Shown here: piece by piece, positions 1-64,000 of the stretch | Layout of the letters: the number at the start of each line of letters is the position of its first letter | How positions within the stretch are numbered: the stretch's first letter is position 1 | Program-made: the position numbers and the translations under genes | The notes under the pieces: model-generated | What the model saw: only the letters and a program-made list of their open reading frames with translations | Database searches by the model: none | What the model was told of the DNA's origin: nothing | Origin: an uncultured Woeseiaceae bacterium | GTDB lineage: Bacteria > Pseudomonadota > Gammaproteobacteria > Steroidobacterales > Woeseiaceae | NCBI GenBank assembly: GCA_964607425.1 | Contig: CAZSKQ010000001.1 | Coordinates: 27,784-91,783 of the forward strand | Length of the DNA: 64,000 nt | Direction of reading: 5' to 3'

Positions 1-168
1 CTCGAGCGCTCCCTCGATCGTGAGCGACACCGCTTCATTGAACGCGGTGTTCGCCTCCGCGCTCATCATCGCGGACGCAATGACTTCACGCTGCGGCTCG
101 GTGCTCGGTGCAACGCGCGCTATTTCACCGCCCCTGAACGGGTCGAAATCCTCCAGTCCTGCATTCAT
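1..168 (-). CDS. NRPS condensation-domain protein, N-terminal 56 codons only (gene continues past the left window edge)
   Basis: ATG at 168-166, 22 nt after the PKS stop and preceded by GGAAGGA. My translation is MNAGLEDFDPFRGGEIARVAPSTEPQREVIASAMMSAEANTAFNEAVSLTIEGALE. The xPxTxxQRExxxxxxx start is typical of a C domain. The frame is open to position 1. Too short for the ORF track. Confidence 0.55.
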   Translation of the reverse strand, partial: MNAGLEDFDPFRGGEIARVAPSTEPQREVIASAMMSAEANTAFNEAVSLTIEGALE

Positions 169-190
169 TCGCTGTATGTCCTTCCAACGA

Positions 191-3100
191 TCACGACGCG
201 CGTCGGTCGTCTACCTTGATGTACTTGCCCGGCCGTTCCGGGTCGGCCACGAACCAGGCCGGCTTGCCCGAGCGATCCTTGCCCAGCCGGGCACCCGCGA
301 CCGGGGGAGCGCCCGCCCCAGCCTTGCTCAGGCGTTCCACCGCGACCGCATCGCCGTGCAGGAGGCCCTGCAGGACGAGCTCGGAGACGGATGCGATGAA
401 TGCATTCCTGATCGCTTCGATGTCGGCGTCCGAGTGACTGGTCGTCAGGAAGCAGGGCCGAAACTCCCACGCGTGTATACCGCGCTGGCGCAGCAGGTAG
501 AACAGCAATCCGCCATACGGGTCATCCGGCGGCACCGAAATATAGAAGAACGACGAGAAATCCTCGATGGTGACTTTGGCATCGATCTCCTGCAGGAAGC
601 GCCGGAGCTCCTCGACCATGCTGTGCGTGCGAGCGGCAAGGTTCTCCTGCAGCGCAGGGCCCTCCTCCTTCATGCGGGTCAGCACCGCCTTGCATGCGGC
701 CAGCGCCAGCGGGTGGCGGACGAATGTGCCGGCGAAAAAGGTCACACCGACCTCCGGGATCGAGTCGTCGCCATACTGCCACTGGCCGCCGTCCAACGCG
801 TCGAGAAAGCGGGCTTTGCCGCCGACCAGCCCGACCGGATAGCCGCCGCCGACGACCTTGCCGTAGACCGCGATGTCGGCACGGATGCCGAAGTGCGCCT
901 GCGCGCCGCCGGGGTGCACGCGAAACCCGGTAACGACCTCGTCGAAGATAAACGCCGTCTCCGATTGCTCGGTGATCTTGCGCACCTCGCGGAGGAAGTC
1001 CGCCGGTTGCAACCCGGGATGCCGGCTTTGCACCGGCTCCACCATCACCGCGGCCAGTTCCGGCGCCAGCGATCGAATCCGCTCGAGCGTCTCGTCGCTG
1101 CCGTAAGGCAGCACGATGATGTTCGAGGTCATGGCCCGCGGAATTCCCGGCGCGGCGGGCAGGCCGGCGCCTTCGCGGCCCGCCCGCACCACCACTTCAT
1201 CGAAAATGCCGTGATAGGCGCCGTCGAAGATTACGACCTTGTCGCGGCCGGTCACGGTGCGCGCGAGCCTCAGCGCCGCCAGCACGGCCTCCGAACCCGT
1301 GTTGGCGAAAGCGACCCGCTCGTTGCCCGTGAGCTCGCAGAAAAGCTCCGCGACTTCGCCGGCGAGTGGCGATTGCGGCCCGGTCTCGATGCCCTCGGCG
1401 ATCTGGCGCAGCACCGCCTCGGTCACGAAATCGGGCGAATAGCCGAAAAATATCGGGCCGAAGGCATTGGTAATGTCGATGTATTCCCGGCCGTCCAGGT
1501 CGTACAGTTTCGATCCGCGGGAGCGGTTCGTGACGATCGGGTAGACCATCTCTTTCAGGGTGGGATTGAAGCCGGATACCGTGCGCGGATCCGCGAGGTG
1601 ACGGCGGTGCTTGCGCACGAATTCCTTCGAAGCGGCCGTCGCGGCCGTGTAATCCCGGATCAGCTTGTCGATGTACGCCTGCTGGGCGCGCGTGAGCTGT
1701 TGCGCGGAGCCGGTCTTCTGGATGCGCGTGCCGGGCGTGCGCTTCGGCTTCGAGTCCCCGGTGTCCGGCGCCTCGGCCGCGGCTGCAGCCGACGCTACGG
1801 CTGCCACCGGCGGCGCGGCTGCGACGGATGCCGCTGCGGCAGGGGGCGCGGCCGCGGCAGCGGCGGCCGGATTTCCCGCGAGCAGCTGCAACTGGAACTG
1901 CATCAGCTCGAGCTGCCGCTCGATAAGGGCCTTTACGTCGTCGGGGGCCTTCGTGTCGGTAATGTTCGTCATCATCGTACTCGCCGGCGGTGGTGGTGGT
2001 GCGGCGGCGATCGCGGTCTCCGGTTCGCCGCCGGGTGCATCGTCTTGCACCTGCAAGGCCAGGTGCGCCGAAAGCTCCCCCAGCGTCGTGTACTCTTCCA
2101 TCAGCTCGCGGAAGCTCACCGCCACGCCGAACTCCTGCTTCAGCGCCGTGCTGACCTGTGTGAGCAGCAGCGAGTCGAAGCCGAGTTCCGGAAACCCGGC
2201 GTCCGGATCCGCGTCGTCCAGGTCGTATCCTGATGTGTCTTCGAACACCCGGGCAATGCGGGTCCTGAGGCTGTCCAGGCGTGCCGATTCGTTCATGGAT
2301 TTCCGTTCCGTTTGCGTGTTTTCTGGTTTGGGAGACGTCTCCGGCAGCGGGGCGCCGGTGACAGTCGGGACGTTCGCGGCCACCTGGCGCGGTTCCGCCG
2401 GGTCGACCCAGTGACGGGTACGCGCGAACGCGTACGCCGGCAGCGGCGCTTTTCGCGGGCGGCGCTCGCCCCAGTGAGCGCTAAAATCGATGTCCGCGCC
2501 GTTGACCCAGCAGCGTGCGGCGGCTTCCCAGAGCTGGCGCAAAGCCGAGGGGCCGATCCCGGCTTCGGGACTCGCGGCGCACGCCACCGGCGGCTCGGAA
2601 TGCCGGCACTGGCTCGCGAGGGTGGTCAGCGCCTTGCCGGGGCCGACTTCCACCAGCACGCAGGGGCCGCCTGCCGCGGCCGTCTCCACCGCCGCGGCAA
2701 ACCGCACCGGCTCGCGCAGCTGGCGCGCCCAGTACGCGGGGTCGGTCGCGGCGGCGTCGCTCAGCAGCACGCCCGTCGCGGTCGATACGATCGGGATACG
2801 CGGGGCATTCAGCTCCACGCGGGATAAAACCGCGGCCAGTTTCTCGACGGCCGGTTCCATCATCGCGGAGTGAAACGCATGCGACGTCCGCAACGGTTTG
2901 CAGCTCTTCCCGCGTTTCTCGAGCTCCTCCTGCAAACCGTTGATGGCGGCGGTGGGACCGGACAGCACGGTGAGCTCAGGGCCGTTGACCGCGGCGAGCT
3001 CGATCGGGCCGGTAACGAATTCCCGCGCCTCCTCCTCGGAGCAGAACAGCGTAAGCATGCTGCCTTCGGGCTGTGCCTGCATCGCCGCACCGCGAGCCGC

Positions 3101-5041
3101 AACGATGGCGAGCGCATCTTCGAACGTGAACACACCCGCGATCGCGCCCGCGGTAAACTCGCCGATGCTGTGACCGAGCAGCAGCGCCGGCTCGACGCCG
3201 ATGGATGCCAGCGCCTTTGCCAGGCTGAACTCGAACAAAAACAGCGCCGGCTGCGCAACGGCCGTGGCTTCGATACTTTTTTCGCTGGCCCCCGACGCGG
3301 TAAACAGCGCGCTTTCGAGATCGGGTCCGCCGTGATCGCGCAAGCACGCAAGGCCGCGATCGAACCACTCGCGAAACACAGGGGATTGCTCGCGCAGGCC
3401 CGCGCCCATATCGGGCCGCTGGGCTCCCTGCCCCGTGAACATGAACCCGATCCGGCGCCCGGGCATCGCCTTTCCGCGTACGGCGCGGCGCGCGTCATCC
3501 AGCGCCTCGCAGGCGTCGGCCAGCGAATGGGTGATCCAGGCGCTCCGGCACCGCATCCGCTCGCGTCCGAATTGCAGGGTGTGCAGCACGGAGGCGTGGG
3601 AAAGGGCCGGCGCCGCATCCCCGAGCCAGTCGCGCAGGCCGCGCGTGGCCCGCGCCAGCGCGTCATCCTCCCTGGCAGAAAGGCACAGCATGCCGGTTCC
3701 ATCCGCGTATTCGGCGGCGGCGACCCGCGGCGGTTCCTCGACGATCACGTGCGCGTTCGTACCGCCGACGCCAAAAGCGCTGACCCCGGCCCGCCGCGGT
3801 CCCCCCGGGCGCCACTCCAAAAGCTCGGAATTGACGTGAAACGGGCCGCTGTCGAGTTCCAGGCGCGGGTTGGGCTTGCGAAAGTGCAGCGTGGGGGGAA
3901 TCTTGCCGTGGTAGACGGCAAGTACCGCCTTGATGAAGCCGGCGACTCCCGCCGCATGCACCAGGTGGCCGATATTGGATTTCACCGAGCCTAAGAGGCA
4001 GGTCTGCCGCGCCGCCGTATCCTCCACGCCGAAGGCCTGTTTGAGTGCCGCGACCTCGATGGGATCGCCGAGTGGTGTCGCCGTGCCGTGGGTCTCGACG
4101 AAGCCGATCGTGCTGGGGTCCACGTCGGCATGCTCCAGGGCGGAGCGGATGACCCCGGCCTGGCCCGCGACGCTCGGCGCCGTATAGCTGACCTTGTCCG
4201 AGCCGTCGTTGTTGACCGCGAACCCGCGGATCGCCGCGTACACGTGATCGCCCTCGGCGATCGCATCCTCGAGCCGGCGCAGCACCACCACGCCCGCGCC
4301 GTCGTTGAAGGTGGTGCCGCTGGCGTCGGCGTCGAACGGCCGGCAGTGACCGTCGGCCGACAGCATCCCGCCTTCCTGGTAGAGGTAGCCCGCGTGCACC
4401 GGCACCGAGAGCGATGCGCCGCCGGCCAGCGCGATGTCGCACTCATAGTTGAGCAGCGACTGGGCGGCCTGGGCAATGGCCACGAGAGAGGTCGAGCAGG
4501 CCGTGCCGACGGTTACGCTCGGCCCGCGCAAGTTGAGCTTGTAGGAGATACGGGTGGCCAGGAAATCGTACTCGTTGGCAAGCGCTGCATTGAATTCCCC
4601 GATCCTGGCCGTGATGTCGGGGCGGCTCGCGAGAATCTGTGCGCGGTAGCGATTCCAGTTCATGCCAACGAAGACACCGATCAGGCCATCGAAAGCCGAC
4701 GGGCGGTGGCCTGCATGCTCCAGCGCGGACCAGGCGAGCTCCAGCAGGAGCCGCTGCTGCGGATCCATGACCGCCGCTTCCAGCGGCGTAATGCCGAAGA
4801 AGGCCGCGTCGAAGCGATCGTAGTCGGCTATCACGCCCTTGGCGCGGATATAGTCGTCCCGGGCCGCCATGCTTTGCGGTACCAGCGGATCGAGCTCATT
4901 CGGCGCAAAGAACCGGATCCCTTCCCGGCCGGCACAAAGGAGTTCCCAGAACTGCCCCACGTTGTCGGCGCCGGGAAAACGGGCACTCATCCCGACGACC
5001 GCCAGGCTGTTTGCAGGCAACGGCTGGTTTACCTCCTCCAT
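191..5041 (-). CDS. Hybrid type I PKS: KS - AT (malonyl-type) - ACP - class III (GSA-like) aminotransferase
   Basis: Track ORF 191..5308 trimmed to ATG 5041 (MEEVNQPLPANSLAVVGMSARFPGA), 6 nt after the upstream stop. KS about 3734-5008 (TACSTS, HGTATPLGD, NIGH). AT about 2594-3457 (GHSIGE, HAFH). ACP about 2054-2287 (LGFDSLL). Ala/Pro linker. PLP aminotransferase about 374-1696 (NTGSEA, VYGKVVGGG). No KR/DH/ER. Confidence 0.9.
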   Translation of the reverse strand: MEEVNQPLPANSLAVVGMSARFPGADNVGQFWELLCAGREGIRFFAPNELDPLVPQSMAARDDYIRAKGVIADYDRFDAAFFGITPLEAAVMDPQQRLLLELAWSALEHAGHRPSAFDGLIGVFVGMNWNRYRAQILASRPDITARIGEFNAALANEYDFLATRISYKLNLRGPSVTVGTACSTSLVAIAQAAQSLLNYECDIALAGGASLSVPVHAGYLYQEGGMLSADGHCRPFDADASGTTFNDGAGVVVLRRLEDAIAEGDHVYAAIRGFAVNNDGSDKVSYTAPSVAGQAGVIRSALEHADVDPSTIGFVETHGTATPLGDPIEVAALKQAFGVEDTAARQTCLLGSVKSNIGHLVHAAGVAGFIKAVLAVYHGKIPPTLHFRKPNPRLELDSGPFHVNSELLEWRPGGPRRAGVSAFGVGGTNAHVIVEEPPRVAAAEYADGTGMLCLSAREDDALARATRGLRDWLGDAAPALSHASVLHTLQFGRERMRCRSAWITHSLADACEALDDARRAVRGKAMPGRRIGFMFTGQGAQRPDMGAGLREQSPVFREWFDRGLACLRDHGGPDLESALFTASGASEKSIEATAVAQPALFLFEFSLAKALASIGVEPALLLGHSIGEFTAGAIAGVFTFEDALAIVAARGAAMQAQPEGSMLTLFCSEEEAREFVTGPIELAAVNGPELTVLSGPTAAINGLQEELEKRGKSCKPLRTSHAFHSAMMEPAVEKLAAVLSRVELNAPRIPIVSTATGVLLSDAAATDPAYWARQLREPVRFAAAVETAAAGGPCVLVEVGPGKALTTLASQCRHSEPPVACAASPEAGIGPSALRQLWEAAARCWVNGADIDFSAHWGERRPRKAPLPAYAFARTRHWVDPAEPRQVAANVPTVTGAPLPETSPKPENTQTERKSMNESARLDSLRTRIARVFEDTSGYDLDDADPDAGFPELGFDSLLLTQVSTALKQEFGVAVSFRELMEEYTTLGELSAHLALQVQDDAPGGEPETAIAAAPPPPPASTMMTNITDTKAPDDVKALIERQLELMQFQLQLLAGNPAAAAAAAPPAAAASVAAAPPVAAVASAAAAAEAPDTGDSKPKRTPGTRIQKTGSAQQLTRAQQAYIDKLIRDYTAATAASKEFVRKHRRHLADPRTVSGFNPTLKEMVYPIVTNRSRGSKLYDLDGREYIDITNAFGPIFFGYSPDFVTEAVLRQIAEGIETGPQSPLAGEVAELFCELTGNERVAFANTGSEAVLAALRLARTVTGRDKVVIFDGAYHGIFDEVVVRAGREGAGLPAAPGIPRAMTSNIIVLPYGSDETLERIRSLAPELAAVMVEPVQSRHPGLQPADFLREVRKITEQSETAFIFDEVVTGFRVHPGGAQAHFGIRADIAVYGKVVGGGYPVGLVGGKARFLDALDGGQWQYGDDSIPEVGVTFFAGTFVRHPLALAACKAVLTRMKEEGPALQENLAARTHSMVEELRRFLQEIDAKVTIEDFSSFFYISVPPDDPYGGLLFYLLRQRGIHAWEFRPCFLTTSHSDADIEAIRNAFIASVSELVLQGLLHGDAVAVERLSKAGAGAPPVAGARLGKDRSGKPAWFVADPERPGKYIKVDDRRAS

Positions 5042-5046
5042 GACGA

Positions 5047-6879
5047 CTACCGCGCTCGGCTGCGCGCCGCCTGCGCGGCGCGCCGCAGTGCCCCGCGGCC
5101 GGGACCCGCGGTCCGCGCCGCGGGCCCGGCAAGCGCGGCCTGCTGGGTGGCGATGGTCGCGTGCTCGAACACGAAAGTGGACGAGAGCGTCACCGGCGCT
5201 TGCTGCTGCAGCAGCTCGTGCAATTGCATGGCCTCCAGCGAGGTGCCCCCCGCATCGAAAAAGTTGGTATCGGGCGATTCGGGCAGGCGTCCCAGCACCG
5301 CCGACCACGCCTGGCGGACCGCATCATAACCGGGCGCCTCGCCCTGCGGCCCGGCCGCCGCAAACGGATCCGGCAATGCGGACGCGTCGAGCTTGCCGTT
5401 CGCGTTGATCGGCCAGCTGTCGAGGCAGGCGAAATAGTGCGGAATCATGTACGCGGGCAGCCGCTTTGCGAGTTGCCGGCGCAGGTCGGCCACGGACAAG
5501 GTGGACGGCAGCAGGTAGGCCGCCAGGCGCTTCTGCCCGGCCGGGCCCTTCCGCACCAAAACACGGCATTCACGCACGCCGTCGAGCTGCTCGATGGCCG
5601 CGCGGATCTCGCCGGGTTCAATGCGGTGACCGTCGATCTTGACCTGGTCGTCGAAACGTCCGAGAAATTCGTATACGCCATCCTCACGCTGCCGGACCCG
5701 GTCGCCGGTCCGGTAGGCGCGCACGCGCCCGCCGGAACCGGCCGCTACGCTGACGAAGCGCTCGGCCGTCTGCTGCGGGTGATTGAGGTACCCCAGAGCA
5801 ACGCCCGCGCCGAGAGCGAGCAGCTCGCCCTCCTCACCCGGCGTGACCGGCTCCAGGGCCTCGTCGACCACGAGCACCCCGGTGCCGGAAATCGGTTCGC
5901 CGATCGGCACGCTTGCGGCATCGGCAGGAAAGTTTCGCGGGATCGCGTAGCAGGTGGTGAACGTGGTGTTCTCGGTAGGGCCGTAGCCGTTGATCAGGCG
6001 CACTTCCGGAAGCGCGGCGAGCGCGCGCACGACGTGCGGGACCGACAGGGCCTCGCCGCCGGTGAGGAGATAGTCGAGACCGGAGAAAGTCCGCAGGTCC
6101 TGGTCCACGACGTTGTTGAACAGGGAGGCGGTCATCCACAGGCAATTCACCCCCGTCTCCGCGATGACCGCACGAAGACCCGCCGCCGTCGGCAGGCGAT
6201 CGTCGGGATAGAGAACGAGGATGCCGCCGTTCAGGAGCGGCGCCCAGATCTCGAGGGTGGAGGCGTCGAAGCTCTGCGGTGCGAGGTGCAGGAAAACAGT
6301 GCCCGCGTTGAGTTCCATGAAATTCGGCCCGAGCACCAGGCGTGCCACGGCCCCATGGGGAACGACGACCCCCTTGGGAACGCCGGTCGATCCCGAGGTG
6401 AACATGATGTAGGCCGGCGTCCCGGCGGCGAACACGGGCGACAAGGCCGCGGGCGGGGCGGTGGCGGGCAACTGGTCGAGGCGCAGGAGCGCGGCCAGGC
6501 CCTCGAATGCCTCCGCCGGCACGCCGGGCGACACGATGAGCGACAGGCCCGCGTCCCGGCAAAGCCGTGACAGGCGCTCGCGGGGGGAATCGGGGTCCAG
6601 GGGCACGTAGTGCGCGCCTAGCGACAGTACGCCAAGCATAGCGGCAACGGTGTCCGGATGACGCGCGGCGGCCAGGCCGACTGCCTGGCCGGCCTGCACG
6701 CCGGATGCCGCCAGCGCCTGGGCGATGGCACCGGCGCGCGCCGCGAGCTCGGCGTAGCTCCACTCGCGCCAGCCCGCCGCTTGCAAAAAACGCACGGCCG
6801 TCCGGTGTCCCGCGCTTTGCGCGATTACGCGAAAGCGCTCATGGATCAGCAATTGGTCGTTGCCCGGAAGAGCATCCAT
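5047..6879 (-). CDS. Stand-alone NRPS adenylation-PCP didomain (loading module)
   Basis: 610 aa. Motifs: MFTSGSTGVPKGV, FDASTLEIW (Asp of the amino-acid code present), GELLALGAGVALGY, YRTGD, NGKLD, then carrier motif FFDAGGTSLEAMQL. Confidence 0.9.
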   Translation of the reverse strand: MDALPGNDQLLIHERFRVIAQSAGHRTAVRFLQAAGWREWSYAELAARAGAIAQALAASGVQAGQAVGLAAARHPDTVAAMLGVLSLGAHYVPLDPDSPRERLSRLCRDAGLSLIVSPGVPAEAFEGLAALLRLDQLPATAPPAALSPVFAAGTPAYIMFTSGSTGVPKGVVVPHGAVARLVLGPNFMELNAGTVFLHLAPQSFDASTLEIWAPLLNGGILVLYPDDRLPTAAGLRAVIAETGVNCLWMTASLFNNVVDQDLRTFSGLDYLLTGGEALSVPHVVRALAALPEVRLINGYGPTENTTFTTCYAIPRNFPADAASVPIGEPISGTGVLVVDEALEPVTPGEEGELLALGAGVALGYLNHPQQTAERFVSVAAGSGGRVRAYRTGDRVRQREDGVYEFLGRFDDQVKIDGHRIEPGEIRAAIEQLDGVRECRVLVRKGPAGQKRLAAYLLPSTLSVADLRRQLAKRLPAYMIPHYFACLDSWPINANGKLDASALPDPFAAAGPQGEAPGYDAVRQAWSAVLGRLPESPDTNFFDAGGTSLEAMQLHELLQQQAPVTLSSTFVFEHATIATQQAALAGPAARTAGPGRGALRRAAQAARSRAR

Positions 6880-7217
6880 AGCTCAAGAATTCCCTGCTGG
6901 TCTGGCGAGCGTGATCGCGCCGTCAGGGGGCGGCATTCTTATGCAGGCGCAAATTGACCCCCGCCGGCGTGACAATACCGGGAATGGTAGCGTCGCGGCG
7001 GGCCGAAGCGCATTGATTGCCGTCACAGTCGCAAACGTGAAGCAGTCCCCGGCGAAACGCGCCGCCCGGCAGCCTTCCAGGAGCGGCCGGGAACGGTCCG
7101 CTCCGCCGTGGCAGGCGGGGCGCAGCGCCGTGGCTGCCTCCCGCTGCAGGCGCAGAGCGACAGCAGGCCCGCGAAACAGCCCGAAACCCAGGTACCGCAA
7201 TCTCATCGACGCCGCCC

Positions 7218-7245
7218 TTGTTTTCTTGCTTCTACACGGAATAAT
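7218..7245 (+). promoter_or_regulatory. Possible sigma-70 promoter for the heparinase-like gene
   Basis: TTGTTT (7218-7223), 16 nt, AATAAT (7240-7245), in a locally AT-richer patch of the 550-bp divergent intergenic region. Pattern match only. Confidence 0.25.
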
Positions 7246-7433
7246 GCGTCATCGCTGACGCCTGTATTCTACGCCATGCAGGACTTCACCGAGTATAGGG
7301 TAAGCTCCCGTCCGGCGCTCGCCTCCGCGGCAACTGCCGACCCACGGCGCGGCGGTGATACACTGCTGTTCGGCTACAGTGCACCGGTCAACACCGCCTG
7401 GCCGGGACACCCGGCCATCGCTATACGTTTCGC

Positions 7434-9437
7434 ATGCAGAGTCTCTCATGGTACGTCAACCGCCTCATGTCCATGGACACGGCGGAAATACTCTGGCGCG
7501 CCAGGACGGTCGTTCGCGACCGCGTGGACATGCTGCGGGTTCCGCTGGGACGCCTGCCGCGCCTGCCGGACTCCCGCGGGCGCTCACCCGCGCTGTTTAT
7601 CCCGGGTTTTCGTTGCAGCCCCGTGGGGCAGGCTGACTGGCGCGCCCTCGATGCCGGCCTGTCCAGGGCCTGGACAGCACGCTTGCTGGCGAAGGCCGAC
7701 GCAGCACTCGAGAACCGGCTGAGCTATTTCGACCTCGAACGGCAGCACCACGGCGAGCCCTGCAACTGGCATCGCGATTTCTCCGCGGGCAAGGACAGTC
7801 CCCTCCTGCACGTAGCGCGCATCGACTACCGCGATTTTTCGCGTGTCGGCGATTGCAAGCTCGTGTGGGAACCGAACCGCCATCACCAGCTCGTGGTGCT
7901 GGCCCGCGCATGGCGGGTTACCGGGGACCTGCGCTACGCACAGAAGGTTCGCGAGCTGATGCTGTCGTGGATAGAAGCCAATCCATTCGGCTTCGGCATG
8001 AACTGGAAGAGCCCGCTGGAGCTTGCCGTACGGCTGATCAACTGGATCTGGGCTCTCGACCTGACGCGCGACGCCGATGCCTTTACCGAACCCGAATGGC
8101 GAGCCGTGGAAGACCTGTGTTACCTCGCAACCTGGGATGTCCGGCGCAAGCTGTCGCGAGGATCCTCGGCAAACAATCACCTCATCGGCGAGGCCGCCGG
8201 GGTGTATGTCGCAGCCGCCTGGTTTGCCGATTTCCCGCAAGCCGAAGAGTGGCGTGCGCATTGCAAGCAGTTGCTCGAGCAGGAAATCGAGGCGCAAACC
8301 TACGCCGACGGCTGCACCCGCGAGCACGCGTTCGGCTACCAGTTTTTCGTGCTGCAGTTTGCCGTGTTCTCGCTGCTCGCCGGCCGCGGGATCGGCGAGG
8401 AGTTTTCAGCGCGCTTCCTCGATCGCGTGCACAGTATGTTTCGCTTCCTGCACGAGGTCGCGCGCGATACCGGCGCGCCTCCCGCGGTCGGCGACCAGGA
8501 CGACGGCTACGTGCTCGACCTCGGGGAGCTGCCCGCGGACGCCGGGCCGCTGATCGCGGTCGGCGGCGAGCTGTTCGAAGACGACGAGCTGCTCGGGACA
8601 GGCCCGAGCGAAACCTGTTTCTGGATTTCGGGGCGCGTTGCCGGCGGCGGCGCCGCGGGACCGGCCGTCAACGCGGAGTCGGTCCGTTTCGCGGCATCCG
8701 GCTACGCGCTGCTGCGCAGCGGCGCTGCCTCCCCGGCCGGGCGCCTGGCGGTATTCTTCGACTGCGCGGAGCTCGGCTACGGGCCGATCGCCGCACACGG
8801 TCACGCGGATGCCCTGAGCTGCACCGTAGCCGTGGACGGGCGTCCCGTGATCGTCGACCCGGGCACCTACGACTACTTCACCCATCCCGAATGGCGTGCC
8901 TACTTCCGTTCGACACGCGCCCACAACACCGTCGAGCTCGACGGTGTCTCGCAGTCGCAATCGCTGGGGCCGTTCCTGTGGGGCCGCAGAGCCACGGCGC
9001 GCCTGCTGGAGTGGTCCGATACGCCGGCAACGACGATCGCCTGCGGCGAGCACGACGGGTACCGGGGCCTGGCCTCGCCGGTGCTGCACCGGCGCCGGCT
9101 CGCGCTGGATAAGACTGCTTTGCGGCTCTCGATCACGGACACCCTGGAGGGCAGCGGAGCCCACACGGCGCGCTGGCACTTTCACCTGCACCCCGACTGC
9201 AGCCCGCGGCAGGTAGACCCGCACACCGTCGACATCGAAACCGGCAATCACACGCTCCGGCTGCATACGCCGACGTTGGCGCTCTCCGTGGTCCGTGCCG
9301 CGGAAGGCGGACGGCTGGGCTGGATCAGCGCGGGCTATCATCGCCGATCGCCGTCCGCCTGCATCGTGGCGGAATGCCGATTCACGGACGGCTATACCGC
9401 GGCGGCGGAGCTCATCGTCCTCCCGCGTGAGGCGTAA
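7434..9437 (+). CDS. Heparinase II/III-like (alginate-lyase fold) family protein
   Basis: 667 aa. Contains WEPNRHHQL, SSANNHLIGEAAG, a central toroid-like region and C-terminal AAHGHADALS, characteristic of heparinase II/III-like proteins found in polysaccharide loci. Confidence 0.8.
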   Translation: MQSLSWYVNRLMSMDTAEILWRARTVVRDRVDMLRVPLGRLPRLPDSRGRSPALFIPGFRCSPVGQADWRALDAGLSRAWTARLLAKADAALENRLSYFDLERQHHGEPCNWHRDFSAGKDSPLLHVARIDYRDFSRVGDCKLVWEPNRHHQLVVLARAWRVTGDLRYAQKVRELMLSWIEANPFGFGMNWKSPLELAVRLINWIWALDLTRDADAFTEPEWRAVEDLCYLATWDVRRKLSRGSSANNHLIGEAAGVYVAAAWFADFPQAEEWRAHCKQLLEQEIEAQTYADGCTREHAFGYQFFVLQFAVFSLLAGRGIGEEFSARFLDRVHSMFRFLHEVARDTGAPPAVGDQDDGYVLDLGELPADAGPLIAVGGELFEDDELLGTGPSETCFWISGRVAGGGAAGPAVNAESVRFAASGYALLRSGAASPAGRLAVFFDCAELGYGPIAAHGHADALSCTVAVDGRPVIVDPGTYDYFTHPEWRAYFRSTRAHNTVELDGVSQSQSLGPFLWGRRATARLLEWSDTPATTIACGEHDGYRGLASPVLHRRRLALDKTALRLSITDTLEGSGAHTARWHFHLHPDCSPRQVDPHTVDIETGNHTLRLHTPTLALSVVRAAEGGRLGWISAGYHRRSPSACIVAECRFTDGYTAAAELIVLPREA

Positions 9438-10261
9438 GCGGACTCGAATCGCCGCAGCAGCGTGTCGAGCAGCAGCGCCCGATCTTCCTCGAAGATCTGG
9501 ACGTGCTCTATGTACGGCAGGAAATCGACCGCGACATCGCGGGTGTCGAGTTCGGGAAACATGGCGGCGAACTGGCCGGTGCCATGGAACGTGTCAATGC
9601 TGCCGCCGGTATAGACATAATGCACGTGGACTCCGCGGCCGAGCAGGACGCGGAGGATCCGCGTGGCTTCTTCCCGGTCCATGTACTGGTAGTCGATGAG
9701 CGTACCTTCGAATCCTTCGACACTCGAAGAACTCTGGCCGTTTCCAGGCAGGCGGACGACGCCCGCGATCTTCAGCAGCCGGTATATGAGCCGGTTCAAT
9801 GTATAGCGCGTGCAGTAGCTCCGTACGCGCCACCAGGGCGTCTCGTAAGCGTGCGGATCGATCAGGATCACGCCCCGTACGCGCTCATCGCCTTCCGCGT
9901 ACCGCAACGCATCCTCCGCGCCCGAGCACAAACCGCCGACGATGAATTCGCACAGGCCGTACTCTTGCTCGAGGAAAGCCAGCGCTTCCCGGATATCCCG
10001 CTCCGTTCTTGCCGCCAGCGGCAGCCCCGGGGTGTCGACCTGGCTCAGCCCGATACCGCCGAGATCGAAGCGCAGCGTAACGCAGCCGTCGCCTGCCAGC
10101 CTGCGCGCCCACTCCGCGTACAGGCGGTAAGGGCCCGGCTTCGCCGTCAGGCCGGCTGACACCAGGACGCACGCGACCCCCGGGCGCCGGGTCGCGAGCG
10201 GCAAGCTCACGACGCCCTTCAGGCGGCCTCCCGTACCGAACTGGCACGCGATCTCCTTCAC
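9392..10261 (-). CDS. Alpha/beta hydrolase with Cys at the nucleophile elbow (resembles exosortase-A-associated hydrolase 1)
   Basis: 289 aa, GTG start overlapping the upstream stop (GTGA). Fold markers VLVSAGL, RFDLGGIG, elbow GGLCSGA (G-x-C-x-G). Its 3' end overlaps the convergent heparinase-like gene by 46 nt. Confidence 0.7.
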   Translation of the reverse strand: MKEIACQFGTGGRLKGVVSLPLATRRPGVACVLVSAGLTAKPGPYRLYAEWARRLAGDGCVTLRFDLGGIGLSQVDTPGLPLAARTERDIREALAFLEQEYGLCEFIVGGLCSGAEDALRYAEGDERVRGVILIDPHAYETPWWRVRSYCTRYTLNRLIYRLLKIAGVVRLPGNGQSSSSVEGFEGTLIDYQYMDREEATRILRVLLGRGVHVHYVYTGGSIDTFHGTGQFAAMFPELDTRDVAVDFLPYIEHVQIFEEDRALLLDTLLRRFESAYASRGRTMSSAAAV

Positions 10262-13200
10262 CGGCCGCTACCCTGCAGCGCTTCGCCCAGGCGCTCGAGA
10301 ATGTCTTTCGCGGTAATGGCCACCGTTACGCGCGACGCCTGGCTCCAGGTAGCCGCGGTACCGGTGATCGCTTGCGGAAACCCGTCGAACACGTCCAATG
10401 CCTCGCGATATGCTCCGGCGTAATCGGGTGACAGCACCAAGCGGATATCCGCGGCCTCGGGCAGATCGCTCCTGTGCAGCCGCAGTGCCTGGAGATCGGC
10501 AATCGCCGCATCGCTGTAGCGGGTCCCTACCAATTCTTCGCCGCCGGGAATCGGGCGCGGTTTCCGGAGATTGCGTTTCAGCATCAGCTTCCGGGCTTTC
10601 TCCTGCGACATGCGCAGGAGTTCGCGATACCAGGGTGCACCGTCGGTGAGCGGATCCCAGAAAACCCACCTGTCGACCAGGTCCGCCGGCAGCGCCTGCA
10701 ACGCGAGAGCACTCGCAAGGCGCATTGCAAACAGCCGGATGTGCGCTACCCCCGCACGCTGCCTGAGCTCCTCGGCGGCAGCGAGCAGGTCCGTGCGCCA
10801 GCGCGCGGGCCCGCCCTCGAGATCGCTCCCGAGGGAGTCGGCCGAGCCGAAGAAGTCGAAGCGCAGTGACGGTATCCCCGCGTCCGCCAGCCGCTCCATC
10901 AGGTTACGCAGGAGAAAATGACAGCGTGTGTATTCAAACCCCAATGGCGGGCAGATCAGCACCGGTGGCGAAGTGGACTCGGCGCGCGCGGGGCTGTAGA
11001 CGCCATACAAGCTGTCGCCGGACCCGAAGTAAAACGTCGAGACGGGCCAGATCTCGCGCGTCATTGCCGCACCGGCCGCGGGCTCCGCCTTGCCCGCGTG
11101 CTCGTCGATCCTGTGTGCCAGGATCCAGAGGGACTCCCGTAGCACGTCCATGCCGTCCAGGCGATAGCCGAGTTCCCGCTCGACAAGAAAGATCATTTCC
11201 ATCGCAAGCAGCGAATCGCCGCCGAGCAGCATGAAATTGTCATCCAGGCTCACGCGCTCGACCTTCAAAAGGTCGCGCCAGATTCGTGCCACCGCCTTTT
11301 CGGTTTCGTTCACGGGCGGGTTCGCTGTCGCCGGCGCTGCAAAGGAAGGCTGCGGCAACCGGCGCCGGTCGATCTTCAGGTTGTGATTGAGCGGCAGCTC
11401 ATCCAGAGCCACGTAAAAGGCAGGCACCATGTAGTCGGGCAACCTCGACACCATGTGCGCGCGCAGGGTCTCGGGGTTGGCGCGCCCGCTGTCGTCCGGC
11501 ACGTACCAGCCTACGAGCACCGCCTCGCCGCGTTGATGCGCATGCGCGGCCGCCACGGCCTCGCGCACACCGGGAGCCTGGCGCAGGTGGTAATCCACCT
11601 CCGCGAGCTCGATTCGCATGCCTCGCAGCTTGAGCTGGAAATCCCGCCGTCCGAGCAGCTCCAGGTCTCCGCTTTCGGTCAGGCGGCCCCGGTCGCCCAT
11701 GTGATACCACCTGGTGCCATCCTTTTCGACGAAACGTAAGTTGGCTTGCAGCTTACGGTTCACGTAGCCGGCCACGACCCCGGGTCCGCCGAAGCAGACG
11801 TCGCCGGCCACGCCGACCGGCACCCGGTTACCGTCGTCATCGAGCACGAGCAGGTGCACGTTTGCGAACGGCTTGCCGACCAGGGTTCGCTCCACGCGCT
11901 CGCTGGAGCAGTCCCAGGTGCAGCCCATCAGGGCAATCTCGCTGCTGCCGTAGATCACGTACAGCTCGGCCGCGGTGAAGATCTCCCGCAGCTCGCGCAG
12001 CAGCTCCGGCGGGACCATGTCGCCGCCGGAGGAGGCGTGCCGAACGCGCTGAAATTCGCTGTCGGGATCGCTGACGTTTTCACGGATGTACCGTACCAGG
12101 CTCTTCAGCAGCGACGGCCCGATGTGGAACAGCGTGACTTCCCGCAGGGTAGCCGTCATGCGAGCCAGATCGAGCACGTGCTCTCGTTCCAGCACCAGCA
12201 GCGTGCCGCCGACCGACAGCGCAGCCGTGAGCTCGAACAAGCTGATGCTGAACGTGAACGCTGCGACCGCGGGAATCACGTCGTTGGCGTCGATCGCGTA
12301 GCGCAAGCGCGAGACGTTGACGATATGGCTCAGGTTAGCGTGCGTTCCGGCTACGCCCTTCGGCTGCCCGGTGCTTCCCGACGTGTAGTACACGTAGGCA
12401 AGCTGCTCGGGCCGGATGTGAACCCGGGGAGCCACGGCAGGTTCGTTCGTGAACGAGGCCGGAGGATCGTCGAGGTTGATCCGGGCGATATCGAAACCCT
12501 CGACCGCGCGGGCGGAGCGCGTCGACGTGAGGATCAGTTCCGGGCGCGTGTCCTCGACGATGGCGCGCGTCCTGAACTCCGGATGCAGCGGATTCACCGG
12601 CACGTACGCAGCGCCGGCCTTCAGGATTCCGAGCAGCGCCACCGCGATGTGGAAGGACGGCTCGAGGCAGACGATGACGGCTTTACCGTCCGTGACGCCG
12701 CTTCGGTGAAGGTATGACGCCAAGCGATTGGCCCGGCGGTCCAGCTCCGCATAGCTGAGCTCGGCACCGTTGAATCGCACCGCTGCCTTGTGAGGCGTGT
12801 TCCGGGCGTGTGCCGCGACTTCATCGTGCACCCGCGTCGGACGAAAGTGCACGACCGGCCCGCGGCCGTGCCTGGCAAGCCAGGCGAGCTCCGCCGGCGT
12901 ATGCAGCCGCAGCTCCCGAACCGGGGCCGCACCCTCCCCGTCGAGCTGCTCGGCGATCAGGCTGAAATGCTCCAGCAGGCGGGCGGCAGTGCCGGCGGCC
13001 AGCAGGCTTTCGTTGTAAAGGAGGGAAACCGTCAGCGAGTCCCCGACAAACGTGAGTTCCAGCGTCACGTCGGCTTCCCGGCCGATGGTATCCGGAACGT
13101 GCGCCCGGGACCGCTGGCCGAAAGCAACGTCGACCACCAGCGGCGGCACCGCGCCGGTTGCCGGCTTCGCGTTACCAACAGCCGAGTTCGCCCGGCTCAT

Positions 13201-13530
13201 CAGCTCTGCAGCCGTGGTTGCACCGGTCACCGGTATCGTGACCATGCGGCAGGAAGCGTCGCCCATCCCCGCCAGGCGCAACACCAGCGGGATGTCCGCC
13301 TGGCCGGAATAGCGATAGAAGAGCGCCCCCGACGAGGCGACGGCAAGGTTGAGCCGCCGCTCACGCGCATCCGTCTCCGCCCGCCGCAGCAGCTTCACGG
13401 TTCGGTCGGGCGCCACCCGCGCCGGCCGGAACGGCGTATCGGGCGTCTTCAGCCGCTCCCAAGGCAGCTGCAGCGCGACATCGTCATGGGCCGGAACCGA
13501 CTGCGTTTGCGAAGCCAGGGTCGATATCAT
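10258..13530 (-). CDS. NRPS-like fusion: truncated C domain - adenylation - PCP - alpha/beta hydrolase-like domain
   Basis: 1090 aa. The N-terminal about 200 aa resemble the C-terminal half of a condensation domain. A domain: YYTSGSTGQPKGV, FTFSISLFE (no Asp at the amino-acid-code position), YHMGDRG, LKIDRR. PCP: LLGGDSLLAMEM. C-terminal alpha/beta fold: VLICPPLG, RFDFFGSADSLG, elbow FAMRLAS. Confidence 0.85.
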   Translation of the reverse strand: MISTLASQTQSVPAHDDVALQLPWERLKTPDTPFRPARVAPDRTVKLLRRAETDARERRLNLAVASSGALFYRYSGQADIPLVLRLAGMGDASCRMVTIPVTGATTAAELMSRANSAVGNAKPATGAVPPLVVDVAFGQRSRAHVPDTIGREADVTLELTFVGDSLTVSLLYNESLLAAGTAARLLEHFSLIAEQLDGEGAAPVRELRLHTPAELAWLARHGRGPVVHFRPTRVHDEVAAHARNTPHKAAVRFNGAELSYAELDRRANRLASYLHRSGVTDGKAVIVCLEPSFHIAVALLGILKAGAAYVPVNPLHPEFRTRAIVEDTRPELILTSTRSARAVEGFDIARINLDDPPASFTNEPAVAPRVHIRPEQLAYVYYTSGSTGQPKGVAGTHANLSHIVNVSRLRYAIDANDVIPAVAAFTFSISLFELTAALSVGGTLLVLEREHVLDLARMTATLREVTLFHIGPSLLKSLVRYIRENVSDPDSEFQRVRHASSGGDMVPPELLRELREIFTAAELYVIYGSSEIALMGCTWDCSSERVERTLVGKPFANVHLLVLDDDGNRVPVGVAGDVCFGGPGVVAGYVNRKLQANLRFVEKDGTRWYHMGDRGRLTESGDLELLGRRDFQLKLRGMRIELAEVDYHLRQAPGVREAVAAAHAHQRGEAVLVGWYVPDDSGRANPETLRAHMVSRLPDYMVPAFYVALDELPLNHNLKIDRRRLPQPSFAAPATANPPVNETEKAVARIWRDLLKVERVSLDDNFMLLGGDSLLAMEMIFLVERELGYRLDGMDVLRESLWILAHRIDEHAGKAEPAAGAAMTREIWPVSTFYFGSGDSLYGVYSPARAESTSPPVLICPPLGFEYTRCHFLLRNLMERLADAGIPSLRFDFFGSADSLGSDLEGGPARWRTDLLAAAEELRQRAGVAHIRLFAMRLASALALQALPADLVDRWVFWDPLTDGAPWYRELLRMSQEKARKLMLKRNLRKPRPIPGGEELVGTRYSDAAIADLQALRLHRSDLPEAADIRLVLSPDYAGAYREALDVFDGFPQAITGTAATWSQASRVTVAITAKDILERLGEALQGSGR

Positions 13531-14639
13531 CGGGAATCCAGCACCGGTGACGCCGCGGCTCCCCCGGCACGCGGCCGGACGTCGGCCGCCGTGGCAACCG
13601 CACGGACGCCCTGCCGGAACCCGTGGCGGTCGCGCGCGCGCGCCAAAAACAGCAGCAGGAGGGCCGGGTCTTCCGCCGCCGGCATGTGGAGGCGCTTCAG
13701 GGAATAGGGGTCGTCGCCGACGCTGTTGATGCCGACGTCCGTCGTGACGGCCGACCTGTAGCCGGCCTGCGCCACCGCTCTCGCGATCTGCGGATTCCAG
13801 TTACCGTTGGGGTAGCAGAAATGGAGGCAGGGTTCGCCGGTCGTCGCCTCGATATACCTGCGCGAACGGTCGAGCTGCTGCATCCGGGTTTGCTCGTCGA
13901 CGACATCCAGCCGCACATGATCGACGGTATGGCTGCCGATAGTAGCGGAACCGGATGAGCTCAGGAGCCCGAGATCTTCCTTCGACAGCGTGGCACTGCA
14001 GGGGTCGCTATCCTGTATGTCGGCAAGAGCCTTTCCCGCTGCTCTCTCCAGCCGCCCGCTGACACCGTCGACAAAGGCGTAGAACTCACGATCATCGTCG
14101 AAGTGCTTCTTCGCCAGCCGGCGCAGCTCTGCATAGGTAGCGCGAAGCGATTCGCGATCGCCGGGATTGAAAGTCAAAGAACGGGTGCCGATCCTGACCT
14201 GGGTCGGTTGTTTCAGGTTCTGTATTGCATAATCGAGGCGCTCGAACCAGTACGGCGCCCGGCTGTCGAGCATGCCGGTTGCGACATAGAACACCGGCTT
14301 GATCCCGTATTCCTTCAGCACCGGCAGCGCCACCTCCATGTTATTGCGGTAGCCGTCATCGAAAGTGAGTACCACACCGTTGGGGACCATCGGCTTGTTG
14401 CCCGCCAGTATCTCCAGGGCCTCGTCGATGGACAGCCATCGGTAATGGCGGCTGATGACGGCAAGCTGGCGACGCAAGCGGTCGACGGAGAAATGGATCC
14501 TGAGGGGCTGCCAGGGGGCGGTCTTCGGATCGATAACGCTGTGCAGGCAAAGAATGAGCACGCGCCGCCGGTTGGTCCATCGAAGCCACCGGGTTATCCC
14601 GGTCCAGAGAAGAAGCCTGGCTATTGTTTTTTTTATCAT
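13527..14639 (-). CDS. Polysaccharide deacetylase (CE4/NodB family)
   Basis: 370 aa. N-terminal TM, LTFDDGYRNN, IGSHTVDH, FCYPNGNW. ATGA overlap with the downstream gene. Confidence 0.85.
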   Translation of the reverse strand: MIKKTIARLLLWTGITRWLRWTNRRRVLILCLHSVIDPKTAPWQPLRIHFSVDRLRRQLAVISRHYRWLSIDEALEILAGNKPMVPNGVVLTFDDGYRNNMEVALPVLKEYGIKPVFYVATGMLDSRAPYWFERLDYAIQNLKQPTQVRIGTRSLTFNPGDRESLRATYAELRRLAKKHFDDDREFYAFVDGVSGRLERAAGKALADIQDSDPCSATLSKEDLGLLSSSGSATIGSHTVDHVRLDVVDEQTRMQQLDRSRRYIEATTGEPCLHFCYPNGNWNPQIARAVAQAGYRSAVTTDVGINSVGDDPYSLKRLHMPAAEDPALLLLFLARARDRHGFRQGVRAVATAADVRPRAGGAAASPVLDSR

Positions 14640-14779
14640 GCCTCACCATTCGGCCGCACAGGCGGCTCTCTCGTCATGGCGATAGGGCAAGGGTGGCTCC
14701 CTCTCCACCGCCTCGCCGATGCGCGCACTCCGCGCGATCCTGTCCGCCCCGTCATGATATCAGTAAAATGCGATGCATA

Positions 14780-15982
14780 TCAGGTACATGGCGCCAGAAT
14801 CCCGTCCCATTGCGCGGCGACGTTCGAAGTGGCCAGGCGCATGGCATCGCGGCGTGCCCGGGCACCGAGCGTTCGGCGAAGCGCTGCATCCTCGCAAAGA
14901 AGCGAGAGCTTTTCCGCGAAAGCGTCGACGCTCGAGGGTGTGACGAGATACCCGTTGATGCCATCCTGGACCAGGTCGCCAAGATCGCCCACGTCGCTGA
15001 CGACAACGGGTAGCGCGCACAGCATCGCCTGCACCATGGCCTGCGACAGGCCTTCGGACTCGGAAGTCAGCACGAAAACGCGGCTGCGCTTGAGCCATGC
15101 ATGCACGTCACTCTGCCAGCCGACGAAGTCCACGCGGTCCGCAACCCCATGCGCTTCCGCGAATTCCATGAGCTCACCGCGGAGGGGACCATCGCCGACG
15201 ATCGCCGCCCGCACGGCGCCGCCAAGGCGCGCTATGGCTTCGATCAGCACGTCGACCCTCTTCACTCGCGAGAGCCGCCCCACCAGCACGAGGTCGTAGT
15301 CCGGTGCCGCCTCCGCCGGCGCGAACAAGTCGGCATCGAAGCCTCCCGGCACGACGACGACCTGCCCGGATGCGCCCGCCCGTTCGAAGAACCGGCGCAC
15401 GCTCTGACCCATCGTGACGATGTAGTCGAACCGGCCGGCCGCTGCGAGCAGCTTCCTTTCGACATAAGGGCTCGGACCCTGCAGGCGGCGAAAGATCTGG
15501 TTTTCGGTTGCATAACCGCCGCCGTCGACTTCCCGTGCACCGCCGCCGCAGATGTACAGGGAGCGCGCCCCGATCGCACGCGCCACCAGGAGAGCAATGA
15601 GCCCGTTGACCAGCAGGTGGAAACCGCCGACGACGTCGGCCCGGCTGCGCACGGCCACGCGCACGAAGGTCGCCAGCCTCGCGGAGGTCCTGCCGCAGAG
15701 GCGCACCAGCCAGCGGGCGGGGTATACGGCCTCGACGCCGGGGATCTCCGGAACCGGCGATGCCGCAACCATGGTGATCCGCCGGATGGAACGCGAACGG
15801 GCCATCGGACGCAGGTGTGTCTCCAGCCAGTTGTCGGTGTAAAAGGTACCGGTCAGCACCACGTGCGCGCCCGCGGCCGGGAGCGGCCGCTGCTTCGGGC
15901 CCAGCCGCTCCGCGAGCCGGATGGCGCCTGACAGCAAAGTGATGAACGCCGCGATGGCAGCGCGCAGGATGGCGCGTTTCAC
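14780..15982 (-). CDS. Glycosyltransferase family 4
   Basis: 400 aa. C-terminal GT-B motif SESEGLSQAMVQAMLCALPVVVSDVGDLGDLVQDGINGYL. Confidence 0.85.
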   Translation of the reverse strand: MKRAILRAAIAAFITLLSGAIRLAERLGPKQRPLPAAGAHVVLTGTFYTDNWLETHLRPMARSRSIRRITMVAASPVPEIPGVEAVYPARWLVRLCGRTSARLATFVRVAVRSRADVVGGFHLLVNGLIALLVARAIGARSLYICGGGAREVDGGGYATENQIFRRLQGPSPYVERKLLAAAGRFDYIVTMGQSVRRFFERAGASGQVVVVPGGFDADLFAPAEAAPDYDLVLVGRLSRVKRVDVLIEAIARLGGAVRAAIVGDGPLRGELMEFAEAHGVADRVDFVGWQSDVHAWLKRSRVFVLTSESEGLSQAMVQAMLCALPVVVSDVGDLGDLVQDGINGYLVTPSSVDAFAEKLSLLCEDAALRRTLGARARRDAMRLATSNVAAQWDGILAPCT

Positions 15983-17094
15983 AGCGTTTCCTCGAACAGC
16001 CGCTCGAAGCGGCTCATCGCGACGTCAATGGCATGATGTCGTTCGAACCATGCGCGCGCGCGCACGCCGACGGCTGCGCGCTCTCCGGATTCCTGTACGA
16101 GGCGGCTGATCTCGCGGCAGAACGCATCACTGTCCGCCGCCACCGCCCCGAGGCCCTCGCGCGCGATCAGCCCGTCGGGATCCACCGTCGACACGACGGG
16201 CAGGCCCGCGCTCCACGCCTCGATGAAGGTATTCGGGAAACCTTCATAGTGCGACGTGCAACAGAGGGCGGTGGCGCCACGATATAGTTCGGCCAGCTGC
16301 TGCTTGCCGGCCGCACCGAAAAACTCGAGGTTCGGCACCGTGCGTGCGGCCTCCTGCACCTCGGGGACATAGGGGTCGGACGGATCGCCCGGCCCGACGA
16401 CGACGAAACGGAAATCCGGCAGCCGTTGCGCGACTTCCACGAACAGCGCGATGTTCTTCTCCGGGGCGATGCGGCCGACCAGAAGCAGCATCGGCGGCTT
16501 GCCGGGCGTCCCTTCGGGCGCGCCCCAACCCGGTCCGTAATCGTGACCCGGCATCGGCAGAATGGTGGCGGGCCGCCCGGTCGCCTGCTCCAGCCGCCGC
16601 CCCTGGTCGCCGGTCTGCACGATGATCCTGTTCGCCGCGCCAAGCCCGTAGCGGTAGAGCATGCCCTCGCGCAGCGAGGTGCCCCCATGCAGCCATTCGT
16701 TGCAATCGATATCGCTCGCGACCGAGAACACGAACTTGCGCCGGTGCCGGCGACACCAGAGCGCCACCTGGCCTGTCACTTCCTCTGCGCCGTTCTGGTA
16801 ATAGAGCTCGGCGTCGGCGGCGCCGAGCGCGGTATTCAGGGAACTCCAGCGGGGTATGAAGAAGCGTACGAACGGAACGCCTGCCGCACGTGCGCAGGTC
16901 TTGATTACCCGCACGTTATCGAAAGTTTCGGTCGGCGGCCCACCCTCATCCCAGGTGATCAGCGAAACCTGGTGCCCCCGGCCCGCCAGCCAGCGGGCCA
17001 GCATCGAGGTCTGGCGCTCCACCCCGCCAATGTGGCCGGTGCGCCGGCCGCTGATCATGCCGTAGGCGTTGTGGGCTACGATCGCTATTCGCAT
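15979..17094 (-). CDS. Glycosyltransferase family 4
   Basis: 371 aa. MRIAIVAHNAYG..GG.E, SHYEGFPNTFIEAWSAGLPVVST. 4-nt overlap with the next gene. Confidence 0.85.
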   Translation of the reverse strand: MRIAIVAHNAYGMISGRRTGHIGGVERQTSMLARWLAGRGHQVSLITWDEGGPPTETFDNVRVIKTCARAAGVPFVRFFIPRWSSLNTALGAADAELYYQNGAEEVTGQVALWCRRHRRKFVFSVASDIDCNEWLHGGTSLREGMLYRYGLGAANRIIVQTGDQGRRLEQATGRPATILPMPGHDYGPGWGAPEGTPGKPPMLLLVGRIAPEKNIALFVEVAQRLPDFRFVVVGPGDPSDPYVPEVQEAARTVPNLEFFGAAGKQQLAELYRGATALCCTSHYEGFPNTFIEAWSAGLPVVSTVDPDGLIAREGLGAVAADSDAFCREISRLVQESGERAAVGVRARAWFERHHAIDVAMSRFERLFEETL

Positions 17095-17353
17095 TCTCGT
17101 TCAGAATCCATCGCCGCCCGCGGGCGCAGTCTTGCTACCGATTTATATTCGTTCGGCCGCCCCCATGCGAAGCCCGGCGGCGCACCTGCACAAGGCCGGC
17201 GCGGGCGGTTTCGGTCCGGTGCATGTTCCGGGTTGCGCGTCCGCCAACCTTGTAACCTGCTTCGCGTATCGGCTCAAGGGATCAGTTCGCAATTTAATCG
17301 TGCATGAGAACGGGCGGCGGCTGCGAGCCCGGCGAGCGTGACAGGCCGCCGGG

Positions 17354-18412
17354 TCAATCCTGCACGGTACCGGTGACGGCGCCCTGCACCTGGACGCGTA
17401 CCGGTGCCTTGATCGTGTTACCCGTGACCGTGATGTCCCTCGTGTGGCGCAGCTGGATGCCGACTTCGCGGGCCGTGATGTCGTTACCCTCGATCACATG
17501 GCCTGACACCCCGCTCGATACGATGCCAAGGCTGGTGTCCAGGATGACATTGTCGAGAATCGCCGCATCAAACGCGTCGTCGTGGATGACCACAGCGGCG
17601 CCGGAGCTGGACTGAGTGGGCCTGAATCCCTCCATCCGCACGCCCGACACCACCACGTTGCGGGAATCCTTGATGTCGACCGCGTTTTCACGGTTGTGGT
17701 GGAAATAGCCGCCGCCGATATAGACTCGCTCGGCGCTGCCGCGGCTGGCGTCCCCGACCTGGACGGAATCGCCCGAGACGTCGTAGATTTCCGCATTGAG
17801 CACCCACTGGTCCGGGCCGAACAGCTTCATACCGTGGAAATCCTGCTCGTCCGCGTGCTGGCGGTTGTCACCGAAACCGTGGATGGATCCCCGGATCCAC
17901 ACGTTGCCTTGCCCAAGGCCCACCGCCGATGAGTAGCCCGAGGCCGTCCCCGGCCCCGCCACCTCGAGGTCGCGAATGACGCAGAAACTGCAGCCGCGGG
18001 AGCTGAACCAGTCACCGCGGCCGGAGCCCGCGTTGACCAGCCCACCGTCCAGGACCACGAAGGTACCGGACAGGCTCAGGTTCGTGAAACTCGCGCCGGA
18101 GGCATCGATCACGCAGGGGGCTTTGGCGCTGCCGTTACAGGAGAGCGTGTCCTTGCCGCGATCACCTGTGACCGTCCGGTCGGCCGGGTAGTCGGCCCAG
18201 ACGTCGAAGCCCAGCAGGTCGGAGGGGTCGGGGATACCGCGAAACGTTGAAGAATTCGACGGGGCGTTTACGCTGCTGCCCGCGGGACCGGGGGCAGCCT
18301 CCGGTGGCCCGGGCCGCTGGGAGGCAACGCTCGTCGCTGCCGGCGAACAGCCGGCGAGGCACGACCCGCTAGTGAGTATCGCAAGCAGCAGGCGGCCGAA
18401 CACGTGGTCCAT
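17354..18412 (-). CDS. Right-handed beta-helix lipoprotein, paralogue of the C-terminal module of the 809-aa lyase-like protein
   Basis: 352 aa. Lipobox LAGC. From about residue 53 it aligns without gaps with residues about 508-809 of the upstream gene (FRGIP.PSD.LGFDVWADY, NVWIRGSIHGFGDNRQ, GGGYFHHNRENAVDIKDSR). Confidence 0.75.
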   Translation of the reverse strand: MDHVFGRLLLAILTSGSCLAGCSPAATSVASQRPGPPEAAPGPAGSSVNAPSNSSTFRGIPDPSDLLGFDVWADYPADRTVTGDRGKDTLSCNGSAKAPCVIDASGASFTNLSLSGTFVVLDGGLVNAGSGRGDWFSSRGCSFCVIRDLEVAGPGTASGYSSAVGLGQGNVWIRGSIHGFGDNRQHADEQDFHGMKLFGPDQWVLNAEIYDVSGDSVQVGDASRGSAERVYIGGGYFHHNRENAVDIKDSRNVVVSGVRMEGFRPTQSSSGAAVVIHDDAFDAAILDNVILDTSLGIVSSGVSGHVIEGNDITAREVGIQLRHTRDITVTGNTIKAPVRVQVQGAVTGTVQD

Positions 18413-18572
18413 TGGAATCGTCGGTTCCTCGAGGGCAAACCTGCGCGATTACGAAAGCGGCCGGAGCGGTTTCACCGTCCCGGCCGCCGAACCATACTAT
18501 ATTCTCCGCCTCGCGATCACGCGCGCATTGACAAATCGCGCGCGCGACCGCGGATGGCACGGACCCGGGCGA

Positions 18573-21002
18573 TCAATTACACCCGGTCTGGATATCGCCG
18601 CTCGCGCCACCCTGGATGTTCATGCACGTCGGCGCGGAGATCTTGTTGTCGCGCACGGTAAGATCGCTCGTGGCGCGCAGCTCGATGCCCGTACTGAGGG
18701 CGACGATGTCGTTGCTTTCAATGGTATGTCCGCGCATCCCCGAGGACACGATGCCGATGCGGGCGTCCCGAATCACGTTGTCGTAGATTCGCGCATTGAA
18801 GGCGTCGTCGTGGATCACGACGGCCTCACCGGGGCTGGACGCGGTAGGCTTAAAGCCTTCCATCAGCACGCCGGACACGACCACGTCGCGCGAATCCTTG
18901 ATGTCGACCGCGTTCTCCCGGTTGTGATGGAAGTAACCGCCGCCGATATAGACGCGCTCACAGCTACCCCGTGAAGCATCGCCACACTGGACCGAGTCGC
19001 CGGACACGTCATAAATCTCGGCGTTCAGTATCCATTTGTCGGATCCCATGGCCTTGATCCCGTGGAAGTCCTGCTCCCGTGCATCCTGGCGGTTGTCGCC
19101 GAAACCGTGGATGCTGCCGCGAATCCAGACGTTGAAGGTACCAAGGCCCGCCGCCGACGAATGGCCCGCGTCGGTACCGGGACCGGCCAGCTCCAGGTCG
19201 CGAATCACGCAGAAGTTGCAGTTGCTGGAGTTGAAGAACGGCCCGTTGCCGGAACCGGCATTGATCAGGCCGCCCTGCAGGATCACGTAGGTGCCGGAGA
19301 GCGAGAGCTTGGTGAAGCTCGCTCCCGACGCGTCGATCAGGCACGGATCGGCCTCGGTGCCGTTGCACGACAGGGAGTCGCTGCCGCGCTTGCCGGTGAT
19401 CGTCTGGTCGGCCGTGTAATCGGCCCATACGTCGAAGCCCAGCACGTCGGAGGGCTCCGGGATGCCCCGAAAAGCGGACTGTCCCGGCGGTATGCTGCCG
19501 CCACCGCTCGACGGCGGCGGATCGTCGTCCGGCGGCGGCTCATCCCCGCCGCCCGCGGCCGCTTCCGCGTACGCCTCATCGATCGTTGCGAGCAAGGCGG
19601 ATTCGGTGCCCGTCTTGTGGTGCGTGCCGGCTTTCCTGATGTCGGCCGGGATGCGAGGTGCCACGTAGTCGATACCGTCGTGCACCATGCTGATGCGCGC
19701 CGAGTTTCCGGAGGTGCCGCCGGCATCGGTCTCACCGGCCGGCCAGATATTGCCGTCGAAGAACCAGCTGCCGCCGGTGCCCTGGACGATGAAGGCGTCG
19801 TTCGGCCCGCCGCTCAGGCCGGAAACGTACAAGTAGGCATTCTGCTCCACGTTCGCCGACGGAGAACCGGTTCCAGGCGCCAGGTTCATGCCGGCGGCGC
19901 CGCCCTCGAACCAGCCCCAGCCGTAGATCACGTTCCCTACGAAGTCCACCTGGCGGGTATTGTAGCGAATGCGCGGCTGCCGCTCGTTCAGGCGAGCGTA
20001 CACGTTGCCGTAGATCGTCAGGCGCTCGCGCAGCCCGCTTTCCTGCGAGAAGTGCTGCCCCTGCACCGAGTCCATGATGAGGCTGTTGGACAACGTGACA
20101 TCGCTGACGTCGCCGTAGATATCGACGTTGCCGTCGCCGGACCCGATCATCGTCAGGTGGTCCAGCACTACCCGGGAAACGGGCGCGCCGCTGGAGCCGT
20201 CGAGCTCCCAGAGGTCGTTGCCCTCGACGGAGCCACCCTCCCCGATCGCGCGGATGTTGTTCACGATGATGTCGTGCACCGGCTTGCTGCTCCTGGCCTC
20301 GAGCACCAGCCGGCCTACGTTGGTCAGCGTAATGCCCGGCGCCGGCGCGGTCGCGCCGTCGATTGTCAGGTAGCTGGTACTGATCTGCAGGTCGCCGATG
20401 GGAATATTGCCCGCGACATCGAACACGATGTGGCGGCAGTCCTGGCTCACCGCATCGCGCAGCGTGCCGGCTCCCCCGCTGCCGGAAAGCGATGTGACCC
20501 TGTAAGTGGTCATGCCCGTGGGGCAGCTCATCGCTCCCTTCGTTACCGAGCCGAAGCCGAGGTAATCTGCCGCCGGCGCCGCGCCCTGGTCGGCGACGTC
20601 GATGGCGAATGCGTCAAGGGAATCCTCCGCGGCGCCGTCGCTGACCGAGATCACGATGTCCTCGTAGACGCCTTCGTCGCCGCTCCCCGGAACGCCTGAG
20701 AGCTTTCCCGAAGCCGCGTCGAATTCGGCCCACTCGGGCTTGTTTTGGACTGTAAAGGTGAGCGTATCCCCGTCCGCGTCGGAAGCGGCGGGAGCAAACA
20801 GGTACGCTTCGCCGATCGTGGCTTCGCCCGCCGGCGAGCCCGAAATCACCGGCGCTTCGTTGTCGTTGCCGCCCGGTATGCCCGGTGTGGGAGCCTGTGC
20901 TTCGTCGCTGTCGGGAGTAGTTCCTGACTTGCAGCCGCCGAGCAGGGCGGCGATGGCAATGATCGAAAGAGGCAGGCTGACGCGCGGTCGGGTCGTGGTC
21001 AT
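18573..21002 (-). CDS. Bimodular secreted lipoprotein: Ig/cadherin-like domain - PL1 pectate-lyase-like beta-helix - Pro-rich linker - second beta-helix module
   Basis: 809 aa. Lipobox LLGGC (Cys24). PVISGSP..DADGDTLTF..LSGVP Ig-like repeat. PL1-like region about residues 165-420 (GTLRDAV, IVFDV.G, LTIDG, RQPRIRYN). Linker GGGDEPPPDDDPPPSSGGG. C-terminal about 300 aa paralogous to 17354-18412. Confidence 0.8.
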   Translation of the reverse strand: MTTTRPRVSLPLSIIAIAALLGGCKSGTTPDSDEAQAPTPGIPGGNDNEAPVISGSPAGEATIGEAYLFAPAASDADGDTLTFTVQNKPEWAEFDAASGKLSGVPGSGDEGVYEDIVISVSDGAAEDSLDAFAIDVADQGAAPAADYLGFGSVTKGAMSCPTGMTTYRVTSLSGSGGAGTLRDAVSQDCRHIVFDVAGNIPIGDLQISTSYLTIDGATAPAPGITLTNVGRLVLEARSSKPVHDIIVNNIRAIGEGGSVEGNDLWELDGSSGAPVSRVVLDHLTMIGSGDGNVDIYGDVSDVTLSNSLIMDSVQGQHFSQESGLRERLTIYGNVYARLNERQPRIRYNTRQVDFVGNVIYGWGWFEGGAAGMNLAPGTGSPSANVEQNAYLYVSGLSGGPNDAFIVQGTGGSWFFDGNIWPAGETDAGGTSGNSARISMVHDGIDYVAPRIPADIRKAGTHHKTGTESALLATIDEAYAEAAAGGGDEPPPDDDPPPSSGGGSIPPGQSAFRGIPEPSDVLGFDVWADYTADQTITGKRGSDSLSCNGTEADPCLIDASGASFTKLSLSGTYVILQGGLINAGSGNGPFFNSSNCNFCVIRDLELAGPGTDAGHSSAAGLGTFNVWIRGSIHGFGDNRQDAREQDFHGIKAMGSDKWILNAEIYDVSGDSVQCGDASRGSCERVYIGGGYFHHNRENAVDIKDSRDVVVSGVLMEGFKPTASSPGEAVVIHDDAFNARIYDNVIRDARIGIVSSGMRGHTIESNDIVALSTGIELRATSDLTVRDNKISAPTCMNIQGGASGDIQTGCN

Positions 21003-21010
21003 CGTGAACT

Positions 21011-21052
21011 CCTCAAAGTCAGCGAAATGACATTCAAAGTCAGCGAAGTGAC
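21011..21052 (-). repeat. Tandem 21-bp direct repeat in the 5' leader, ending in the Shine-Dalgarno of the 809-aa gene
   Basis: Minus strand reads GTCACTTCGCTGACTTTGAAT then GTCATTTCGCTGACTTTGAGG (18/21 identical), then AGTTCACG-ATG. Confidence 0.8.
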
Positions 21053-21129
21053 GTTTTCGCCAGCGGGCCAGGAGGGATTACAGGAATGCCCAGCAACGCG
21101 AGGCCGGCGCGTGCGCGCCAGCCGAGGAG

Positions 21130-21222
21130 TTCTTGGCAACCCCGCTATCGTAGGTAATACGATTACCCGTAGACCGGAAGCTTTGCGTCCTCGCTTTTCA
21201 ACGAGTTTGCCTTTGTCAGGTG
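21130..21222 (-). promoter_or_regulatory. c-di-GMP-I (GEMM-I) riboswitch aptamer in the leader of the lyase-like lipoprotein operon
   Basis: Minus strand reads ACAAAGGCAAACUCGUUGAAAAGCGAGGACGCAAAGCUUCCGGUCUACGGGUAAUCGUAUUACCUACGAUAGCGGGGUUGCCAAG. It carries the GEMM-I blocks GGCAAAC, a 6-bp hairpin capped by GAAA, GACGCAAAGC, CCGG, a second hairpin (GGGUAAU/AUUACCU) and AGCGGGGUUnCC, in the same order and spacing as the Vibrio Vc2 aptamer. Confidence 0.8.
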
Positions 21223-21373
21223 TGTTCATTATTTTTTATTGTCCCCCTTATAGCAAGGCAGTAATGGCGTTTCTGCCGAACCAAAACACAATTCTGTGAA
21301 GTGGTTCATGCCGCCGTTTTAGTTAGCCGCCACGCGCGCCCTGGGGCACGGTGGCAGGCATTAGCGCGTCTTC

Positions 21374-21389
21374 TGCAACTTACGTGCCA
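21374..21389 (-). promoter_or_regulatory. Sigma-54 (-24/-12) promoter directed leftward
   Basis: Minus strand reads TGGCAC-GTAAG-TTGCA, an exact match to TGGCAC-N5-TTGCA with correct GG/GC spacing. It lies about 370 nt upstream of the ATG at 21002 and upstream of the riboswitch. Confidence 0.7.
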
Positions 21390-21520
21390 GGTCATTACGG
21401 GGACCTATAAGGGGCTGTTTTTCTTGCTTTTACTTTAGACCGCGCTGGCCTTATGTCAACCGCGCGCGTTCGCGGGGCGTCTGCGTTCGGCGACAGGTTG
21501 TTCCCGGCGCACTTCATACT

Positions 21521-21540
21521 TTTCATGCAACTTCATGAAA
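21521..21540. promoter_or_regulatory. Inverted repeat, candidate enhancer (UAS) for a sigma-54 activator
   Basis: TTTCATG-caactt-CATGAAA (7-6-7), centred about 145 bp upstream of the -24 element. Flanked by further ACTTCAT copies. Confidence 0.3.
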
Positions 21541-21839
21541 GCAACGCAGTTTGAGGCATGTCGCCAAACCGGCACAACGCAGGCACGGTCTCGACCTGCC
21601 GCGGCGGGAAAAGATCCACCTGCGCAAGCTGCGGGCGTGAAGTGTTGCACCTTTATTGCCGGCTGAAATGTGTATCATTCGTTGCGGCTGCCGCGTGGCG
21701 GTCTGGCGACAACGACAACAGGAACGAGCGAACTGCACGGACGGCCGACAAGCGATCTCCACGGCGACGCCGCATCAAGGCTAAGGCACCGCCGCCCTGT
21801 CGCCGTCGGCACCGGCTACTGACCCCCTGACGATTTTCA

Positions 21840-23696
21840 ATGTGCGGAATTGCCGGCAAGTGCCTCCCCGATGCCTCCGCGCCCGTCGACCGCGGCCTGC
21901 TCGAGCGCATGACACGCGCGCTCGCCCATCGCGGTCCTGACGGCGAAAGCCTGCACTTCGACGCCGGCGTGGGCCTCGGGCACCGCCGGCTCAGCATCAT
22001 CGACCTCGAAGGCGGAACGCAGCCGATCTTCGGTGCCGGCGGCGCGTTGGCCGTGATCTTCAACGGCGAGATTTACAATTACAAGGAACTCCGCGACGAG
22101 CTCATCGCGGACGGTTACCGTTTCAGCACGCAGTCGGACACCGAGGTCATCGTTCACCTGTACGATCGGATGGGCGCTGAATGCGTGCACCGGTTGAACG
22201 GAATGTTCGCCTTCGCGATCTGGGACAACCGGTCCAGAACCCTGTTCGCCGCGCGTGACCGGCTGGGTGAGAAGCCTTTCTATTACCATCACGCGCCGAA
22301 TGGCGCGCTCCTGTTCGCGAGCGAGATCAAATCCCTGCTCGAGAGTGACGCGATCGACCGCGCACTCGACCTCGGCGCCGTCGATGATTATTTCGCCTAC
22401 GGCTACGTACCCGGTTCGAAATCGATTTACCGCCAGATCCGCAAGCTCCCCGCGGCACACACGCTGACCTGGCGCGAGGGCAGGCTGTCGATTCAGCGTT
22501 TCTGGTCGCATACCGAAGCGGCGGCCGATGCGCCAAAAACCCCGTCGGGTGCGCTCGAAGCAGTCGATACACTGCTCCGCGACTCCATTCGCCTGCGGCT
22601 GCGCAGCGACGTGCCCGTGGGTGCATTCCTGAGCGGCGGTATAGATTCCAGCCTCATCGTCGCACTTGCCAGCGAGCTTTCGGCAGCCCCGCTCTCCACA
22701 TACTCGATCGGGTTCCGGGAAACGGAGTTCGATGAAAGCAGCTTCGCGCGTGCGATCGCCGAACGGCACGGCACCGTACATCGCCAGATCACTGTCGGCG
22801 AACTCAACCTCGACCGTTTCCCCGACCTGGTGCGCCAGTTCGACGAACCGTTCGCCGACCCCTCAGCCGTTCCGACCTACTACGTCACGCAGGCAGCCTC
22901 GCGCGACCTCAAGGTGTGCCTCTCCGGCGATGCCGGCGATGAGCTTTTCGCCGGTTACCCACAGTACGTGCTGGAGCCGGGCGAGGCGTGGGTGGACCGG
23001 CTTCCGGCCTGGCTGAGGCAGCTCGCCTTCGGCATCCCGGCGCGGCTCATTCCCGATCACGTACGAGGGAAGGGCTGGCTGAGGCGGCTCGCGGTGGACG
23101 GCGCGGTGCGTTACCAGCGCATCATCGGTGTCTTCGACAATGTCGAGCGGGAACGCCTGTTCCGGCGCGACGCGGGCATCCGCGTCGATCCCGGCGCAAG
23201 CTTGCTCACGCCGTGGTTCAAGCACGATCGTTCACCGATCCGGGCGCGCCAGCTCGCGGACCAGGCCACCTTTCTCACCGACGACATACTCGTCAAGGTC
23301 GACCGCAATTCGATGATGAACAGCCTCGAGGTGCGGGTGCCATTTCTCGACCATCGCCTGGTGGAGCTCGCGAACGCCCTGCCGGTCTCGTTGCACATAA
23401 AAGGCGGCCGGCAGAAATGGATACTCAAGGAGCTGCTCGAGGAGAAGGCGCCCGCGGGCATCACCCGCCGCGGCAAGCAGGGATTCAATATGCCCATACG
23501 CGACTGGCTGCGTGGCAGCTATCGTGAGTACGCGCGGGACCTGCTCCTCTGCCCGGGCAATCGCTCGCTCGATTTCCTGGATGCTGCCGCCGTGCGCCGG
23601 CTGTTCGATGCGCACCAGCACGGCCAGAGGGATCTCAGCGCCCGCCTCTGGACCCTCATGTGGTTCGAGCAATGGTGCCGGCATTTCAGGGCATGA
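21840..23696 (+). CDS. asnB: Asparagine synthase (glutamine-hydrolysing) family amidotransferase
   Basis: 618 aa. Starts MCGIAG (Ntn Cys2), HRGPDG. PP-loop FLSGGIDSS. Resembles the amidotransferase found in exosortase-A type EPS loci. Confidence 0.9.
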   Translation: MCGIAGKCLPDASAPVDRGLLERMTRALAHRGPDGESLHFDAGVGLGHRRLSIIDLEGGTQPIFGAGGALAVIFNGEIYNYKELRDELIADGYRFSTQSDTEVIVHLYDRMGAECVHRLNGMFAFAIWDNRSRTLFAARDRLGEKPFYYHHAPNGALLFASEIKSLLESDAIDRALDLGAVDDYFAYGYVPGSKSIYRQIRKLPAAHTLTWREGRLSIQRFWSHTEAAADAPKTPSGALEAVDTLLRDSIRLRLRSDVPVGAFLSGGIDSSLIVALASELSAAPLSTYSIGFRETEFDESSFARAIAERHGTVHRQITVGELNLDRFPDLVRQFDEPFADPSAVPTYYVTQAASRDLKVCLSGDAGDELFAGYPQYVLEPGEAWVDRLPAWLRQLAFGIPARLIPDHVRGKGWLRRLAVDGAVRYQRIIGVFDNVERERLFRRDAGIRVDPGASLLTPWFKHDRSPIRARQLADQATFLTDDILVKVDRNSMMNSLEVRVPFLDHRLVELANALPVSLHIKGGRQKWILKELLEEKAPAGITRRGKQGFNMPIRDWLRGSYREYARDLLLCPGNRSLDFLDAAAVRRLFDAHQHGQRDLSARLWTLMWFEQWCRHFRA

Positions 23697-23712
23697 GAGC
23701 AGTGCGGCACGC

Positions 23713-24891
23713 ATGAAGATCACGGTAGTCATTGTCGTCAGCAATCTCGAGTACGGCGGCGCGCAACGCCAGATCGTCGAGCTCGCGAACCGGATCGATC
23801 GCGAGCACTTCGACTTGCACGTGTGCTCCCTGTCCGGTTACGTGCCATTGGCCGCGGATCTCGAAGCAGCGGATACGCGCCTGCATATCATCCGCAAGCG
23901 TTACAAGTTCGACGCCTCTGTCGTGCCGCGCCTGGCTCGCCTGCTCCGGCGCCTGCGCGCCGATATCGTGCACGGCTATCTTTTCGACGCGGAGATTGCC
24001 GCGCGGCTCGCGGGGGCGCTCGCGCGGACCCCGGCGGTCGGGAACAGCGAACGCAACACCGACTACCGGTTCAAGCGGATCCAGCTCTTCGCACATGCGC
24101 TCACGCGCCCCTGCGTCGACTTCTACATCGCCAACTCGAATGCCGGCGCCACGTTCAGCCAGCGAATGTTGAAGAATCCGCACCGCTGGTACTACACCGT
24201 GCACAACGGCGTCGACACCTCGAGGTTTCGTCCCGGCGATCGCGCGGCGGCGCGCCTGAAACTCGGGCTCGAAGATGACGAGTTCGTAATCGGGATGTTC
24301 GGCAGCTTCAAGGAACAGAAGAATTACCCGCTGCTGTTCGAAACCGTGCGCCGGGTACTCGATCGGCACGCGCGCACGCGCCTGCTGCTGGTGGGCGATG
24401 AGCTGGCGGGCGGCCTGCACGGCTCCAGCAGCTACAAGCAACGCATGCTGGAGCTGGCCGAGCGCCTCGACCTGCTTCGCCACGCCGTCTTCACGGGCAA
24501 TCGCGGCGACGTGGAAAACCTGTATCCTGCTTGCGACGTCACGGCGCTGCCGTCGCTGTTCGAGGGCACGCCGAACGTTGCCCTGGAATCGATGGCCTGC
24601 GGCGTGCCGGTCGTGGCAACCGCGGTCTCGGATAACGCGTACATCGTCCGGGACGGCGAGACCGGCTATCTCGTGCCGCTGGGGGACCCCGGCCAATACA
24701 GTGAGCGCCTGCTTGCCGTCGCGCGCGACCCCGCACTGCGGGCGAGACTCGGGGCCGCGGCCCGCTGCTGGGTCGAGACGGAATTCTCCGGTGCGCGCCT
24801 GGCGGCCAAAACGGAAGCGGTCTACCGCGACGTGCTCAAAAGACCTTCGCCGGAGGCCGAAACCCTGCGGAGCTTCCGCCCCCCGCTGTAG
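23713..24891 (+). CDS. Glycosyltransferase family 4
   Basis: Track ORF trimmed to ATG 23713 (MKITVVIVVSNLEYGGAQRQ). C-terminal PSLFEGTPNVALESMACGVPVVAT. The stop TAG lies inside a REP element. Confidence 0.85.
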   Translation: MKITVVIVVSNLEYGGAQRQIVELANRIDREHFDLHVCSLSGYVPLAADLEAADTRLHIIRKRYKFDASVVPRLARLLRRLRADIVHGYLFDAEIAARLAGALARTPAVGNSERNTDYRFKRIQLFAHALTRPCVDFYIANSNAGATFSQRMLKNPHRWYYTVHNGVDTSRFRPGDRAAARLKLGLEDDEFVIGMFGSFKEQKNYPLLFETVRRVLDRHARTRLLLVGDELAGGLHGSSSYKQRMLELAERLDLLRHAVFTGNRGDVENLYPACDVTALPSLFEGTPNVALESMACGVPVVATAVSDNAYIVRDGETGYLVPLGDPGQYSERLLAVARDPALRARLGAAARCWVETEFSGARLAAKTEAVYRDVLKRPSPEAETLRSFRPPL

Positions 24892-24910
24892 GAGCGCGCC
24901 ATGCGCGCGA
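24888..24910 (+). repeat. REP-like palindromic element, forward copy
   Basis: GTAGGAGCGCGCCATGCGCGCGA. Contains the stop codon of the GT4 gene. Confidence 0.85.
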
Positions 24911-24932
24911 CAAAACACCCGCCACCCGTGGC

Positions 24933-24986
24933 ATCGCGCGCATGGCGCGCTCCTACAATGGCATCGCGCGCATGGCGCGCTCCTAC
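24933..24986 (-). repeat. Two tandem REP-like elements (30-bp period), inverted relative to 24888-24910
   Basis: ATCGCGCGCATGGCGCGCTCCTAC at 24933-24956 and 24963-24986. The second contains the stop codon of the 499-aa minus-strand gene. Confidence 0.85.
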
Positions 24987-26482
24987 AGGGGAGGGGGTGG
25001 TGGTGTTTCGGGGTGCTCGAAGCTGCCCAGGTCGGGGGCGGCTCCCTGCCAGGCCGGGTGGACGCCGGCACCGCGCCGCCAGCTCGCCGGGCGGCCCAGG
25101 GTCAGCGTGCCGCTTGCGTAATCGACGTGGACGATACTAACCGGTGACGGCTGCCCTTCGATGGCGATCAGGTCGCCGGATTCGCCGGGGATGCCAAAGC
25201 CGTCGTAGAACCAGTTCGCATCGTCGACGATGAGCTCGACGCCCTCGCCGTCCGAGCGTGCGTGCGCGGCGAAAGCACCGGTATCGACAAGTCTGCTGCC
25301 TGCCCGCGGCCTGAAGTCGCCGGCCGCCGCGTCGCGGAACCCCGGGTCTTCCTCGAATTCCCCGTTCTCCAGCAGGATGACCTGCCGGCCGTCCTCGATG
25401 TCCGTCTGACGCCCGATCCTGCCGCGGCAGTCCGCATTGCGGAAGAACGCGTTGTTCAGCACCCGGTTGTCGTAGAACCGCCGCGACGATCCGCTCTGGC
25501 CGATCACGGCATAACAATGGTTGGCGTAAAAAGTGTTGTTGTAGAGCCGATTGCCGTGGACAAACAGCGACTCCTCCGGATAGTACTGGTAGTTGACGCC
25601 GCCGCCGAGGTTACCCGTGAACAGGTTGTAGCGCACGATGGTGTCCTGGCCGCCGTGCTGAATCGCGTTGTAGCGATAGTTGCTCCCCGCCGCCGCCGTC
25701 CCCGCGAAATGATTATGCTCCAGGAGATTGCGGCGGCTGTCGTCCAGCCGCACCGGGGCATCGCTGACACCCTCGCAATCGTATATCTCCGCGGCCTTCT
25801 GCTCGGGATTGGCGAACCGGTTTTTGCGAAGCACGTTGTAGCTGGAACAGCGGATGCTGAGAAGGCTGTGCGAGGCGCCGTGAAAGCGGTTGCCCGCGAT
25901 GACGTTGCGATCGGACTTGTCCTGCAGCAGCAGGAGGTCGCTGCCGTCCTCGAACGAGCTGTTCACGATCCGGTTGCCGGCGCTCCTGACGAGCTTGAGT
26001 GCCCCCGTCGTGCCGCTTGCGCGCGCGCCCTCGAAGCGCAGGTTGTCGATAACGATCCCGGTCGAGTTCTCCAGCCGGCCGAACCCCTGTACCCCGCTGA
26101 CGGCGAGGTCGGCGATACGGAGATGTGAGCGGTCGACCAGCCAGAGCCCGACCTCGGGCGAGGTAACGGTGACCGTTTCACCCGGCGCGCCGCGGATCAC
26201 GATCGGCTGCGCGGGAGTGCCGGAGACCGGCGGAGCAAGCTGCCCGTAGGTGCCGCCGCGCAGCCAGAGCACGTCGCCCGGTGCGAGCCGCGCCAGCGCT
26301 GCGTCCAGGGACGGGAACGCCTGCTGCTCCCCGACGGTGCAGCGGCGCATGGCGGGATCGTAGCTCCCGCAGGGCTCGGGCAGCGCCGGATCGACGTAAA
26401 GCTCCGTGCCGCCAACAGGGCCCGGACCTGCCACGGCAACAAGCAGCAACGCGGCGGCGATCGGGTTGGCTTCAATCCGCAT
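24983..26482 (-). CDS. Secreted right-handed parallel beta-helix repeat protein
   Basis: 499 aa. Signal-like N-terminus (AAALLLVAVAGPG). Repeated N-x-hydrophobic rungs (IVIDNLRFEG, NRIVNSSFE, NVIAGNRFHG, NLLEHNHFAG, VRYNLFTGN, NRLYNNTFY). Last gene of the 13.5-kb operon. Confidence 0.7.
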   Translation of the reverse strand: MRIEANPIAAALLLVAVAGPGPVGGTELYVDPALPEPCGSYDPAMRRCTVGEQQAFPSLDAALARLAPGDVLWLRGGTYGQLAPPVSGTPAQPIVIRGAPGETVTVTSPEVGLWLVDRSHLRIADLAVSGVQGFGRLENSTGIVIDNLRFEGARASGTTGALKLVRSAGNRIVNSSFEDGSDLLLLQDKSDRNVIAGNRFHGASHSLLSIRCSSYNVLRKNRFANPEQKAAEIYDCEGVSDAPVRLDDSRRNLLEHNHFAGTAAAGSNYRYNAIQHGGQDTIVRYNLFTGNLGGGVNYQYYPEESLFVHGNRLYNNTFYANHCYAVIGQSGSSRRFYDNRVLNNAFFRNADCRGRIGRQTDIEDGRQVILLENGEFEEDPGFRDAAAGDFRPRAGSRLVDTGAFAAHARSDGEGVELIVDDANWFYDGFGIPGESGDLIAIEGQPSPVSIVHVDYASGTLTLGRPASWRRGAGVHPAWQGAAPDLGSFEHPETPPPPPL

Positions 26483-27698
26483 AGTTCAGCTTCCGCCAGG
26501 GCAGGTAAACGACCGCACGGCGGCCGGCCGGATCGTCGTAGCGCCGGGCCTGGACTTCGCGCCCGCGGCAAAAAAGCCGGACATCGCGTTCCCGGGGCAC
26601 CTGGAAACTCAGGCCGTCGAGCGGCAGGTCCCCGACGCTGTCGTCGAGCAGAATGTCCAGTACCTCACCGCTGTCCTGCGTGGTGAAGGACAATGTTTGC
26701 GACAGGCGCGAAAAATCCAGTACGCGCCGCGTTGTCGCGACCAGGATTTCCTCCTGGTGCGTGCGCTCCTTCAGTTTCTCGAGCGCCGCGCGTGTAGCCG
26801 GCGGGAATCCGGTGCGCGAATCGATCCGCTTGCCGAGATGCGTATAGACGATCGCCTTCGCCCGGCGCGCGACGAGCCGGTCCAGGAAAGCATCCGAGAG
26901 CGCCGCGGCGAGGCCCTCCGCGTTGTCACCCGCCGACACGCCGAGAGGATGCGGGTTGCTTCGCAGGAACTCCGTTGCGTGCCGCCCGTCCCGCAGCGTT
27001 ACGTCCCGCAGCAGCCTGTTACGGCCATGCATCACGTACCTGCCGGCGCCAAAGGCGGCGAGCGCGCGCTTGGCGGTCTCCTTGCCGAGTGTCACCAGGC
27101 TGCCCCCAGGCTGCTCCGGCCGCCAGATGCCTCCGGTACTCGGTGGAGCATCCTGCCCGTGCATGCTGCTGACGCGTCCGCGCCAGACGTAGCGCACGCC
27201 GTAGTCAAAAGTCAGATCCGCGTGGTAGGCGGGGCTGCCGGGCAGATCGCCCTCCCCCTGCATGATATCGGCGCCGAAATTGGTTACCGCCACCGCATGA
27301 TCGATCCAGACCCGAAGGCGGCAATCGAATGCGTCCAGGTGTTCGAGCGTTTCCTGCACCTGTTCGCGGCGGCTCGCCGTATCCCCGAAAGAATGGATGC
27401 AGTCGATGTGCCCGGAGCCGATCAGGTTGCGCACCGCTTCGCGCACGGCATCCGTGGTGTTCCAATAGGAAAACTGCGGTGCGTCCATGTAAAAGTAGAT
27501 CGTGTTGCCGACTTCTAGATTGACGCCGGTGCCGAACGATGTACGGCTGTTCGTATTCAGGTAGCGGCTGGTGGCGAGGTAGGTTTCGGCGCCGGGTGTT
27601 TCGTCGAGGTCGCTGCACACGGCGAGCATCGCGCGGTACGGCCAAGGGAGGTCCCGCACCTCGACGGCAGCGGTTCGATGTTTGCCGGCCGCGTCCAC
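26472..27698 (-). CDS. Hypothetical protein (no family recognised)
   Basis: 408 aa ORF, co-oriented with and overlapping the next gene by 11 nt. Coding-like composition. Motifs AVCSDLDETP and HIDCIHSFGD hint at a metal-dependent hydrolase/deacetylase-like fold, but I cannot assign it. Confidence 0.55.
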   Translation of the reverse strand: MDAAGKHRTAAVEVRDLPWPYRAMLAVCSDLDETPGAETYLATSRYLNTNSRTSFGTGVNLEVGNTIYFYMDAPQFSYWNTTDAVREAVRNLIGSGHIDCIHSFGDTASRREQVQETLEHLDAFDCRLRVWIDHAVAVTNFGADIMQGEGDLPGSPAYHADLTFDYGVRYVWRGRVSSMHGQDAPPSTGGIWRPEQPGGSLVTLGKETAKRALAAFGAGRYVMHGRNRLLRDVTLRDGRHATEFLRSNPHPLGVSAGDNAEGLAAALSDAFLDRLVARRAKAIVYTHLGKRIDSRTGFPPATRAALEKLKERTHQEEILVATTRRVLDFSRLSQTLSFTTQDSGEVLDILLDDSVGDLPLDGLSFQVPRERDVRLFCRGREVQARRYDDPAGRRAVVYLPWRKLNYAD

Positions 27699-27704
27699 CG
27701 CGAA

Positions 27705-29207
27705 TCAGGCACGCACGGCCACGAGAACACGGGCCACATCCCGGCGCTGCAGGATGAGGGTCAATACGCCGGTGATCGCGGCGCCGGCACCCAGCGTGAT
27801 GAGCGGCCCGTAAGGTGAGGCGAACCGCAGCGCGGCAAGCGCGCCGCCGATCGCCGTCAGCAGGCGTACCGCCGGCCACAGCACCCTGGGCAGGTAGTCA
27901 GCCCCGAGATTCATATACCGGACACCCTCGATGATTACCGTGAGGCCCAAGCTGAGCGTGCTCGTGGTGGCGATCAGCATGGCGGCCCGAGGCAGCGTCC
28001 AGCCGAAAACGTACAGCGACGTGATGCCGACGCCGAGCACCGCGGCCGCGCGGAAGATTGCCTTCTTCGCGATAATGCCATGCCCGTCCAGCCCGATCAT
28101 GATACGCAGCAGCGCGTGCTGCGAGGTCGACAACAGCGCCCCGGCGGACAGCACGGCGCAAACAAGCCAGTTTGCATAGTCCGGCCCCATCCAGATGCCG
28201 ATTACGAGGTCACCGAGAACGAACATGAACGTGAGCGGCGGGATAGCCATGATCCAGCCGACGCGGGCGCTCTCCAGGGCGAATTCCCGTAGCTCTGTCT
28301 TTTTCTGCTGACTTTGCAGCGAGCCGGCCGTCGGCGTCAGCACGTAACCGAATTTGGAGGTCAGCGTCGTGATGTGGCGTACGAGAGCCATCGGCCGTGC
28401 CATCACGGCCAATGCTGCCGGGCCAAGGTGGGCGACGATGAACACGTTGACGGTCTGGAACGTTATGATCGCCGGCAGCCCGAGCATAATGGTTTTTACG
28501 CCAAACTTGACGACCATTTCCGCATCTTCCCTGTTGGACCAGGCGAAGCGGACGCGTAGCTCAGGGCATACCCGCCGCGCGATCACGTAACGCAGTATTT
28601 CAATGCCTGCCGTCGCGCAGAGATAGACGAGCGCCATCTCGCGCAGCCCGCCTCCCAGGGTCAGTGCGAGAATCATAAGAGCCGAGCTGACCGCGTGTCC
28701 GCCGGCGTTGATGGCGTTGTAATAGTCCCAGCGATGGCAGCCGCTGATAACGCCCCGCCAGGCGTCAAATGCCATCTCGATGGCCAGGGCACCTCCCAGG
28801 CACGCGATGATCCATCGCGCCGTGCCCGCGTAATCGCCGAGGCGGTGTTCGAGGAGGTTCGGGATAAGCCACGCGAGGATGAGGGCCGCCGCCGCAACCA
28901 GCGCCGCGATTCCGAGCTGGACCACGATGACGGTCGAAATCATCCGGTTGAGCGAGTTGACGTCACCGGTCGCGCGGTAGGTTGCCACGAAACGGTTGAC
29001 CGAAGAGCCGATGCCCAGCATCGCCAGGCTGAGGTAACTGACGAACGCCCATCCGAAGTCCCACACACCCAGCGCCGCCTGCCCGATGTACCCATCGATG
29101 AGGCGCGGCATGATGAAGCCGAACGCGACGAACACGAAATGGCTGGCGTAGCTGGCACCGACATTGCGTACCAGCCTGGAGCGCCCGGTCAGGTCTTCGG
29201 CGCTCAA
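27705..29207 (-). CDS. Polysaccharide flippase (Wzx/MOP superfamily)
   Basis: 500 aa, about 12-14 hydrophobic segments. N-terminal RNVGASYASHFVFVAFGFIMPRL, typical of polysaccharide biosynthesis (PST) transporters. Confidence 0.8.
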   Translation of the reverse strand: MSAEDLTGRSRLVRNVGASYASHFVFVAFGFIMPRLIDGYIGQAALGVWDFGWAFVSYLSLAMLGIGSSVNRFVATYRATGDVNSLNRMISTVIVVQLGIAALVAAAALILAWLIPNLLEHRLGDYAGTARWIIACLGGALAIEMAFDAWRGVISGCHRWDYYNAINAGGHAVSSALMILALTLGGGLREMALVYLCATAGIEILRYVIARRVCPELRVRFAWSNREDAEMVVKFGVKTIMLGLPAIITFQTVNVFIVAHLGPAALAVMARPMALVRHITTLTSKFGYVLTPTAGSLQSQQKKTELREFALESARVGWIMAIPPLTFMFVLGDLVIGIWMGPDYANWLVCAVLSAGALLSTSQHALLRIMIGLDGHGIIAKKAIFRAAAVLGVGITSLYVFGWTLPRAAMLIATTSTLSLGLTVIIEGVRYMNLGADYLPRVLWPAVRLLTAIGGALAALRFASPYGPLITLGAGAAITGVLTLILQRRDVARVLVAVRA

Positions 29208-29226
29208 TGCAGGGAGTCCAAGGCGC

Positions 29227-30198
29227 TCATGCGTAGCCGAAGCTCCGGTTCAGCCTGCCGGCCACGCGATCGAACTCGCGCAACTCGGGTGCGGTCAGCG
29301 TTTGCCGCCAGCGATCGTCGAGCCGGATCTCGCTGGTATCGTCGAGCCGCATCCCGTTGCCCACGACGTGGTGCTCGGCCGATTTGAAGTCCCTGAACGC
29401 ATCGCTTTCCTCGAGGCCGAGAAACCGGTAGACCGCGTTCATGGTTCCGGACGGATCCGCGCAAAGATCCTCGTACCGGATCCGGGTTTTATCGTTCTCG
29501 CCAAATTCCTTCAGGACCTCGCACGCTTCTTCATTGCTGCGCCGCCACTCGAGCGCCGCCTCGCCCATGCCGAGACGGCTGTGCCGTTGCGTCCCGCTGC
29601 CCCCGCCGCGCAATGCAGGATTGGTGGCATCCGCGAAGTTGGACGGATCCATGTAGGTGAGCGCCACCGCCCTGCCATCGCGCACGAGGTGAATGACCTT
29701 GATGCGCAGGCGCGTGCTCCGGCGAAGGTATTTGAGGCGAATGGCAATCTTCGACGAGTCTGCCACCATCTTCGCGCCGGCGACGCCGGCAATCGATTCC
29801 ACCAGCGCCTGGTTGCGGGCGCCCCATGCCGGCAGCCAGTGCCGCCAACCGGGCGAGAACCACAGCGCCGCATCCCGGACCCGCTCCAGCACCGGGGAAC
29901 GATGCAGGGGCCGCAACAAACGTGCGGCAAACCCCGGCGCGTCGCGCAGGCTCGTCCGCGCGTCACGCACGTCGTATTCCAGTCCCGCCGACTGCATGGC
30001 GGCGGCTATCTGCTGCCAAAACGGGCAATCGCCGATCAGGCTCCGGCAGGAGCAGCGATAGCCGGAGATTTTTCCGAGCCCTGACGCCTTCAACTCGCCC
30101 GCCGTGCAGATCTCCGGGTGGGCGTTGAGCAGCATGGCCGTAAGCGTCGATCCAGAGTGGCTTGCCGCCAGGATATAGACAAGCACCGGCTCATCCAT
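29227..30198 (-). CDS. Sulfotransferase family protein
   Basis: 323 aa. 5'-PSB-like ILAASHSGSTL and 3'-PB-like VIHLVRDGRAVALT. No TM segments. Confidence 0.7.
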   Translation of the reverse strand: MDEPVLVYILAASHSGSTLTAMLLNAHPEICTAGELKASGLGKISGYRCSCRSLIGDCPFWQQIAAAMQSAGLEYDVRDARTSLRDAPGFAARLLRPLHRSPVLERVRDAALWFSPGWRHWLPAWGARNQALVESIAGVAGAKMVADSSKIAIRLKYLRRSTRLRIKVIHLVRDGRAVALTYMDPSNFADATNPALRGGGSGTQRHSRLGMGEAALEWRRSNEEACEVLKEFGENDKTRIRYEDLCADPSGTMNAVYRFLGLEESDAFRDFKSAEHHVVGNGMRLDDTSEIRLDDRWRQTLTAPELREFDRVAGRLNRSFGYA

Positions 30199-31705
30199 AG
30201 CGGTAACGGTGGAAAGGCATGCGATTGTCCCTGAGTTTCCAGTAGTCCATGGCCATTACCGGCGCGTCCGGACTGCGGGCACCCGTACGGCCTTTGACCT
30301 CTTTTGCCGCTTCACGCAGCGCATATTGCTTTTGCACGTACACGCGCAACGCGAGTCCGATTGCACACCACATGCCGACGGCTCCTTCCCGCGGGTAGAA
30401 CGTCTGGCTGCCCATGGAGGCGACCAGCAGTGCAAGTACGAGCGACAGGGTTACCCCGCCGATCGCCACCGCAAACTTGTCGCTTTCATCCCTGAACAGC
30501 CGCAGAGACATGCGCACAACGAAGAAATAAAACAGGAATACGGGAATGAACCCGATGATCCCGTTGTCGAAAATCCATTGCAGGTACGCGTTGTGCGGAT
30601 GCGGGAACGACTCACCGTATTCGAGGAACAGGAACGTGGAGAGTCCGGTGCGCTTCATGGCTTCCATGCCATAGCCCAGGAGAGGCGCTTCGTAAATTTT
30701 CTCCAGCACGAATGTCCAGGCGAAGGTGCGACCGGCCGTGACGGTGTACATGTGCGGTCCGTCCTCATCGGCGTATTGCAGCGATTCGATGTTGACGTTG
30801 GTATCGATCGAATTTTCGGTAAAGCCCTGCAGCATGCGTTCCTTGACGGCCGGCACGAAAGCGATGATGAGCGCCATTGCAATGGGCGCAAGCACGATGA
30901 CCTTCTTCCATTTGAAGAACCCGAAGAACATGGCTATCGCGACCCAGGTGGCAAAGCCCATGCGGCCGCCGGTAAGCGCCATGCCGAAGAACACGACGCC
31001 GGCAAAGAAGATCGCCATGTTGAACAGGAACCGCGATTCCGGCAACCCGCGAGCGCAGAAAATCGCCCAGCTTGCCCCGGCGAGGAGCATCGACATGTTC
31101 ACGCGGTGATAACCGATCTCGTTCACGAGAATCTTCAGCGCCCGGTCTCCCAGGTCACTGCCGCTCGCCAGCGCCGACAGCGGCATCCACCGGATGACCT
31201 GTATGGCCAGCAGCACGTAGACCGCAAGCACGCAGTAGACGCCCAGCCGAAATCGCTGCTCGGAGCGGCAGCCGTCGAACAGCAGCAGGCCCGGAACGAC
31301 CCACTTCATCGAGTTGATTATGTGCTCGCTGACATATTCCAGCACCGAAGGTTCCGGGGTATTGAATATCCGCGCCTCTTCATACAGCGGGCCCATGTCG
31401 AATACCAACCGGAGAAAGGAAATGCCTATGATCAGGAAGTACACGATGAGCAGGTTCCGGACGTTCTTCGGCATGTCCCATTTGAGACCTTCGCGGCCGC
31501 GGGTCGCCGCCCAGGCGAGCACGATAACCAGCAGGAGGATGTTCCAGGGATTCAGGCCCTGCACTCCCATGACCGACTTCGGGAAATCGGGGTGCTCTAC
31601 TACCGCCATCAGGAGGATCAGGCCGCACAGCGCCTTGTACCAGTCCCGCCAGGAGTAAACCGCCAGGAAGGCTATGAGCATCCAGAGAAGGGTTGTTCGG
31701 ATCAT
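30191..31705 (-). CDS. O-antigen ligase/polymerase-like membrane protein (Wzy_C type; resembles exosortase-A-associated O-glycosylation ligase)
   Basis: 504 aa, about 10-12 TM segments, large periplasmic loop, conserved HPHNAYLQ motif. Confidence 0.75.
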   Translation of the reverse strand: MIRTTLLWMLIAFLAVYSWRDWYKALCGLILLMAVVEHPDFPKSVMGVQGLNPWNILLLVIVLAWAATRGREGLKWDMPKNVRNLLIVYFLIIGISFLRLVFDMGPLYEEARIFNTPEPSVLEYVSEHIINSMKWVVPGLLLFDGCRSEQRFRLGVYCVLAVYVLLAIQVIRWMPLSALASGSDLGDRALKILVNEIGYHRVNMSMLLAGASWAIFCARGLPESRFLFNMAIFFAGVVFFGMALTGGRMGFATWVAIAMFFGFFKWKKVIVLAPIAMALIIAFVPAVKERMLQGFTENSIDTNVNIESLQYADEDGPHMYTVTAGRTFAWTFVLEKIYEAPLLGYGMEAMKRTGLSTFLFLEYGESFPHPHNAYLQWIFDNGIIGFIPVFLFYFFVVRMSLRLFRDESDKFAVAIGGVTLSLVLALLVASMGSQTFYPREGAVGMWCAIGLALRVYVQKQYALREAAKEVKGRTGARSPDAPVMAMDYWKLRDNRMPFHRYRYG

Positions 31706-31727
31706 TGCGACCTGTCCCGGTGCACGA

Positions 31728-32534
31728 TCATGCTTGCGGGGCGCGCTTGAGTTTTTCCGATAGCACCATCCTGAGGAAAATCGAGTTCGTGACGAGGTAG
31801 CGCTTCCACAGCCGTCGCGGTTCCTGCTTGACCCGGTACAGCCACTCGAGTCCCAGCCGCTGCCAGGCGACCGGCGCCCGCGTCACTACACCCGCCACCA
31901 CGTCGAAGGACCCACCCACACCGTGTACGACCGGCACGTCCATGGTATCGGCCCAGCGGGCCATGAAGCGCTCCTTCTTGGGCGACGTCATCGCAACAAA
32001 CAAGACGTCGGCGCGGGCGTCCCTGATCCTCTCCGCAACCGCATGCTCCTCGTGCTCGCTGAAGTATCCGTGCTGGCTTCCGGCGATGACGACGCCCGGG
32101 TAGCATGCCGCGAATATCCCGCAGACCTTGTCCAGTACTTCCTGCGTCGCACCGAGGCAATACACGCGGTAGTGCTCCTCGCGCCCCTGCTCGAGGATGG
32201 CGGTCATCAGGTCGATGCCGGCAACCCGCTCCGGCAGCGGCCGCTTCAGGATCCGGCTCGCCCACACCACCGACATGCCGTCCGCATAAATAACGTCGGA
32301 CTCCGTGACCGCCGCACCCAGCTCCGGGTCGCGCCGCATGTTCACGATCTTGGCTGCATTGACTACGCCAATGTGGAGGTGCCGACGGCGGCGGATCGCG
32401 TCATGCACGCGCGCGAGGGCCTGGCTCATCGTTTCCGCGCAGATATCGACGCCGAAGAGCCGCTGAACTGCCGGCGGTGCCGGCGCGGCGCCCCGGGGCG
32501 GAAGATCCTTCTCGAGCGGAGTGGCAGCGGACAT
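31728..32534 (-). CDS. WecB/TagA/CpsF family glycosyltransferase (GT26)
   Basis: Track ORF trimmed to ATG 32534 (MSAATPLEK), which overlaps the upstream TGA by 1 nt. Motifs VVNAAKIV, YADGMSVVWASR, RVAGIDL, FVAMTSPKKE, GVGGSFD. Confidence 0.85.
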   Translation of the reverse strand: MSAATPLEKDLPPRGAAPAPPAVQRLFGVDICAETMSQALARVHDAIRRRRHLHIGVVNAAKIVNMRRDPELGAAVTESDVIYADGMSVVWASRILKRPLPERVAGIDLMTAILEQGREEHYRVYCLGATQEVLDKVCGIFAACYPGVVIAGSQHGYFSEHEEHAVAERIRDARADVLFVAMTSPKKERFMARWADTMDVPVVHGVGGSFDVVAGVVTRAPVAWQRLGLEWLYRVKQEPRRLWKRYLVTNSIFLRMVLSEKLKRAPQA

Positions 32535-33946
32535 CAGACGGCACCGCTCCCTTTGAGGACGGACGGTATGGTCCAGAAAAGGATCTTGAGGTCGAGCCAG
32601 AAGGAGGAGTTGTCGATGTAATCCAGGTCGAGCTTCAGCCATTGATCGAAATCGAGATTGCTGCGACCGGAAACCTGCCAGATGCATGTCAAACCCGGGC
32701 GCACGCTGAAGCGCTTGCGCTGGATGCCGCGATCGAAGCGCGAGACGTCCCTGACGGACATGGGTCGGGGTCCGACAAGACTCATGTGGCCGCACAGGAC
32801 GTTGATGAGCTGCGGGAGCTCATCGAGGCTGGAGCGGCGGAGAAACCGGCCGATGCGGGTAATCCGCGGATCGTTCCGGATCTTGAAGTTCGGCCCCTGC
32901 ACTTCGTTGAGGTGCTCGACTTCCTCCATGCGCTCTTCAGCATCCGCCGTCATGCTCCGGAACTTGAACATCCTGAAGCGCCGCTTCTGCAGCCCCACTC
33001 GCTCCTGCGTGAAGAACACCGGCCCGGGCGAGTCGAGCTTGATCGCGAGGGCGATCGCGGCAAACAGCGGGGCCATCAAGGGAACAAATGCGAGTACCAC
33101 CAGGATATCGAAGATTCGCTTGGCGATCATCGCGTTCTCCGATCGCGCGATCGGCTCGAAGGTAAGAAGCGGAATGCCCTTCACCAGCGTGTAATAAATC
33201 CTGCCGGCATCGAAATCGTACAGGTCGGCCATGAATCGCAGCTTCACGCCCTCTTCGCGGCATGCATCGACAATTGCCTGCACGTCGCCAACCATCGCCC
33301 GCGGGACCGCGACGATTACCTCATCCACGACGTTCTGCTCGAGGACGCGCGATATTTCGCTCACGTCACCGAGGATCCTGTCGTCTTTCCGCCGCCCGGC
33401 GCAACGCCCTTCGGGATCCAGGAAGCCGACGATCGAAACGCCCCATTCGAGCTCTTCCTGCAGGCGCGCCGCCATCATACGCGCTCGTCGGCCGGAACCC
33501 ACCACGAGGACCCGCACGAAGTTGTGCAGCTTCTCCTTTCGCCGGTCGAAGTACCACCAGATGATGAACGCCCGAGCCGAAACGAGGATCGCCGAGTTGG
33601 CGAGAAAATAGCCGACGGTCACGAAACGGCTGACGAAAGTGAGCTTCAGGACGAAGATCAGGCTCATCAGTATTATGAGCAGAAGCGTCTGCTCGCGCAA
33701 CAGCATCCAGATTTGCTGACCCGGCGAGAGCAGATTCAGCGACGGCTTCTGGTTGGACCACAGCCGCAGTACCGAGAAGATAGCGAGGATGAGCGGCAGG
33801 CAACGCAGGTGGGCGCCATGATCGCTGTCATGCCCCGGAATCAGGGAATTGTGCAACTCCAGGACAATGAGGAACGACAACGTGCTGATAAGGAAATCCA
33901 GCACGAATAACAGCCGAGTAAAGTAATCTGATTTTTCGTGAAACAC
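32534..33946 (-). CDS. Priming polyprenyl-phosphate sugar-phosphate transferase (bacterial sugar transferase family)
   Basis: 470 aa. 4-5 N-terminal TM segments, then AKRIFDILV, VGLQKRRFRMFKFRSM, DELPQLINVLCGHMSLVGPRP. Confidence 0.9.
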   Translation of the reverse strand: MFHEKSDYFTRLLFVLDFLISTLSFLIVLELHNSLIPGHDSDHGAHLRCLPLILAIFSVLRLWSNQKPSLNLLSPGQQIWMLLREQTLLLIILMSLIFVLKLTFVSRFVTVGYFLANSAILVSARAFIIWWYFDRRKEKLHNFVRVLVVGSGRRARMMAARLQEELEWGVSIVGFLDPEGRCAGRRKDDRILGDVSEISRVLEQNVVDEVIVAVPRAMVGDVQAIVDACREEGVKLRFMADLYDFDAGRIYYTLVKGIPLLTFEPIARSENAMIAKRIFDILVVLAFVPLMAPLFAAIALAIKLDSPGPVFFTQERVGLQKRRFRMFKFRSMTADAEERMEEVEHLNEVQGPNFKIRNDPRITRIGRFLRRSSLDELPQLINVLCGHMSLVGPRPMSVRDVSRFDRGIQRKRFSVRPGLTCIWQVSGRSNLDFDQWLKLDLDYIDNSSFWLDLKILFWTIPSVLKGSGAV

Positions 33947-34010
33947 CGGTTGTACCTTTTGCCCGGCAGGCGGCCGGGCGATGCCGTTCTTTACTATCGA
34001 TCAGCCGACA

Positions 34011-35321
34011 TCATCTTGCCCACGCAGGGGTGTACGTGAGCGTCAAATCGCCCCGATTCTCATCGAACTCGTTGAGCGTGTCATTCGAATCGCGGGACGT
34101 GTTCGTGTAGTAGAGTGCCAGCGACATCGATGGCGTCAGCCGCAGCCCAACCCCGGCCGTTACCTGCACCGTATCGTCATCGCGGTTCAAGTTGGCGAAC
34201 TCTCGCCGGTACAGCCGCAGCTCTCCGGTGACAAAGAGGCTGCGTGTCAGGTCACGCTGGCCGTAAAGGTCGACAAACATGTCTTCCCGATCCAGCTCGC
34301 GCTGCAGCTCGTACTCCTGCTCACTTGCACCGACCCTGAAGACGAGCGTCGTCCGGTCGCCGGTAAAGTTATAGCCGACGTCGACGTTGCGCAGAAGGAA
34401 CGGCGAGCCGTTCTCCGTAAAATCGCCGATGGAATCGATGTCGCGCGTAATATCCTGCTGGTACCGGAACACACTGCCCTGGTCGGCGAACTGCCGCCCG
34501 ACGTTCAATGTGAATTGCGAGCGAACCGAAAGCTGCCGAATCCAGGACACGTTGAAACGCACGCCGTCGGCGGTCTCGGACAGGATCTCCTGTTCCGTGT
34601 ATCCCGACTCCACGGAGAAGGTATTACGGCCCGCTTCCGCTTCATAAAGAAGATAGGCGCTCCGGCGTTCGTACTCCGGTGTGATCCCGTTGTCGAATTC
34701 GATTTTTTCGACTTCCAGGTTGAGTGACAGCATGTGATCACGGCGAACCTCGCGGCCGAGCCAGAAACGCGCGCCGCGCCGATCGTTGTCGAACGGCCTC
34801 GTTTCATAATCCATTTGCGAGTATCGAAGTGCTATGCCGGACTCGTTGCGGCCCAGCCGCAGCAGCGAGATATCCGGCCCGGTCGTAAAGAAGTTCAGGT
34901 TCTCCCAGTTCTCCGGCCGCGCCGGCAGGAACGGATCGAACAAGGCGCGACCGTAATTTTCCTGGACGAACCAGGTAAGCCGGTCCTCGATGAGATTGAC
35001 GTTCACCAGCGCATCCACCGCCGCGACGAGCTCGCCGTCGTAGGTATTGTCGAGGTATTCGTAATAATCGAGCGTCCCGCGTACGTCGGCCGCGAGCCTT
35101 CGTGTGTTTTCGGTCAGCGCCAGGAATATACCGGTGTGCGCGATCGTCTCGTCCACGGCGCCTTCCGGTACGCGATTGATGTTATCGCTGTAGCCGACCC
35201 CCAGTGAATAGGCTGCTTCCGTTTCCACCGCCGCGGCCGTTGCACCGAACAGGAGGGTTGCGGGCAACCAGCCGCACAGCAGCAAAGCCTTCCACGCATT
35301 GTTCGGAGTGAGGCGTTTCAT
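34011..35321 (-). CDS. Outer-membrane beta-barrel protein (resembles the uncharacterised PEP-CTERM-locus OM protein family)
   Basis: Start taken at MKRLTPNNAWKALLLCGWLPATLLFGATAAAVE (signal peptide). Alternating beta-strand pattern throughout, YSDNINR motif, C-terminal LTLTYTPAWAR aromatic end. Confidence 0.6.
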   Translation of the reverse strand: MKRLTPNNAWKALLLCGWLPATLLFGATAAAVETEAAYSLGVGYSDNINRVPEGAVDETIAHTGIFLALTENTRRLAADVRGTLDYYEYLDNTYDGELVAAVDALVNVNLIEDRLTWFVQENYGRALFDPFLPARPENWENLNFFTTGPDISLLRLGRNESGIALRYSQMDYETRPFDNDRRGARFWLGREVRRDHMLSLNLEVEKIEFDNGITPEYERRSAYLLYEAEAGRNTFSVESGYTEQEILSETADGVRFNVSWIRQLSVRSQFTLNVGRQFADQGSVFRYQQDITRDIDSIGDFTENGSPFLLRNVDVGYNFTGDRTTLVFRVGASEQEYELQRELDREDMFVDLYGQRDLTRSLFVTGELRLYRREFANLNRDDDTVQVTAGVGLRLTPSMSLALYYTNTSRDSNDTLNEFDENRGDLTLTYTPAWAR

Positions 35322-35369
35322 GATTTCGCTTCTCCCCTGCCGGCCGCCGCTTCGCGCCACCGCTCGGCA

Positions 35370-36260
35370 TCAATACTGAAAATCGCCATAGGGACTGGCA
35401 CTGCCGTAACGCGGCACTATGGCGTCGCTGGTCGATTTGTTCAGCACGAGATTGACCGGCTTCTCCTCTCCCAGCGTGATAACGGCCTCCGCAACGGCCG
35501 CTTTCGGCGTCTTTTCGGCGCCCACGACGAACACGATCTGCCCGGCAATCTCGGCCAGCACCTTCGATTCGCTGGTCTGGATCAGCGGGGGCGAGTCGAA
35601 CAGGACGATGCGATTGGGGTCCGCGGTCCCGAGCTGTTTCATCAGGCGGTCCATACGCGAGCTGGCGAACAGCTCCGTTGCATTCGCCCGCGGCTCTCCG
35701 GCGGGGAGAATGGACAGGCCCGGCAAATCGGTATCGAAGATGACCGAGTTGAGTCCCAGGCCGTCATGCTCCAGCAGGTCGAGCAGTCCCGGTTCGTCCT
35801 TCAGGCCGAACATCTCGCTGGTGTGCGGTTTGGCGACGTCCGCATCCACCAGGAGCACGGTGTGGTCGCGCTCCTGCGCCATGCTGCGGGCGAGGTTGCA
35901 GGCAATGAATGTCTTGCCCTCGCCGGAGATGGCACTTGTCACGACGATCAGGTTGCCGGCCGCCACGGCCCCGGCACGCCTGCCGAAGGCCTGCGCTACC
36001 AAAGGGCGCTTGATATCGCGGATCTGGCGCGCGATCAGTTGGTCATCGCTGACCGGCGCCAGCAAACCGCCGTCCCGCAGCGCCTGCCAGTCGATCTCCA
36101 GCCGGCGCCGGATCGATCGCACATCGGTAGCGCCGCCGTGGGTGGAAGAATGCGGGCCGAGCACGGTATTTGGCGTGGTAGCGGCCAGCGACTCCGCCGA
36201 ACCCAGTTGTTCGTCCCTTGCCGCCTTCGCTTTGCGCAATGCTTCCTGGATGAGGCTCAT
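35370..36260 (-). CDS. Exopolysaccharide BY-kinase type P-loop ATPase (MinD/ParA fold)
   Basis: Trimmed to MSLIQEALRKAK. Walker A SAISGEGKT, Walker A' LLVDADV, Walker B VLFDSPP. Tyr-containing tail YGSASPYGDFQY. Confidence 0.8.
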   Translation of the reverse strand: MSLIQEALRKAKAARDEQLGSAESLAATTPNTVLGPHSSTHGGATDVRSIRRRLEIDWQALRDGGLLAPVSDDQLIARQIRDIKRPLVAQAFGRRAGAVAAGNLIVVTSAISGEGKTFIACNLARSMAQERDHTVLLVDADVAKPHTSEMFGLKDEPGLLDLLEHDGLGLNSVIFDTDLPGLSILPAGEPRANATELFASSRMDRLMKQLGTADPNRIVLFDSPPLIQTSESKVLAEIAGQIVFVVGAEKTPKAAVAEAVITLGEEKPVNLVLNKSTSDAIVPRYGSASPYGDFQY

Positions 36261-36279
36261 GCGATTACCAAAGCTCCTG

Positions 36280-37872
36280 TCATGCGCCGGCCTGCCCGAG
36301 CAGGTCGCGGAGCAAACGCACACCCGGCTCCTGCAGCAGCAGGACGCCGGCAAAAAGCATGATCAATGCACCCGTCGCGGCCGCGAACGACAGCAGGTCG
36401 GCATGACGCGCGCGGCGCCGCTCGCCCAGCAGCGTCATAGTGACCTGGCCCAGCACCGGCCTGCCGAGGAACTGGCGCAGGGTCTCGACGTCGTGGAAAA
36501 CCGGCTGCGCCCGGTTCAGCACGACCGCGAGCCCGCCGGCGCTGCCGAGGCCGAATATCAGGACACCGAACAGCAACAGGGTGCGCTTCGGGCCGACCGG
36601 CTCGGCGCTCACGGTGGGAGGGGCCGTCACGTTGAAAATGACCACGTCGCTCTCTTCGTCGACCTTGCCCATGCGTTCCCGCTCCTTCTGGAGCAGGATC
36701 TCGCTGTACAGCGCGCGGTACTGGTCGTAGTCGCGATTGAGCGCGGCGAGCTGCGCCTCGACCTCCGGGATAGTGTTGATCTGCTCGCGCAGCCGTTCCA
36801 CCGCGGCCCTGTGCTGCTGGATCTGGCTCTCCAGCGTGACGATCTTCACGCTGGATTCGTTCAATGCGATCTGTGCCGTCTGGTAGACGGGATTGGTCGA
36901 GTTCGCTACGCCTTCCATCCCGCCGCTGATTTGCGCCATTGCCGCCAGCTGCGCCTGCTGCTGGGCATAGAGCTGCTCGAGCTGCTCTGTGACGGCGACG
37001 ACGTCCGGATGCTGCTCGGTAAACGTCAGCAGCAGGTTCGCGCGCTGGTTCTCGAGTTCCTTGATGCGGGCGGCCGTCGTGTTGCCGGGCACCACGGGAC
37101 CGGCCGCACCGTCCTCGGCCTGCGGCAGGTACGGTTTTTCCGACTGCAGCTGACGGCGCAACTCGCTGCGGCGATCGATCTCGATCTGCAGGTCACTTTC
37201 GACCTGGTTCAGCTTCCCCAGCTCGGCCTGCAGCCGCTCGAACACACCGCCGCTCTCGCCGGGCAGCAGGCCCACGTTCTTCTTCTTGAAGTCCGCGAGG
37301 CGGCGCTCGGCCGTTGCGAGCTGGTTCTCATAGTAGGAAAGCTGGTGCTCGAGGTAATTGTCCACCTGCTCCGTACCGCGCTCCTTCAGCTTGAGGACGT
37401 CCTCCACGAACGAATTGAGCAGCGTTTTGACGACGGCAAGCGCCATCTGCGGATCGTGGTCCTCGAAGGTGATCGTGTAGAGATTGCTCGACTGGCTCGA
37501 CCGGCCACTGTCGATCTGGATTTTTTCCCTGAGCGCGGTATACAGCGCGGCCGATTCCTCGGGGTTCTGCGCCCGCTTATCCAGCCCGGTTTCCTCTGCC
37601 ACGCGCTGCAGCTGCGGCAAGGCGAGCATGGCCTGGCGCACGACGAAGACGCGGGCACCGACACCCGGCGATACCCCGACCTGCCCCATCACCTCGGCAA
37701 GCCGTGACTGCGCATCCACGTAGACCTGCGCGTGGGCCTCGTAGATGTTCGGCATCGAGTACACCACCAGCCAGCCGACGGCGCATATGCCCCAGGCCAC
37801 TGCCAACGCCAGCCAGCGGAAGCGCCAGGCGCCTTTTATTTCGTTGCGCAGGATGTGCAGTAGTTCATGCAT
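36280..37872 (-). CDS. Polysaccharide chain-length determinant (GumC/Wzc N-terminal type)
   Basis: 530 aa. TM1 near the N-terminus (RWLALAVAWGICAVGWLVVY), long coiled-coil periplasmic region, TM2 near the C-terminus. Confidence 0.8.
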   Translation of the reverse strand: MHELLHILRNEIKGAWRFRWLALAVAWGICAVGWLVVYSMPNIYEAHAQVYVDAQSRLAEVMGQVGVSPGVGARVFVVRQAMLALPQLQRVAEETGLDKRAQNPEESAALYTALREKIQIDSGRSSQSSNLYTITFEDHDPQMALAVVKTLLNSFVEDVLKLKERGTEQVDNYLEHQLSYYENQLATAERRLADFKKKNVGLLPGESGGVFERLQAELGKLNQVESDLQIEIDRRSELRRQLQSEKPYLPQAEDGAAGPVVPGNTTAARIKELENQRANLLLTFTEQHPDVVAVTEQLEQLYAQQQAQLAAMAQISGGMEGVANSTNPVYQTAQIALNESSVKIVTLESQIQQHRAAVERLREQINTIPEVEAQLAALNRDYDQYRALYSEILLQKERERMGKVDEESDVVIFNVTAPPTVSAEPVGPKRTLLLFGVLIFGLGSAGGLAVVLNRAQPVFHDVETLRQFLGRPVLGQVTMTLLGERRRARHADLLSFAAATGALIMLFAGVLLLQEPGVRLLRDLLGQAGA

Positions 37873-38501
37873 CAGAATCGGGTCTCCGGCACCACCAGCA
37901 CGTCGCCGGCGTACATATTGATGTTTTGGGAGACATCCCCCTGCAGGAGATCGGCCACGTGCACACGGCAGCGGACCTGCTGCCCGTTCACCGTCCGCAC
38001 CAGATCCGTGCGATTGCCGGCTGCGAACTCGGTCAACCCGCCGACGGTGACGATGACGTCGAGCACGTTAAGCCCATAGCGGTACGAAATGGATTGCGCA
38101 TTCACGACTTCGCCGATGACCTGGATCTGGTTTGCCGCTCCCTGTCCGGTCACGATGACGCTGACTTCGGGCGTGCGCAGGTACTCTCCCAGCACCTTCT
38201 CCATGTCGTCGGCGAGCTGGGTCGGGGTCTTTCCCGAGGCCTGCATGTCGTCGATGAGCGGAGTGGAGATCCTGCCGTCCGGCCGGACGGGAATGGAGGT
38301 CGACAGCTCCGCGTTCCGCCAAACGACGATTTGCAGCGTATCGCCCGCACCGATGACGTAGTCGGATTCTGCTGTCGGGGGCTCGGGGCAGTCGGTCGCC
38401 CGTACGGTATCGCCACTGCTGGCGCATCCTGCTGCGCCAAGCACCGGCAGCAGCAGCAGCGCTCTCCAATGTTTACCCAAAGCTGATCCCATCCCCTGCA
38501 C
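37872..38501 (-). CDS. Outer-membrane polysaccharide export lipoprotein (Wza/OPX family)
   Basis: 209 aa. Lipobox LGAAGC. PES motif region YVIGAGDTLQIVVW, SLBB-like GDVLVVP. GTG 38501, or alternative ATG 38492. Confidence 0.85.
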   Translation of the reverse strand: MQGMGSALGKHWRALLLLPVLGAAGCASSGDTVRATDCPEPPTAESDYVIGAGDTLQIVVWRNAELSTSIPVRPDGRISTPLIDDMQASGKTPTQLADDMEKVLGEYLRTPEVSVIVTGQGAANQIQVIGEVVNAQSISYRYGLNVLDVIVTVGGLTEFAAGNRTDLVRTVNGQQVRCRVHVADLLQGDVSQNINMYAGDVLVVPETRF

Positions 38502-38759
38502 GATCCCTCACGCAACGAAGCCTTTCAATGGTTGAATTGCCGGCGCGCATAACCGCCTGTCGCGGACCGCCGGGGCAGTGCATCCTGCTCTCATAGCCTG
38601 CGACCGCGCTTGCCGATTGCACGGCGTTCTTTCTTGGCGAGCTGTATTCTAGTCGGAAAATGAGCACTTTGCCCGGAACTGATCGACAACCTGGAACTGT
38701 GATGCAGCGCAAACTCCAACACGTGATAAGCCTCCTTCCCGGCGGCGGTCGCGGGGACC

Positions 38760-39899
38760 TCAGCCCAGATCCCCGGCGCGAATGAGCCGCGCGGCCGACG
38801 CGATACTCTCGAATCGCCCGAGGCCCCGGCTCTCGACCATATTTTCCAGCACTGACAACGACTTCATCGACAGGTTCTTCGGATGCCCCATGACGTGGCA
38901 CAGGCGCATGGGCGGGTCGCGGCGAGGCAGGCGTGCGAGCCCGGCCGCTTTTGGATGGTCGACCGACAGCTCCGCGACCCGGCTCGCACCGAGCAGCCGG
39001 CGCAAAATTTCCGGTTTGCCGATGCGCTTGCCGGCACCGTCGCCGAAGACCCCGTCCTGCCGGCCGGTGAGCCGGTCGCGGACCCGGTCCCAGTAGTAGC
39101 CCAAGGGCAGTTTCTGCGGCGTCACCGGGATTTCCAGGAACCGGCCGGTGTCGTTCGGCGCCAGGGGCGAATCTTCGAAACGCCACCATTCCCGGCGCGG
39201 GGCTCGCCGGAAGTCGAAGCCTTTCTCGTCGTCCCTCAACGAAGCGCCCGGCACCACGCTGCTGTCGACGTCGATACCGCATTGCAGCAACGGGCCGGCA
39301 ATGGATGAAAACGGCTCGACACAGAAACCGCCCGCCCGGTATGACGTGGGCGCCGTACCGCAGGTCTCACCGAGGAGCCCGGCGTAGCGCCGCACGATGT
39401 CGGCCGCCTCGTCCGCGGTGAACTGCTCGAGGCGGTAGCGCGTGTCCGCGAACCTCCATCGGCCTTCCACGACCTCTGTATCCTCCCAGTGCGGGTGGAT
39501 GTGCAGGCCGATGTCGTGGCCCGCGTCCGCGATCCCGCGAATATGGCGGCGGACGCGATCGAGATCGGCGGACAGCCGCGGGCAGGTCGGCGCGAGCTGC
39601 CGCATCCGCCAGAGCATGCCGGCATCGATGTAGAACGTTATGCGATAGCCGTGCCGCCGGGCGCTCCTGAGCAATGCCTCGCAGGGCTCGAACAGGCACC
39701 TTTCGAGCGTTCCGCTCTTGTGAAAGAAAACCTCGTAGTCCTGGCTGAGGATCAGGATCGTATCGCTTGAGATCACCGGTTCATCCCGCGCTGCCTGTCG
39801 CCCGCGGCTGCAGGAGCAGCCAGCGGCGTGGGGCGTCAATGCTAACGCAATCGCGGCCGGATTCCCGAGGTGCCCGTCACGGATGGGGGTGTGAGGCAT
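38760..39899 (-). CDS. Polysaccharide deacetylase-like protein (CE4 superfamily, divergent)
   Basis: Track ORF 38760..40136 overlaps the kinase gene. Trimmed to ATG 39899 (GTG 39776 also possible). ILILSQDYEVFF, ITFYIDAGML, GHDIGLHIHPHWED suggest a NodB-like metal site. Confidence 0.5.
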   Translation of the reverse strand: MPHTPIRDGHLGNPAAIALALTPHAAGCSCSRGRQAARDEPVISSDTILILSQDYEVFFHKSGTLERCLFEPCEALLRSARRHGYRITFYIDAGMLWRMRQLAPTCPRLSADLDRVRRHIRGIADAGHDIGLHIHPHWEDTEVVEGRWRFADTRYRLEQFTADEAADIVRRYAGLLGETCGTAPTSYRAGGFCVEPFSSIAGPLLQCGIDVDSSVVPGASLRDDEKGFDFRRAPRREWWRFEDSPLAPNDTGRFLEIPVTPQKLPLGYYWDRVRDRLTGRQDGVFGDGAGKRIGKPEILRRLLGASRVAELSVDHPKAAGLARLPRRDPPMRLCHVMGHPKNLSMKSLSVLENMVESRGLGRFESIASAARLIRAGDLG

Positions 39900-39918
39900 A
39901 CCGGCCCTGCCGTGGGTA

Positions 39919-39943
39919 TTCGCGCGCGCTGCGCGCTCCTGCA
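39919..39943 (-). repeat. REP-like element, single copy
   Basis: TTCGCGCGCGCTGCGCGCTCCTGCA, between the kinase stop and the deacetylase-like gene. Confidence 0.75.
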
Positions 39944-39969
39944 ACCGGGGGCGGGGCTTCTCGCCCGAG

Positions 39970-42015
39970 TCAGCGCTCGATGGGAAGCCGTATCGAAAAG
40001 GTCGTGCCGACGCCCGGCTCCGAACCGATCTCGAGCTGCCCGCCCAGGGTGCGGACGTATTCGCGGGCCTGGTAGGCGCCGATGCCCATGGCTTCGGATC
40101 CCTTGGTGCTGTCAAAGGGGCGGAACAGGCGCTCACGGATGAATTCCGCGCTCATCCCGCAGCCGGTGTCGGCGATCGTCACGTGCGCGACGCCGTCCTC
40201 GGGCTCCAGCGCCACCGTTATCCTGCCGCCGCTGCCGGTCGCATCCTGGGCGTTGCGCACGAGATGCTCGAAAACGTTGGTAAGCCGGTCCGGGTCGGCG
40301 CTCACCGTTATCGAGCCGTCCGCGACCCGCAGTTCCGGCACCGGTTGCCGCTGGTTGCTGCGTTCGACCGCCTGCCGCAGCGCCTCCCCGAGGTCCACCG
40401 GTTCCCGCACCGGCTCCTTGGAGCGGCTTGCGAGCTGCTCCATCAGGCGCTTCATGCGGGTAACCGAGTGCGCGATAGTCGAGATCGCGTCGTCGACGAA
40501 CTTCGGATTCTGGCGGAAGCGCTCCGCGTTCCTCACCACCAGCGACTGCTGTGCGACCAGGTTGCTGAGGTCGTGCATCAAAAAAGCCGTCAGCCGGTTA
40601 TAGGTGCCGAATTGCCGGGTTTCCGCCAATCGCCGATCGGCCTCCGCCTGGCTGATGTGCGTGGCCACATGCCGGCCGACGGTCCGCAGCAGGTCGTGGT
40701 CTTCGAAGTTGAGCGCCGGCACGACGGCAGGCTTACGCAGCAGGATGAAGCCGGACAGCGTGTCCCCGAGCAAAAGCGGCACGATCAGCCACCAGTCGCG
40801 GGCCGCCGCCAGCCACGGCTCGAGCTGCAACCCGTCGTAGCGCATGGGCTCGCGCGCCATCTCCTCGATGTCGATCGTCCATTGCCGATCCTGCAGGAAG
40901 CTCACCAGGCTCGAGTTCTCGTCGATCGGCGACACCGTCGGGACCTCGCTGCGCCATGAGGCGACCGGCAGGTACGGCTCACCGTCGCCCTCTCGTACCC
41001 ACACGATACCCCCGGGGCTGTTGACGATCTGCGCGACCGCCCGGATCGAGGTCGCCGGCACGTTATCGAGCCCGGACTCGGTCAGCGTACTGATGAAACG
41101 CAGCCATTCCCGCCGGTAGTCGTACTTGTACTGGAAGAACGTTTTCATCAGGAACACGCGCACCCGCGCGCGCGTCGACGCCGACACGGTCAGGACCGAC
41201 ACCAGCGCAACCGCCGCCACGATGAAAACGACGCCCGCGACCTCGCTCCACGAACCGCCGTACGTGGTGACGTAGTAATGCCCCATCACCGTCAGCACGA
41301 CGTAGATGCCGATGGCGGCGAGCGCAAAGGAATAGAACACGATCCGGCGCGGAAACTGCACCTCGAAGGACAGGTGGAAGGTGCGCCAGATACCGACCGC
41401 GAGCGGAGCCACGAACATGCCGTTCACGAAGCCGCGCGCTGCCCAGTACTCGCGTTCGCTGGTAGCGCCCGCGATCACGAGAACAAAGGGGATGAGGTCG
41501 AAAACGAACATTCCGGCGACCGCTACGCAGAAATAGCCGATCCCCGAGCGCGCATCGACGGGCGAGTTGCGCCAGATCTGCTCGACGGCGGAGAGAATCA
41601 GGATGCAGAGCAGGAAGCCGCAGCCGACCATGGCAACCAGCGGCATCGGATCGTCCGAGCGCACGACGTACCAGCCGAACGGCAGTGCGGCGCAGGCCAG
41701 GACGATAATGCCGTAGCGCGAGGCGACGCGTTCGGCGAGCCGGGAAGGATCGATCGCGCGCAGGGTGGCGAGGAGCGCGATGAGCCAGGCAATGTAGCGC
41801 AGGATCTCGACCAGCACCGTGGTGAGGGTCGCGCCGATATAACCGAGGCTCTGCAACGCAAGCACCGCTCCCCAAAGAACGGCCGCACCCGACGCGATCG
41901 CGATCAGTGGCGACTGGGGGCTGTTCTTCCAGCGGCTGAGCAGCAACGCCGTCAGGATCGCGAAGAGGATCATCGCGATCGCGTAGCCGATGGCGGCTAT
42001 TTCGTTCGTTTGCAT
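39970..42015 (-). CDS. prsK: PrsK-like (PEP-CTERM system type) sensor histidine kinase
   Basis: 681 aa. About 8 N-terminal TM segments, GAF-like middle, H-box FLMHDLSNLVAQQS, N/G boxes HLVRNAQDA, DTGCGM, GIGAYQAR, GGQLEIGSEPGVGTTFSIRLP. Confidence 0.75.
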   Translation of the reverse strand: MQTNEIAAIGYAIAMILFAILTALLLSRWKNSPQSPLIAIASGAAVLWGAVLALQSLGYIGATLTTVLVEILRYIAWLIALLATLRAIDPSRLAERVASRYGIIVLACAALPFGWYVVRSDDPMPLVAMVGCGFLLCILILSAVEQIWRNSPVDARSGIGYFCVAVAGMFVFDLIPFVLVIAGATSEREYWAARGFVNGMFVAPLAVGIWRTFHLSFEVQFPRRIVFYSFALAAIGIYVVLTVMGHYYVTTYGGSWSEVAGVVFIVAAVALVSVLTVSASTRARVRVFLMKTFFQYKYDYRREWLRFISTLTESGLDNVPATSIRAVAQIVNSPGGIVWVREGDGEPYLPVASWRSEVPTVSPIDENSSLVSFLQDRQWTIDIEEMAREPMRYDGLQLEPWLAAARDWWLIVPLLLGDTLSGFILLRKPAVVPALNFEDHDLLRTVGRHVATHISQAEADRRLAETRQFGTYNRLTAFLMHDLSNLVAQQSLVVRNAERFRQNPKFVDDAISTIAHSVTRMKRLMEQLASRSKEPVREPVDLGEALRQAVERSNQRQPVPELRVADGSITVSADPDRLTNVFEHLVRNAQDATGSGGRITVALEPEDGVAHVTIADTGCGMSAEFIRERLFRPFDSTKGSEAMGIGAYQAREYVRTLGGQLEIGSEPGVGTTFSIRLPIER

Positions 42016-42035
42016 AACCGGTCAGCGCAAGCCCT

Positions 42036-42059
42036 GCAGGAGCGCGCATCGCGCGCGAT
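42036..42059 (+). repeat. REP-like element, forward
   Basis: GCAGGAGCGCGCATCGCGCGCGAT. Confidence 0.8.
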
Positions 42060-42114
42060 GCCACGGCGGTAGCGGGTACTCCAGCGGCCTGTGTGCTACC
42101 GCGACCGCCGTGGT

Positions 42115-42138
42115 ATCGCGCGCGGTGCGCGCTCCTAC
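42115..42138 (-). repeat. REP-like element, inverted partner
   Basis: ATCGCGCGCGGTGCGCGCTCCTAC. Contains the manB stop codon (TAG on the minus strand). Confidence 0.8.
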
Positions 42139-43631
42139 GGGGCCATCTCGTCCAGCAGCGCCAGGATCTCCCGCACTTTTTCCTGCATCAGTTCCTTGTT
42201 GCCGCGGCTTTCGACATTCAGCCGAATCACGGGCTCGGTGTTCGAGGCGCGCAGGTTGAAGCGCCACTCGTCGAATTCGAGGCTCACGCCGTCGGTCTCG
42301 TCGATGGAATTCGCGTCCGGCGCGTAGCGGTCGCGGATCGTCCGGATGGCGTGCTCCGAATCCGCCACCTTGCGGTTGATCTCGCCGCTCGCCGGGAACT
42401 TCTCCATCCGGTCGTCCACCAGCTCCGAAAGCTTGGCGCCGCGCGTCGAGACGAGCTGCGCGACCAGCAGCCACGGCAGCATGCCGCTGTCGGCGTAATA
42501 GAAATCGCGGAAGTAATGATGCGCGCTCATCTCGCCGCCGTAGAGCGCATCCTCGCGGCGCATGACTTCCTTCATGAACGAGTGACCCGATTTGCTCTGC
42601 ACGGGCCGACCACCGAACTCCTCCGCGATCTCGATCGTGTTCCAGGTGAGCCGCGGGTCGTACACGATCGCCGGCCGCCCGTCACTGGTCGCCTGCTGCC
42701 CGCCCCCGGCCGCCGGCTGCCCGTCGCTTGTCGTCGGCTGCCGGTCGCCGTAGGAGCGCGCATTACGCGCGATGCCACCATTGCCAACCGCAGCATCGCG
42801 CGCCATGCGCGCTCCTGCGGCTTCGAGCTGCGATTGCGCGAGCAGGCCGACGATGTAATAGCCCTCGATGAAGCGGCCATTTTCGTCGAAGAAAAAGCAG
42901 CGATCGAAATCCCCGTCCCACGCAATCCCGAAATCGGCTTTGCTTTCCGCAATCGCGTCGATCGTCGGCTTGCGATTCCCGGCCAGCATCGGATTCGGCA
43001 CGCCGTTCGGGAAATGCCCGTCGGGCGCGTGGTACACCTTGACGAATTCGAACGGCAGGTGCGGCTCCAGCCTGTCGAGTGTCAGGCCGGCGCCGCCGTT
43101 GCCGGCATTCGCGACGATCCTGAGCTTCGACAGGCTCGGGACGTCGATGAAAGACAAAAGCCGGTCGATGTAGCGGTCATTGATATCGATCGTCTTGCGC
43201 TCACCGGCCACCGCCGCCGCCCGCCGCCGGTCGCCCTGCGCCAGCTCGCGGATCTCCTTCAAGCCCGTGTCGCCGCTGATCGGCCGCGCCTCCCGGCGCA
43301 CGAGCTTGAGGCCGTTGTAGTCGGCGGGGTTGTGGCTGGCGGTCACCATGATGCCGCCGTCGGCCTGCAGCTCACCGGTGGCGAAGTACACCATCTCGGT
43401 GCCGCCGAGCCCGATGTCGAGCACGTCGGCGCCCGCTTCGCGCACCCCGGCGGACACCGCGTCCGCGAACTCCGTGCTGGTCAGGCGGATATCGCGCCCA
43501 AGGACGATCGTCTTGGCGTCCAGGTATTCAGCCGCCGCATTGCCGATGCGATAGGCAATATCGACGTTGAGCTCGTTCGGAATCTGCCCACGGATGTCGT
43601 AGGCCTTGAAACATTCAATATTCACTGGCAT
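42135..43631 (-). CDS. manB: Phosphomannomutase/phosphoglucomutase (CpsG/ManB type) carrying an about 42-codon REP-derived in-frame insertion
   Basis: 498 aa. CFKAYDIRG, TASHNPADYNGLK, FDGDFDRC, GEMSAHHYFRDF, TEPVIRLNVE. Colinear with E. coli CpsG as I recall it (about 456 aa), except for extra residues between GLLAQS and IVYDPRL. Confidence 0.9.
   Translation of the reverse strand: MPVNIECFKAYDIRGQIPNELNVDIAYRIGNAAAEYLDAKTIVLGRDIRLTSTEFADAVSAGVREAGADVLDIGLGGTEMVYFATGELQADGGIMVTASHNPADYNGLKLVRREARPISGDTGLKEIRELAQGDRRRAAAVAGERKTIDINDRYIDRLLSFIDVPSLSKLRIVANAGNGGAGLTLDRLEPHLPFEFVKVYHAPDGHFPNGVPNPMLAGNRKPTIDAIAESKADFGIAWDGDFDRCFFFDENGRFIEGYYIVGLLAQSQLEAAGARMARDAAVGNGGIARNARSYGDRQPTTSDGQPAAGGGQQATSDGRPAIVYDPRLTWNTIEIAEEFGGRPVQSKSGHSFMKEVMRREDALYGGEMSAHHYFRDFYYADSGMLPWLLVAQLVSTRGAKLSELVDDRMEKFPASGEINRKVADSEHAIRTIRDRYAPDANSIDETDGVSLEFDEWRFNLRASNTEPVIRLNVESRGNKELMQEKVREILALLDEMAP
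42750..42818. repeat. Inverted REP doublet inside the manB coding sequence
   Basis: GTAGGAGCGCGCATTACGCGCGAT (42750-42773) and ATCGCGCGCCATGCGCGCTCCTGC (42795-42818). Read through in frame as ...AAGARMARDAAVGNGGIARNARSYGD... Confidence 0.85.
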
Positions 43632-43697
43632 GGGCGGAACGGTCCTGGATCGCGCAAGCTGAAACCGATGCCCCGGGATTATGGCAGAAACAGCCCT

Positions 43698-43721
43698 GCA
43701 GGAGCGCGCACAGCGCGCGAA
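43698..43721 (+). repeat. REP-like element, forward
   Basis: GCAGGAGCGCGCACAGCGCGCGAA. Confidence 0.8.
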
Positions 43722-43761
43722 GCCCCGGCCACGGGCGAAGCGATGGCCGATGTTGGTGAGT

Positions 43762-43786
43762 ACCGCGCGCGATACGCCCTCCTAAG
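43762..43786 (-). repeat. Degenerate REP-like element, inverted partner
   Basis: ACCGCGCGCGATACGCCCTCCTAAG. Contains the manC stop codon. Confidence 0.55.
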
Positions 43787-45224
43787 TACTCGTTCCCTGC
43801 CGCCCGTACTTGTCCTCGAGCCGCACGATGTCGTCCTCGCCGAGGTAGTCGCCGCACTGGACCTCGATGATGTGCACGGGTTCCTCGAAGGGATTCGCGA
43901 TACGGTGGACCGTGCCGACCGGGATGTAGGTCGCTTCGTTCACGCCGAGGTCGAACTCCTCGTCGTCCCGCGTGATGCGTGCCTTGCCGCGCACGACCAC
44001 CCAATGCTCGGCGCGGTGCGCGTGCTTCTGCAGCGAAAGCACGGCTCCCGGGTTCACGATCAGGCGCTTCACCTGGAAACCCTCGGCACTGTCGATGGAA
44101 TCGTAGCTACCCCACGGCCGGAACACCTGGCGGTGCAGCTTCGCTTCTTCGCGGCCCTGGCGCTTCAGCTCGTCGACGAGCTGCTTCACGTCCTGGGCGT
44201 GATCCTTGCTCACGACCAGCACAGCGTCCTTGTCTTCGACTACCACCACGTTTTCCAGCCCGACGGCCGCGACAAGCCTGCTCCGGCCGCGAAGATAGCT
44301 CTCCCGGCAATCGTGCAGGATGACGTCGCCGATCACGCTGTTGCCGTCCGCGTCCCGCGGGCTGACGTCATGCAGCGCACTCCAGGACCCGACGTCGCTC
44401 CAGCCGGCCGTGAGCGGCACCATAGCCGCACGCCCGGTTTTCTCCATGACGGCGTAGTCGATCGAGTCGGCGGGGCTGGAACGGAACGCGTCCGGATCGG
44501 GTCGCAGGAAATCGTCGCCGGCGGCGGCGCCTTCGATGCTTTTCCGGCAGGCTTCGACGATCGCCGGTGCAAACGCAGCGAGCTCATCCAGGTAGGTGTC
44601 GGCCCGGAAGAGGAAGATACCGCTGTTCCAGAAGAAGCGATTGGTTTCGAGCAGCCTGGCCGCCGTCTGCTCGTCCGGCTTTTCCACGAAGGATGCGATC
44701 GGCGCCGCCTTCCCCTCCTGCACGTCGGCTTCGATGTAGCCGTAGCCGGTGTGCGCGCAGGTCGGCACGATGCCGAAGGTGACGAGCCGCCCGGCCGCGG
44801 CGGCAGCCTCGCCGGCCGCCAGGGCGGCGACAAAGGCGTCATTGTCCTCGATGACGTGGTCGGCCGGCATGATGAGTAACAGCGGTGACTCCGGGCCGTC
44901 GTTGCCCCGAGCCCCCTGCTCCGCGACCAGGGCCGCGAGCGCGGCCGCCGGAGCGGTATTCCGGCCTTCCGGCTCGAGCACGATCGTCGCCGGCACCCCT
45001 ATCTCCCGGAGCTGCCCGGCGACCAGGAAACGGTGCGCTTCGTTGCAGACCACGAGCGTGCCGGCGGTTACGTTCGCCTTGCCGGCGAGCCTCTGCGCGG
45101 TTTCCTGCAGCATTGTCCGCTCGCCGGTGAGCGGCAGGAGCTGCTTCGGGTACATCGATCGGGACGCGGGCCAGAGACGGGTGCCGGAACCGCCCGAAAG
45201 AATCACAGGTTGGATCGCCGTCAT
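43782..45224 (-). CDS. manC: Mannose-1-phosphate guanylyltransferase / mannose-6-phosphate isomerase (bifunctional type II PMI-GMP)
   Basis: Trimmed to MTAIQPVILSGGSGTRLWP (ATG 45224). C-terminal cupin HRAEHWVVV.G.A. 480 aa. Confidence 0.9.
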   Translation of the reverse strand: MTAIQPVILSGGSGTRLWPASRSMYPKQLLPLTGERTMLQETAQRLAGKANVTAGTLVVCNEAHRFLVAGQLREIGVPATIVLEPEGRNTAPAAALAALVAEQGARGNDGPESPLLLIMPADHVIEDNDAFVAALAAGEAAAAAGRLVTFGIVPTCAHTGYGYIEADVQEGKAAPIASFVEKPDEQTAARLLETNRFFWNSGIFLFRADTYLDELAAFAPAIVEACRKSIEGAAAGDDFLRPDPDAFRSSPADSIDYAVMEKTGRAAMVPLTAGWSDVGSWSALHDVSPRDADGNSVIGDVILHDCRESYLRGRSRLVAAVGLENVVVVEDKDAVLVVSKDHAQDVKQLVDELKRQGREEAKLHRQVFRPWGSYDSIDSAEGFQVKRLIVNPGAVLSLQKHAHRAEHWVVVRGKARITRDDEEFDLGVNEATYIPVGTVHRIANPFEEPVHIIEVQCGDYLGEDDIVRLEDKYGRQGTST

Positions 45225-45314
45225 AGCTTTGGACTCTAGACCAAGTGGCAGGCTTGAACAATCGAACGGCCCGGGGAGCACCCCGGGGGCTATCCTATCG
45301 GCTTGCCGCTTACC

Positions 45315-45406
45315 GGTCGCCCGCATGGCGGGCTCCTACGGCGTAGCGGTCGCCCGCATGGCGGGCTCCTACGGCGTAGCGGTCGCCCGCATGGCGGGCT
45401 CCTACG
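45315..45406 (-). repeat. Three tandem copies (33-bp period) of a REP variant with GCCCGC/GCGGGC stem
   Basis: GGTCGCCCGCATGGCGGGCTCCTACGGCGTAGC x3 (third copy truncated), between the manC start and the ugd stop. Confidence 0.85.
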
Positions 45407-45454
45407 CAGGGGCGGCGTCGCGCGTGATAGCGGGGGCGCGGTAGGTCTTCCGGG

Positions 45455-46798
45455 TTACAGGGGCCGCTGCACCGACCTGCCGCGGCCTACGCCGTAGTAC
45501 GCGATCCCCAGGGACTCGATCAGCCGCGGGTCGTAGAGATTCCGGCCGTCGAAGATCACTCCGTCCAGCAACTGCTCCTTCAGCGCCTGGAAATCCGGGC
45601 TGCGGAATTCCTGCCACTCGGTGACGATCACCAGCGAATGCGCGCCGGTGACCGCCTGCAGGGCGGTCTCGCAGAGCGTGAGCCCGTTGCCGTCGGGATA
45701 AAGCCGCCGCGTCTCGTCCATCGCTTCCGGATCGTAGGCACGCACGGAGGCACCGGCTTTCCAGAGGGCTTCCATGAGGTTCCGGCTGGGCGCGTCGCGC
45801 ATATCGTCGGTCTTGGGCTTGAAGGAAAGCCCCCACAGCGCGATGGTCTTGCCCTCCAGCGAGCCGTTGTAGTGCGCGTGAATACGCTGGAACAGCCGCT
45901 CCTTCTGGCGGTTGTTCACGGCCTCGACCGAGTTCAGCAGCTCCGCCTCGTAGCCGTTGGCGAACGCGGACCGGCACAGTGCGCGCACGTCCTTCGGGAA
46001 GCAGGATCCGCCGTAGCCGACGCCCGGGTAAATGAAGTGATAGCCGATGCGCGGGTCGGCGCCGATGCCGACGCGCACGTGCTCGATATCGGCGCCGCAG
46101 CGCTCCGCAATGTTCGCAAGCTCGTTCATGAAGCTGATCTTGGTCGCGAGCATTGCGTTCGCCGCGTACTTGGTAAGCTCCGCCGAGCGTACGTCCATGC
46201 TGATGAAGCGATCGTGGCTGCGGTTGAACGGCTCGTAGAGCGCGCGCAAGAGCTCCGTGGTGCGCGGGTTGTCGGTGCCGACGATGATGCGATCGGGCTT
46301 CATGAAGTCGCCGATTGCGGCGCCTTCTTTCAGAAATTCGGGATTGGAAACCACGTCGAACTCGTGCGGCACCCCCCGCTCCGCGAGCACGGACTGCACC
46401 ATGGCGCGTACCTGGTCGGCGGTGCCGACGGGCACCGTCGACTTGTCGACGATGATGCGGTAGTCCTCCATGTGCTGCCCGATCGAGCGGGCGACAGCGA
46501 GAACGTGCTGGAGGTCGGCGGACCCGTCCTCGTCGGGCGGGGTACCGACGGCAATGAACTGGAAAAGACCGTGGCCGACCCCCTTGGCGGCATCGGTGGT
46601 GAACTCGAGCCGGCCGGCTTCGCGATTCCGGCGGAGGTAAGCATCGAGACCGGGCTCGTAGATCGGTACCTCGCCCGCGTTGAGGCGGTTGATACGCTCC
46701 TCGTTGATATCGACGCATACGACGTGGTTGCCCATCTCGGCCATGCAAGCGCCGGTCACGAGGCCCACGTAGCCGGAGCCAAAGATCGTCAAACGCAT
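45455..46798 (-). CDS. ugd: UDP-glucose 6-dehydrogenase
   Basis: 447 aa. [39 protein letters not shown]. Confidence 0.95.
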
Positions 46799-46926
46799 AT
46801 TTTGCTTCCCGGGAATTCGTTCTTGGGTGGGCTGGCACGCCGATTATACAGATTGTGCGCGCGTTCTGGATTCCCCCCGGGGATGCCTGTAATCTCCCGC
46901 GCCGTGCCCCGTAGGCAGAAGCAAAC

Positions 46927-48021
46927 ATGAGCAAAACGACCGTACACCTCATCGCCGCCGCCCGGCCGAATTTCATGAAGGTCGCGCCGCTCTACCATGC
47001 GTTGCGCGCGACCGACTGGTGCGAACCCATGATCGTCCATACGGGCCAGCACTACGACGCCAACATGTCGGACGATTTTTTCCGCGACCTCGGCCTGCCT
47101 GCCCCCGCGCACCACCTGGGCATCGGCAGCGGCTCGCACGCGGAGCAGACAGGCGGCGTCATGATCGCTTACGAAAAGGTGTGCGTCGCCGCCCGTCCCG
47201 ACTGGATCGTGGTCGTGGGAGACGTGAACTCGACGGCCGCATGCGCGATGGTCGGTACGAAGCTCTGGATCCCGGTCGTGCACCTGGAAGCCGGACTCCG
47301 CAGCGGCGACCGGCGAATGCCGGAAGAGATCAATCGCCTGGTCACGGACGCTATCGCGGACGTGCTGTGGACGCCCTCGCCCGACGCGAACGAGAACCTG
47401 CTGCGGGAGGGTGTCGCGGAAGCCAAGGTCGAGCTGATCGGCAACATCATGATCGATTCGTTCGAGCTGTTGCGGAAAAAGATCGAGGCGTCGGATTCCC
47501 GCGAGCGCCTGGGGTTGGACGGCGGGGAGTATGCACTGCTCACCCTCCACCGGCCGTCAAACGTGGATCGCGCGGAGACGCTGGCGGCTATCGTCGACGC
47601 ACTGGAAAAGATCGCGGGCGATCTCAGGCTCGTTTTTGTTTCGCATCCGCGTACGATGAAGAACCTGAAGCGCTTCGGCTTGTCCGACCGGCTGGCGACG
47701 CTCGCCAACGTGGATTTGCTGGAGCCTTTGCCCTACATCGACTTCATGAACGTTATGACAGGCGCGAAGCTCGCGATTACGGATTCTGGCGGCCTGCAGG
47801 AAGAAACCACCTACCTCGGCATTCCGTGCCTGACGATGCGCGAGAACACGGAGCGGCCCGTGACGGTGACGCAAGGCACCAACGAGCTGGTAGGCGCCGG
47901 CGAGCTGGCGGAGAGCGTCGCCCGGGTACTGAGCGGCGACTGGAAAAAAGGCTCCGTTCCCGCCCTCTGGGACGGCCACACCGCCGAGCGGGCCGTCCAA
48001 TCCCTGAAATCCCGCCTGTAG
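46927..48021 (+). CDS. wecB: UDP-N-acetylglucosamine 2-epimerase (non-hydrolysing)
   Basis: 364 aa. ARPNFMKVAPL, HTGQHYD, VVGDVNST, HLEAGLRS, PEEINR, DSGGLQEE. Stop TAG inside a REP. Confidence 0.9.
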   Translation: MSKTTVHLIAAARPNFMKVAPLYHALRATDWCEPMIVHTGQHYDANMSDDFFRDLGLPAPAHHLGIGSGSHAEQTGGVMIAYEKVCVAARPDWIVVVGDVNSTAACAMVGTKLWIPVVHLEAGLRSGDRRMPEEINRLVTDAIADVLWTPSPDANENLLREGVAEAKVELIGNIMIDSFELLRKKIEASDSRERLGLDGGEYALLTLHRPSNVDRAETLAAIVDALEKIAGDLRLVFVSHPRTMKNLKRFGLSDRLATLANVDLLEPLPYIDFMNVMTGAKLAITDSGGLQEETTYLGIPCLTMRENTERPVTVTQGTNELVGAGELAESVARVLSGDWKKGSVPALWDGHTAERAVQSLKSRL

Positions 48022-48039
48022 GCGCGCATTGCGCGCGAT
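48018..48039 (+). repeat. REP-like element, forward (2-nt shorter variant)
   Basis: GTAGGCGCGCATTGCGCGCGAT. Confidence 0.7.
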
Positions 48040-48096
48040 CCCCCGCCTGGCGGGCGCGGCCGTCGCGTCCAGTGTGTGACTTTCCTGGTCGTGTAG

Positions 48097-48120
48097 CTCG
48101 CGCGCAGTGCGCGCTCCTAC
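48097..48120 (-). repeat. REP-like element, inverted partner
   Basis: CTCGCGCGCAGTGCGCGCTCCTAC. Contains the stop of the CapD-like gene. Confidence 0.8.
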
Positions 48121-50090
48121 CCCCGCCGCACGGTGATATCGATGACCTTGTCGTCGCCCGCGTCGTGACCTTGCCCGTGCACCCTCGCCCAGACAAGGTC
48201 GTCGATGCCGTTCAGCGGCTCGTACCCGCCCACCGCACGCTTCAATACCTCCCGCGCCTGGTACCGGTCGAGATGCGTGGACGAAATGCGCAGTTCCTCG
48301 ATCAACGGCAGCAGCTCGTCATAGGGCATGTAATCCTCGTTCGCGCGCATGATCCGCGGATGGCTGGTGCCGGAGACGTCGGTGCCGATCAGCAATTCCT
48401 CGAACAGCTTTTCGGCCGGCCGTAACCCCGTGTATTTGATGGCGATGTCGCCGTCCGGGTTGGTCTCGTCGCGAACGGTAAGGCCCATCAGGTTGATCAT
48501 CCGGCGCGCCAGGTCGCGGATACGAACGGGCTGGCCCATGTCGAGCACGAACACGTCGCCGCCCTCGGCCATGGCGCCGGCCTGGATGACGAGCTGTGCG
48601 GCCTCGGGAATCGTCATGAAGTAGCGGATGATCTCGCGGTGCGTGACGGTAACGGGCCCACCCTTGCGGATCTGCTCCCGGAACAGCGGCACGACCGACC
48701 CGGAGGACGCCAGCACGTTACCGAACCGCACCATGCTGAACCTGACCGACGGATGCTCGTCCTGCAGCCCCTGCAGGATGAGCTCCGCGAAGCGCTTCGT
48801 CGCGCCCATGACGCTGGTGGGGCTGACGGCCTTGTCCGTGGAGATGAGAACGAAAGTATCGACCCCCGCCTCGATCGCGGCCTTGGCCATGTGCAGCGTG
48901 CCGAACACGTTGTTGTGCACGCCTTCGAGCAGGTTGTGTTCCACGAGGGGTACATGCTTGTAGGCAGCCGCGTGGTAGACGGTGTTGATCTGGTACACCT
49001 CGAGCACTTCGCGGGCCCGGTCGATGTGGTGCACCGAGCCGATGAGCGCGATGATCTCGCAGTCGATTTCGAGTGACTCGGTGAGCCCGCGCAGCTCCTT
49101 GTCGATGTTGTAGAGCGCGATTTCCGAGAGCTCGTAGAGAACCAGGGTTTTCGGATGGAGCTGGACGATCTGGCGGCAGAGCTCCGAGCCGATGGAACCG
49201 CCGGCGCCGGTGACCATCACCGTCTTGCCGGAGATCGAGGCACGCAGGAGCTTTGGATCGGGCGGTACCGAATCGCGGCCGAGAAGGTCTTCGACGTCAA
49301 CGTCGCGAATATCGTCGACCCGCGCTTTACCCGTTACGAGATCGCTGATCTCGGGGATTGTCTGCACGTGCACGGGGAAATCCGACAGGCGTTCGAGGAT
49401 CATGCGGCGCGTGCGCCGGGAAGCACTGGGCATCGCGAGCAGCACCCGCGTGGCGCCCGTGCTCTCGATCAGCTTCTCGATGTGCATGGGCGAATACACT
49501 TCGATGCCGTTGACACGCTTGCCATGCAGCAGGAGGTTATCGTCGACGATCGCCACGGGGAGGAAATCGGCACCGCCCCTGAGCGAACCGGCGAGGCGCG
49601 CCCCACCCTCGCCCGCGCCGTAGATGATGACGGGTTCGCGATCGAGGTTTCGCCGGTTCAAAAACACCCGGGCGGAAAAGCGGCAACCGACCAGGCAGAT
49701 GAGCGCGAGCGCGCAGAAGATGATCGACCAGCGAAACGGTGCCGCCACGAGCTCCCCCGCGTAGACAAGGAAGCCCACGAGAAGCGTAATGGCAAGCGTG
49801 GTCTTGGTGCCGGCGACGAAGAGGTCGGCACCCATGTAGCGGATAATGGAGCGGTACAAACCTTCGTGCCAGGCAATGGGGATCGTCACCACGACAGTGA
49901 CCACGGTCAGGAGGATCATGTCCGTCGCCGCCAGTGCAGCGGTACCGGTCGCCAGCCAGGCGGCTCCCCAGACACAGGTGCAGACGCCGACGATATCTGA
50001 CAGGATCATCGCGCTTTGCTTGTGGACCCGCGGCAGGTTCAGGACAAGATCTCGAAACTCCTGAATGCGATTTGGCCGTACCTGTGCCAT
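48117..50090 (-). CDS. Membrane-anchored nucleotide-sugar 4,6-dehydratase/epimerase (CapD/WbpM/PglF family)
   Basis: 657 aa. 4 N-terminal TM segments, then VMVTGAGGSIGSEL, YHAAAYKHVP, STDKAV.P.SVMGATKR. Confidence 0.9.
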   Translation of the reverse strand: MAQVRPNRIQEFRDLVLNLPRVHKQSAMILSDIVGVCTCVWGAAWLATGTAALAATDMILLTVVTVVVTIPIAWHEGLYRSIIRYMGADLFVAGTKTTLAITLLVGFLVYAGELVAAPFRWSIIFCALALICLVGCRFSARVFLNRRNLDREPVIIYGAGEGGARLAGSLRGGADFLPVAIVDDNLLLHGKRVNGIEVYSPMHIEKLIESTGATRVLLAMPSASRRTRRMILERLSDFPVHVQTIPEISDLVTGKARVDDIRDVDVEDLLGRDSVPPDPKLLRASISGKTVMVTGAGGSIGSELCRQIVQLHPKTLVLYELSEIALYNIDKELRGLTESLEIDCEIIALIGSVHHIDRAREVLEVYQINTVYHAAAYKHVPLVEHNLLEGVHNNVFGTLHMAKAAIEAGVDTFVLISTDKAVSPTSVMGATKRFAELILQGLQDEHPSVRFSMVRFGNVLASSGSVVPLFREQIRKGGPVTVTHREIIRYFMTIPEAAQLVIQAGAMAEGGDVFVLDMGQPVRIRDLARRMINLMGLTVRDETNPDGDIAIKYTGLRPAEKLFEELLIGTDVSGTSHPRIMRANEDYMPYDELLPLIEELRISSTHLDRYQAREVLKRAVGGYEPLNGIDDLVWARVHGQGHDAGDDKVIDITVRRG

Positions 50091-50204
50091 TCAAACTCCC
50101 TTAACTGATGCCAAATTGATTATAGTTTCTGCCAGGGCGCGACGTTCCACATGGTGCGCCTTCTGGGGGCCGGGCGGAATTTACCATATTCTGAATGGCC
50201 TGCG

Positions 50205-51254
50205 TCAACTTTTGCTGAAATTTCCGGGCCTTGGTCGGTCACCGTGGAAATCACGTGAACCGGATTTGTACTTCCAGGCCAGCCAAAGCAGCGGTCCGTA
50301 ACCGATGGCCAATCCCAGCTGCCACTGTAAAACGGACAATGCAACCAGCACCGCGACAGGCAATAGCCACAGCATATTCACCGCTCCAACGGCCATGCTC
50401 ACGCGGGCGTGACTGCGATGAATGCGAGCCGCATGTTGATAGGCATGGCTGCAATGAGCCTCGTGCAAGCGCTCCCCCCGCAGCAGCCTGTGCGCGAGCG
50501 TGACCCCGGAATCGGTGATGAAGACGCCGAGCAGTATCATCCATGCCCAGAAGGCATGGGCACCCAGTAAGGCCGCCTCGAAGCAGAAGATCGCGACGAC
50601 GAAACCCAAAAAGCCGCTGCCGGAATCGCCCATGAAGATTCGTGCGGGCGGGTAATTCCAGCAAAGAAAACCGGCGACTGATGCGGCCAGCAGCATGGCG
50701 GACATCCAGAGGTGGCCGGAAGGCTCGGCTATGTAGAACACCAGCGCGCCGCCGACACTGACGGTAATCGCTTCAATGCTTGCGATACCGTCAATGCCAT
50801 CCATGAAGTTGTAGAGATTGATCAGCCAGACCACGGACAGGACCGCGACAATCAGCAATCCCCATTGTGTTCCGGCCACCCCGGCAGACTCACTCGCCGG
50901 TACGTAGAGCAGCGCCACGGCAGACGCTGCTGCCAGGAAATGGACCAGCAGGCGAAGTGACGCCGCTACATGCCGATGATCATCGACAAAGCCTACCAGG
51001 GCCACCAGGCCTCCGCCTCCGCAGATCGCCCATAACAATGGCGGCCGCACGCCGCCGAGCAGGCTCAATGCCGCCACCATACTGATGAACGTCAGCACTA
51101 TCGCGAATCCGCCGCCGCGGGGAGTAGCGAAGTCGTGCGAACTCCGTTCGTTCGGCACGTCGACAACCTGGCGTGCCAGCGCATACCGTCTCATAAGCCA
51201 CGTAAAGCCGAAAGAAACGAAAATCGCCGTCGCGACGAGCCAGGGGAAGCTCAT
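50205..51254 (-). CDS. Polyprenyl-phosphate N-acetylhexosamine-1-phosphate transferase (WecA/WbpL, MraY-like family)
   Basis: 349 aa, about 10 TM segments. NLYNFMDGIDG, FMGDSGSGFLG. Confidence 0.85.
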   Translation of the reverse strand: MSFPWLVATAIFVSFGFTWLMRRYALARQVVDVPNERSSHDFATPRGGGFAIVLTFISMVAALSLLGGVRPPLLWAICGGGGLVALVGFVDDHRHVAASLRLLVHFLAAASAVALLYVPASESAGVAGTQWGLLIVAVLSVVWLINLYNFMDGIDGIASIEAITVSVGGALVFYIAEPSGHLWMSAMLLAASVAGFLCWNYPPARIFMGDSGSGFLGFVVAIFCFEAALLGAHAFWAWMILLGVFITDSGVTLAHRLLRGERLHEAHCSHAYQHAARIHRSHARVSMAVGAVNMLWLLPVAVLVALSVLQWQLGLAIGYGPLLWLAWKYKSGSRDFHGDRPRPGNFSKS

Positions 51255-52207
51255 CAGCGCATGGCTTCCATGAAATGCCGGGCTGTCTTGTTCAGTGCCG
51301 TTTGCATGTCAGTCACTGGCGACCATCCGAGGACACGACCCGTCTTGCTGATGTCTACCTGGAGGGAACTCACCAGGGGCTCCACCGCACGGTGCTTACC
51401 CAATAATGCGGCGCCGGCACGCATGAGCGCACCCGGAACCGGCGCGATCTTCGCCGGCTTGTGTAACGCGACGCCAATACGGCGCACCAGTTCGCTGGTG
51501 GATACATCATCGTCGTCGGACACTGTAAAGACCTCATTCGCGGCCGCGGGATTTACGGCGCAAGTAGCGATCAAGTCGATCAGGTTGTCGATGGCGACCA
51601 GGCTGCGCCTGTTTTTTGCAGAACCGAGCGGGACAGGCCAACCATTATAAATCCAGCGCATCAGCGCAAGAAAGTTGGCCTTTACACCGGGTCCGTAAAC
51701 AAGCGGCGGGCGAATCACGACCCATGCCATGTCGCTGTCTTGCGACAGCTCCTTCAGCCCGATCTCCGCCTCATGTTTCGATCTGCCGTATGCATCGGCG
51801 GGGGCCGGCACGTCGTCGGGCAAAAAGGGCCTTCCGGGTGCCGTAGACTCGCCGTTTACCTTGATCGAGCTCAGGAAAAGAAAACGTTTGACGCCGGCGC
51901 CCAGTGCCTGCCGGGCCAGGTTGAGCGTACCCCCGACATTGACTGCCTGAAACCTGGCCTCGGCATCTTCCTTGCCCCTCACATGTACGTGTGCAGCCGT
52001 GTGAATAACCAGCTCGATGCCGTTTAACGTCTCCGCCCAGGCGGTCGCCTGGTCGATGTCACCGGTTTCGACATACGTCACCCCGGCAACAGGATTCTCC
52101 TGCTTCCGTCGGCTAGCCGCGACCACCTGGTATCGTTCATCGTGGCCAAAGCGTTCAACGGCCGCCCGTCCGATAAATCCCGAGGCACCGGTGATGAGAA
52201 TCTTCAT
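51254..52207 (-). CDS. NAD-dependent nucleotide-sugar epimerase/dehydratase (SDR)
   Basis: 317 aa. MKILITGASGFIGR, YGRSK catalytic pair. Stop overlaps the next start by 1 nt (TGATG). Confidence 0.85.
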   Translation of the reverse strand: MKILITGASGFIGRAAVERFGHDERYQVVAASRRKQENPVAGVTYVETGDIDQATAWAETLNGIELVIHTAAHVHVRGKEDAEARFQAVNVGGTLNLARQALGAGVKRFLFLSSIKVNGESTAPGRPFLPDDVPAPADAYGRSKHEAEIGLKELSQDSDMAWVVIRPPLVYGPGVKANFLALMRWIYNGWPVPLGSAKNRRSLVAIDNLIDLIATCAVNPAAANEVFTVSDDDDVSTSELVRRIGVALHKPAKIAPVPGALMRAGAALLGKHRAVEPLVSSLQVDISKTGRVLGWSPVTDMQTALNKTARHFMEAMR

Positions 52208-52253
52208 TACGTTTTACTTGGCCGAGACGAAATGGGACGCGCAGGTGTGCCGG

Positions 52254-52529
52254 CTATCGACGGCAGCTATCGCCAGTCAGTCGTACTGGCGGCCTGGCGT
52301 TCCCGGCTGGACAGGCAGATCTCCAGTCCGGGACGTAGTTCAGCAAGCAGGCCGATTGCACCTCGCGTTTACGTCGCTTTCTCATTACCTGCAGCGCTTT
52401 TTCTTCTCCGTCACTGACATGGCAGTGCTCTCCTGGCTTTATCTGCGCCGCAGGGATCTGCCCTGACCGCACAATCGCCCGGGAGTATGTCACACGCCGC
52501 CAGTGCTGCGCCAGATTCAGCCCGTTCAC
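52254..52529 (-). pseudogene. Possible excisionase/AlpA-type HTH small ORF or its remnant
   Basis: In the about 600-bp gap, the minus-strand frame reads VNGLNLAQHWRRVTYSRAIVRSGQIPAAQIKPGEHCHVSDGEEKALQ. This resembles the HTH_17 pattern ...vsrstiYRlirsGelPavkiG.rwri...dleafl. GTG start, low-complexity tail. Confidence 0.3.
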
Positions 52530-52807
52530 GCCTGCTGCCTTGCAACAGGCGTGCGCCCACGCGAGTCGACGATTTTTCCCGTTATTTTGCTTCCGGCTCC
52601 CCTGCACCGCTGAAGCTCGCTCCGGCAACCCACGCCGCGGACTTTCTGCTGTCCTGAAATGGAAGAGAGCTTTGTGCTCCATGCCCGGCAAACCGTGCAT
52701 GTGGACACGTCTCACGGCCCGATGCAGAATGTCTTCGCTGTAACAGCTTACCAATCGAAAGCGGCCGATTTCGTGCTGCTCCCCGTGCCTGACCAATAGG
52801 ATCGTCG

Positions 52808-53656
52808 ATGGCCTTCTCTGTCTTATTGTCCGTGTACGCCAAGGAACGGCCTGGCAACCTGGCACGCTGCCTGCAGAGTCTCTGCGACCAAAGCTTGCCT
52901 GCAGACGAAGTCGTCCTCGTGGAAGATGGCCGGATCACCGACGCCTTGCGTGACACTATCGAGTCGTTCCGCACCCGGATTCCGCTCAAATCTGTAAGGC
53001 TGGGTTCGAACGTCGGCCTGGCTGCGGCCCTGAACGCCGGACTTGACGCCAGCAGCAACGAGCTGATAGCCAGAATGGATACCGACGACGAGGCGTTGCC
53101 GCACCGTTTCGAGAAGCAGATTGACTATCTGACCCAGCACCGGGAAACGTCGATCGTTGGATCGTGGGCTGTTGACGTCGATGAAGAGTATCAACCTCTT
53201 TGGGAACGGCGTGTTCCGATACAGCATGAAGATATTCTTCGGCTTATATGGACATGCCCGTTCATTCATCCGAGCGTAATGTATCGGCGGAACCGGATCC
53301 TGCAGCTGGGCGGTTACGACAGGACGCTTTTTCGCTCGGAAGATTATGATCTCTGGCTGCGTGCCGCCCTGGCCGGACTGCGGTTTCACAACATTCCGGA
53401 GCCGCTGATCCACTATATGTACCGCGCACAGCGCAGCTGGCGTGATTCCATTCGACAAGGGATCTGCCGAACGACAACCGGCTGGAGGGGCTGCCGTAAA
53501 CTCAATCTGGGCACGAAGGCGCTGCTCGGGACCACCGGCTACTTCATCAATGGCCTGGTGCCTCCGGCGTTTCAACGGACATCCAAGTTGTTGTTTCGAC
53601 GCCTGGATCCGCGGTTGAGGCTCTACCGACGGAACAGGCCGGGTTCTCCCGCGTAG
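52808..53656 (+). CDS. Glycosyltransferase family 2
   Basis: 282 aa. FSVLLSVY, EVVLVEDG, ARMDTDDEALPHRF (DxD). The only plus-strand gene in this cluster. Confidence 0.85.
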   Translation: MAFSVLLSVYAKERPGNLARCLQSLCDQSLPADEVVLVEDGRITDALRDTIESFRTRIPLKSVRLGSNVGLAAALNAGLDASSNELIARMDTDDEALPHRFEKQIDYLTQHRETSIVGSWAVDVDEEYQPLWERRVPIQHEDILRLIWTCPFIHPSVMYRRNRILQLGGYDRTLFRSEDYDLWLRAALAGLRFHNIPEPLIHYMYRAQRSWRDSIRQGICRTTTGWRGCRKLNLGTKALLGTTGYFINGLVPPAFQRTSKLLFRRLDPRLRLYRRNRPGSPA

Positions 53657-53731
53657 GCGGCTGGCTTGACCTGGGCTGGTTACGGTCTCCAGGAGCAGCG
53701 GTAGACTGCAATCCGGGGCGAGGCATACAAC

Positions 53732-54451
53732 TTACAGGCAAGCAATATTCCTGGTAGCCGCACCCTCAAAATCAAATCCGAAATATTCAATATCGGCGCG
53801 GAACATTTCTGCCACCACCCCGGCTGTCTCGTCGGTATACATGCTCCTGTAGTCATATTGCTTCACGTTATTCCTCTTTTTGACTGAAACGCGCCTGCCG
53901 AAGTAGTCGGAGATGTCACGCTCGATCGATTCAAATCGCAGGCAATCGCACACGACCGTCCCGGCCGAATCGGTAAGCCACTCCAGCTGATCGAACCATG
54001 ATGTCATCGGCCCCATCCACGGCTGCCCCGGATGGTCCGGAATTTCGAAGACTCGGTGATCCCTGACGTAATCGGAAAAGCTGACTGCCTGGATGTAACT
54101 ACGGCGCGGATCCTTACTCGACCAGGTTACCGAGTTTCTCCTGGCATACAGGTATCTTGATGCAGTCCGACTCCACGGATTCCGCACGATTGAGAAGAAG
54201 ATCAGGGTATTCGGTAATTTGTCCGCAATGTCGCGATAGCGAAAGTGGTAGTACGGACTGCTGATGGAAACAAAGGAACCTACGGCATGCCTTGCCGCTG
54301 AACCGCCATTCCGGGGTATATGTATAAAGTGATGTGTTGGGCGGATCCGGCTCTTTTTCCGCCCTTGAATCAACTCTCTCGCTCTGGCGCGACTGCGGCC
54401 CAAAACGCCGGTTACTACGCGGAGGGTATTCCTTCCATTTCGTCCTGGCAT
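53732..54451 (-). CDS. Sulfotransferase family 2-like protein
   Basis: Trimmed to MPGRNGRN (ATG 54451, downstream of the previous stop). FIHIPRNGGSA and VRNPWSRTASRYLY match the PAPS-binding motifs of Sulfotransfer_2 proteins. Confidence 0.6.
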   Translation of the reverse strand: MPGRNGRNTLRVVTGVLGRSRARARELIQGRKKSRIRPTHHFIHIPRNGGSAARHAVGSFVSISSPYYHFRYRDIADKLPNTLIFFSIVRNPWSRTASRYLYARRNSVTWSSKDPRRSYIQAVSFSDYVRDHRVFEIPDHPGQPWMGPMTSWFDQLEWLTDSAGTVVCDCLRFESIERDISDYFGRRVSVKKRNNVKQYDYRSMYTDETAGVVAEMFRADIEYFGFDFEGAATRNIACL

Positions 54452-54482
54452 AAGCCGTTCCTCATCTATATAAACCGAGCTA

Positions 54483-55568
54483 CTACATAAACAGAACGCT
54501 CCGGTACGGCCCGAGGTCTGCGGAGAAGGCAATGAAAAGCACTGTGCAATAGACCAACACGGCTGAATAGGCGAGCACCCTCTCTTCCCGCGGAGGAAAC
54601 AGTAACAGCACCGACGGAAGAATCACCGCCGCTGCCGAAATGCAGAATAGCTCGCGTATTCGGCTGTTTACCGTCGTATAGTCGATAAAAGCGATCATCG
54701 CAGCGCTTCCATAAACATACATCGGTATCAAATACCTGTTGTAGGGATTAACGGCGACCAGCCTGCGCTGCATAATGATGAGGAAGGACGACATCGCCAG
54801 GTGGAGCATCATCGTCCCGCCAAACAAGGCAATACCTTCCCCGAACCTGTCATCGAGGTACTTGACGAGCCGTGCCGTATCCCCCAGCCCGAGCAGCGAC
54901 GCTACGCTCGTCGCAACCAACGTACCGATCCCTCCAAGCGTGGCCAGTACCGTCGCTACGGACAAGGCTATAGTCATCAACAAACGGCTCGATACGTACC
55001 CGACCCAATACAGCGGCAATGCAGCAATGGCCGCTGTGTGGAATAGTGCGGCAAACACAATACCGACTACGAATTTGACCAGGTTTCGTTGTGCCACGAA
55101 TAATACACAGTACAGGACGATTCCTGACGCCAGCGCGTTCCGCGCCTGCGATAATTCCTTGAAAAAGTACTCGTTGGCAACATAGATGAGAAGCGAAAGA
55201 ACGGCGTACGGCGAAAGTTTCCGGAAGGCAGCGAACTTGATGCTGAGCGAAAGCAAGGCAACAGCAAAGACAAAGAACGGAAATGACCCAACGAGATTCT
55301 TCTCTGCAATGACAAGGAGCGCAAAGCCTGACTCGACCGGGGTAGCGGCTGAAATGCTATAGGTAAATAATCCGAGCTGAGACAGATTGTCGATATCGTT
55401 GTAGATTCGCAAATAGCTGAAATAGTCGGTCGAGGCGTATCGCAGTCCGACGACGCATACGAACATCAGGAACAGGACGGTATAGACCGCCCCGGCTGGC
55501 GCGCCCTTTTGCAAAGTAGCCAGCGACAGTAACGCCACCACGCCAAAAACCAGCCAGTACTCTATCAC
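54483..55568 (-). CDS. EpsG-family membrane protein (putative Wzy-type polymerase)
   Basis: 361 aa, about 10 TM segments. N-terminal DYFSYLRIYNDI motif typical of EpsG-like polymerases. GTG start overlapping the upstream stop. Confidence 0.65.
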   Translation of the reverse strand: MIEYWLVFGVVALLSLATLQKGAPAGAVYTVLFLMFVCVVGLRYASTDYFSYLRIYNDIDNLSQLGLFTYSISAATPVESGFALLVIAEKNLVGSFPFFVFAVALLSLSIKFAAFRKLSPYAVLSLLIYVANEYFFKELSQARNALASGIVLYCVLFVAQRNLVKFVVGIVFAALFHTAAIAALPLYWVGYVSSRLLMTIALSVATVLATLGGIGTLVATSVASLLGLGDTARLVKYLDDRFGEGIALFGGTMMLHLAMSSFLIIMQRRLVAVNPYNRYLIPMYVYGSAAMIAFIDYTTVNSRIRELFCISAAAVILPSVLLLFPPREERVLAYSAVLVYCTVLFIAFSADLGPYRSVLFM

Positions 55569-56641
55569 TGGAAAAGAACCTGTTCGTACCTGCGAATGAT
55601 GTCATCGGAGTTGAAGCGCCGGGATGTCTGCCTTATTTCCTCTTCATTCCAGTCTCGCGCCAAGGAATGCAGGATCATCGATTCCAGGTGTGCTTCATCG
55701 GGATACCGCGCGAGATAACCATTGATCCCTTCCTGGATGATCTCCGCGGGCCCGCTCTGGCAGTCAAAAGCAACTACGGGGGTGCCCAACGCAATTGATT
55801 CCAGCAACACGTTGGGGAAGCCCTCGAAGTGTGAAGTGAGCAGTGTCAGGCGCGCCCCAAGGAAATACCTTGCTACCTCCTGGCGAGCACCTTTGAAATC
55901 CACCCGGTCGGCAATGGAAAGATCAGCCGCCAGTTGCTGCAGCTCCGACCTCAGGACGCCTTCTCCCACGATCGTGAGCCTGAGGCCCGGCACCTTCGCC
56001 GAGATTCGCTGGAAAACCCGGATCGCCGTTGAAAAGTTCTTCTGCTGCTCCAGTTTCCCTATGCATAAAATATAATTTTCCCTGGGATAACGCGAGCGAC
56101 ACGCTTGCTCCGCATGTTTTTCGATGCGTTCACTTACCGGATTCGGTATCGTCGTGATCCGGCCAGGAGTTACCTTCAGGTACGCACCAAGATCCTCTGC
56201 CATCGCCTGTGACTGCGCGATGAATACATCCGACAACGGATAGAACCACCTGATCAGGTGCTTTGCAGCGAAACCGTGCCACACACCGCGTTTGCTCTTC
56301 TCCGCCTGCGACAGGAATATGATGTTGCGCGAGACGATTTTATATTTCATCCGTGTCAGCAGTCTTATGACTACCAGCACAACAGAGATCTGGCGGTTAA
56401 AGGACAGAATCAAGTCCGGCCTGCTCTTACCGATATACCGGAACAGCGCCCAGAAGGCATTTCGTGCATGCTCGCACCGCAGGTCACGCACAAGAATGCC
56501 CGGCTCCAGGCGGCCCCTGAGATCGTCGGCCGACGTCTTGAGTAATAATAGCTCAATGTTCTTGCCCTTCCGCGCCAGACCGTTTGCAAGAGTCACGCAC
56601 ACATTTTCCGCACCTCCCGTCCGAAGGGTATTTATGACCAT
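55565..56641 (-). CDS. Glycosyltransferase family 4
   Basis: Trimmed to MVINTLRTGGAENV (ATG 56641). C-terminal SHFEGFPNVLLESIALGTPVVAFD. Confidence 0.8.
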   Translation of the reverse strand: MVINTLRTGGAENVCVTLANGLARKGKNIELLLLKTSADDLRGRLEPGILVRDLRCEHARNAFWALFRYIGKSRPDLILSFNRQISVVLVVIRLLTRMKYKIVSRNIIFLSQAEKSKRGVWHGFAAKHLIRWFYPLSDVFIAQSQAMAEDLGAYLKVTPGRITTIPNPVSERIEKHAEQACRSRYPRENYILCIGKLEQQKNFSTAIRVFQRISAKVPGLRLTIVGEGVLRSELQQLAADLSIADRVDFKGARQEVARYFLGARLTLLTSHFEGFPNVLLESIALGTPVVAFDCQSGPAEIIQEGINGYLARYPDEAHLESMILHSLARDWNEEEIRQTSRRFNSDDIIRRYEQVLFQ

Positions 56642-56652
56642 CACGAGGTCCG

Positions 56653-58158
56653 TCACGCTCCGCGCTCCGACCAGCGTTGATAGGCCATGCCGTGCACCCA
56701 GGCCCCGTACTCGGCCACCGTATCCATCCAGGAACGCTTTCCGGCGGGTTCGGCCGCGGCAATTCGATGGATATCTATGCAATGTGAGAGCGACGCAAGC
56801 CATGCAATCTTCTCATCAATGCGAGTAGCTCTTTCCAGCGAGCTTCTGCTCCACCATCTCTTCCACATGTCCAGCGCACGGTCGTTGAACACCGCCATCT
56901 CGTGCAGGGAGCCACTATCGATCAGTTCGATGATGATGGAGCGGCAATCCTGCCTCAGCCAACGTCCATATTGATGGTTTAGCGAGGGATAGCTGTCTTC
57001 CGGGCTGACGTTCGCAGTATTGAAAGGTCTTCCTGTTCGTGCCCATGGCACAGTGAGCAAGTCTCCAGGCAACGATTGCAGAACAGCCCCGTATATTTCG
57101 TCGGTTCTGCCTGCAGGGGCGAGTCGCCACATCTCCCGGACGACTGGATACGCCGTAAACATCTGATATACGGGTATTTCGTCATCCAGCATATCGAAAC
57201 AGGCATTGAGCTGCCGACGCATGTAGTGCATTTGCAGCTCCTGCTCGCGGTACGCCATTTCCGTGGATCGTGGGTAAAGCCGCCGCGCCTTCAGCAGATC
57301 AGCCCGAATGCATCGGTGGGCTTCGCGCTGGACATCACGAAGCAGGAACGAAAAGTGATTGTGGTGCGTAGACAATAGCCGCCGCTGCCTGGAAACGGGA
57401 GCTCCCGAGTATTCTCCCCGGCCGATACTGTCCCCGTAGCTTCCCGCAAGCACACCGGATATGCCCTCCAACGAGGCTATATCCGGAATAGCATGAAGGT
57501 GAATCGGGGAAAACTCGGCGCCCAACTTTCCTGCCATGTAAATGTTGCGAGCCAACGTTTCAGCGTTGACCGGAAAATGAACGAAGTCCCATTTCAATCT
57601 CGCTGCTATCGTTCTCGCGTACCTTACGTCACGGCTCTCACCGATACCCCAGGACAAGGCGACGACATCGCCATCGAAGTCTCCCCGCAATTGCGCAAGG
57701 CGCACGACTCCGGCGACTATTCTGCTGTCCATCCCCCCGCTCAGGAGAACGCCTATCGTTGACTTCCCGGAAATGAACTCCAGAGCCTCTGCGTAAAGCA
57801 ATTCGAGCAGCCGCTCGGCCACCCGCGATACGGCCGGAACGCTTTCCATCCCATGCCCCGGCACAGGAGCGTACTCCCAGCCGTCGTCCTGGCCAGGCCG
57901 AGCCATCCATGGTGTCCGCTTTACCGCCGCAATCATGGTTCGATCGGCGATCGGGTAGCTCTTCATCAACACGCCCAGTACCGCCGCGGGATCCAGGCGC
58001 CGCTCCACGTCCGGTCGCGCACCCAGAGCAGCCGACAAGCTGCGAAAACATCGATTCGACTGCCCCTTCACGCAGAAGTACGCCCGTCCCCCGATGTGGT
58101 TCCAGTACCGAAACAGGTTCTCGTCCTTCCCGGTCGTTCTATGTTCCATCGCGTGCAA
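56653..58158 (-). CDS. Asparagine synthase-like ATP pyrophosphatase lacking the N-terminal catalytic Cys
   Basis: 501 aa. PP-loop IGVLLSGGMDSRIV. The N-terminus is MHAMEHRTTG rather than MCG. Confidence 0.7.
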   Translation of the reverse strand: MHAMEHRTTGKDENLFRYWNHIGGRAYFCVKGQSNRCFRSLSAALGARPDVERRLDPAAVLGVLMKSYPIADRTMIAAVKRTPWMARPGQDDGWEYAPVPGHGMESVPAVSRVAERLLELLYAEALEFISGKSTIGVLLSGGMDSRIVAGVVRLAQLRGDFDGDVVALSWGIGESRDVRYARTIAARLKWDFVHFPVNAETLARNIYMAGKLGAEFSPIHLHAIPDIASLEGISGVLAGSYGDSIGRGEYSGAPVSRQRRLLSTHHNHFSFLLRDVQREAHRCIRADLLKARRLYPRSTEMAYREQELQMHYMRRQLNACFDMLDDEIPVYQMFTAYPVVREMWRLAPAGRTDEIYGAVLQSLPGDLLTVPWARTGRPFNTANVSPEDSYPSLNHQYGRWLRQDCRSIIIELIDSGSLHEMAVFNDRALDMWKRWWSRSSLERATRIDEKIAWLASLSHCIDIHRIAAAEPAGKRSWMDTVAEYGAWVHGMAYQRWSERGA

Positions 58159-58161
58159 GTT

Positions 58162-59208
58162 CTAACCCGCGGTCTCCGGCAAGCCCAAGGCGCGCAGGAA
58201 ATCCTCTACCATGAAATACTCCGGTATGAACTGCTGCGAATGCCAGGCAAGGCTGCTGTCCCAATAGCCCGGGCATGGGCGGTACGCCTTCGAATCGAAA
58301 GAATAACTGAGCTCGACAATCAGCGGGCGATCGTTTTCGAGCACGAAATCGAAGGCGATGCATTGCGTACCGAGCTTCTTCGCCCACTCGAACGCGGTCC
58401 TGACGCATGACTCCGGTATCTCTTCCGGGTCATAAACAATTATGCCGCTTCCCGACGCCCGGAAGTCGTCCCTCCGTACCATTCTCTTTATTGCGAATGC
58501 CCGCTCTCCGATCACGATTACACGGATATCGCAATTGTTGTTCGGGATGAAATCCTGGAAATAGATATAGCCCTTTTCCCGTTGTCCATGCCGTTCTGTA
58601 GCCGTGGGAACTACCAGGCGTGCAATGCCTTTTCCAACGCCCAGCGCACCTCCCCCGATGCCGTCCCTTCTGAACCTCCAGAGATGCTCTTTGAAGATTG
58701 CGTATCGCGATGTTGGCGAAAATCCCCGGCCGAAAGCCGTATCGATGAGCTTTTGCGCGTGATCGGCATCCCTGACCAACCGCACGTTCTGCGATCCGGC
58801 ACCGACCCGGGTCTTGAAGACTTTTGGAAACTCGGTCTGTTGCACCCAATGACGCGCCCTGTCGCGATCATAAAAGACATGCGACTGCACAACGGGTGCA
58901 CCCAAGGCCTCCAGAAGATATTTCTGCCCGACTTTGTCGTCGTAATGCCAGCTCGTCCTGCTGTCGGGGAAAACAAGGGTCCTGGCGCACTCTAGCGATA
59001 GAATCAGTTGCCTGGCGAAGAGTTTCGCCCGATGATCGTAGTGTGCCCAATGCCACATTAACCCACGGCTTCCCTCGACCTGGTCCATGATATTGGAGGC
59101 ATAGCAGTCCACCTTCCTGACCTGCACGTTCCGCTCGTCGCAGAAGCGAAGCCACGCGTCGCTGAAACTGCCCGCCCTGACATGGATGGCAAGCAATGGC
59201 TTTGCCAC
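58162..59208 (-). CDS. ATP-grasp domain protein
   Basis: 348 aa. KTRVGAGSQNVRLV, YIYFQDFIPNNNCDIRVIVIG, AFDFV. RimK/carboxylate-amine ligase pattern. GTG start overlapping the upstream TAG by 1 nt. Confidence 0.65.
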   Translation of the reverse strand: MAKPLLAIHVRAGSFSDAWLRFCDERNVQVRKVDCYASNIMDQVEGSRGLMWHWAHYDHRAKLFARQLILSLECARTLVFPDSRTSWHYDDKVGQKYLLEALGAPVVQSHVFYDRDRARHWVQQTEFPKVFKTRVGAGSQNVRLVRDADHAQKLIDTAFGRGFSPTSRYAIFKEHLWRFRRDGIGGGALGVGKGIARLVVPTATERHGQREKGYIYFQDFIPNNNCDIRVIVIGERAFAIKRMVRRDDFRASGSGIIVYDPEEIPESCVRTAFEWAKKLGTQCIAFDFVLENDRPLIVELSYSFDSKAYRPCPGYWDSSLAWHSQQFIPEYFMVEDFLRALGLPETAG

Positions 59209-60401
59209 TATCGATTTCCTCCTTGAGCCAGCGTTTCGTACAGCAGCTGGTAGTCGTTCGCCATTCGTTCCGCACTCAGGTGCTCCACAGCAATCCTCCG
59301 GGAAGCCTCGCTCCTCGTCTTGCGAGTCGACTCCTGCATCGCATCCAAGCCCCGCAGAAAATCGTTACAATCGCCGGACTTGAACAGAACCCCGGCACGC
59401 GTATCGAACTCCAGTATCTCCCGGTGTGGGGGAATATCGGAAAGAACGACGGGAAGACCGCAGGCCATGCCCTCGAGGACCGCATTCGGAAGTCCTTCCG
59501 ACTTGGAGGCCGATACGAAATAGTCGCTGGCTTTGAGATATGCTGCTACGTCGTTGACATGACCAGTCAACTTCAGGTTGACACACCCCATTGCCTCTTC
59601 CTTACAACGCTCGAACAGTGGTCCCGCACCCGCGAAGACCAACACGTGCGCCGAGTTCCCTGGCCTTTGCAAGAACTTCTTGAACGACTCTATTATAAAC
59701 AGGGAGTTCTTGTTGGCATTCAAATGCCCGGTGACAATCCATACCACCGACTCACCCGCAATTCCCAGTTGGGTACGCAACTGCGCCTTCTGCCGTTCAT
59801 CGACGGGCGCGAACCTCTCGGCATCCACGCCGTTGTGGACAATCGAAACGTTGCCGACTGCAAGCTCGCTCCTCAGGTTGGCGGCGACGGCCTGCGAAAC
59901 AGCAACGCACAGGTCAAGCCGCCTGAAGGCGGCCTTGTGCAGGGTATACAGGAGCTTTCCGGGACCGGCACCGAAGGTGGCTGGATAGTCAACCTGCGGA
60001 AAGTTTCGTACTGTACATAGTCTTGTCGCCGGGCTTTTGATCTGTGAGTTGAGCTTGTCGGCCCTGAAGCCCTGTGAATGGATAACGTTTGGCTGTAGAT
60101 CGTCAACAAGCTTTTGCAGGCGCTGGACACCAAGGAACATGCTGGCCACCCGCGAGAGCTTCATTGATTGCATGCGAATCTTGAGCGTCTTGAAGCTCTC
60201 CCAGAGACTGTCATTCGACTCTGGAGAAAGGGAGACCAGGTGAACGATGACCGATTTCCGATCGAGGTGTCTTATCAGGTTGTACAGTTGGACTGTTGGT
60301 CCGGTCCGACGCAATGAAGTGACGACGTAGAGCACCGTCACCTCATGCGTTAACGGCAGGTCACGCCGACCCGAGTCGTCCGCAAGGGCGCGTTCGTTCA
60401 T
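59208..60401 (-). CDS. Glycosyltransferase family 4
   Basis: Trimmed to MNERAL (ATG 60401, ATGA overlap with the Wzx stop). SKSEGLPNAVLEGMACGLPVVLSD. Confidence 0.8.
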   Translation of the reverse strand: MNERALADDSGRRDLPLTHEVTVLYVVTSLRRTGPTVQLYNLIRHLDRKSVIVHLVSLSPESNDSLWESFKTLKIRMQSMKLSRVASMFLGVQRLQKLVDDLQPNVIHSQGFRADKLNSQIKSPATRLCTVRNFPQVDYPATFGAGPGKLLYTLHKAAFRRLDLCVAVSQAVAANLRSELAVGNVSIVHNGVDAERFAPVDERQKAQLRTQLGIAGESVVWIVTGHLNANKNSLFIIESFKKFLQRPGNSAHVLVFAGAGPLFERCKEEAMGCVNLKLTGHVNDVAAYLKASDYFVSASKSEGLPNAVLEGMACGLPVVLSDIPPHREILEFDTRAGVLFKSGDCNDFLRGLDAMQESTRKTRSEASRRIAVEHLSAERMANDYQLLYETLAQGGNR

Positions 60402-61753
60402 GTTCCTGGCGATCCGTCGTTGATTTTCCCCGGACCGGATTTGAGCAGCACATAAGCTATCAATGCGAGGTTCAAAACAGCTCCCGCACCCGAGAAGACG
60501 GCAATCACGCTTACCGGATCCTTCAATATTGCAAAACCTGCCATCAATGTACCTAATTTCAGAACTGCACTGCCCACTTCGTAAACCAGGAATCCTGCAT
60601 TCAGATTCAGTACGGCCACCGCACTGACGCTGGGTCGATTCAGGAAGGCGAAGAAATACCAGATTGCAACCCAGCGGGCATAGTGGCCGGCGGTGGACCA
60701 TTCCGAACCGAATACCAGGTCAAACAGGAACGGACCGAAAACGACGACAACTGAAAAAGGCAGGATACCAACTGCGGCCAACGCCACCGTGGTACGAACC
60801 AGGTATTTTCTCAGGTCCGCTTTCTCCCGGGCCGCCTGCACGAAGCGCGGGTAAAACGCGTCGGTCAAGGCCCTGCCAATCAGTTGCAGCGGCGCCCCCA
60901 GGGCCGTCTTTGCGATAGCGTAGAACGCCGCGGCCGAGGCACCGAAATACGATCCGAGCAGAATGACGGGAATCCCCTGCGACAAAGCGTTCAACAAAGC
61001 TTGCGGGGCGCGATAGACCGGAAACTCACTGTAGTCGGCCGCCAGCCGGCGAACCCTGTTCATCTCCAGAGGTTTCGATCCATGTTCCGCCCGCAGGCCC
61101 CGGAAGTCCCCGCGGGCGGCAAACCGCATCATCGAACCGTGCAGAATCGTGCCCAGGAAGGTGATAAAAATCAGCACCGCGCCTATTGGATACCACCAGC
61201 CCGTGACTACCTTGGCGCTATTGACCGCCAGTGACTGCAGTACCGCAATCCTCGCGGTAATGCGGAACATCGACTTCCGAATCATCCAGTACTGCAGTGC
61301 CTGCAACCAGGCCGCCGGCGGTATCAGCAGCGGCAACAGGTACAGGTAGGTATTCGACAAGCCGGGAATCAGGTTGGAAGAAGCCGTCTGTTCGACGATC
61401 AGGATTGCCAGGGCGAGCAAAACACTCGTGGTGACAGCCACCCCGACAGCCAGCTTGCCGATGCCCCTGGCATCAGCATCGGACGACGGCAGGACCATCG
61501 CCAGCGGATAGGACAGGCCGGCAACCGGAATCAGAACCTGCGCGATCGCCATGAAAGTTGAATAGATACCGAACTGTTCGGGATCGTATATCCGGGTAAT
61601 CACTGGCGAGAAGGCCAGCGCTATTGCCTGGGCGATTGCGGACCCCGTGACCAGCGTCGCGACGTCCCGAGCGAACCGGCTGTCGACGGCTCGTCGAAGC
61701 TGTCTTTTCAGCGGATGCCCGACTTTCGCTGCCACGCTTCGCAAGCTGATCAC
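60398..61753 (-). CDS. Polysaccharide flippase (Wzx/MOP superfamily)
   Basis: 451 aa, about 12 TM segments. N-terminal FARDVATLVTGSAIAQAIALAFSPVITRIY. Confidence 0.8.
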   Translation of the reverse strand: MISLRSVAAKVGHPLKRQLRRAVDSRFARDVATLVTGSAIAQAIALAFSPVITRIYDPEQFGIYSTFMAIAQVLIPVAGLSYPLAMVLPSSDADARGIGKLAVGVAVTTSVLLALAILIVEQTASSNLIPGLSNTYLYLLPLLIPPAAWLQALQYWMIRKSMFRITARIAVLQSLAVNSAKVVTGWWYPIGAVLIFITFLGTILHGSMMRFAARGDFRGLRAEHGSKPLEMNRVRRLAADYSEFPVYRAPQALLNALSQGIPVILLGSYFGASAAAFYAIAKTALGAPLQLIGRALTDAFYPRFVQAAREKADLRKYLVRTTVALAAVGILPFSVVVVFGPFLFDLVFGSEWSTAGHYARWVAIWYFFAFLNRPSVSAVAVLNLNAGFLVYEVGSAVLKLGTLMAGFAILKDPVSVIAVFSGAGAVLNLALIAYVLLKSGPGKINDGSPGT

Positions 61754-61931
61754 ATCCGACTACCGCTACTCGCCCGCGAGTGTGTCATGGCGGCTAACGC
61801 GGCAACAGTACCGCGGGAATCGGACTTTGATGTAAGCCGAATCATCGATTTTCCTTCGACGAGCATACCGGCTTGCGTGCTCCGTTCGAAGTCACCGACG
61901 TTTCTGACCGGCGCGGCGGCAACCTGGGTGT

Positions 61932-62831
61932 TCAGTGTTTGGCGGGCACGAGCGTAGACCTGGCCTCGGGCCGGCTTCTGCGAAGTGTCTCGCGGAACAG
62001 CGCTGCCAGGACACCCACCGCTCCGCCAACAACAACCGCAATAATCACAATCAAAGTCCGGCGCGGCCGCTGCCGCTCTACAGGCACCTGTGCCTGGTCA
62101 ATGACGCGAAATACGAACTCCTCGTTACCTCGCGCCAGCATCAGCTTCTGCAGTTCACCCTCCAGCAATCGGCTGATGGATTGCTGGATGGAGAGGACAT
62201 TGGCTTGAGTCAGCTCCTCACGCAAGAACGCGACATTGGCCTGAGCTTCCGCCAGCGCCCGGGATCGCATGTGATTATTCAGCCGGGTCGCCAGCAAGTT
62301 TGCCCATTCCGCGGCAAGCTCCGGTTGAATCCAGTCGATTGTCAAGGTAACCAGGCCAGTCGCGTCATCCTGTTCCACCCGTTGAACATTCTCCCTGAAG
62401 TACTTCACTGCTTCGCGAATATCCGGTCTCTCAGCCGCCGGATCCGCCGCCCTGGCCGCTTCGCCCCAGTCATCCGGAAACAAAGTGCTCATCAGTTGTT
62501 CTTCCTCAATGAACGACCGTATAAAGTCCCGTGACTGGAGGATCGCGATCGCCTCCGCGGTCTGGTCGTTTTGCGGGAGGGCGACTCCGGCGAGAGTTGC
62601 GAGGCTACCAAGCTGACCGGCAAGCGACTGTCCTGCCCCGTCCATAGCCGGCGACAGCAAGGTGTCGGACCGGTACCATTCGGTTGCGGTGAGCGCGTAC
62701 GCTATCGACCCCACCGCGAACACCAATGTGACAGAAATAACAATCCACTTGTTCGTCCATAGCGAACGAAAAATCTCTACAAGGTCGATCTCATGATCGG
62801 GCGTTGCCGCGGGATCGCGAATCATGGGCAT
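61932..62831 (-). CDS. Wzz-type chain-length determinant (PCP-1-like, no kinase domain)
   Basis: 299 aa. IDLVEIFRSLW..KW.I, TM1, coiled periplasmic region, C-terminal TM RRTLIVIIAVVVGGAVGVLAALF. Confidence 0.8.
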   Translation of the reverse strand: MPMIRDPAATPDHEIDLVEIFRSLWTNKWIVISVTLVFAVGSIAYALTATEWYRSDTLLSPAMDGAGQSLAGQLGSLATLAGVALPQNDQTAEAIAILQSRDFIRSFIEEEQLMSTLFPDDWGEAARAADPAAERPDIREAVKYFRENVQRVEQDDATGLVTLTIDWIQPELAAEWANLLATRLNNHMRSRALAEAQANVAFLREELTQANVLSIQQSISRLLEGELQKLMLARGNEEFVFRVIDQAQVPVERQRPRRTLIVIIAVVVGGAVGVLAALFRETLRRSRPEARSTLVPAKH

Positions 62832-62993
62832 AGCACCCGGGCCGGAATGGACGACGCAACGTCACAAAAGTAGTGCACACCCTTGCAAGGGTCGAGATCG
62901 ACCTCTGGAAGCAAGTAGACCCGCCTCCAGGATCCTTCAGGATTGTGAAGTGTCACAGTCAACATGGCCCAGGCTGATTCTTCGCACGAACTC

Positions 62994-64000
62994 CTAGTTG
63001 TTGAAGGTTCGAATTGCAGCCACAGCTATGGCGGTCTGGTAGAAGATCTGCGACACATTCGTCCAGAACGTCAGCGGCCGCACTCGATCGGTTTCCAGGG
63101 GCACGACGATGGTATCGCCCGGACGAATCTCGATACCGTCGCCGCGGTGGAACCAACTGGAGCGATTGCCGGACACCACGGACCCGCTTGCCCGAACGAC
63201 ATAGATAAGGTCTTCATCGGCTCTGCGCGTCAGTCCGCCGCTGCGAGCAATGTAGTCATCGCGCTGCAGTTCGGGAAGATACAGATGCGATGCGGGATAC
63301 TGCGCCTCTCCGAGGACCGTTACGCTTTGCGACCGCCCCGGAACCAGCAGCCGATCGCCATTTTTGAGTTCCAGGTCACTGGCGTTACGCTCGGCCGCGC
63401 TGCCGCCCAACAATCGCTCCAGGTCGATTACCAGTCGGCCGACCGGTTCGGTCGCGCGAAGCTGCTGCAGGAAAGACTGACCGATGCTCATTGCTTCCGA
63501 GCCGGTGGTGTCCAGGTTCTGGAGCGACATTGACACGAGGTCCGCTTCCAGCCTGTTCGCCAGCACTTCGATTTGTTCCTGCTCCCGCTGCTTCAAATCT
63601 TCGCGGAGGAAGATAGCTCCCTCCGAGAACGCCTCTTTCGTCAGGCCACCGGCGCGCTCCATCAAGTGGCTGAGCGTTTCACCGCGCAGGATCTGATACT
63701 CGCCCGGGAACCGCACCTCGCCTTCGATGGTTACCGACCAATCCGAATTCCAGTCCGGAATCGGGCTGATATTCAGGTGATCGTAGGGTTCCAGGAGCAG
63801 GTCGGCTTCGGGATCCCCTTCCAATACGGCCTGCAGATCCACCAGGATGACGCGCTTGTTGCGGTTTTGCCCGTCCATGACCGTCAGGCGTGTCAGCTCG
63901 GCCTCTTGCGTATACGCGCCTTCCGCGAGCTTGCCCCCCGCGCGCAGCAGGTCGCTGATCCTCATGCCTTCGTCCAGCGGATAAGAGCCGGGAGCTCGAA
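62994..64000 (-). CDS. Polysaccharide export protein with repeated SLBB domains (Wza/KpsD-like), 5' end outside the window
   Basis: The frame stays open upstream of the track Met (…RAPGSYPLDEGMRISDLL). Repeated GD.I.VP / AGGLT SLBB signatures. C-terminal amphipathic tail. Confidence 0.8.
   Translation of the reverse strand, partial: RAPGSYPLDEGMRISDLLRAGGKLAEGAYTQEAELTRLTVMDGQNRNKRVILVDLQAVLEGDPEADLLLEPYDHLNISPIPDWNSDWSVTIEGEVRFPGEYQILRGETLSHLMERAGGLTKEAFSEGAIFLREDLKQREQEQIEVLANRLEADLVSMSLQNLDTTGSEAMSIGQSFLQQLRATEPVGRLVIDLERLLGGSAAERNASDLELKNGDRLLVPGRSQSVTVLGEAQYPASHLYLPELQRDDYIARSGGLTRRADEDLIYVVRASGSVVSGNRSSWFHRGDGIEIRPGDTIVVPLETDRVRPLTFWTNVSQIFYQTAIAVAAIRTFNN

Follow-up and report, generated by a model that had tools for sequence, protein, structure and literature searches.

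The window (the whole 64-kb stretch of DNA that was analysed) belongs to a genome of 4.1 Mb in 355 contigs, which has 65% G+C and is reported to be 98.8% complete; among named genomes, Woeseia and Woeseiaceae MAGs are the closest to it. It contains an 837-bp divergent intergenic region. On the plus strand, from 21840, lies a gene for an amidotransferase of the XrtA/PEP-CTERM type (TIGR03108), and on the minus strand an operon opens with an 809-aa lipoprotein, followed by a paralogous beta-helix protein, two GT4 glycosyltransferases, a deacetylase and an adenylation enzyme. A c-di-GMP-I-GGC riboswitch aptamer lies on the strand of these genes, which is also the strand of a candidate sigma-54 promoter further upstream. 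The features of the region are given below in the order in which the minus strand is read.

21661–21646, minus strand: second −24/−12-like site, CGGCAATAAAGGTGCA (cGGCAa-N5-gTGCA), score 8.7
21576–21559, minus strand: distal box of the GlrR/QseF type, TGTGCCGGTTTGGCGACA, one mismatch, starting 187 nt upstream of TGGCAC
21540–21521, minus strand: 7-6-7 inverted repeat TTTCATG-AAGTTG-CATGAAA, located between the two boxes where the DNA is A+T-rich
21495–21478, minus strand: proximal box of the GlrR/QseF type, TGTCGCCGAACGCAGACG, one mismatch, starting 106 nt upstream of TGGCAC
21459–21432, minus strand: sigma-70-like promoter TTGACA-16-TAAAGT, 10/12 matches, in tandem and upstream of the sigma-54 element
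21420–21408, minus strand: IHF-like site AAACAGCCCCTTA, a weak match with one mismatch to WATCARNNNNTTR and an A-tract before it
21389–21374, minus strand: sigma-54 −24/−12 element TGGCACGTAAGTTGCA, exact consensus and top matrix score
21363–21221, minus strand: leader of about 143 nt from the predicted sigma-54 start to the aptamer, with two stable predicted hairpins
21256–21228, minus strand: sigma-70-like promoter TTGCTA-17-AATAAT, 9/12 matches, whose start would fall at the 5′ end of the aptamer
21220–21131, minus strand: c-di-GMP-I-GGC riboswitch aptamer (RF03167)
21130–21003, minus strand: expression platform, 21-nt tandem repeat and Shine–Dalgarno sequence GAGGAG, with the ATG at 21002
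21002–18573, minus strand: first operon gene, the 809-aa lipoprotein with He_PIG Ig, pectate-lyase and beta-helix domains

The aptamer scored 70.3 bits against a gathering score of 59. The 21-nt tandem repeat of the platform occupies 21013–21054, and an anti-Shine–Dalgarno sequence, CTCCTC, could be read off directly 3′ of the aptamer. The leader was predicted to fold with −52.4 kcal/mol (z = −3.4), and none of 200 shuffled sequences was equally stable. A search for a minus-strand terminator between promoter and aptamer found none, the leader had no match to a further RNA family at E ≤ 0.1, and GlmY and GlmZ had no match at the locus, where the riboswitch was the only Rfam match.

Read on the minus strand, 21389–21374 is TGGCAC-GTAAG-TTGCA preceded by a C, which confirms the perfect −24/−12 match claimed in the first-pass annotation. 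The GG (21388–21387) and the GC (21376–21375) are exactly 10 bp apart within TGGCAC-N5-TTGCW, and the element also fits the extended consensus CTGGCACG-N4-TTGCA. It is the sole exact TGGCAC-N5-TTGCW in the window; dinucleotide shuffles of the window gave a mean of 0.04 exact matches, with a match in 4 of 100 shuffles. When scored with an approximate matrix modelled on the Barrios 1999 compilation, the element reached 19.6, the maximum of that matrix, and only 22 sites in the 4.1-Mb genome scored at least 19. Because the −12 GC lies at 21376–21375, transcription would be expected to start near 21363 (predicted site about 21363–21362, minus strand); the rule used, a start about 12 nt after the GC, was checked on Proteus glmY. 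The promoter had been described as stacked on top of the riboswitch, which overstates the case: it lies ahead of the riboswitch, its end 153 nt before the aptamer start at 21220, and the leader between predicted start and aptamer measures about 143 nt.

The genome encodes RpoN (490 bits against a cut-off of 277) and about 14 enhancer-binding proteins. Exact TGGCAC-N5-TTGCW sites numbered 31 genome-wide, compared with about 3 expected from base composition, and the majority were located just 5′ of genes in the correct orientation. One of them precedes a pilin gene behind pilS-pilR.

The comparison set consisted of 40 relatives from the same genus, family and order, in which aptamer copies and their surroundings were scanned. 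BLAST of the intergenic region against these genomes recovered the aptamer alone, often in several copies per genome, and found among the 40 no alignable orthologue of the window's own leader and promoter region. We counted 100 distinct riboswitch copies from this genome and the 40 relatives, each with at least 250 nt of upstream DNA, and called a locus positive when a same-strand sigma-54 site scoring at least 14 lay no more than 300 nt upstream of the aptamer. Nineteen of the 100 copies were positive, 15 of them with sites scoring at least 18, whereas antisense-strand sites were found at 2 of 100 copies and sites in the downstream 300 nt at 0 of 97. The distance from the sigma-54 site to the aptamer was 140–230 nt in positive loci and is 169 nt in the window. 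All 18 aptamers checked in positive loci of relatives passed the Rfam gathering score, and most of the downstream genes of positive loci begin with a lipoprotein signal. Leader sequences were unrelated between groups, and the window's leader could be placed in none of the leader-alignment groups; within one orthologous leader group, the −24 and −12 elements were constant and the spacer was variable. The positional analogues in two relatives (G012:C309 and G015:C12) have other promoters, and that in G012 has a box and lacks the sigma-54 site. The same-strand upstream bias, together with the conservation in the relatives' loci, argues that the pairing of promoter and riboswitch is a recurrent, selected arrangement.

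The regions upstream of these promoters had in common a palindrome, CCTGTCGCC-N4-GGCGACAGG (that is, TGTC-N10-GACA), in two copies. In relatives, the distal copy starts 162–196 nt upstream of the T of TGGCAC and the proximal copy 83–122 nt upstream of TGGCAC, with a spacing of 79–81 or 65–68 bp between the two. The boxes of the window, 81 bp apart, have offsets that fall within this pattern and within the range of about 80–200 bp expected for activator sites of sigma-54 promoters. The proximal box scored 17.5 bits with a matrix built without the window and is among the top 20 sites of the genome; one-mismatch boxes occur at 0.26 per kb of the genome, and the calculated probability of two such boxes in 260 nt is about 0.002. 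At least one box with no more than one mismatch was present at all 18 sigma-54-positive loci with enough upstream DNA, and two boxes at 15 of these 18, compared with two boxes at 2 of the 80 sigma-54-negative riboswitch loci. This recurrence in relatives, with canonical activator sites, makes the element at 21389–21374 credible as a working promoter. Exact single boxes were also found upstream of 10 of the 80 riboswitch copies without a sigma-54 site, and single boxes are frequent in other intergenic DNA without such sites. Another protein might therefore read the boxes, or the box-binding protein may act at further promoters, or some of the palindromes may be hairpins. TGTC-rich partial matches also occur in the PilR-controlled pilin promoter. 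The IHF-like site, defined by a consensus taken from PMC3045617, is positioned between the proximal box and the promoter.

The 7-6-7 inverted repeat had been proposed as the enhancer. The repeat itself is present as described, at 21540–21521; its role as enhancer was not borne out, since it has no other copy in the genome at one mismatch or fewer and no counterpart in 19 related promoter regions. It was rejected as a regulon motif on the same grounds. The repeat may aid bending or bind a second regulator. A+T-rich sequence at the position between the boxes is found in other loci too. The second −24/−12-like site, also put forward in the first-pass annotation, is at chance level: about 1,000 genome sites fall in the matrix bin 8–9 alone, and the site lies upstream of the enhancer boxes. 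We judged it to be a chance match. Sigma-70-like sites in the region numbered three, compared with 0.2 expected in shuffles, and the two putative sigma-70 promoters listed above could carry much of the transcription. Because tandem promoters are likely, sigma-54 may not be the sole route of expression.

In enterobacteria, the signal of the GlrR two-component system is tied to the cell envelope, and rpoE is among the known GlrR targets, riboswitch-led mRNAs not being among them. GlrR-dependent sigma-54 promoters of glmY and glmZ were reportedly described by Reichenbach in 2009. The palindrome at the window's locus is the published binding consensus of GlrR (QseF/YfhA), TGTCN10GACA, from enterobacterial glmY (PMC3045617); known targets of GlrR are the small RNAs GlmY and GlmZ (Gopel 2011, PMC3045617). 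A GlrR-like regulator is encoded in the genome on another contig (C35:3070–4422), where it follows a histidine kinase gene, with a small gene in between. Its best family was NF011695 at 632 bits, under the equivalog cut-off of 763. Full-length identity to P. mirabilis QseF is 58%, and the two proteins hardly differ in the C-terminal helix-turn-helix (GNVSQAARLAKRNRTDFYKLLARHDL in the GlrR-like protein and GNVTQAARMAGRNRTEFYKLLSRHGL in P. mirabilis QseF). The neighbouring kinase had no specific family match. The GlrR-like gene adjoins another promoter of the type with boxes and a sigma-54 site; in named Woeseiaceae genomes, no such unit was found within 6 kb of glrR at about 30 loci.

As a positive control, a box matrix trained on Woeseiaceae sites only was run together with the sigma-54 matrix on loci around glrR homologues. 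In each of Proteus, Xenorhabdus and another Enterobacterales genome, the control singled out one place, which lies upstream of qseE and has boxes of 17–21 bits starting 124, 187 and, in most, also about 219 nt upstream of the sigma-54 site. P. mirabilis GlmY (RF00128, 137 bits, Rfam) starts 12 nt after the sigma-54 element detected in this way. The offsets at Proteus glmY, 187 and 124 nt, almost equal the 187 and 106 nt of the window, and this was our main reason for assigning the boxes to the GlrR orthologue of the genome. The locus shares with the glmY and glmZ promoters a −24/−12 promoter, several TGTC-N10-GACA sites more than 100 bp upstream, an A+T-rich region with a possible IHF site and sigma-70-type promoters nearby, and the genome has a candidate gene set of GlrK, small protein and GlrR as in the enterobacterial system. 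Unlike GlmY and GlmZ, the predicted transcript here is an mRNA leader with a c-di-GMP riboswitch before lipoprotein and exopolysaccharide (EPS) genes. There are two boxes here and three at glmY-type promoters, the sigma-70-like promoters are in tandem whereas those of glmY and glmZ are overlapping, and the promoter is not next to glrK, in a host that is a Woeseia-like gammaproteobacterium and not a member of the Enterobacteriaceae.

The first-pass annotation had instead named PrsK and PrsR as the regulators, that is, a functional sigma-54 promoter activated by PrsR under the window's PrsK kinase. The kinase gene is indeed encoded at 42015–39970 (TIGR02916, 603 bits). No PrsR gene was found next to it or anywhere on this contig; the only true PrsR of the genome (703 bits) is on contig C35. 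The PrsR site predicted by Haft 2006 is a 17-nt motif ending in TTTACA, a mean of 63 nt before the sigma-54 motif of PEP-CTERM genes (PMC1569441). We recovered TGTCGGA-N4-TTTACA before PEP-CTERM genes of five relatives, the box lying about 64 nt before the −24 element and TTTACA starting 67–70 nt upstream of TGGCAC, and in about 20 sigma-54 promoters of the relatives' PEP-CTERM genes the TGTC-N10-GACA box was absent from the expected range. In the window promoter, a PrsR-type box is lacking (best score −9.2, against 17–27 bits for true sites), and two GlrR/QseF-type boxes, 18 nt long against the 17 nt of the PrsR box, are found instead. The left half of the PrsR box, TGTCG, does resemble their half-site, and a TTGACA hexamer lies exactly 70 nt upstream of TGGCAC, at the offset of TTTACA in PrsR boxes. 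At the right offset this hexamer is the only resemblance to a PrsR box, and the −35 element of the sigma-70-like promoter is the better interpretation of it. PrsR promoters have in common with this locus the sigma-54 promoter, an XrtA-type EPS locus with PrsK and a long upstream non-coding region. However, the start codon is 372 nt from the promoter here and about 71 nt at PrsR promoters, and the gene that follows encodes a lipoprotein with no PEP-CTERM domain whereas PrsR promoters serve PEP-CTERM genes; neither a PEP-CTERM domain nor an exosortase was found in this genome by regex or HMM. Four relatives (G027, reported 100% complete, G010, G014 and G001) have the boxes, sigma-54 site and riboswitch with no PrsR over the cut-off. 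Since the PrsR box is absent from the window promoter and these relatives have the promoter type, activation by PrsR is unlikely. Within the genus, three genomes (G000, G004 and G012) have a unit made up of boxes, sigma-54 site, riboswitch and lipoprotein gene that is followed directly by the PrsR gene. This could be taken in favour of the PrsR model, as could the presence of PrsK in the window and of a true PrsR in the genome; by the same position, PrsR may be a target of a GlrR-type system of boxes, sigma-54 promoter and riboswitch.

It is also rather unlikely that the promoter is functional and its boxes are read by a different enhancer-binding protein, or by a regulator of the riboswitch-linked gene family that is not an enhancer-binding protein. 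The number of enhancer-binding proteins in the genome, the exact single boxes at riboswitch copies that lack a sigma-54 site and in many intergenic regions, and the partial matches at the PilR-controlled pilin promoter are consistent with such a reader, but the consensus, copy number and offsets are those of experimentally defined GlrR promoters, which the matrix cross-detects, and the helix-turn-helix of GlrR is conserved. The sigma-54 site might also drive a separate short RNA, the 143-nt leader, in the manner of GlmY, with the riboswitch mRNA coming from TTGCTA-17-AATAAT. This would be in line with the small RNAs known as GlrR targets, with the unusual stability of the leader and with the position of that sigma-70-like promoter, which would start at the 5′ end of the aptamer, yet no terminator separates promoter and aptamer, and the 19 loci keep the same strand and a bounded distance between sigma-54 site and aptamer despite unrelated leaders; we regard this possibility as very unlikely. 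Still less probable is a site without function, arisen by chance or left as a relic, with the operon depending on sigma-70 promoters alone for its transcription. The exact matches in 4 of 100 shuffles, the three sigma-70-like sites and the missing orthologous conservation of this exact promoter would fit a relic, whereas the correct strand, the intergenic position, the two boxes at canonical offsets and the recurring architecture argue against it.

Our best model, which we consider probable from the sequence comparisons above, is an RpoN-dependent sigma-54 promoter of the GlrR/QseF type that feeds a c-di-GMP riboswitch and the lipoprotein/EPS operon. Transcription would start near 21363 and continue across the structured leader (about 143 nt) and the c-di-GMP-I-GGC riboswitch into the operon. 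Formation of the open complex would depend on an enhancer-binding protein at the two TGTC-N10-GACA boxes, whose centres are about 123 and 204 bp upstream of the predicted start site, and DNA looping would be assisted by the A+T-rich spacer and a possible IHF site. As activator, the GlrR/QseF orthologue of the genome is the likeliest candidate, with its kinase of the GlrK/QseE type, both on contig C35; binding of the orthologue to the boxes is predicted from their match to the known GlrR promoters. The first input would then be a signal through the GlrK/GlrR-type two-component system. The second would be c-di-GMP, the level of which the riboswitch senses; the riboswitch platform is able to mask the Shine–Dalgarno sequence, and the sign of the riboswitch response, like the start site and the dependence on RpoN, is a prediction. 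Because the sigma-54 promoter lies upstream of the c-di-GMP riboswitch and on the same strand, two gates are plausible for the operon, one at initiation and the other in cis through c-di-GMP. The double gating proposed in the first-pass annotation is thus supported in its architecture (19 of 100 copies, against 2 antisense and 0 downstream), and the regulator, enhancer and second site that had been named with it were not upheld.

Leaders of the c-di-GMP-I (GEMM-I) type, such as Vc2 of Vibrio cholerae (Rfam RF01051/RF03167), have the same aptamer class in the 5′-UTR before surface and biofilm genes. Unlike in those leaders, a long leader and an enhancer-dependent promoter come before the aptamer here and in about 19% of the relatives' copies. 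We found no description of the pairing of a sigma-54 promoter with a c-di-GMP riboswitch in the literature searched, which returned false matches only. Each of the three parts, sigma-54 promoter, GlrR box and c-di-GMP riboswitch, is well known by itself; their systematic coupling appears to be without description in the searchable literature.

We tentatively propose that the GlrK/GlrR (QseE/QseF) system, which is linked to the envelope, has been rewired in Woeseiaceae and their relatives from GlmY and GlmZ to riboswitch-bearing mRNAs for surface lipoproteins and EPS, forming a recurrent two-input AND gate that stands above PrsR at the head of a cell-surface regulatory cascade. If this model is true, it would be the first predicted GlrR/QseF regulon beyond the enterobacterial small-RNA and rpoE targets, and a natural case of an operon that needs both a two-component signal and a c-di-GMP signal, from a promoter with very low basal activity. 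The analysis also corrects an annotation shortcut, in that a PrsK gene at a locus does not make PrsR its activator. Woeseiaceae are among the most abundant bacteria of marine sediments, and the arrangement points to how they may time the remodelling of their exopolysaccharide and surface lipoproteins.

The usual sigma-54-dependent partner of the kinase PrsK, PrsR, was found to be encoded by a single gene in the genome containing the window (G000), unlinked from PrsK and located on contig C35.

G000 C35:168-3045, outside the window (loci L001 and L145): PrsR unit

Upstream of PrsR lay a pair of TGTC-N10-GACA boxes, followed by a sigma-54 site reading TGGCACGCTAGTTGCC. Next came the riboswitch (c-di-GMP-I-GGC, 66.8 bits), separated from that site by a leader of ~200 nt, and then a lipoprotein gene. 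The unit is convergent with an operon of a glrK-like gene, a small gene and a glrR-like gene. The gene order riboswitch then PrsR was also found in two related genomes, G004 and G012. Across all sigma-54-linked riboswitch copies the leader was typically 125-215 nt long, and one group of ~215 nt was conserved in several genomes (G000 C35, L060, L064, L045, L065 and L075) and could be a further RNA element. The 143-nt leader in the window, from the predicted start site to the aptamer (21221-21363, minus strand), was far more stable than its shuffles (z = -3.4). Immediately 3' of this aptamer we found an anti-Shine-Dalgarno sequence, CTCCTC, and two 21-nt tandem repeats with 90% identity (21013-21054) lie directly 5' of the Shine-Dalgarno sequence of the 809-aa lipoprotein gene and extend into it.

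A whole-genome search of G000 placed both PrsK and PrsR above the cut-offs. In this assembly, reported to be 98.8% complete, neither a PEP-CTERM domain (TIGR02595) nor XrtA (TIGR03109) was detected, and EpsH (TIGR02602) gave one weak sub-threshold match and none above the cut-off. Several genomes of the same genus had both a PEP-CTERM domain and an exosortase. Two further features were noted.

Window 38760-40136, minus strand: open reading frame 3' of PrsK, the usual place of PrsR
G000 C105:4100-4450, minus strand (locus L147): PrsR box and sigma-54 promoter

The reading frame was coding-like in composition and had no match in Pfam or NCBIfam. The C105 promoter was the sole one in G000 combining a canonical PrsR box with a sigma-54 site, and it was followed by ~240 nt of A+T-rich non-coding sequence with a strong intrinsic terminator at its end, and then by an amidase-like gene. 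This stretch may be a small RNA that depends on PrsR, and G000 is a genome in which neither a PEP-CTERM domain nor an exosortase was detected.

The boxes were also found in other settings.

G000 C39:7509-7800 (locus L144): third G000 promoter to combine a pair of boxes with a sigma-54 site
Window 51728-51749: box-like palindrome CATGTCGCTGTCTTGCGACAGC, high-scoring (18.3 bits)

The C39 promoter has no riboswitch and lies upstream of a small secreted EF-hand-like protein. The palindrome is intergenic, within the second polysaccharide cluster, of lower G+C, and no sigma-54 site was found near it. Exact boxes were present 30-250 nt upstream of 10 of the 80 riboswitch copies lacking a sigma-54 site (an estimated ~0.5 expected), including L011, L014, L086, L087, L090, L098, L104 and L113 in relatives and C1:8728 in G000, and the box-binding regulator may act at other promoter types too. 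Furthermore, a sigma-54 site accompanied by either one or two boxes of the GlrR type was located ~150 nt past the glrR stop codon, on the same strand, in Methylophilaceae, Rhodocyclaceae, Herbaspirillum and one gammaproteobacterial MAG (L186, L190, L191, L192, L193, L195, L201, L203 and L208). This arrangement suggests that GlrR has a different conserved target in those groups.

Follow-up and report, generated by a model that had tools for sequence, protein, structure and literature searches.

The window analyzed here, a 64-kb stretch of DNA with a G+C content of 63.5%, contains a large exopolysaccharide locus of the XrtA/PEP-CTERM type, which includes prsK, export, chain-length, and tyrosine-kinase genes, manC, manB, ugd, and wecB. 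Short palindromic REP elements stand beside almost every gene of the manC-manB-prsK stretch, and a pair of them lies within the manB coding sequence. The features of the locus that are discussed below are the following.

42135..43631, minus strand: manB, phosphomannomutase/phosphoglucomutase of the CpsG/XanA type, intact open reading frame of 498 aa
42672..42821, minus strand: manB segment without equivalent in the 452-aa orthologues, 50 codons (codons 271-320)
42793..42821, minus strand, sense with manB: REP arm 1, GCAG tag, core at 42795-42815 (-), encodes AGARMARD
42776..42792, minus strand: 17-nt spacer between the 29-nt arms
42747..42775, plus strand, antisense to manB: REP arm 2, GTAG tag, core at 42753-42773 (+), encodes IARNARSYG
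42668..42746, minus strand: coding minisatellite, 21-nt period, 3.8 copies, Tandem Repeats Finder score of 88
42031..42143, no strand: intergenic REP doublet between manB and prsK, 45-nt arms
43701..43782, no strand: intergenic REP pair between manC and manB, placed by the motif scan and the gene positions
24891-24953: intergenic REP doublet, cores 21 nt apart
45314-45406: array of the second REP subtype, perfect 33-nt unit in 2.8 copies

All four Pfam PGM_PMM domains I-IV (PF02878, PF02879, PF02880, and PF00408) were matched in ManB, and the best NCBIfam model was phosphomannomutase CpsG, with a score of 592 bits split over two stretches. This score does not reach the curated cut-off of the model (NF011943, 801 bits), and from its sequence matches the label CpsG/XanA-like would suit the protein better than membership in the CpsG subfamily under the NCBI rule. 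The nearest solved relative is the Xanthomonas citri phosphoglucomutase (PGM) 5BMN/5BMP, with an E-value of 5e-172 for the 5BMN sequence. Like this enzyme of the alpha-D-phosphohexomutase family, ManB has the four-domain fold and all four active-site loops; the target-normalised TM-score between them is 0.90-0.91, at 53% identity in the structural alignment. The catalytic motifs TASHNP (residue 97), DGDFDR (239), GEMSAHH (366), and RASNTEP (461), which we take to be the phosphoserine, metal, sugar, and phosphate loops, respectively, are all intact, and the family alignment shows little or no variation in them. Pairwise dN/dS values of manB against seven orthologues were 0.12-0.20, of which the underlying divergence may for the most part predate the insertion described below. 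Judged by its sequence, ManB with the insert is probably still a functioning enzyme.

The REP family of the window was defined by the motif GGAGCGCGCANNRCGCGCGAT, which occurs in 13 copies compared to 0.41 expected from shuffled sequences. Its core is a short GC-rich imperfect palindrome, GGAGCGCGC-N3-GCGCGCGA, and the intergenic copies carry an unpaired GTAG tag at one end (GTAGGAGCGCGC; an example in its context is ctGTAGGAGCGCGCcatGCGCGCGAc). A second subtype, GGAGCCCGC...GCGGGCGA, differs by compensatory changes in the stem and forms the array at 45314-45406. The 11 copies of the motif outside manB are all located between open reading frames accepted as genes by codon-position G+C, and three of the REP copies outside manB abut or supply stop codons. 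The manB stop codon TAG lies within the GTAG tag (42135-42138 in plus-strand coordinates, read on the minus strand) of the REP at 42115-42138, and the stop codons of wecB (48019-48021) and of the glycosyltransferase gene ending at 24891 are likewise supplied by REP GTAG tags. The palindrome, the tag, the many, mostly extragenic copies near the 3' ends of genes, and the arrangement as inverted doublets are those of a GTAG-type REP family, and the family consensus is common to related species.

In manB, 50 codons stand in the place of four (QGRG) in the nearest orthologue, so that the protein gains 46 residues rather than the approximately 42 given in the earlier note, and the gene contains 138 extra bases compared to the 452-aa orthologues. 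The alignment with the solved structure is split at ManB residues 269/321, with residues 270-320 (51 residues) standing against six residues of the X. citri enzyme, and the orthologue alignment breaks at the same place. Two REP cores were found within this segment, both matching GGAGCGCGCANNRCGCGCGAT with 0 mismatches. The 29-nt arms at 42747-42775 and 42793-42821 form an inverted repeat that is 90% complementary, and the distance between the cores (21 nt) equals that in the intergenic doublet 24891-24953. Over 31 nt, each arm can also pair with an arm of the doublet 42031-42143 (87-90% complementarity), which bears out the claim that the intragenic element is the same as the one found between genes. 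The pair can be folded into one long hairpin (-38.6 kcal/mol as DNA, z of -5.7), with a fold z of -3.8 in a 181-nt RNA.

Downstream of the doublet in the sense of the gene lies the 21-nt minisatellite, which encodes roughly DRQPTTS-DGQPAAG-GGQQATS-DGRPA and which replaces the two direct repeats of about 24 nt described earlier. The in-frame reading across the whole insert is LEA-AGARMARDAAVGNGGIARNARSYG-DRQPTTSDGQPAAGGGQQATSDGRP-AIVYDPRL, and the translation of the insert is AAGARMARDAAVGNGGIARNARSYGD, exactly as first stated, with neither a stop codon nor a frameshift. Both REP arms together contribute about 26 residues (AAGARMARDAAVGNGGIARNARSYG) and the minisatellite about 20 more. The earlier description of an in-frame REP doublet inside manB is thus upheld by the two perfect copies of the motif, the inverted arms, and the open reading frame of 498 aa.

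The earlier note had placed the insert in a loop between domains. In P0002, an orthologue that lacks the insert, Pfam domain III corresponds to residues 257-367, while domain III of ManB is matched only from position 22 of the profile, the domain being split after position about 21; hence the insert lies inside domain III, past its first helix, and not between domains. In an AlphaFold model built from 120 sequences (mean pLDDT of 84.8, pTM of 0.85), a helix, which otherwise terminates around residue 269, is prolonged through the first REP arm (residues 257-282), pLDDT values below 50 are confined to residues 284-313 of the insert, and the fold resumes with the strand 321-324. According to this prediction, the insert lengthens the helix and then continues as a disordered loop, and neither the four-domain fold nor the catalytic loops are disturbed.

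The distribution of the insert was assessed among the relatives of ManB, of which the nearest named ones belong to Woeseiaceae metagenome-assembled genomes. Among the 120 best homologues listed, 105 are 452 aa long. In a neighbor-joining tree built without the loop columns, ManB groups with seven uninserted sequences of 450-453 aa (P0002-P0008, loop LEAQGxGA) with 93.5% bootstrap support; P0009, P0011, P0013, P0018, and P0022 form a second group with 100% support, and P0010, this second group, and the ManB group together make one clade with 80% support. The nearest orthologues, at 88-89% identity in the aligned columns, lack the insert, and the outgroups of the tree have the short loop. All six sister sequences, P0009, P0010, P0011, P0013, P0018, and P0022, carry 5-19 additional residues, inserted in frame at the same site. 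Comparison with orthologues, which had been proposed as a check of strain specificity, therefore gave a divided answer: the closest orthologues are indeed without the insert, but the phenomenon is not confined to one strain, as sister lineages bear shorter REP-derived inserts.

Several of the sister inserts can be traced to REPs. The locus of P0009 (L081) contains a single REP with the same junction and the same orientation as in manB (GAGGCT/GCAGGAGCGCGC; GAGGCT/GCAGGAGCGCGCACTGCGCGCAATGG), and the minority GCAG tag is common to both genes. At the same site, P0013 (L082) has GCAGGGGCGCGC, in which 11 of the 12 positions match the REP, six of these being common to the empty site; from its sequence this is likely a REP relic. 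The loop of P0010 (L086) is occupied by an antisense REP variant with a GCCCGC stem. Over 24 nt (the 22-nt core and the next two bases), this copy is identical to the intergenic copies at 54 and 146 of its contig, which contains 14 intergenic REP copies, two of them identical to the loop copy. The differing subtype and orientation indicate at least two independent REP arrivals in this loop. The inserts at L087, L088, and L089 have decayed past recognition. The orthologous sites are empty or hold one REP, two REPs, or relics, a pattern to which insertion, excision, and decay may each have contributed.

Between manB and L081, the REP tag and stems agree at all of the 18 positions at a dS of about 0.75, for which a rough neutral expectation would be about 53% identity per site. 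Such identity is unexpected under simple neutral decay of one ancient insertion, and a recent arrival or maintenance of the consensus fits it better than the passive decay of an old insert. The two copies may have either a shared ancestry, with loss in P0002-P0008, or an origin in separate insertions at a preferred nucleotide. The GCAG of the empty site was considered as a REP target, by comparison with the tetranucleotides of IS200/IS605 elements, and was set aside as speculation, given that the register between empty and filled sites is off by 1 nt.

The wider variability of the loop was surveyed at 163 listed loci from GTDB representatives and metagenomes. The loop had the standard length in 149 of them, a figure that serves as a background distribution only, the listed matches being mostly distant (53-71% identity). 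A few sequences from unrelated lineages among these matches, such as Colwellia-like genomes, have 2-15 extra loop residues, suggesting that the loop generally tolerates insertions. Together with the inserts of the orthologues, this agrees with the previous view of the site as one where changes in length are tolerated.

Further alleles were recovered from other populations. Contigs from landfill and solid-waste metagenomes (X5 and X7) have flanks and a REP doublet identical to those of manB and differ from it at 17 positions, all within 42684-42731, so that the array has the same length with permuted repeat units (DRQPTAGGGKQATSDGQAAVGDGRPA). In a second allele, CTC replaces 42677-42745 and the REP side is kept, which shortens the gene by 66 nt or 22 residues (...ARSYGGGPAIVYD). 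Further landfill and solid-waste contigs resemble 461-aa and 452-aa forms. The reading frame is retained in all of the reconstructed alleles (permuted, 66-nt-shorter, and 461-like), and the length difference of the 452-like forms is a multiple of 3. The junction between manB and the REP, TCGCARYTNGARGCNGCAGGAGCGCGC, had no exact match in JGI metagenome contigs. The allele series supports an order of events in which the REP came first and the array later, and shows that the array is unstable; we infer accordingly that the REP is older than the minisatellite.

Based on these observations, we consider it likely that the translated REP doublet and its minisatellite are a near-neutral passenger in a working phosphomannomutase/phosphoglucomutase. 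A GTAG-tagged, REPIN-like doublet from the genome's own REP family would have been inserted in manB and translated as part of it. The permissive loop would allow GC-rich palindromes that land there in frame and free of stop codons to escape purging, and the alleles may keep shifting through slippage or recombination in the adjacent array. A RAYT-type transposase is the putative mobilizer of the doublet, a proposal made by analogy with REPINs. A weak motif regular expression applied in all six frames found no RAYT gene in the 64-kb window (one adenylation-domain false positive was obtained), and family scans of about 30 open reading frames of the window found no Y1 transposase. Both the neutrality of the insert and the activity of the enzyme are deduced, and strict neutrality is an assumption: the GC-rich mRNA hairpin with its ~29-bp arms could slow translation or affect mRNA decay.

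A more specific proposal, possible but rather doubtful, is that in this Woeseiaceae-like clade REPs land preferentially in the loop between helix 1 and strand 1 of ManB domain III, and that their copies there stay active, are kept at consensus across speciation by RAYT activity or gene conversion, and seed a fast-evolving minisatellite. If this were the case, REP dynamics would continuously create length variants of a housekeeping enzyme.

A function that maintains the intragenic REP or the variable loop appears unlikely, be it a hairpin that tunes the stability or translation of manB mRNA in the manC-manB operon, an active REP held at consensus by RAYT or gene conversion, or diversifying selection on loop length. 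The complete identity of the manB and L081 stems and tag against the neutral expectation, their common junction and minority tag, the reuse of the loop by the other REP subtype in the opposite orientation in L086, and the rapid turnover of the adjacent array could all be read in this way, as could the REPs flanking almost every gene of the manC-manB-prsK stretch, a situation paralleled by the REP arrays that flank exopolysaccharide genes in Thauera (PMC3733652). However, these patterns need no function if REPs were inserted recently and independently of each other at a permissive or preferred site, seven close orthologues manage without any insert, and the inserts at L087, L088, and L089 were left to decay. 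Scans of 41900-43900 for intrinsic terminators and sigma-70 promoters found none, so that the hairpin is accompanied neither by a U-tract terminator nor by a promoter-like site, and no Rfam family was matched, the two long hairpins giving nothing beyond chance hits to miRNA precursor models that stayed below threshold.

The suggestion that manB was freshly inactivated by the insertion, and is thus a young pseudogene that still looks intact, is very unlikely. It draws on the length of the insert, the longest at this site among the orthologues examined, on its absence from the nearest orthologues, and on the perfect match of both arms to the consensus, as would be expected of a recent arrival. 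It is opposed by the uninterrupted reading frame and intact catalytic motifs, by the low dN/dS (though most of that divergence may be older than the insertion), by the position of the insert in a loop that is peripheral in sequence terms and predicted to be disordered, and by the other in-frame inserts that six sister sequences have in the same loop. In addition, the array has diversified into at least three alleles across metagenomes, and every reconstructed one has retained the frame, so several in-frame versions exist in other populations and lineages.

The physical reality of the insert, an assembly artefact having been named earlier as a potential refuter, was examined in one soil-metagenome study, of which four runs, each from a different sample, contained 98% of the sampled words; the only RNA run contained 6-10% of them. 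In every one of the four, one unitig (383-700 nt) extended over at least 42641-43023 with 0 differences; these unitigs pass from one flank through the array and the complete doublet into the other flank at a depth of about 18-23, which is the depth of the flanks. The word depth within 42734-42795 rises to several thousand, with peaks only at the REP cores, as expected for a repeat. That the insert is an artefact of assembly or binning, either a REP-mediated chimera or a collapsed repeat, is therefore extremely improbable: assembly graphs do break at repeated elements such as REPs, and the word depth at the cores runs to several thousand, but one difference-free unitig at flank depth passes through the array, doublet, and flanks in each of the four runs, and landfill and solid-waste metagenomes from two further studies (X5 and X7) join near-identical or variant alleles to the same flanks.

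The probable near-neutral passenger in manB has precedents. Di Nocera et al. (2013, BMC Genomics 14:522, PMC3733652) divided prokaryotic REPs into the GTAG and CGTC superfamilies and found them mostly downstream of open reading frames, often less than 20 bp from the 3' end. The same study described intragenic REPs in known proteins of several species, more than half of them dimers or groups that encode 20-30 aa, with clusters encoding 43-82 aa, and argued that such inserts may be neutral because of their location in loops or linkers. The elements reported here resemble those REPs in being GC-rich, GTAG/GYAG-tagged stem-loops that are mostly intergenic, often located at stop codons, and in a minority of cases in frame. 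The premise that REPs are extragenic by definition, which had made the manB copy seem unusual, is therefore not tenable, in-frame GTAG and CGTC REPs having been catalogued in several species. The manB case differs from those in its host, a CpsG/XanA-type phosphomannomutase/phosphoglucomutase of a Woeseiaceae-like soil bacterium, in its allele series, and in the adjoining minisatellite. The catalogue also includes a phosphomannomutase, RC0657 of Rickettsia conorii, with a single CGTC-1 unit at residues 146-153 (supplementary table of PMC3733652); both the element and its position differ from those in manB.

The classic in-frame case, as summarized in later literature (PMC3733652; PMC3184786), is that of the Rickettsia RPEs (Ogata et al., 2000, Science 290:347), which in these summaries are AT-rich elements of about 105-146 nt in obligate intracellular hosts. 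The manB element is instead a pair of ~25-nt GC-rich REPs of the GTAG class, 75 nt long with its spacer, in a free-living bacterium of high G+C content. It shares with RPEs the hallmark of selfish DNA in genes, namely a repeat translated in frame within a gene that is intact and conserved. The manB doublet is also similar to REPINs, which are RAYT-mobilized inverted REP pairs of fixed spacing that form one long hairpin and make up a population within a genome (Bertels and Rainey, 2011, PMC3116915); REPINs were described as extragenic, whereas the manB doublet is translated.

Since in-frame intragenic REPs have already been catalogued, manB adds one more case, leaving existing knowledge of REPs and of the enzyme unchanged. 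What is modestly new is the allele series, the fact that REPs of two subtypes have repeatedly colonized a single loop, and the minisatellite beside the REP. For annotation, the locus is a caution that REPs can lie within real genes and that their tags can also supply stop codons, and the insert is a useful marker of a permissive insertion site in phosphomannomutase/phosphoglucomutase enzymes. This loop of a thoroughly studied enzyme, which may be free of REPs or contain one, two, or a decayed one, with a minisatellite alongside, thus offers a system for asking about target preference in REP/REPIN insertion as well as a clean natural example, across several populations, of mobile palindromic DNA turned coding.

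The GTAG tags of the REPs, small GC-rich palindromic repeats found mostly between genes, abut coding sequence directly at three genes of the window. The TAG stop codons of the phosphomannomutase gene manB (tag at 42135-42138), of wecB (48019-48022) and of the glycosyltransferase gene at 23512-24891 (24889-24892) each form part of the GTAG tag of an intergenic REP, leaving zero spacer between the coding sequences and the repeats. The gap between the convergent glycosyltransferase and beta-helix/NosD-like genes is wholly occupied by REPs, and another gap, between ugd and manC, holds an array.

24888-24986, one forward and two reverse: cluster of three REPs, glycosyltransferase/beta-helix gap
45314-45406: perfect tandem array, 33-nt unit, 2.8 copies, between ugd and manC

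Each repeat unit of the array contains a single REP, belonging to a second subtype whose stem carries compensatory changes (GTAGGAGCCCGCCATGCGGGCGAC). Because the array copies are mutually 100% identical, their amplification appears to have been very recent. The longest manC ORF, with a start at 45326, extends into the array; its family match begins only at residue 38, and the true start is therefore probably near 45224. The longest ORF at 38760-40136 (458 aa) overlaps the REP at 39919-39939 as well as the stop codon of prsK, and from residue 80 on NCBIfam gives no match to it. Its true start is probably well downstream, which would place this REP between genes.

No REP motif matches were found beyond 48117 in the 64-kb window. 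At 50001-64000, the G+C content falls to 54-59% from 64-68%, and a second set of polysaccharide genes is encountered. At the edge of the XrtA/PEP-CTERM exopolysaccharide locus, within 191-13530, a heparinase II/III-like lyase adjoins the PKS-aminotransferase and AMP-binding/ACP genes.

50001-64000: second polysaccharide gene block (GT4 enzymes, EpsG-family polymerase, Wzz/GNVR chain-length protein, epimerase, ATP-grasp)
within 191-13530: hybrid PKS-aminotransferase (KS-AT-ACP-class III aminotransferase), 1705 aa
within 191-13530: two AMP-binding/ACP proteins

The second block has the look of a variable cassette, or of one gained by lateral transfer, into which the REP family has yet to spread, and the PKS-aminotransferase/lyase group may point to an acylated or amino-modified polysaccharide.

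REP density is unusually high on a 5.4-kb metagenome contig from one sister lineage (L086, 1-5455), where 14 intergenic REPs, belonging to the GCCCGC subtype or to related forms, are crowded into every gap around manB and prsK. In another sister-lineage sequence (L081, 5817-5900), a single intragenic REP is followed by a local duplication in which CACCGGCAAT occurs twice, encoding GNAPA...GNAPA. Repeat growth next to an intragenic REP may therefore be recurrent and not confined to the window.
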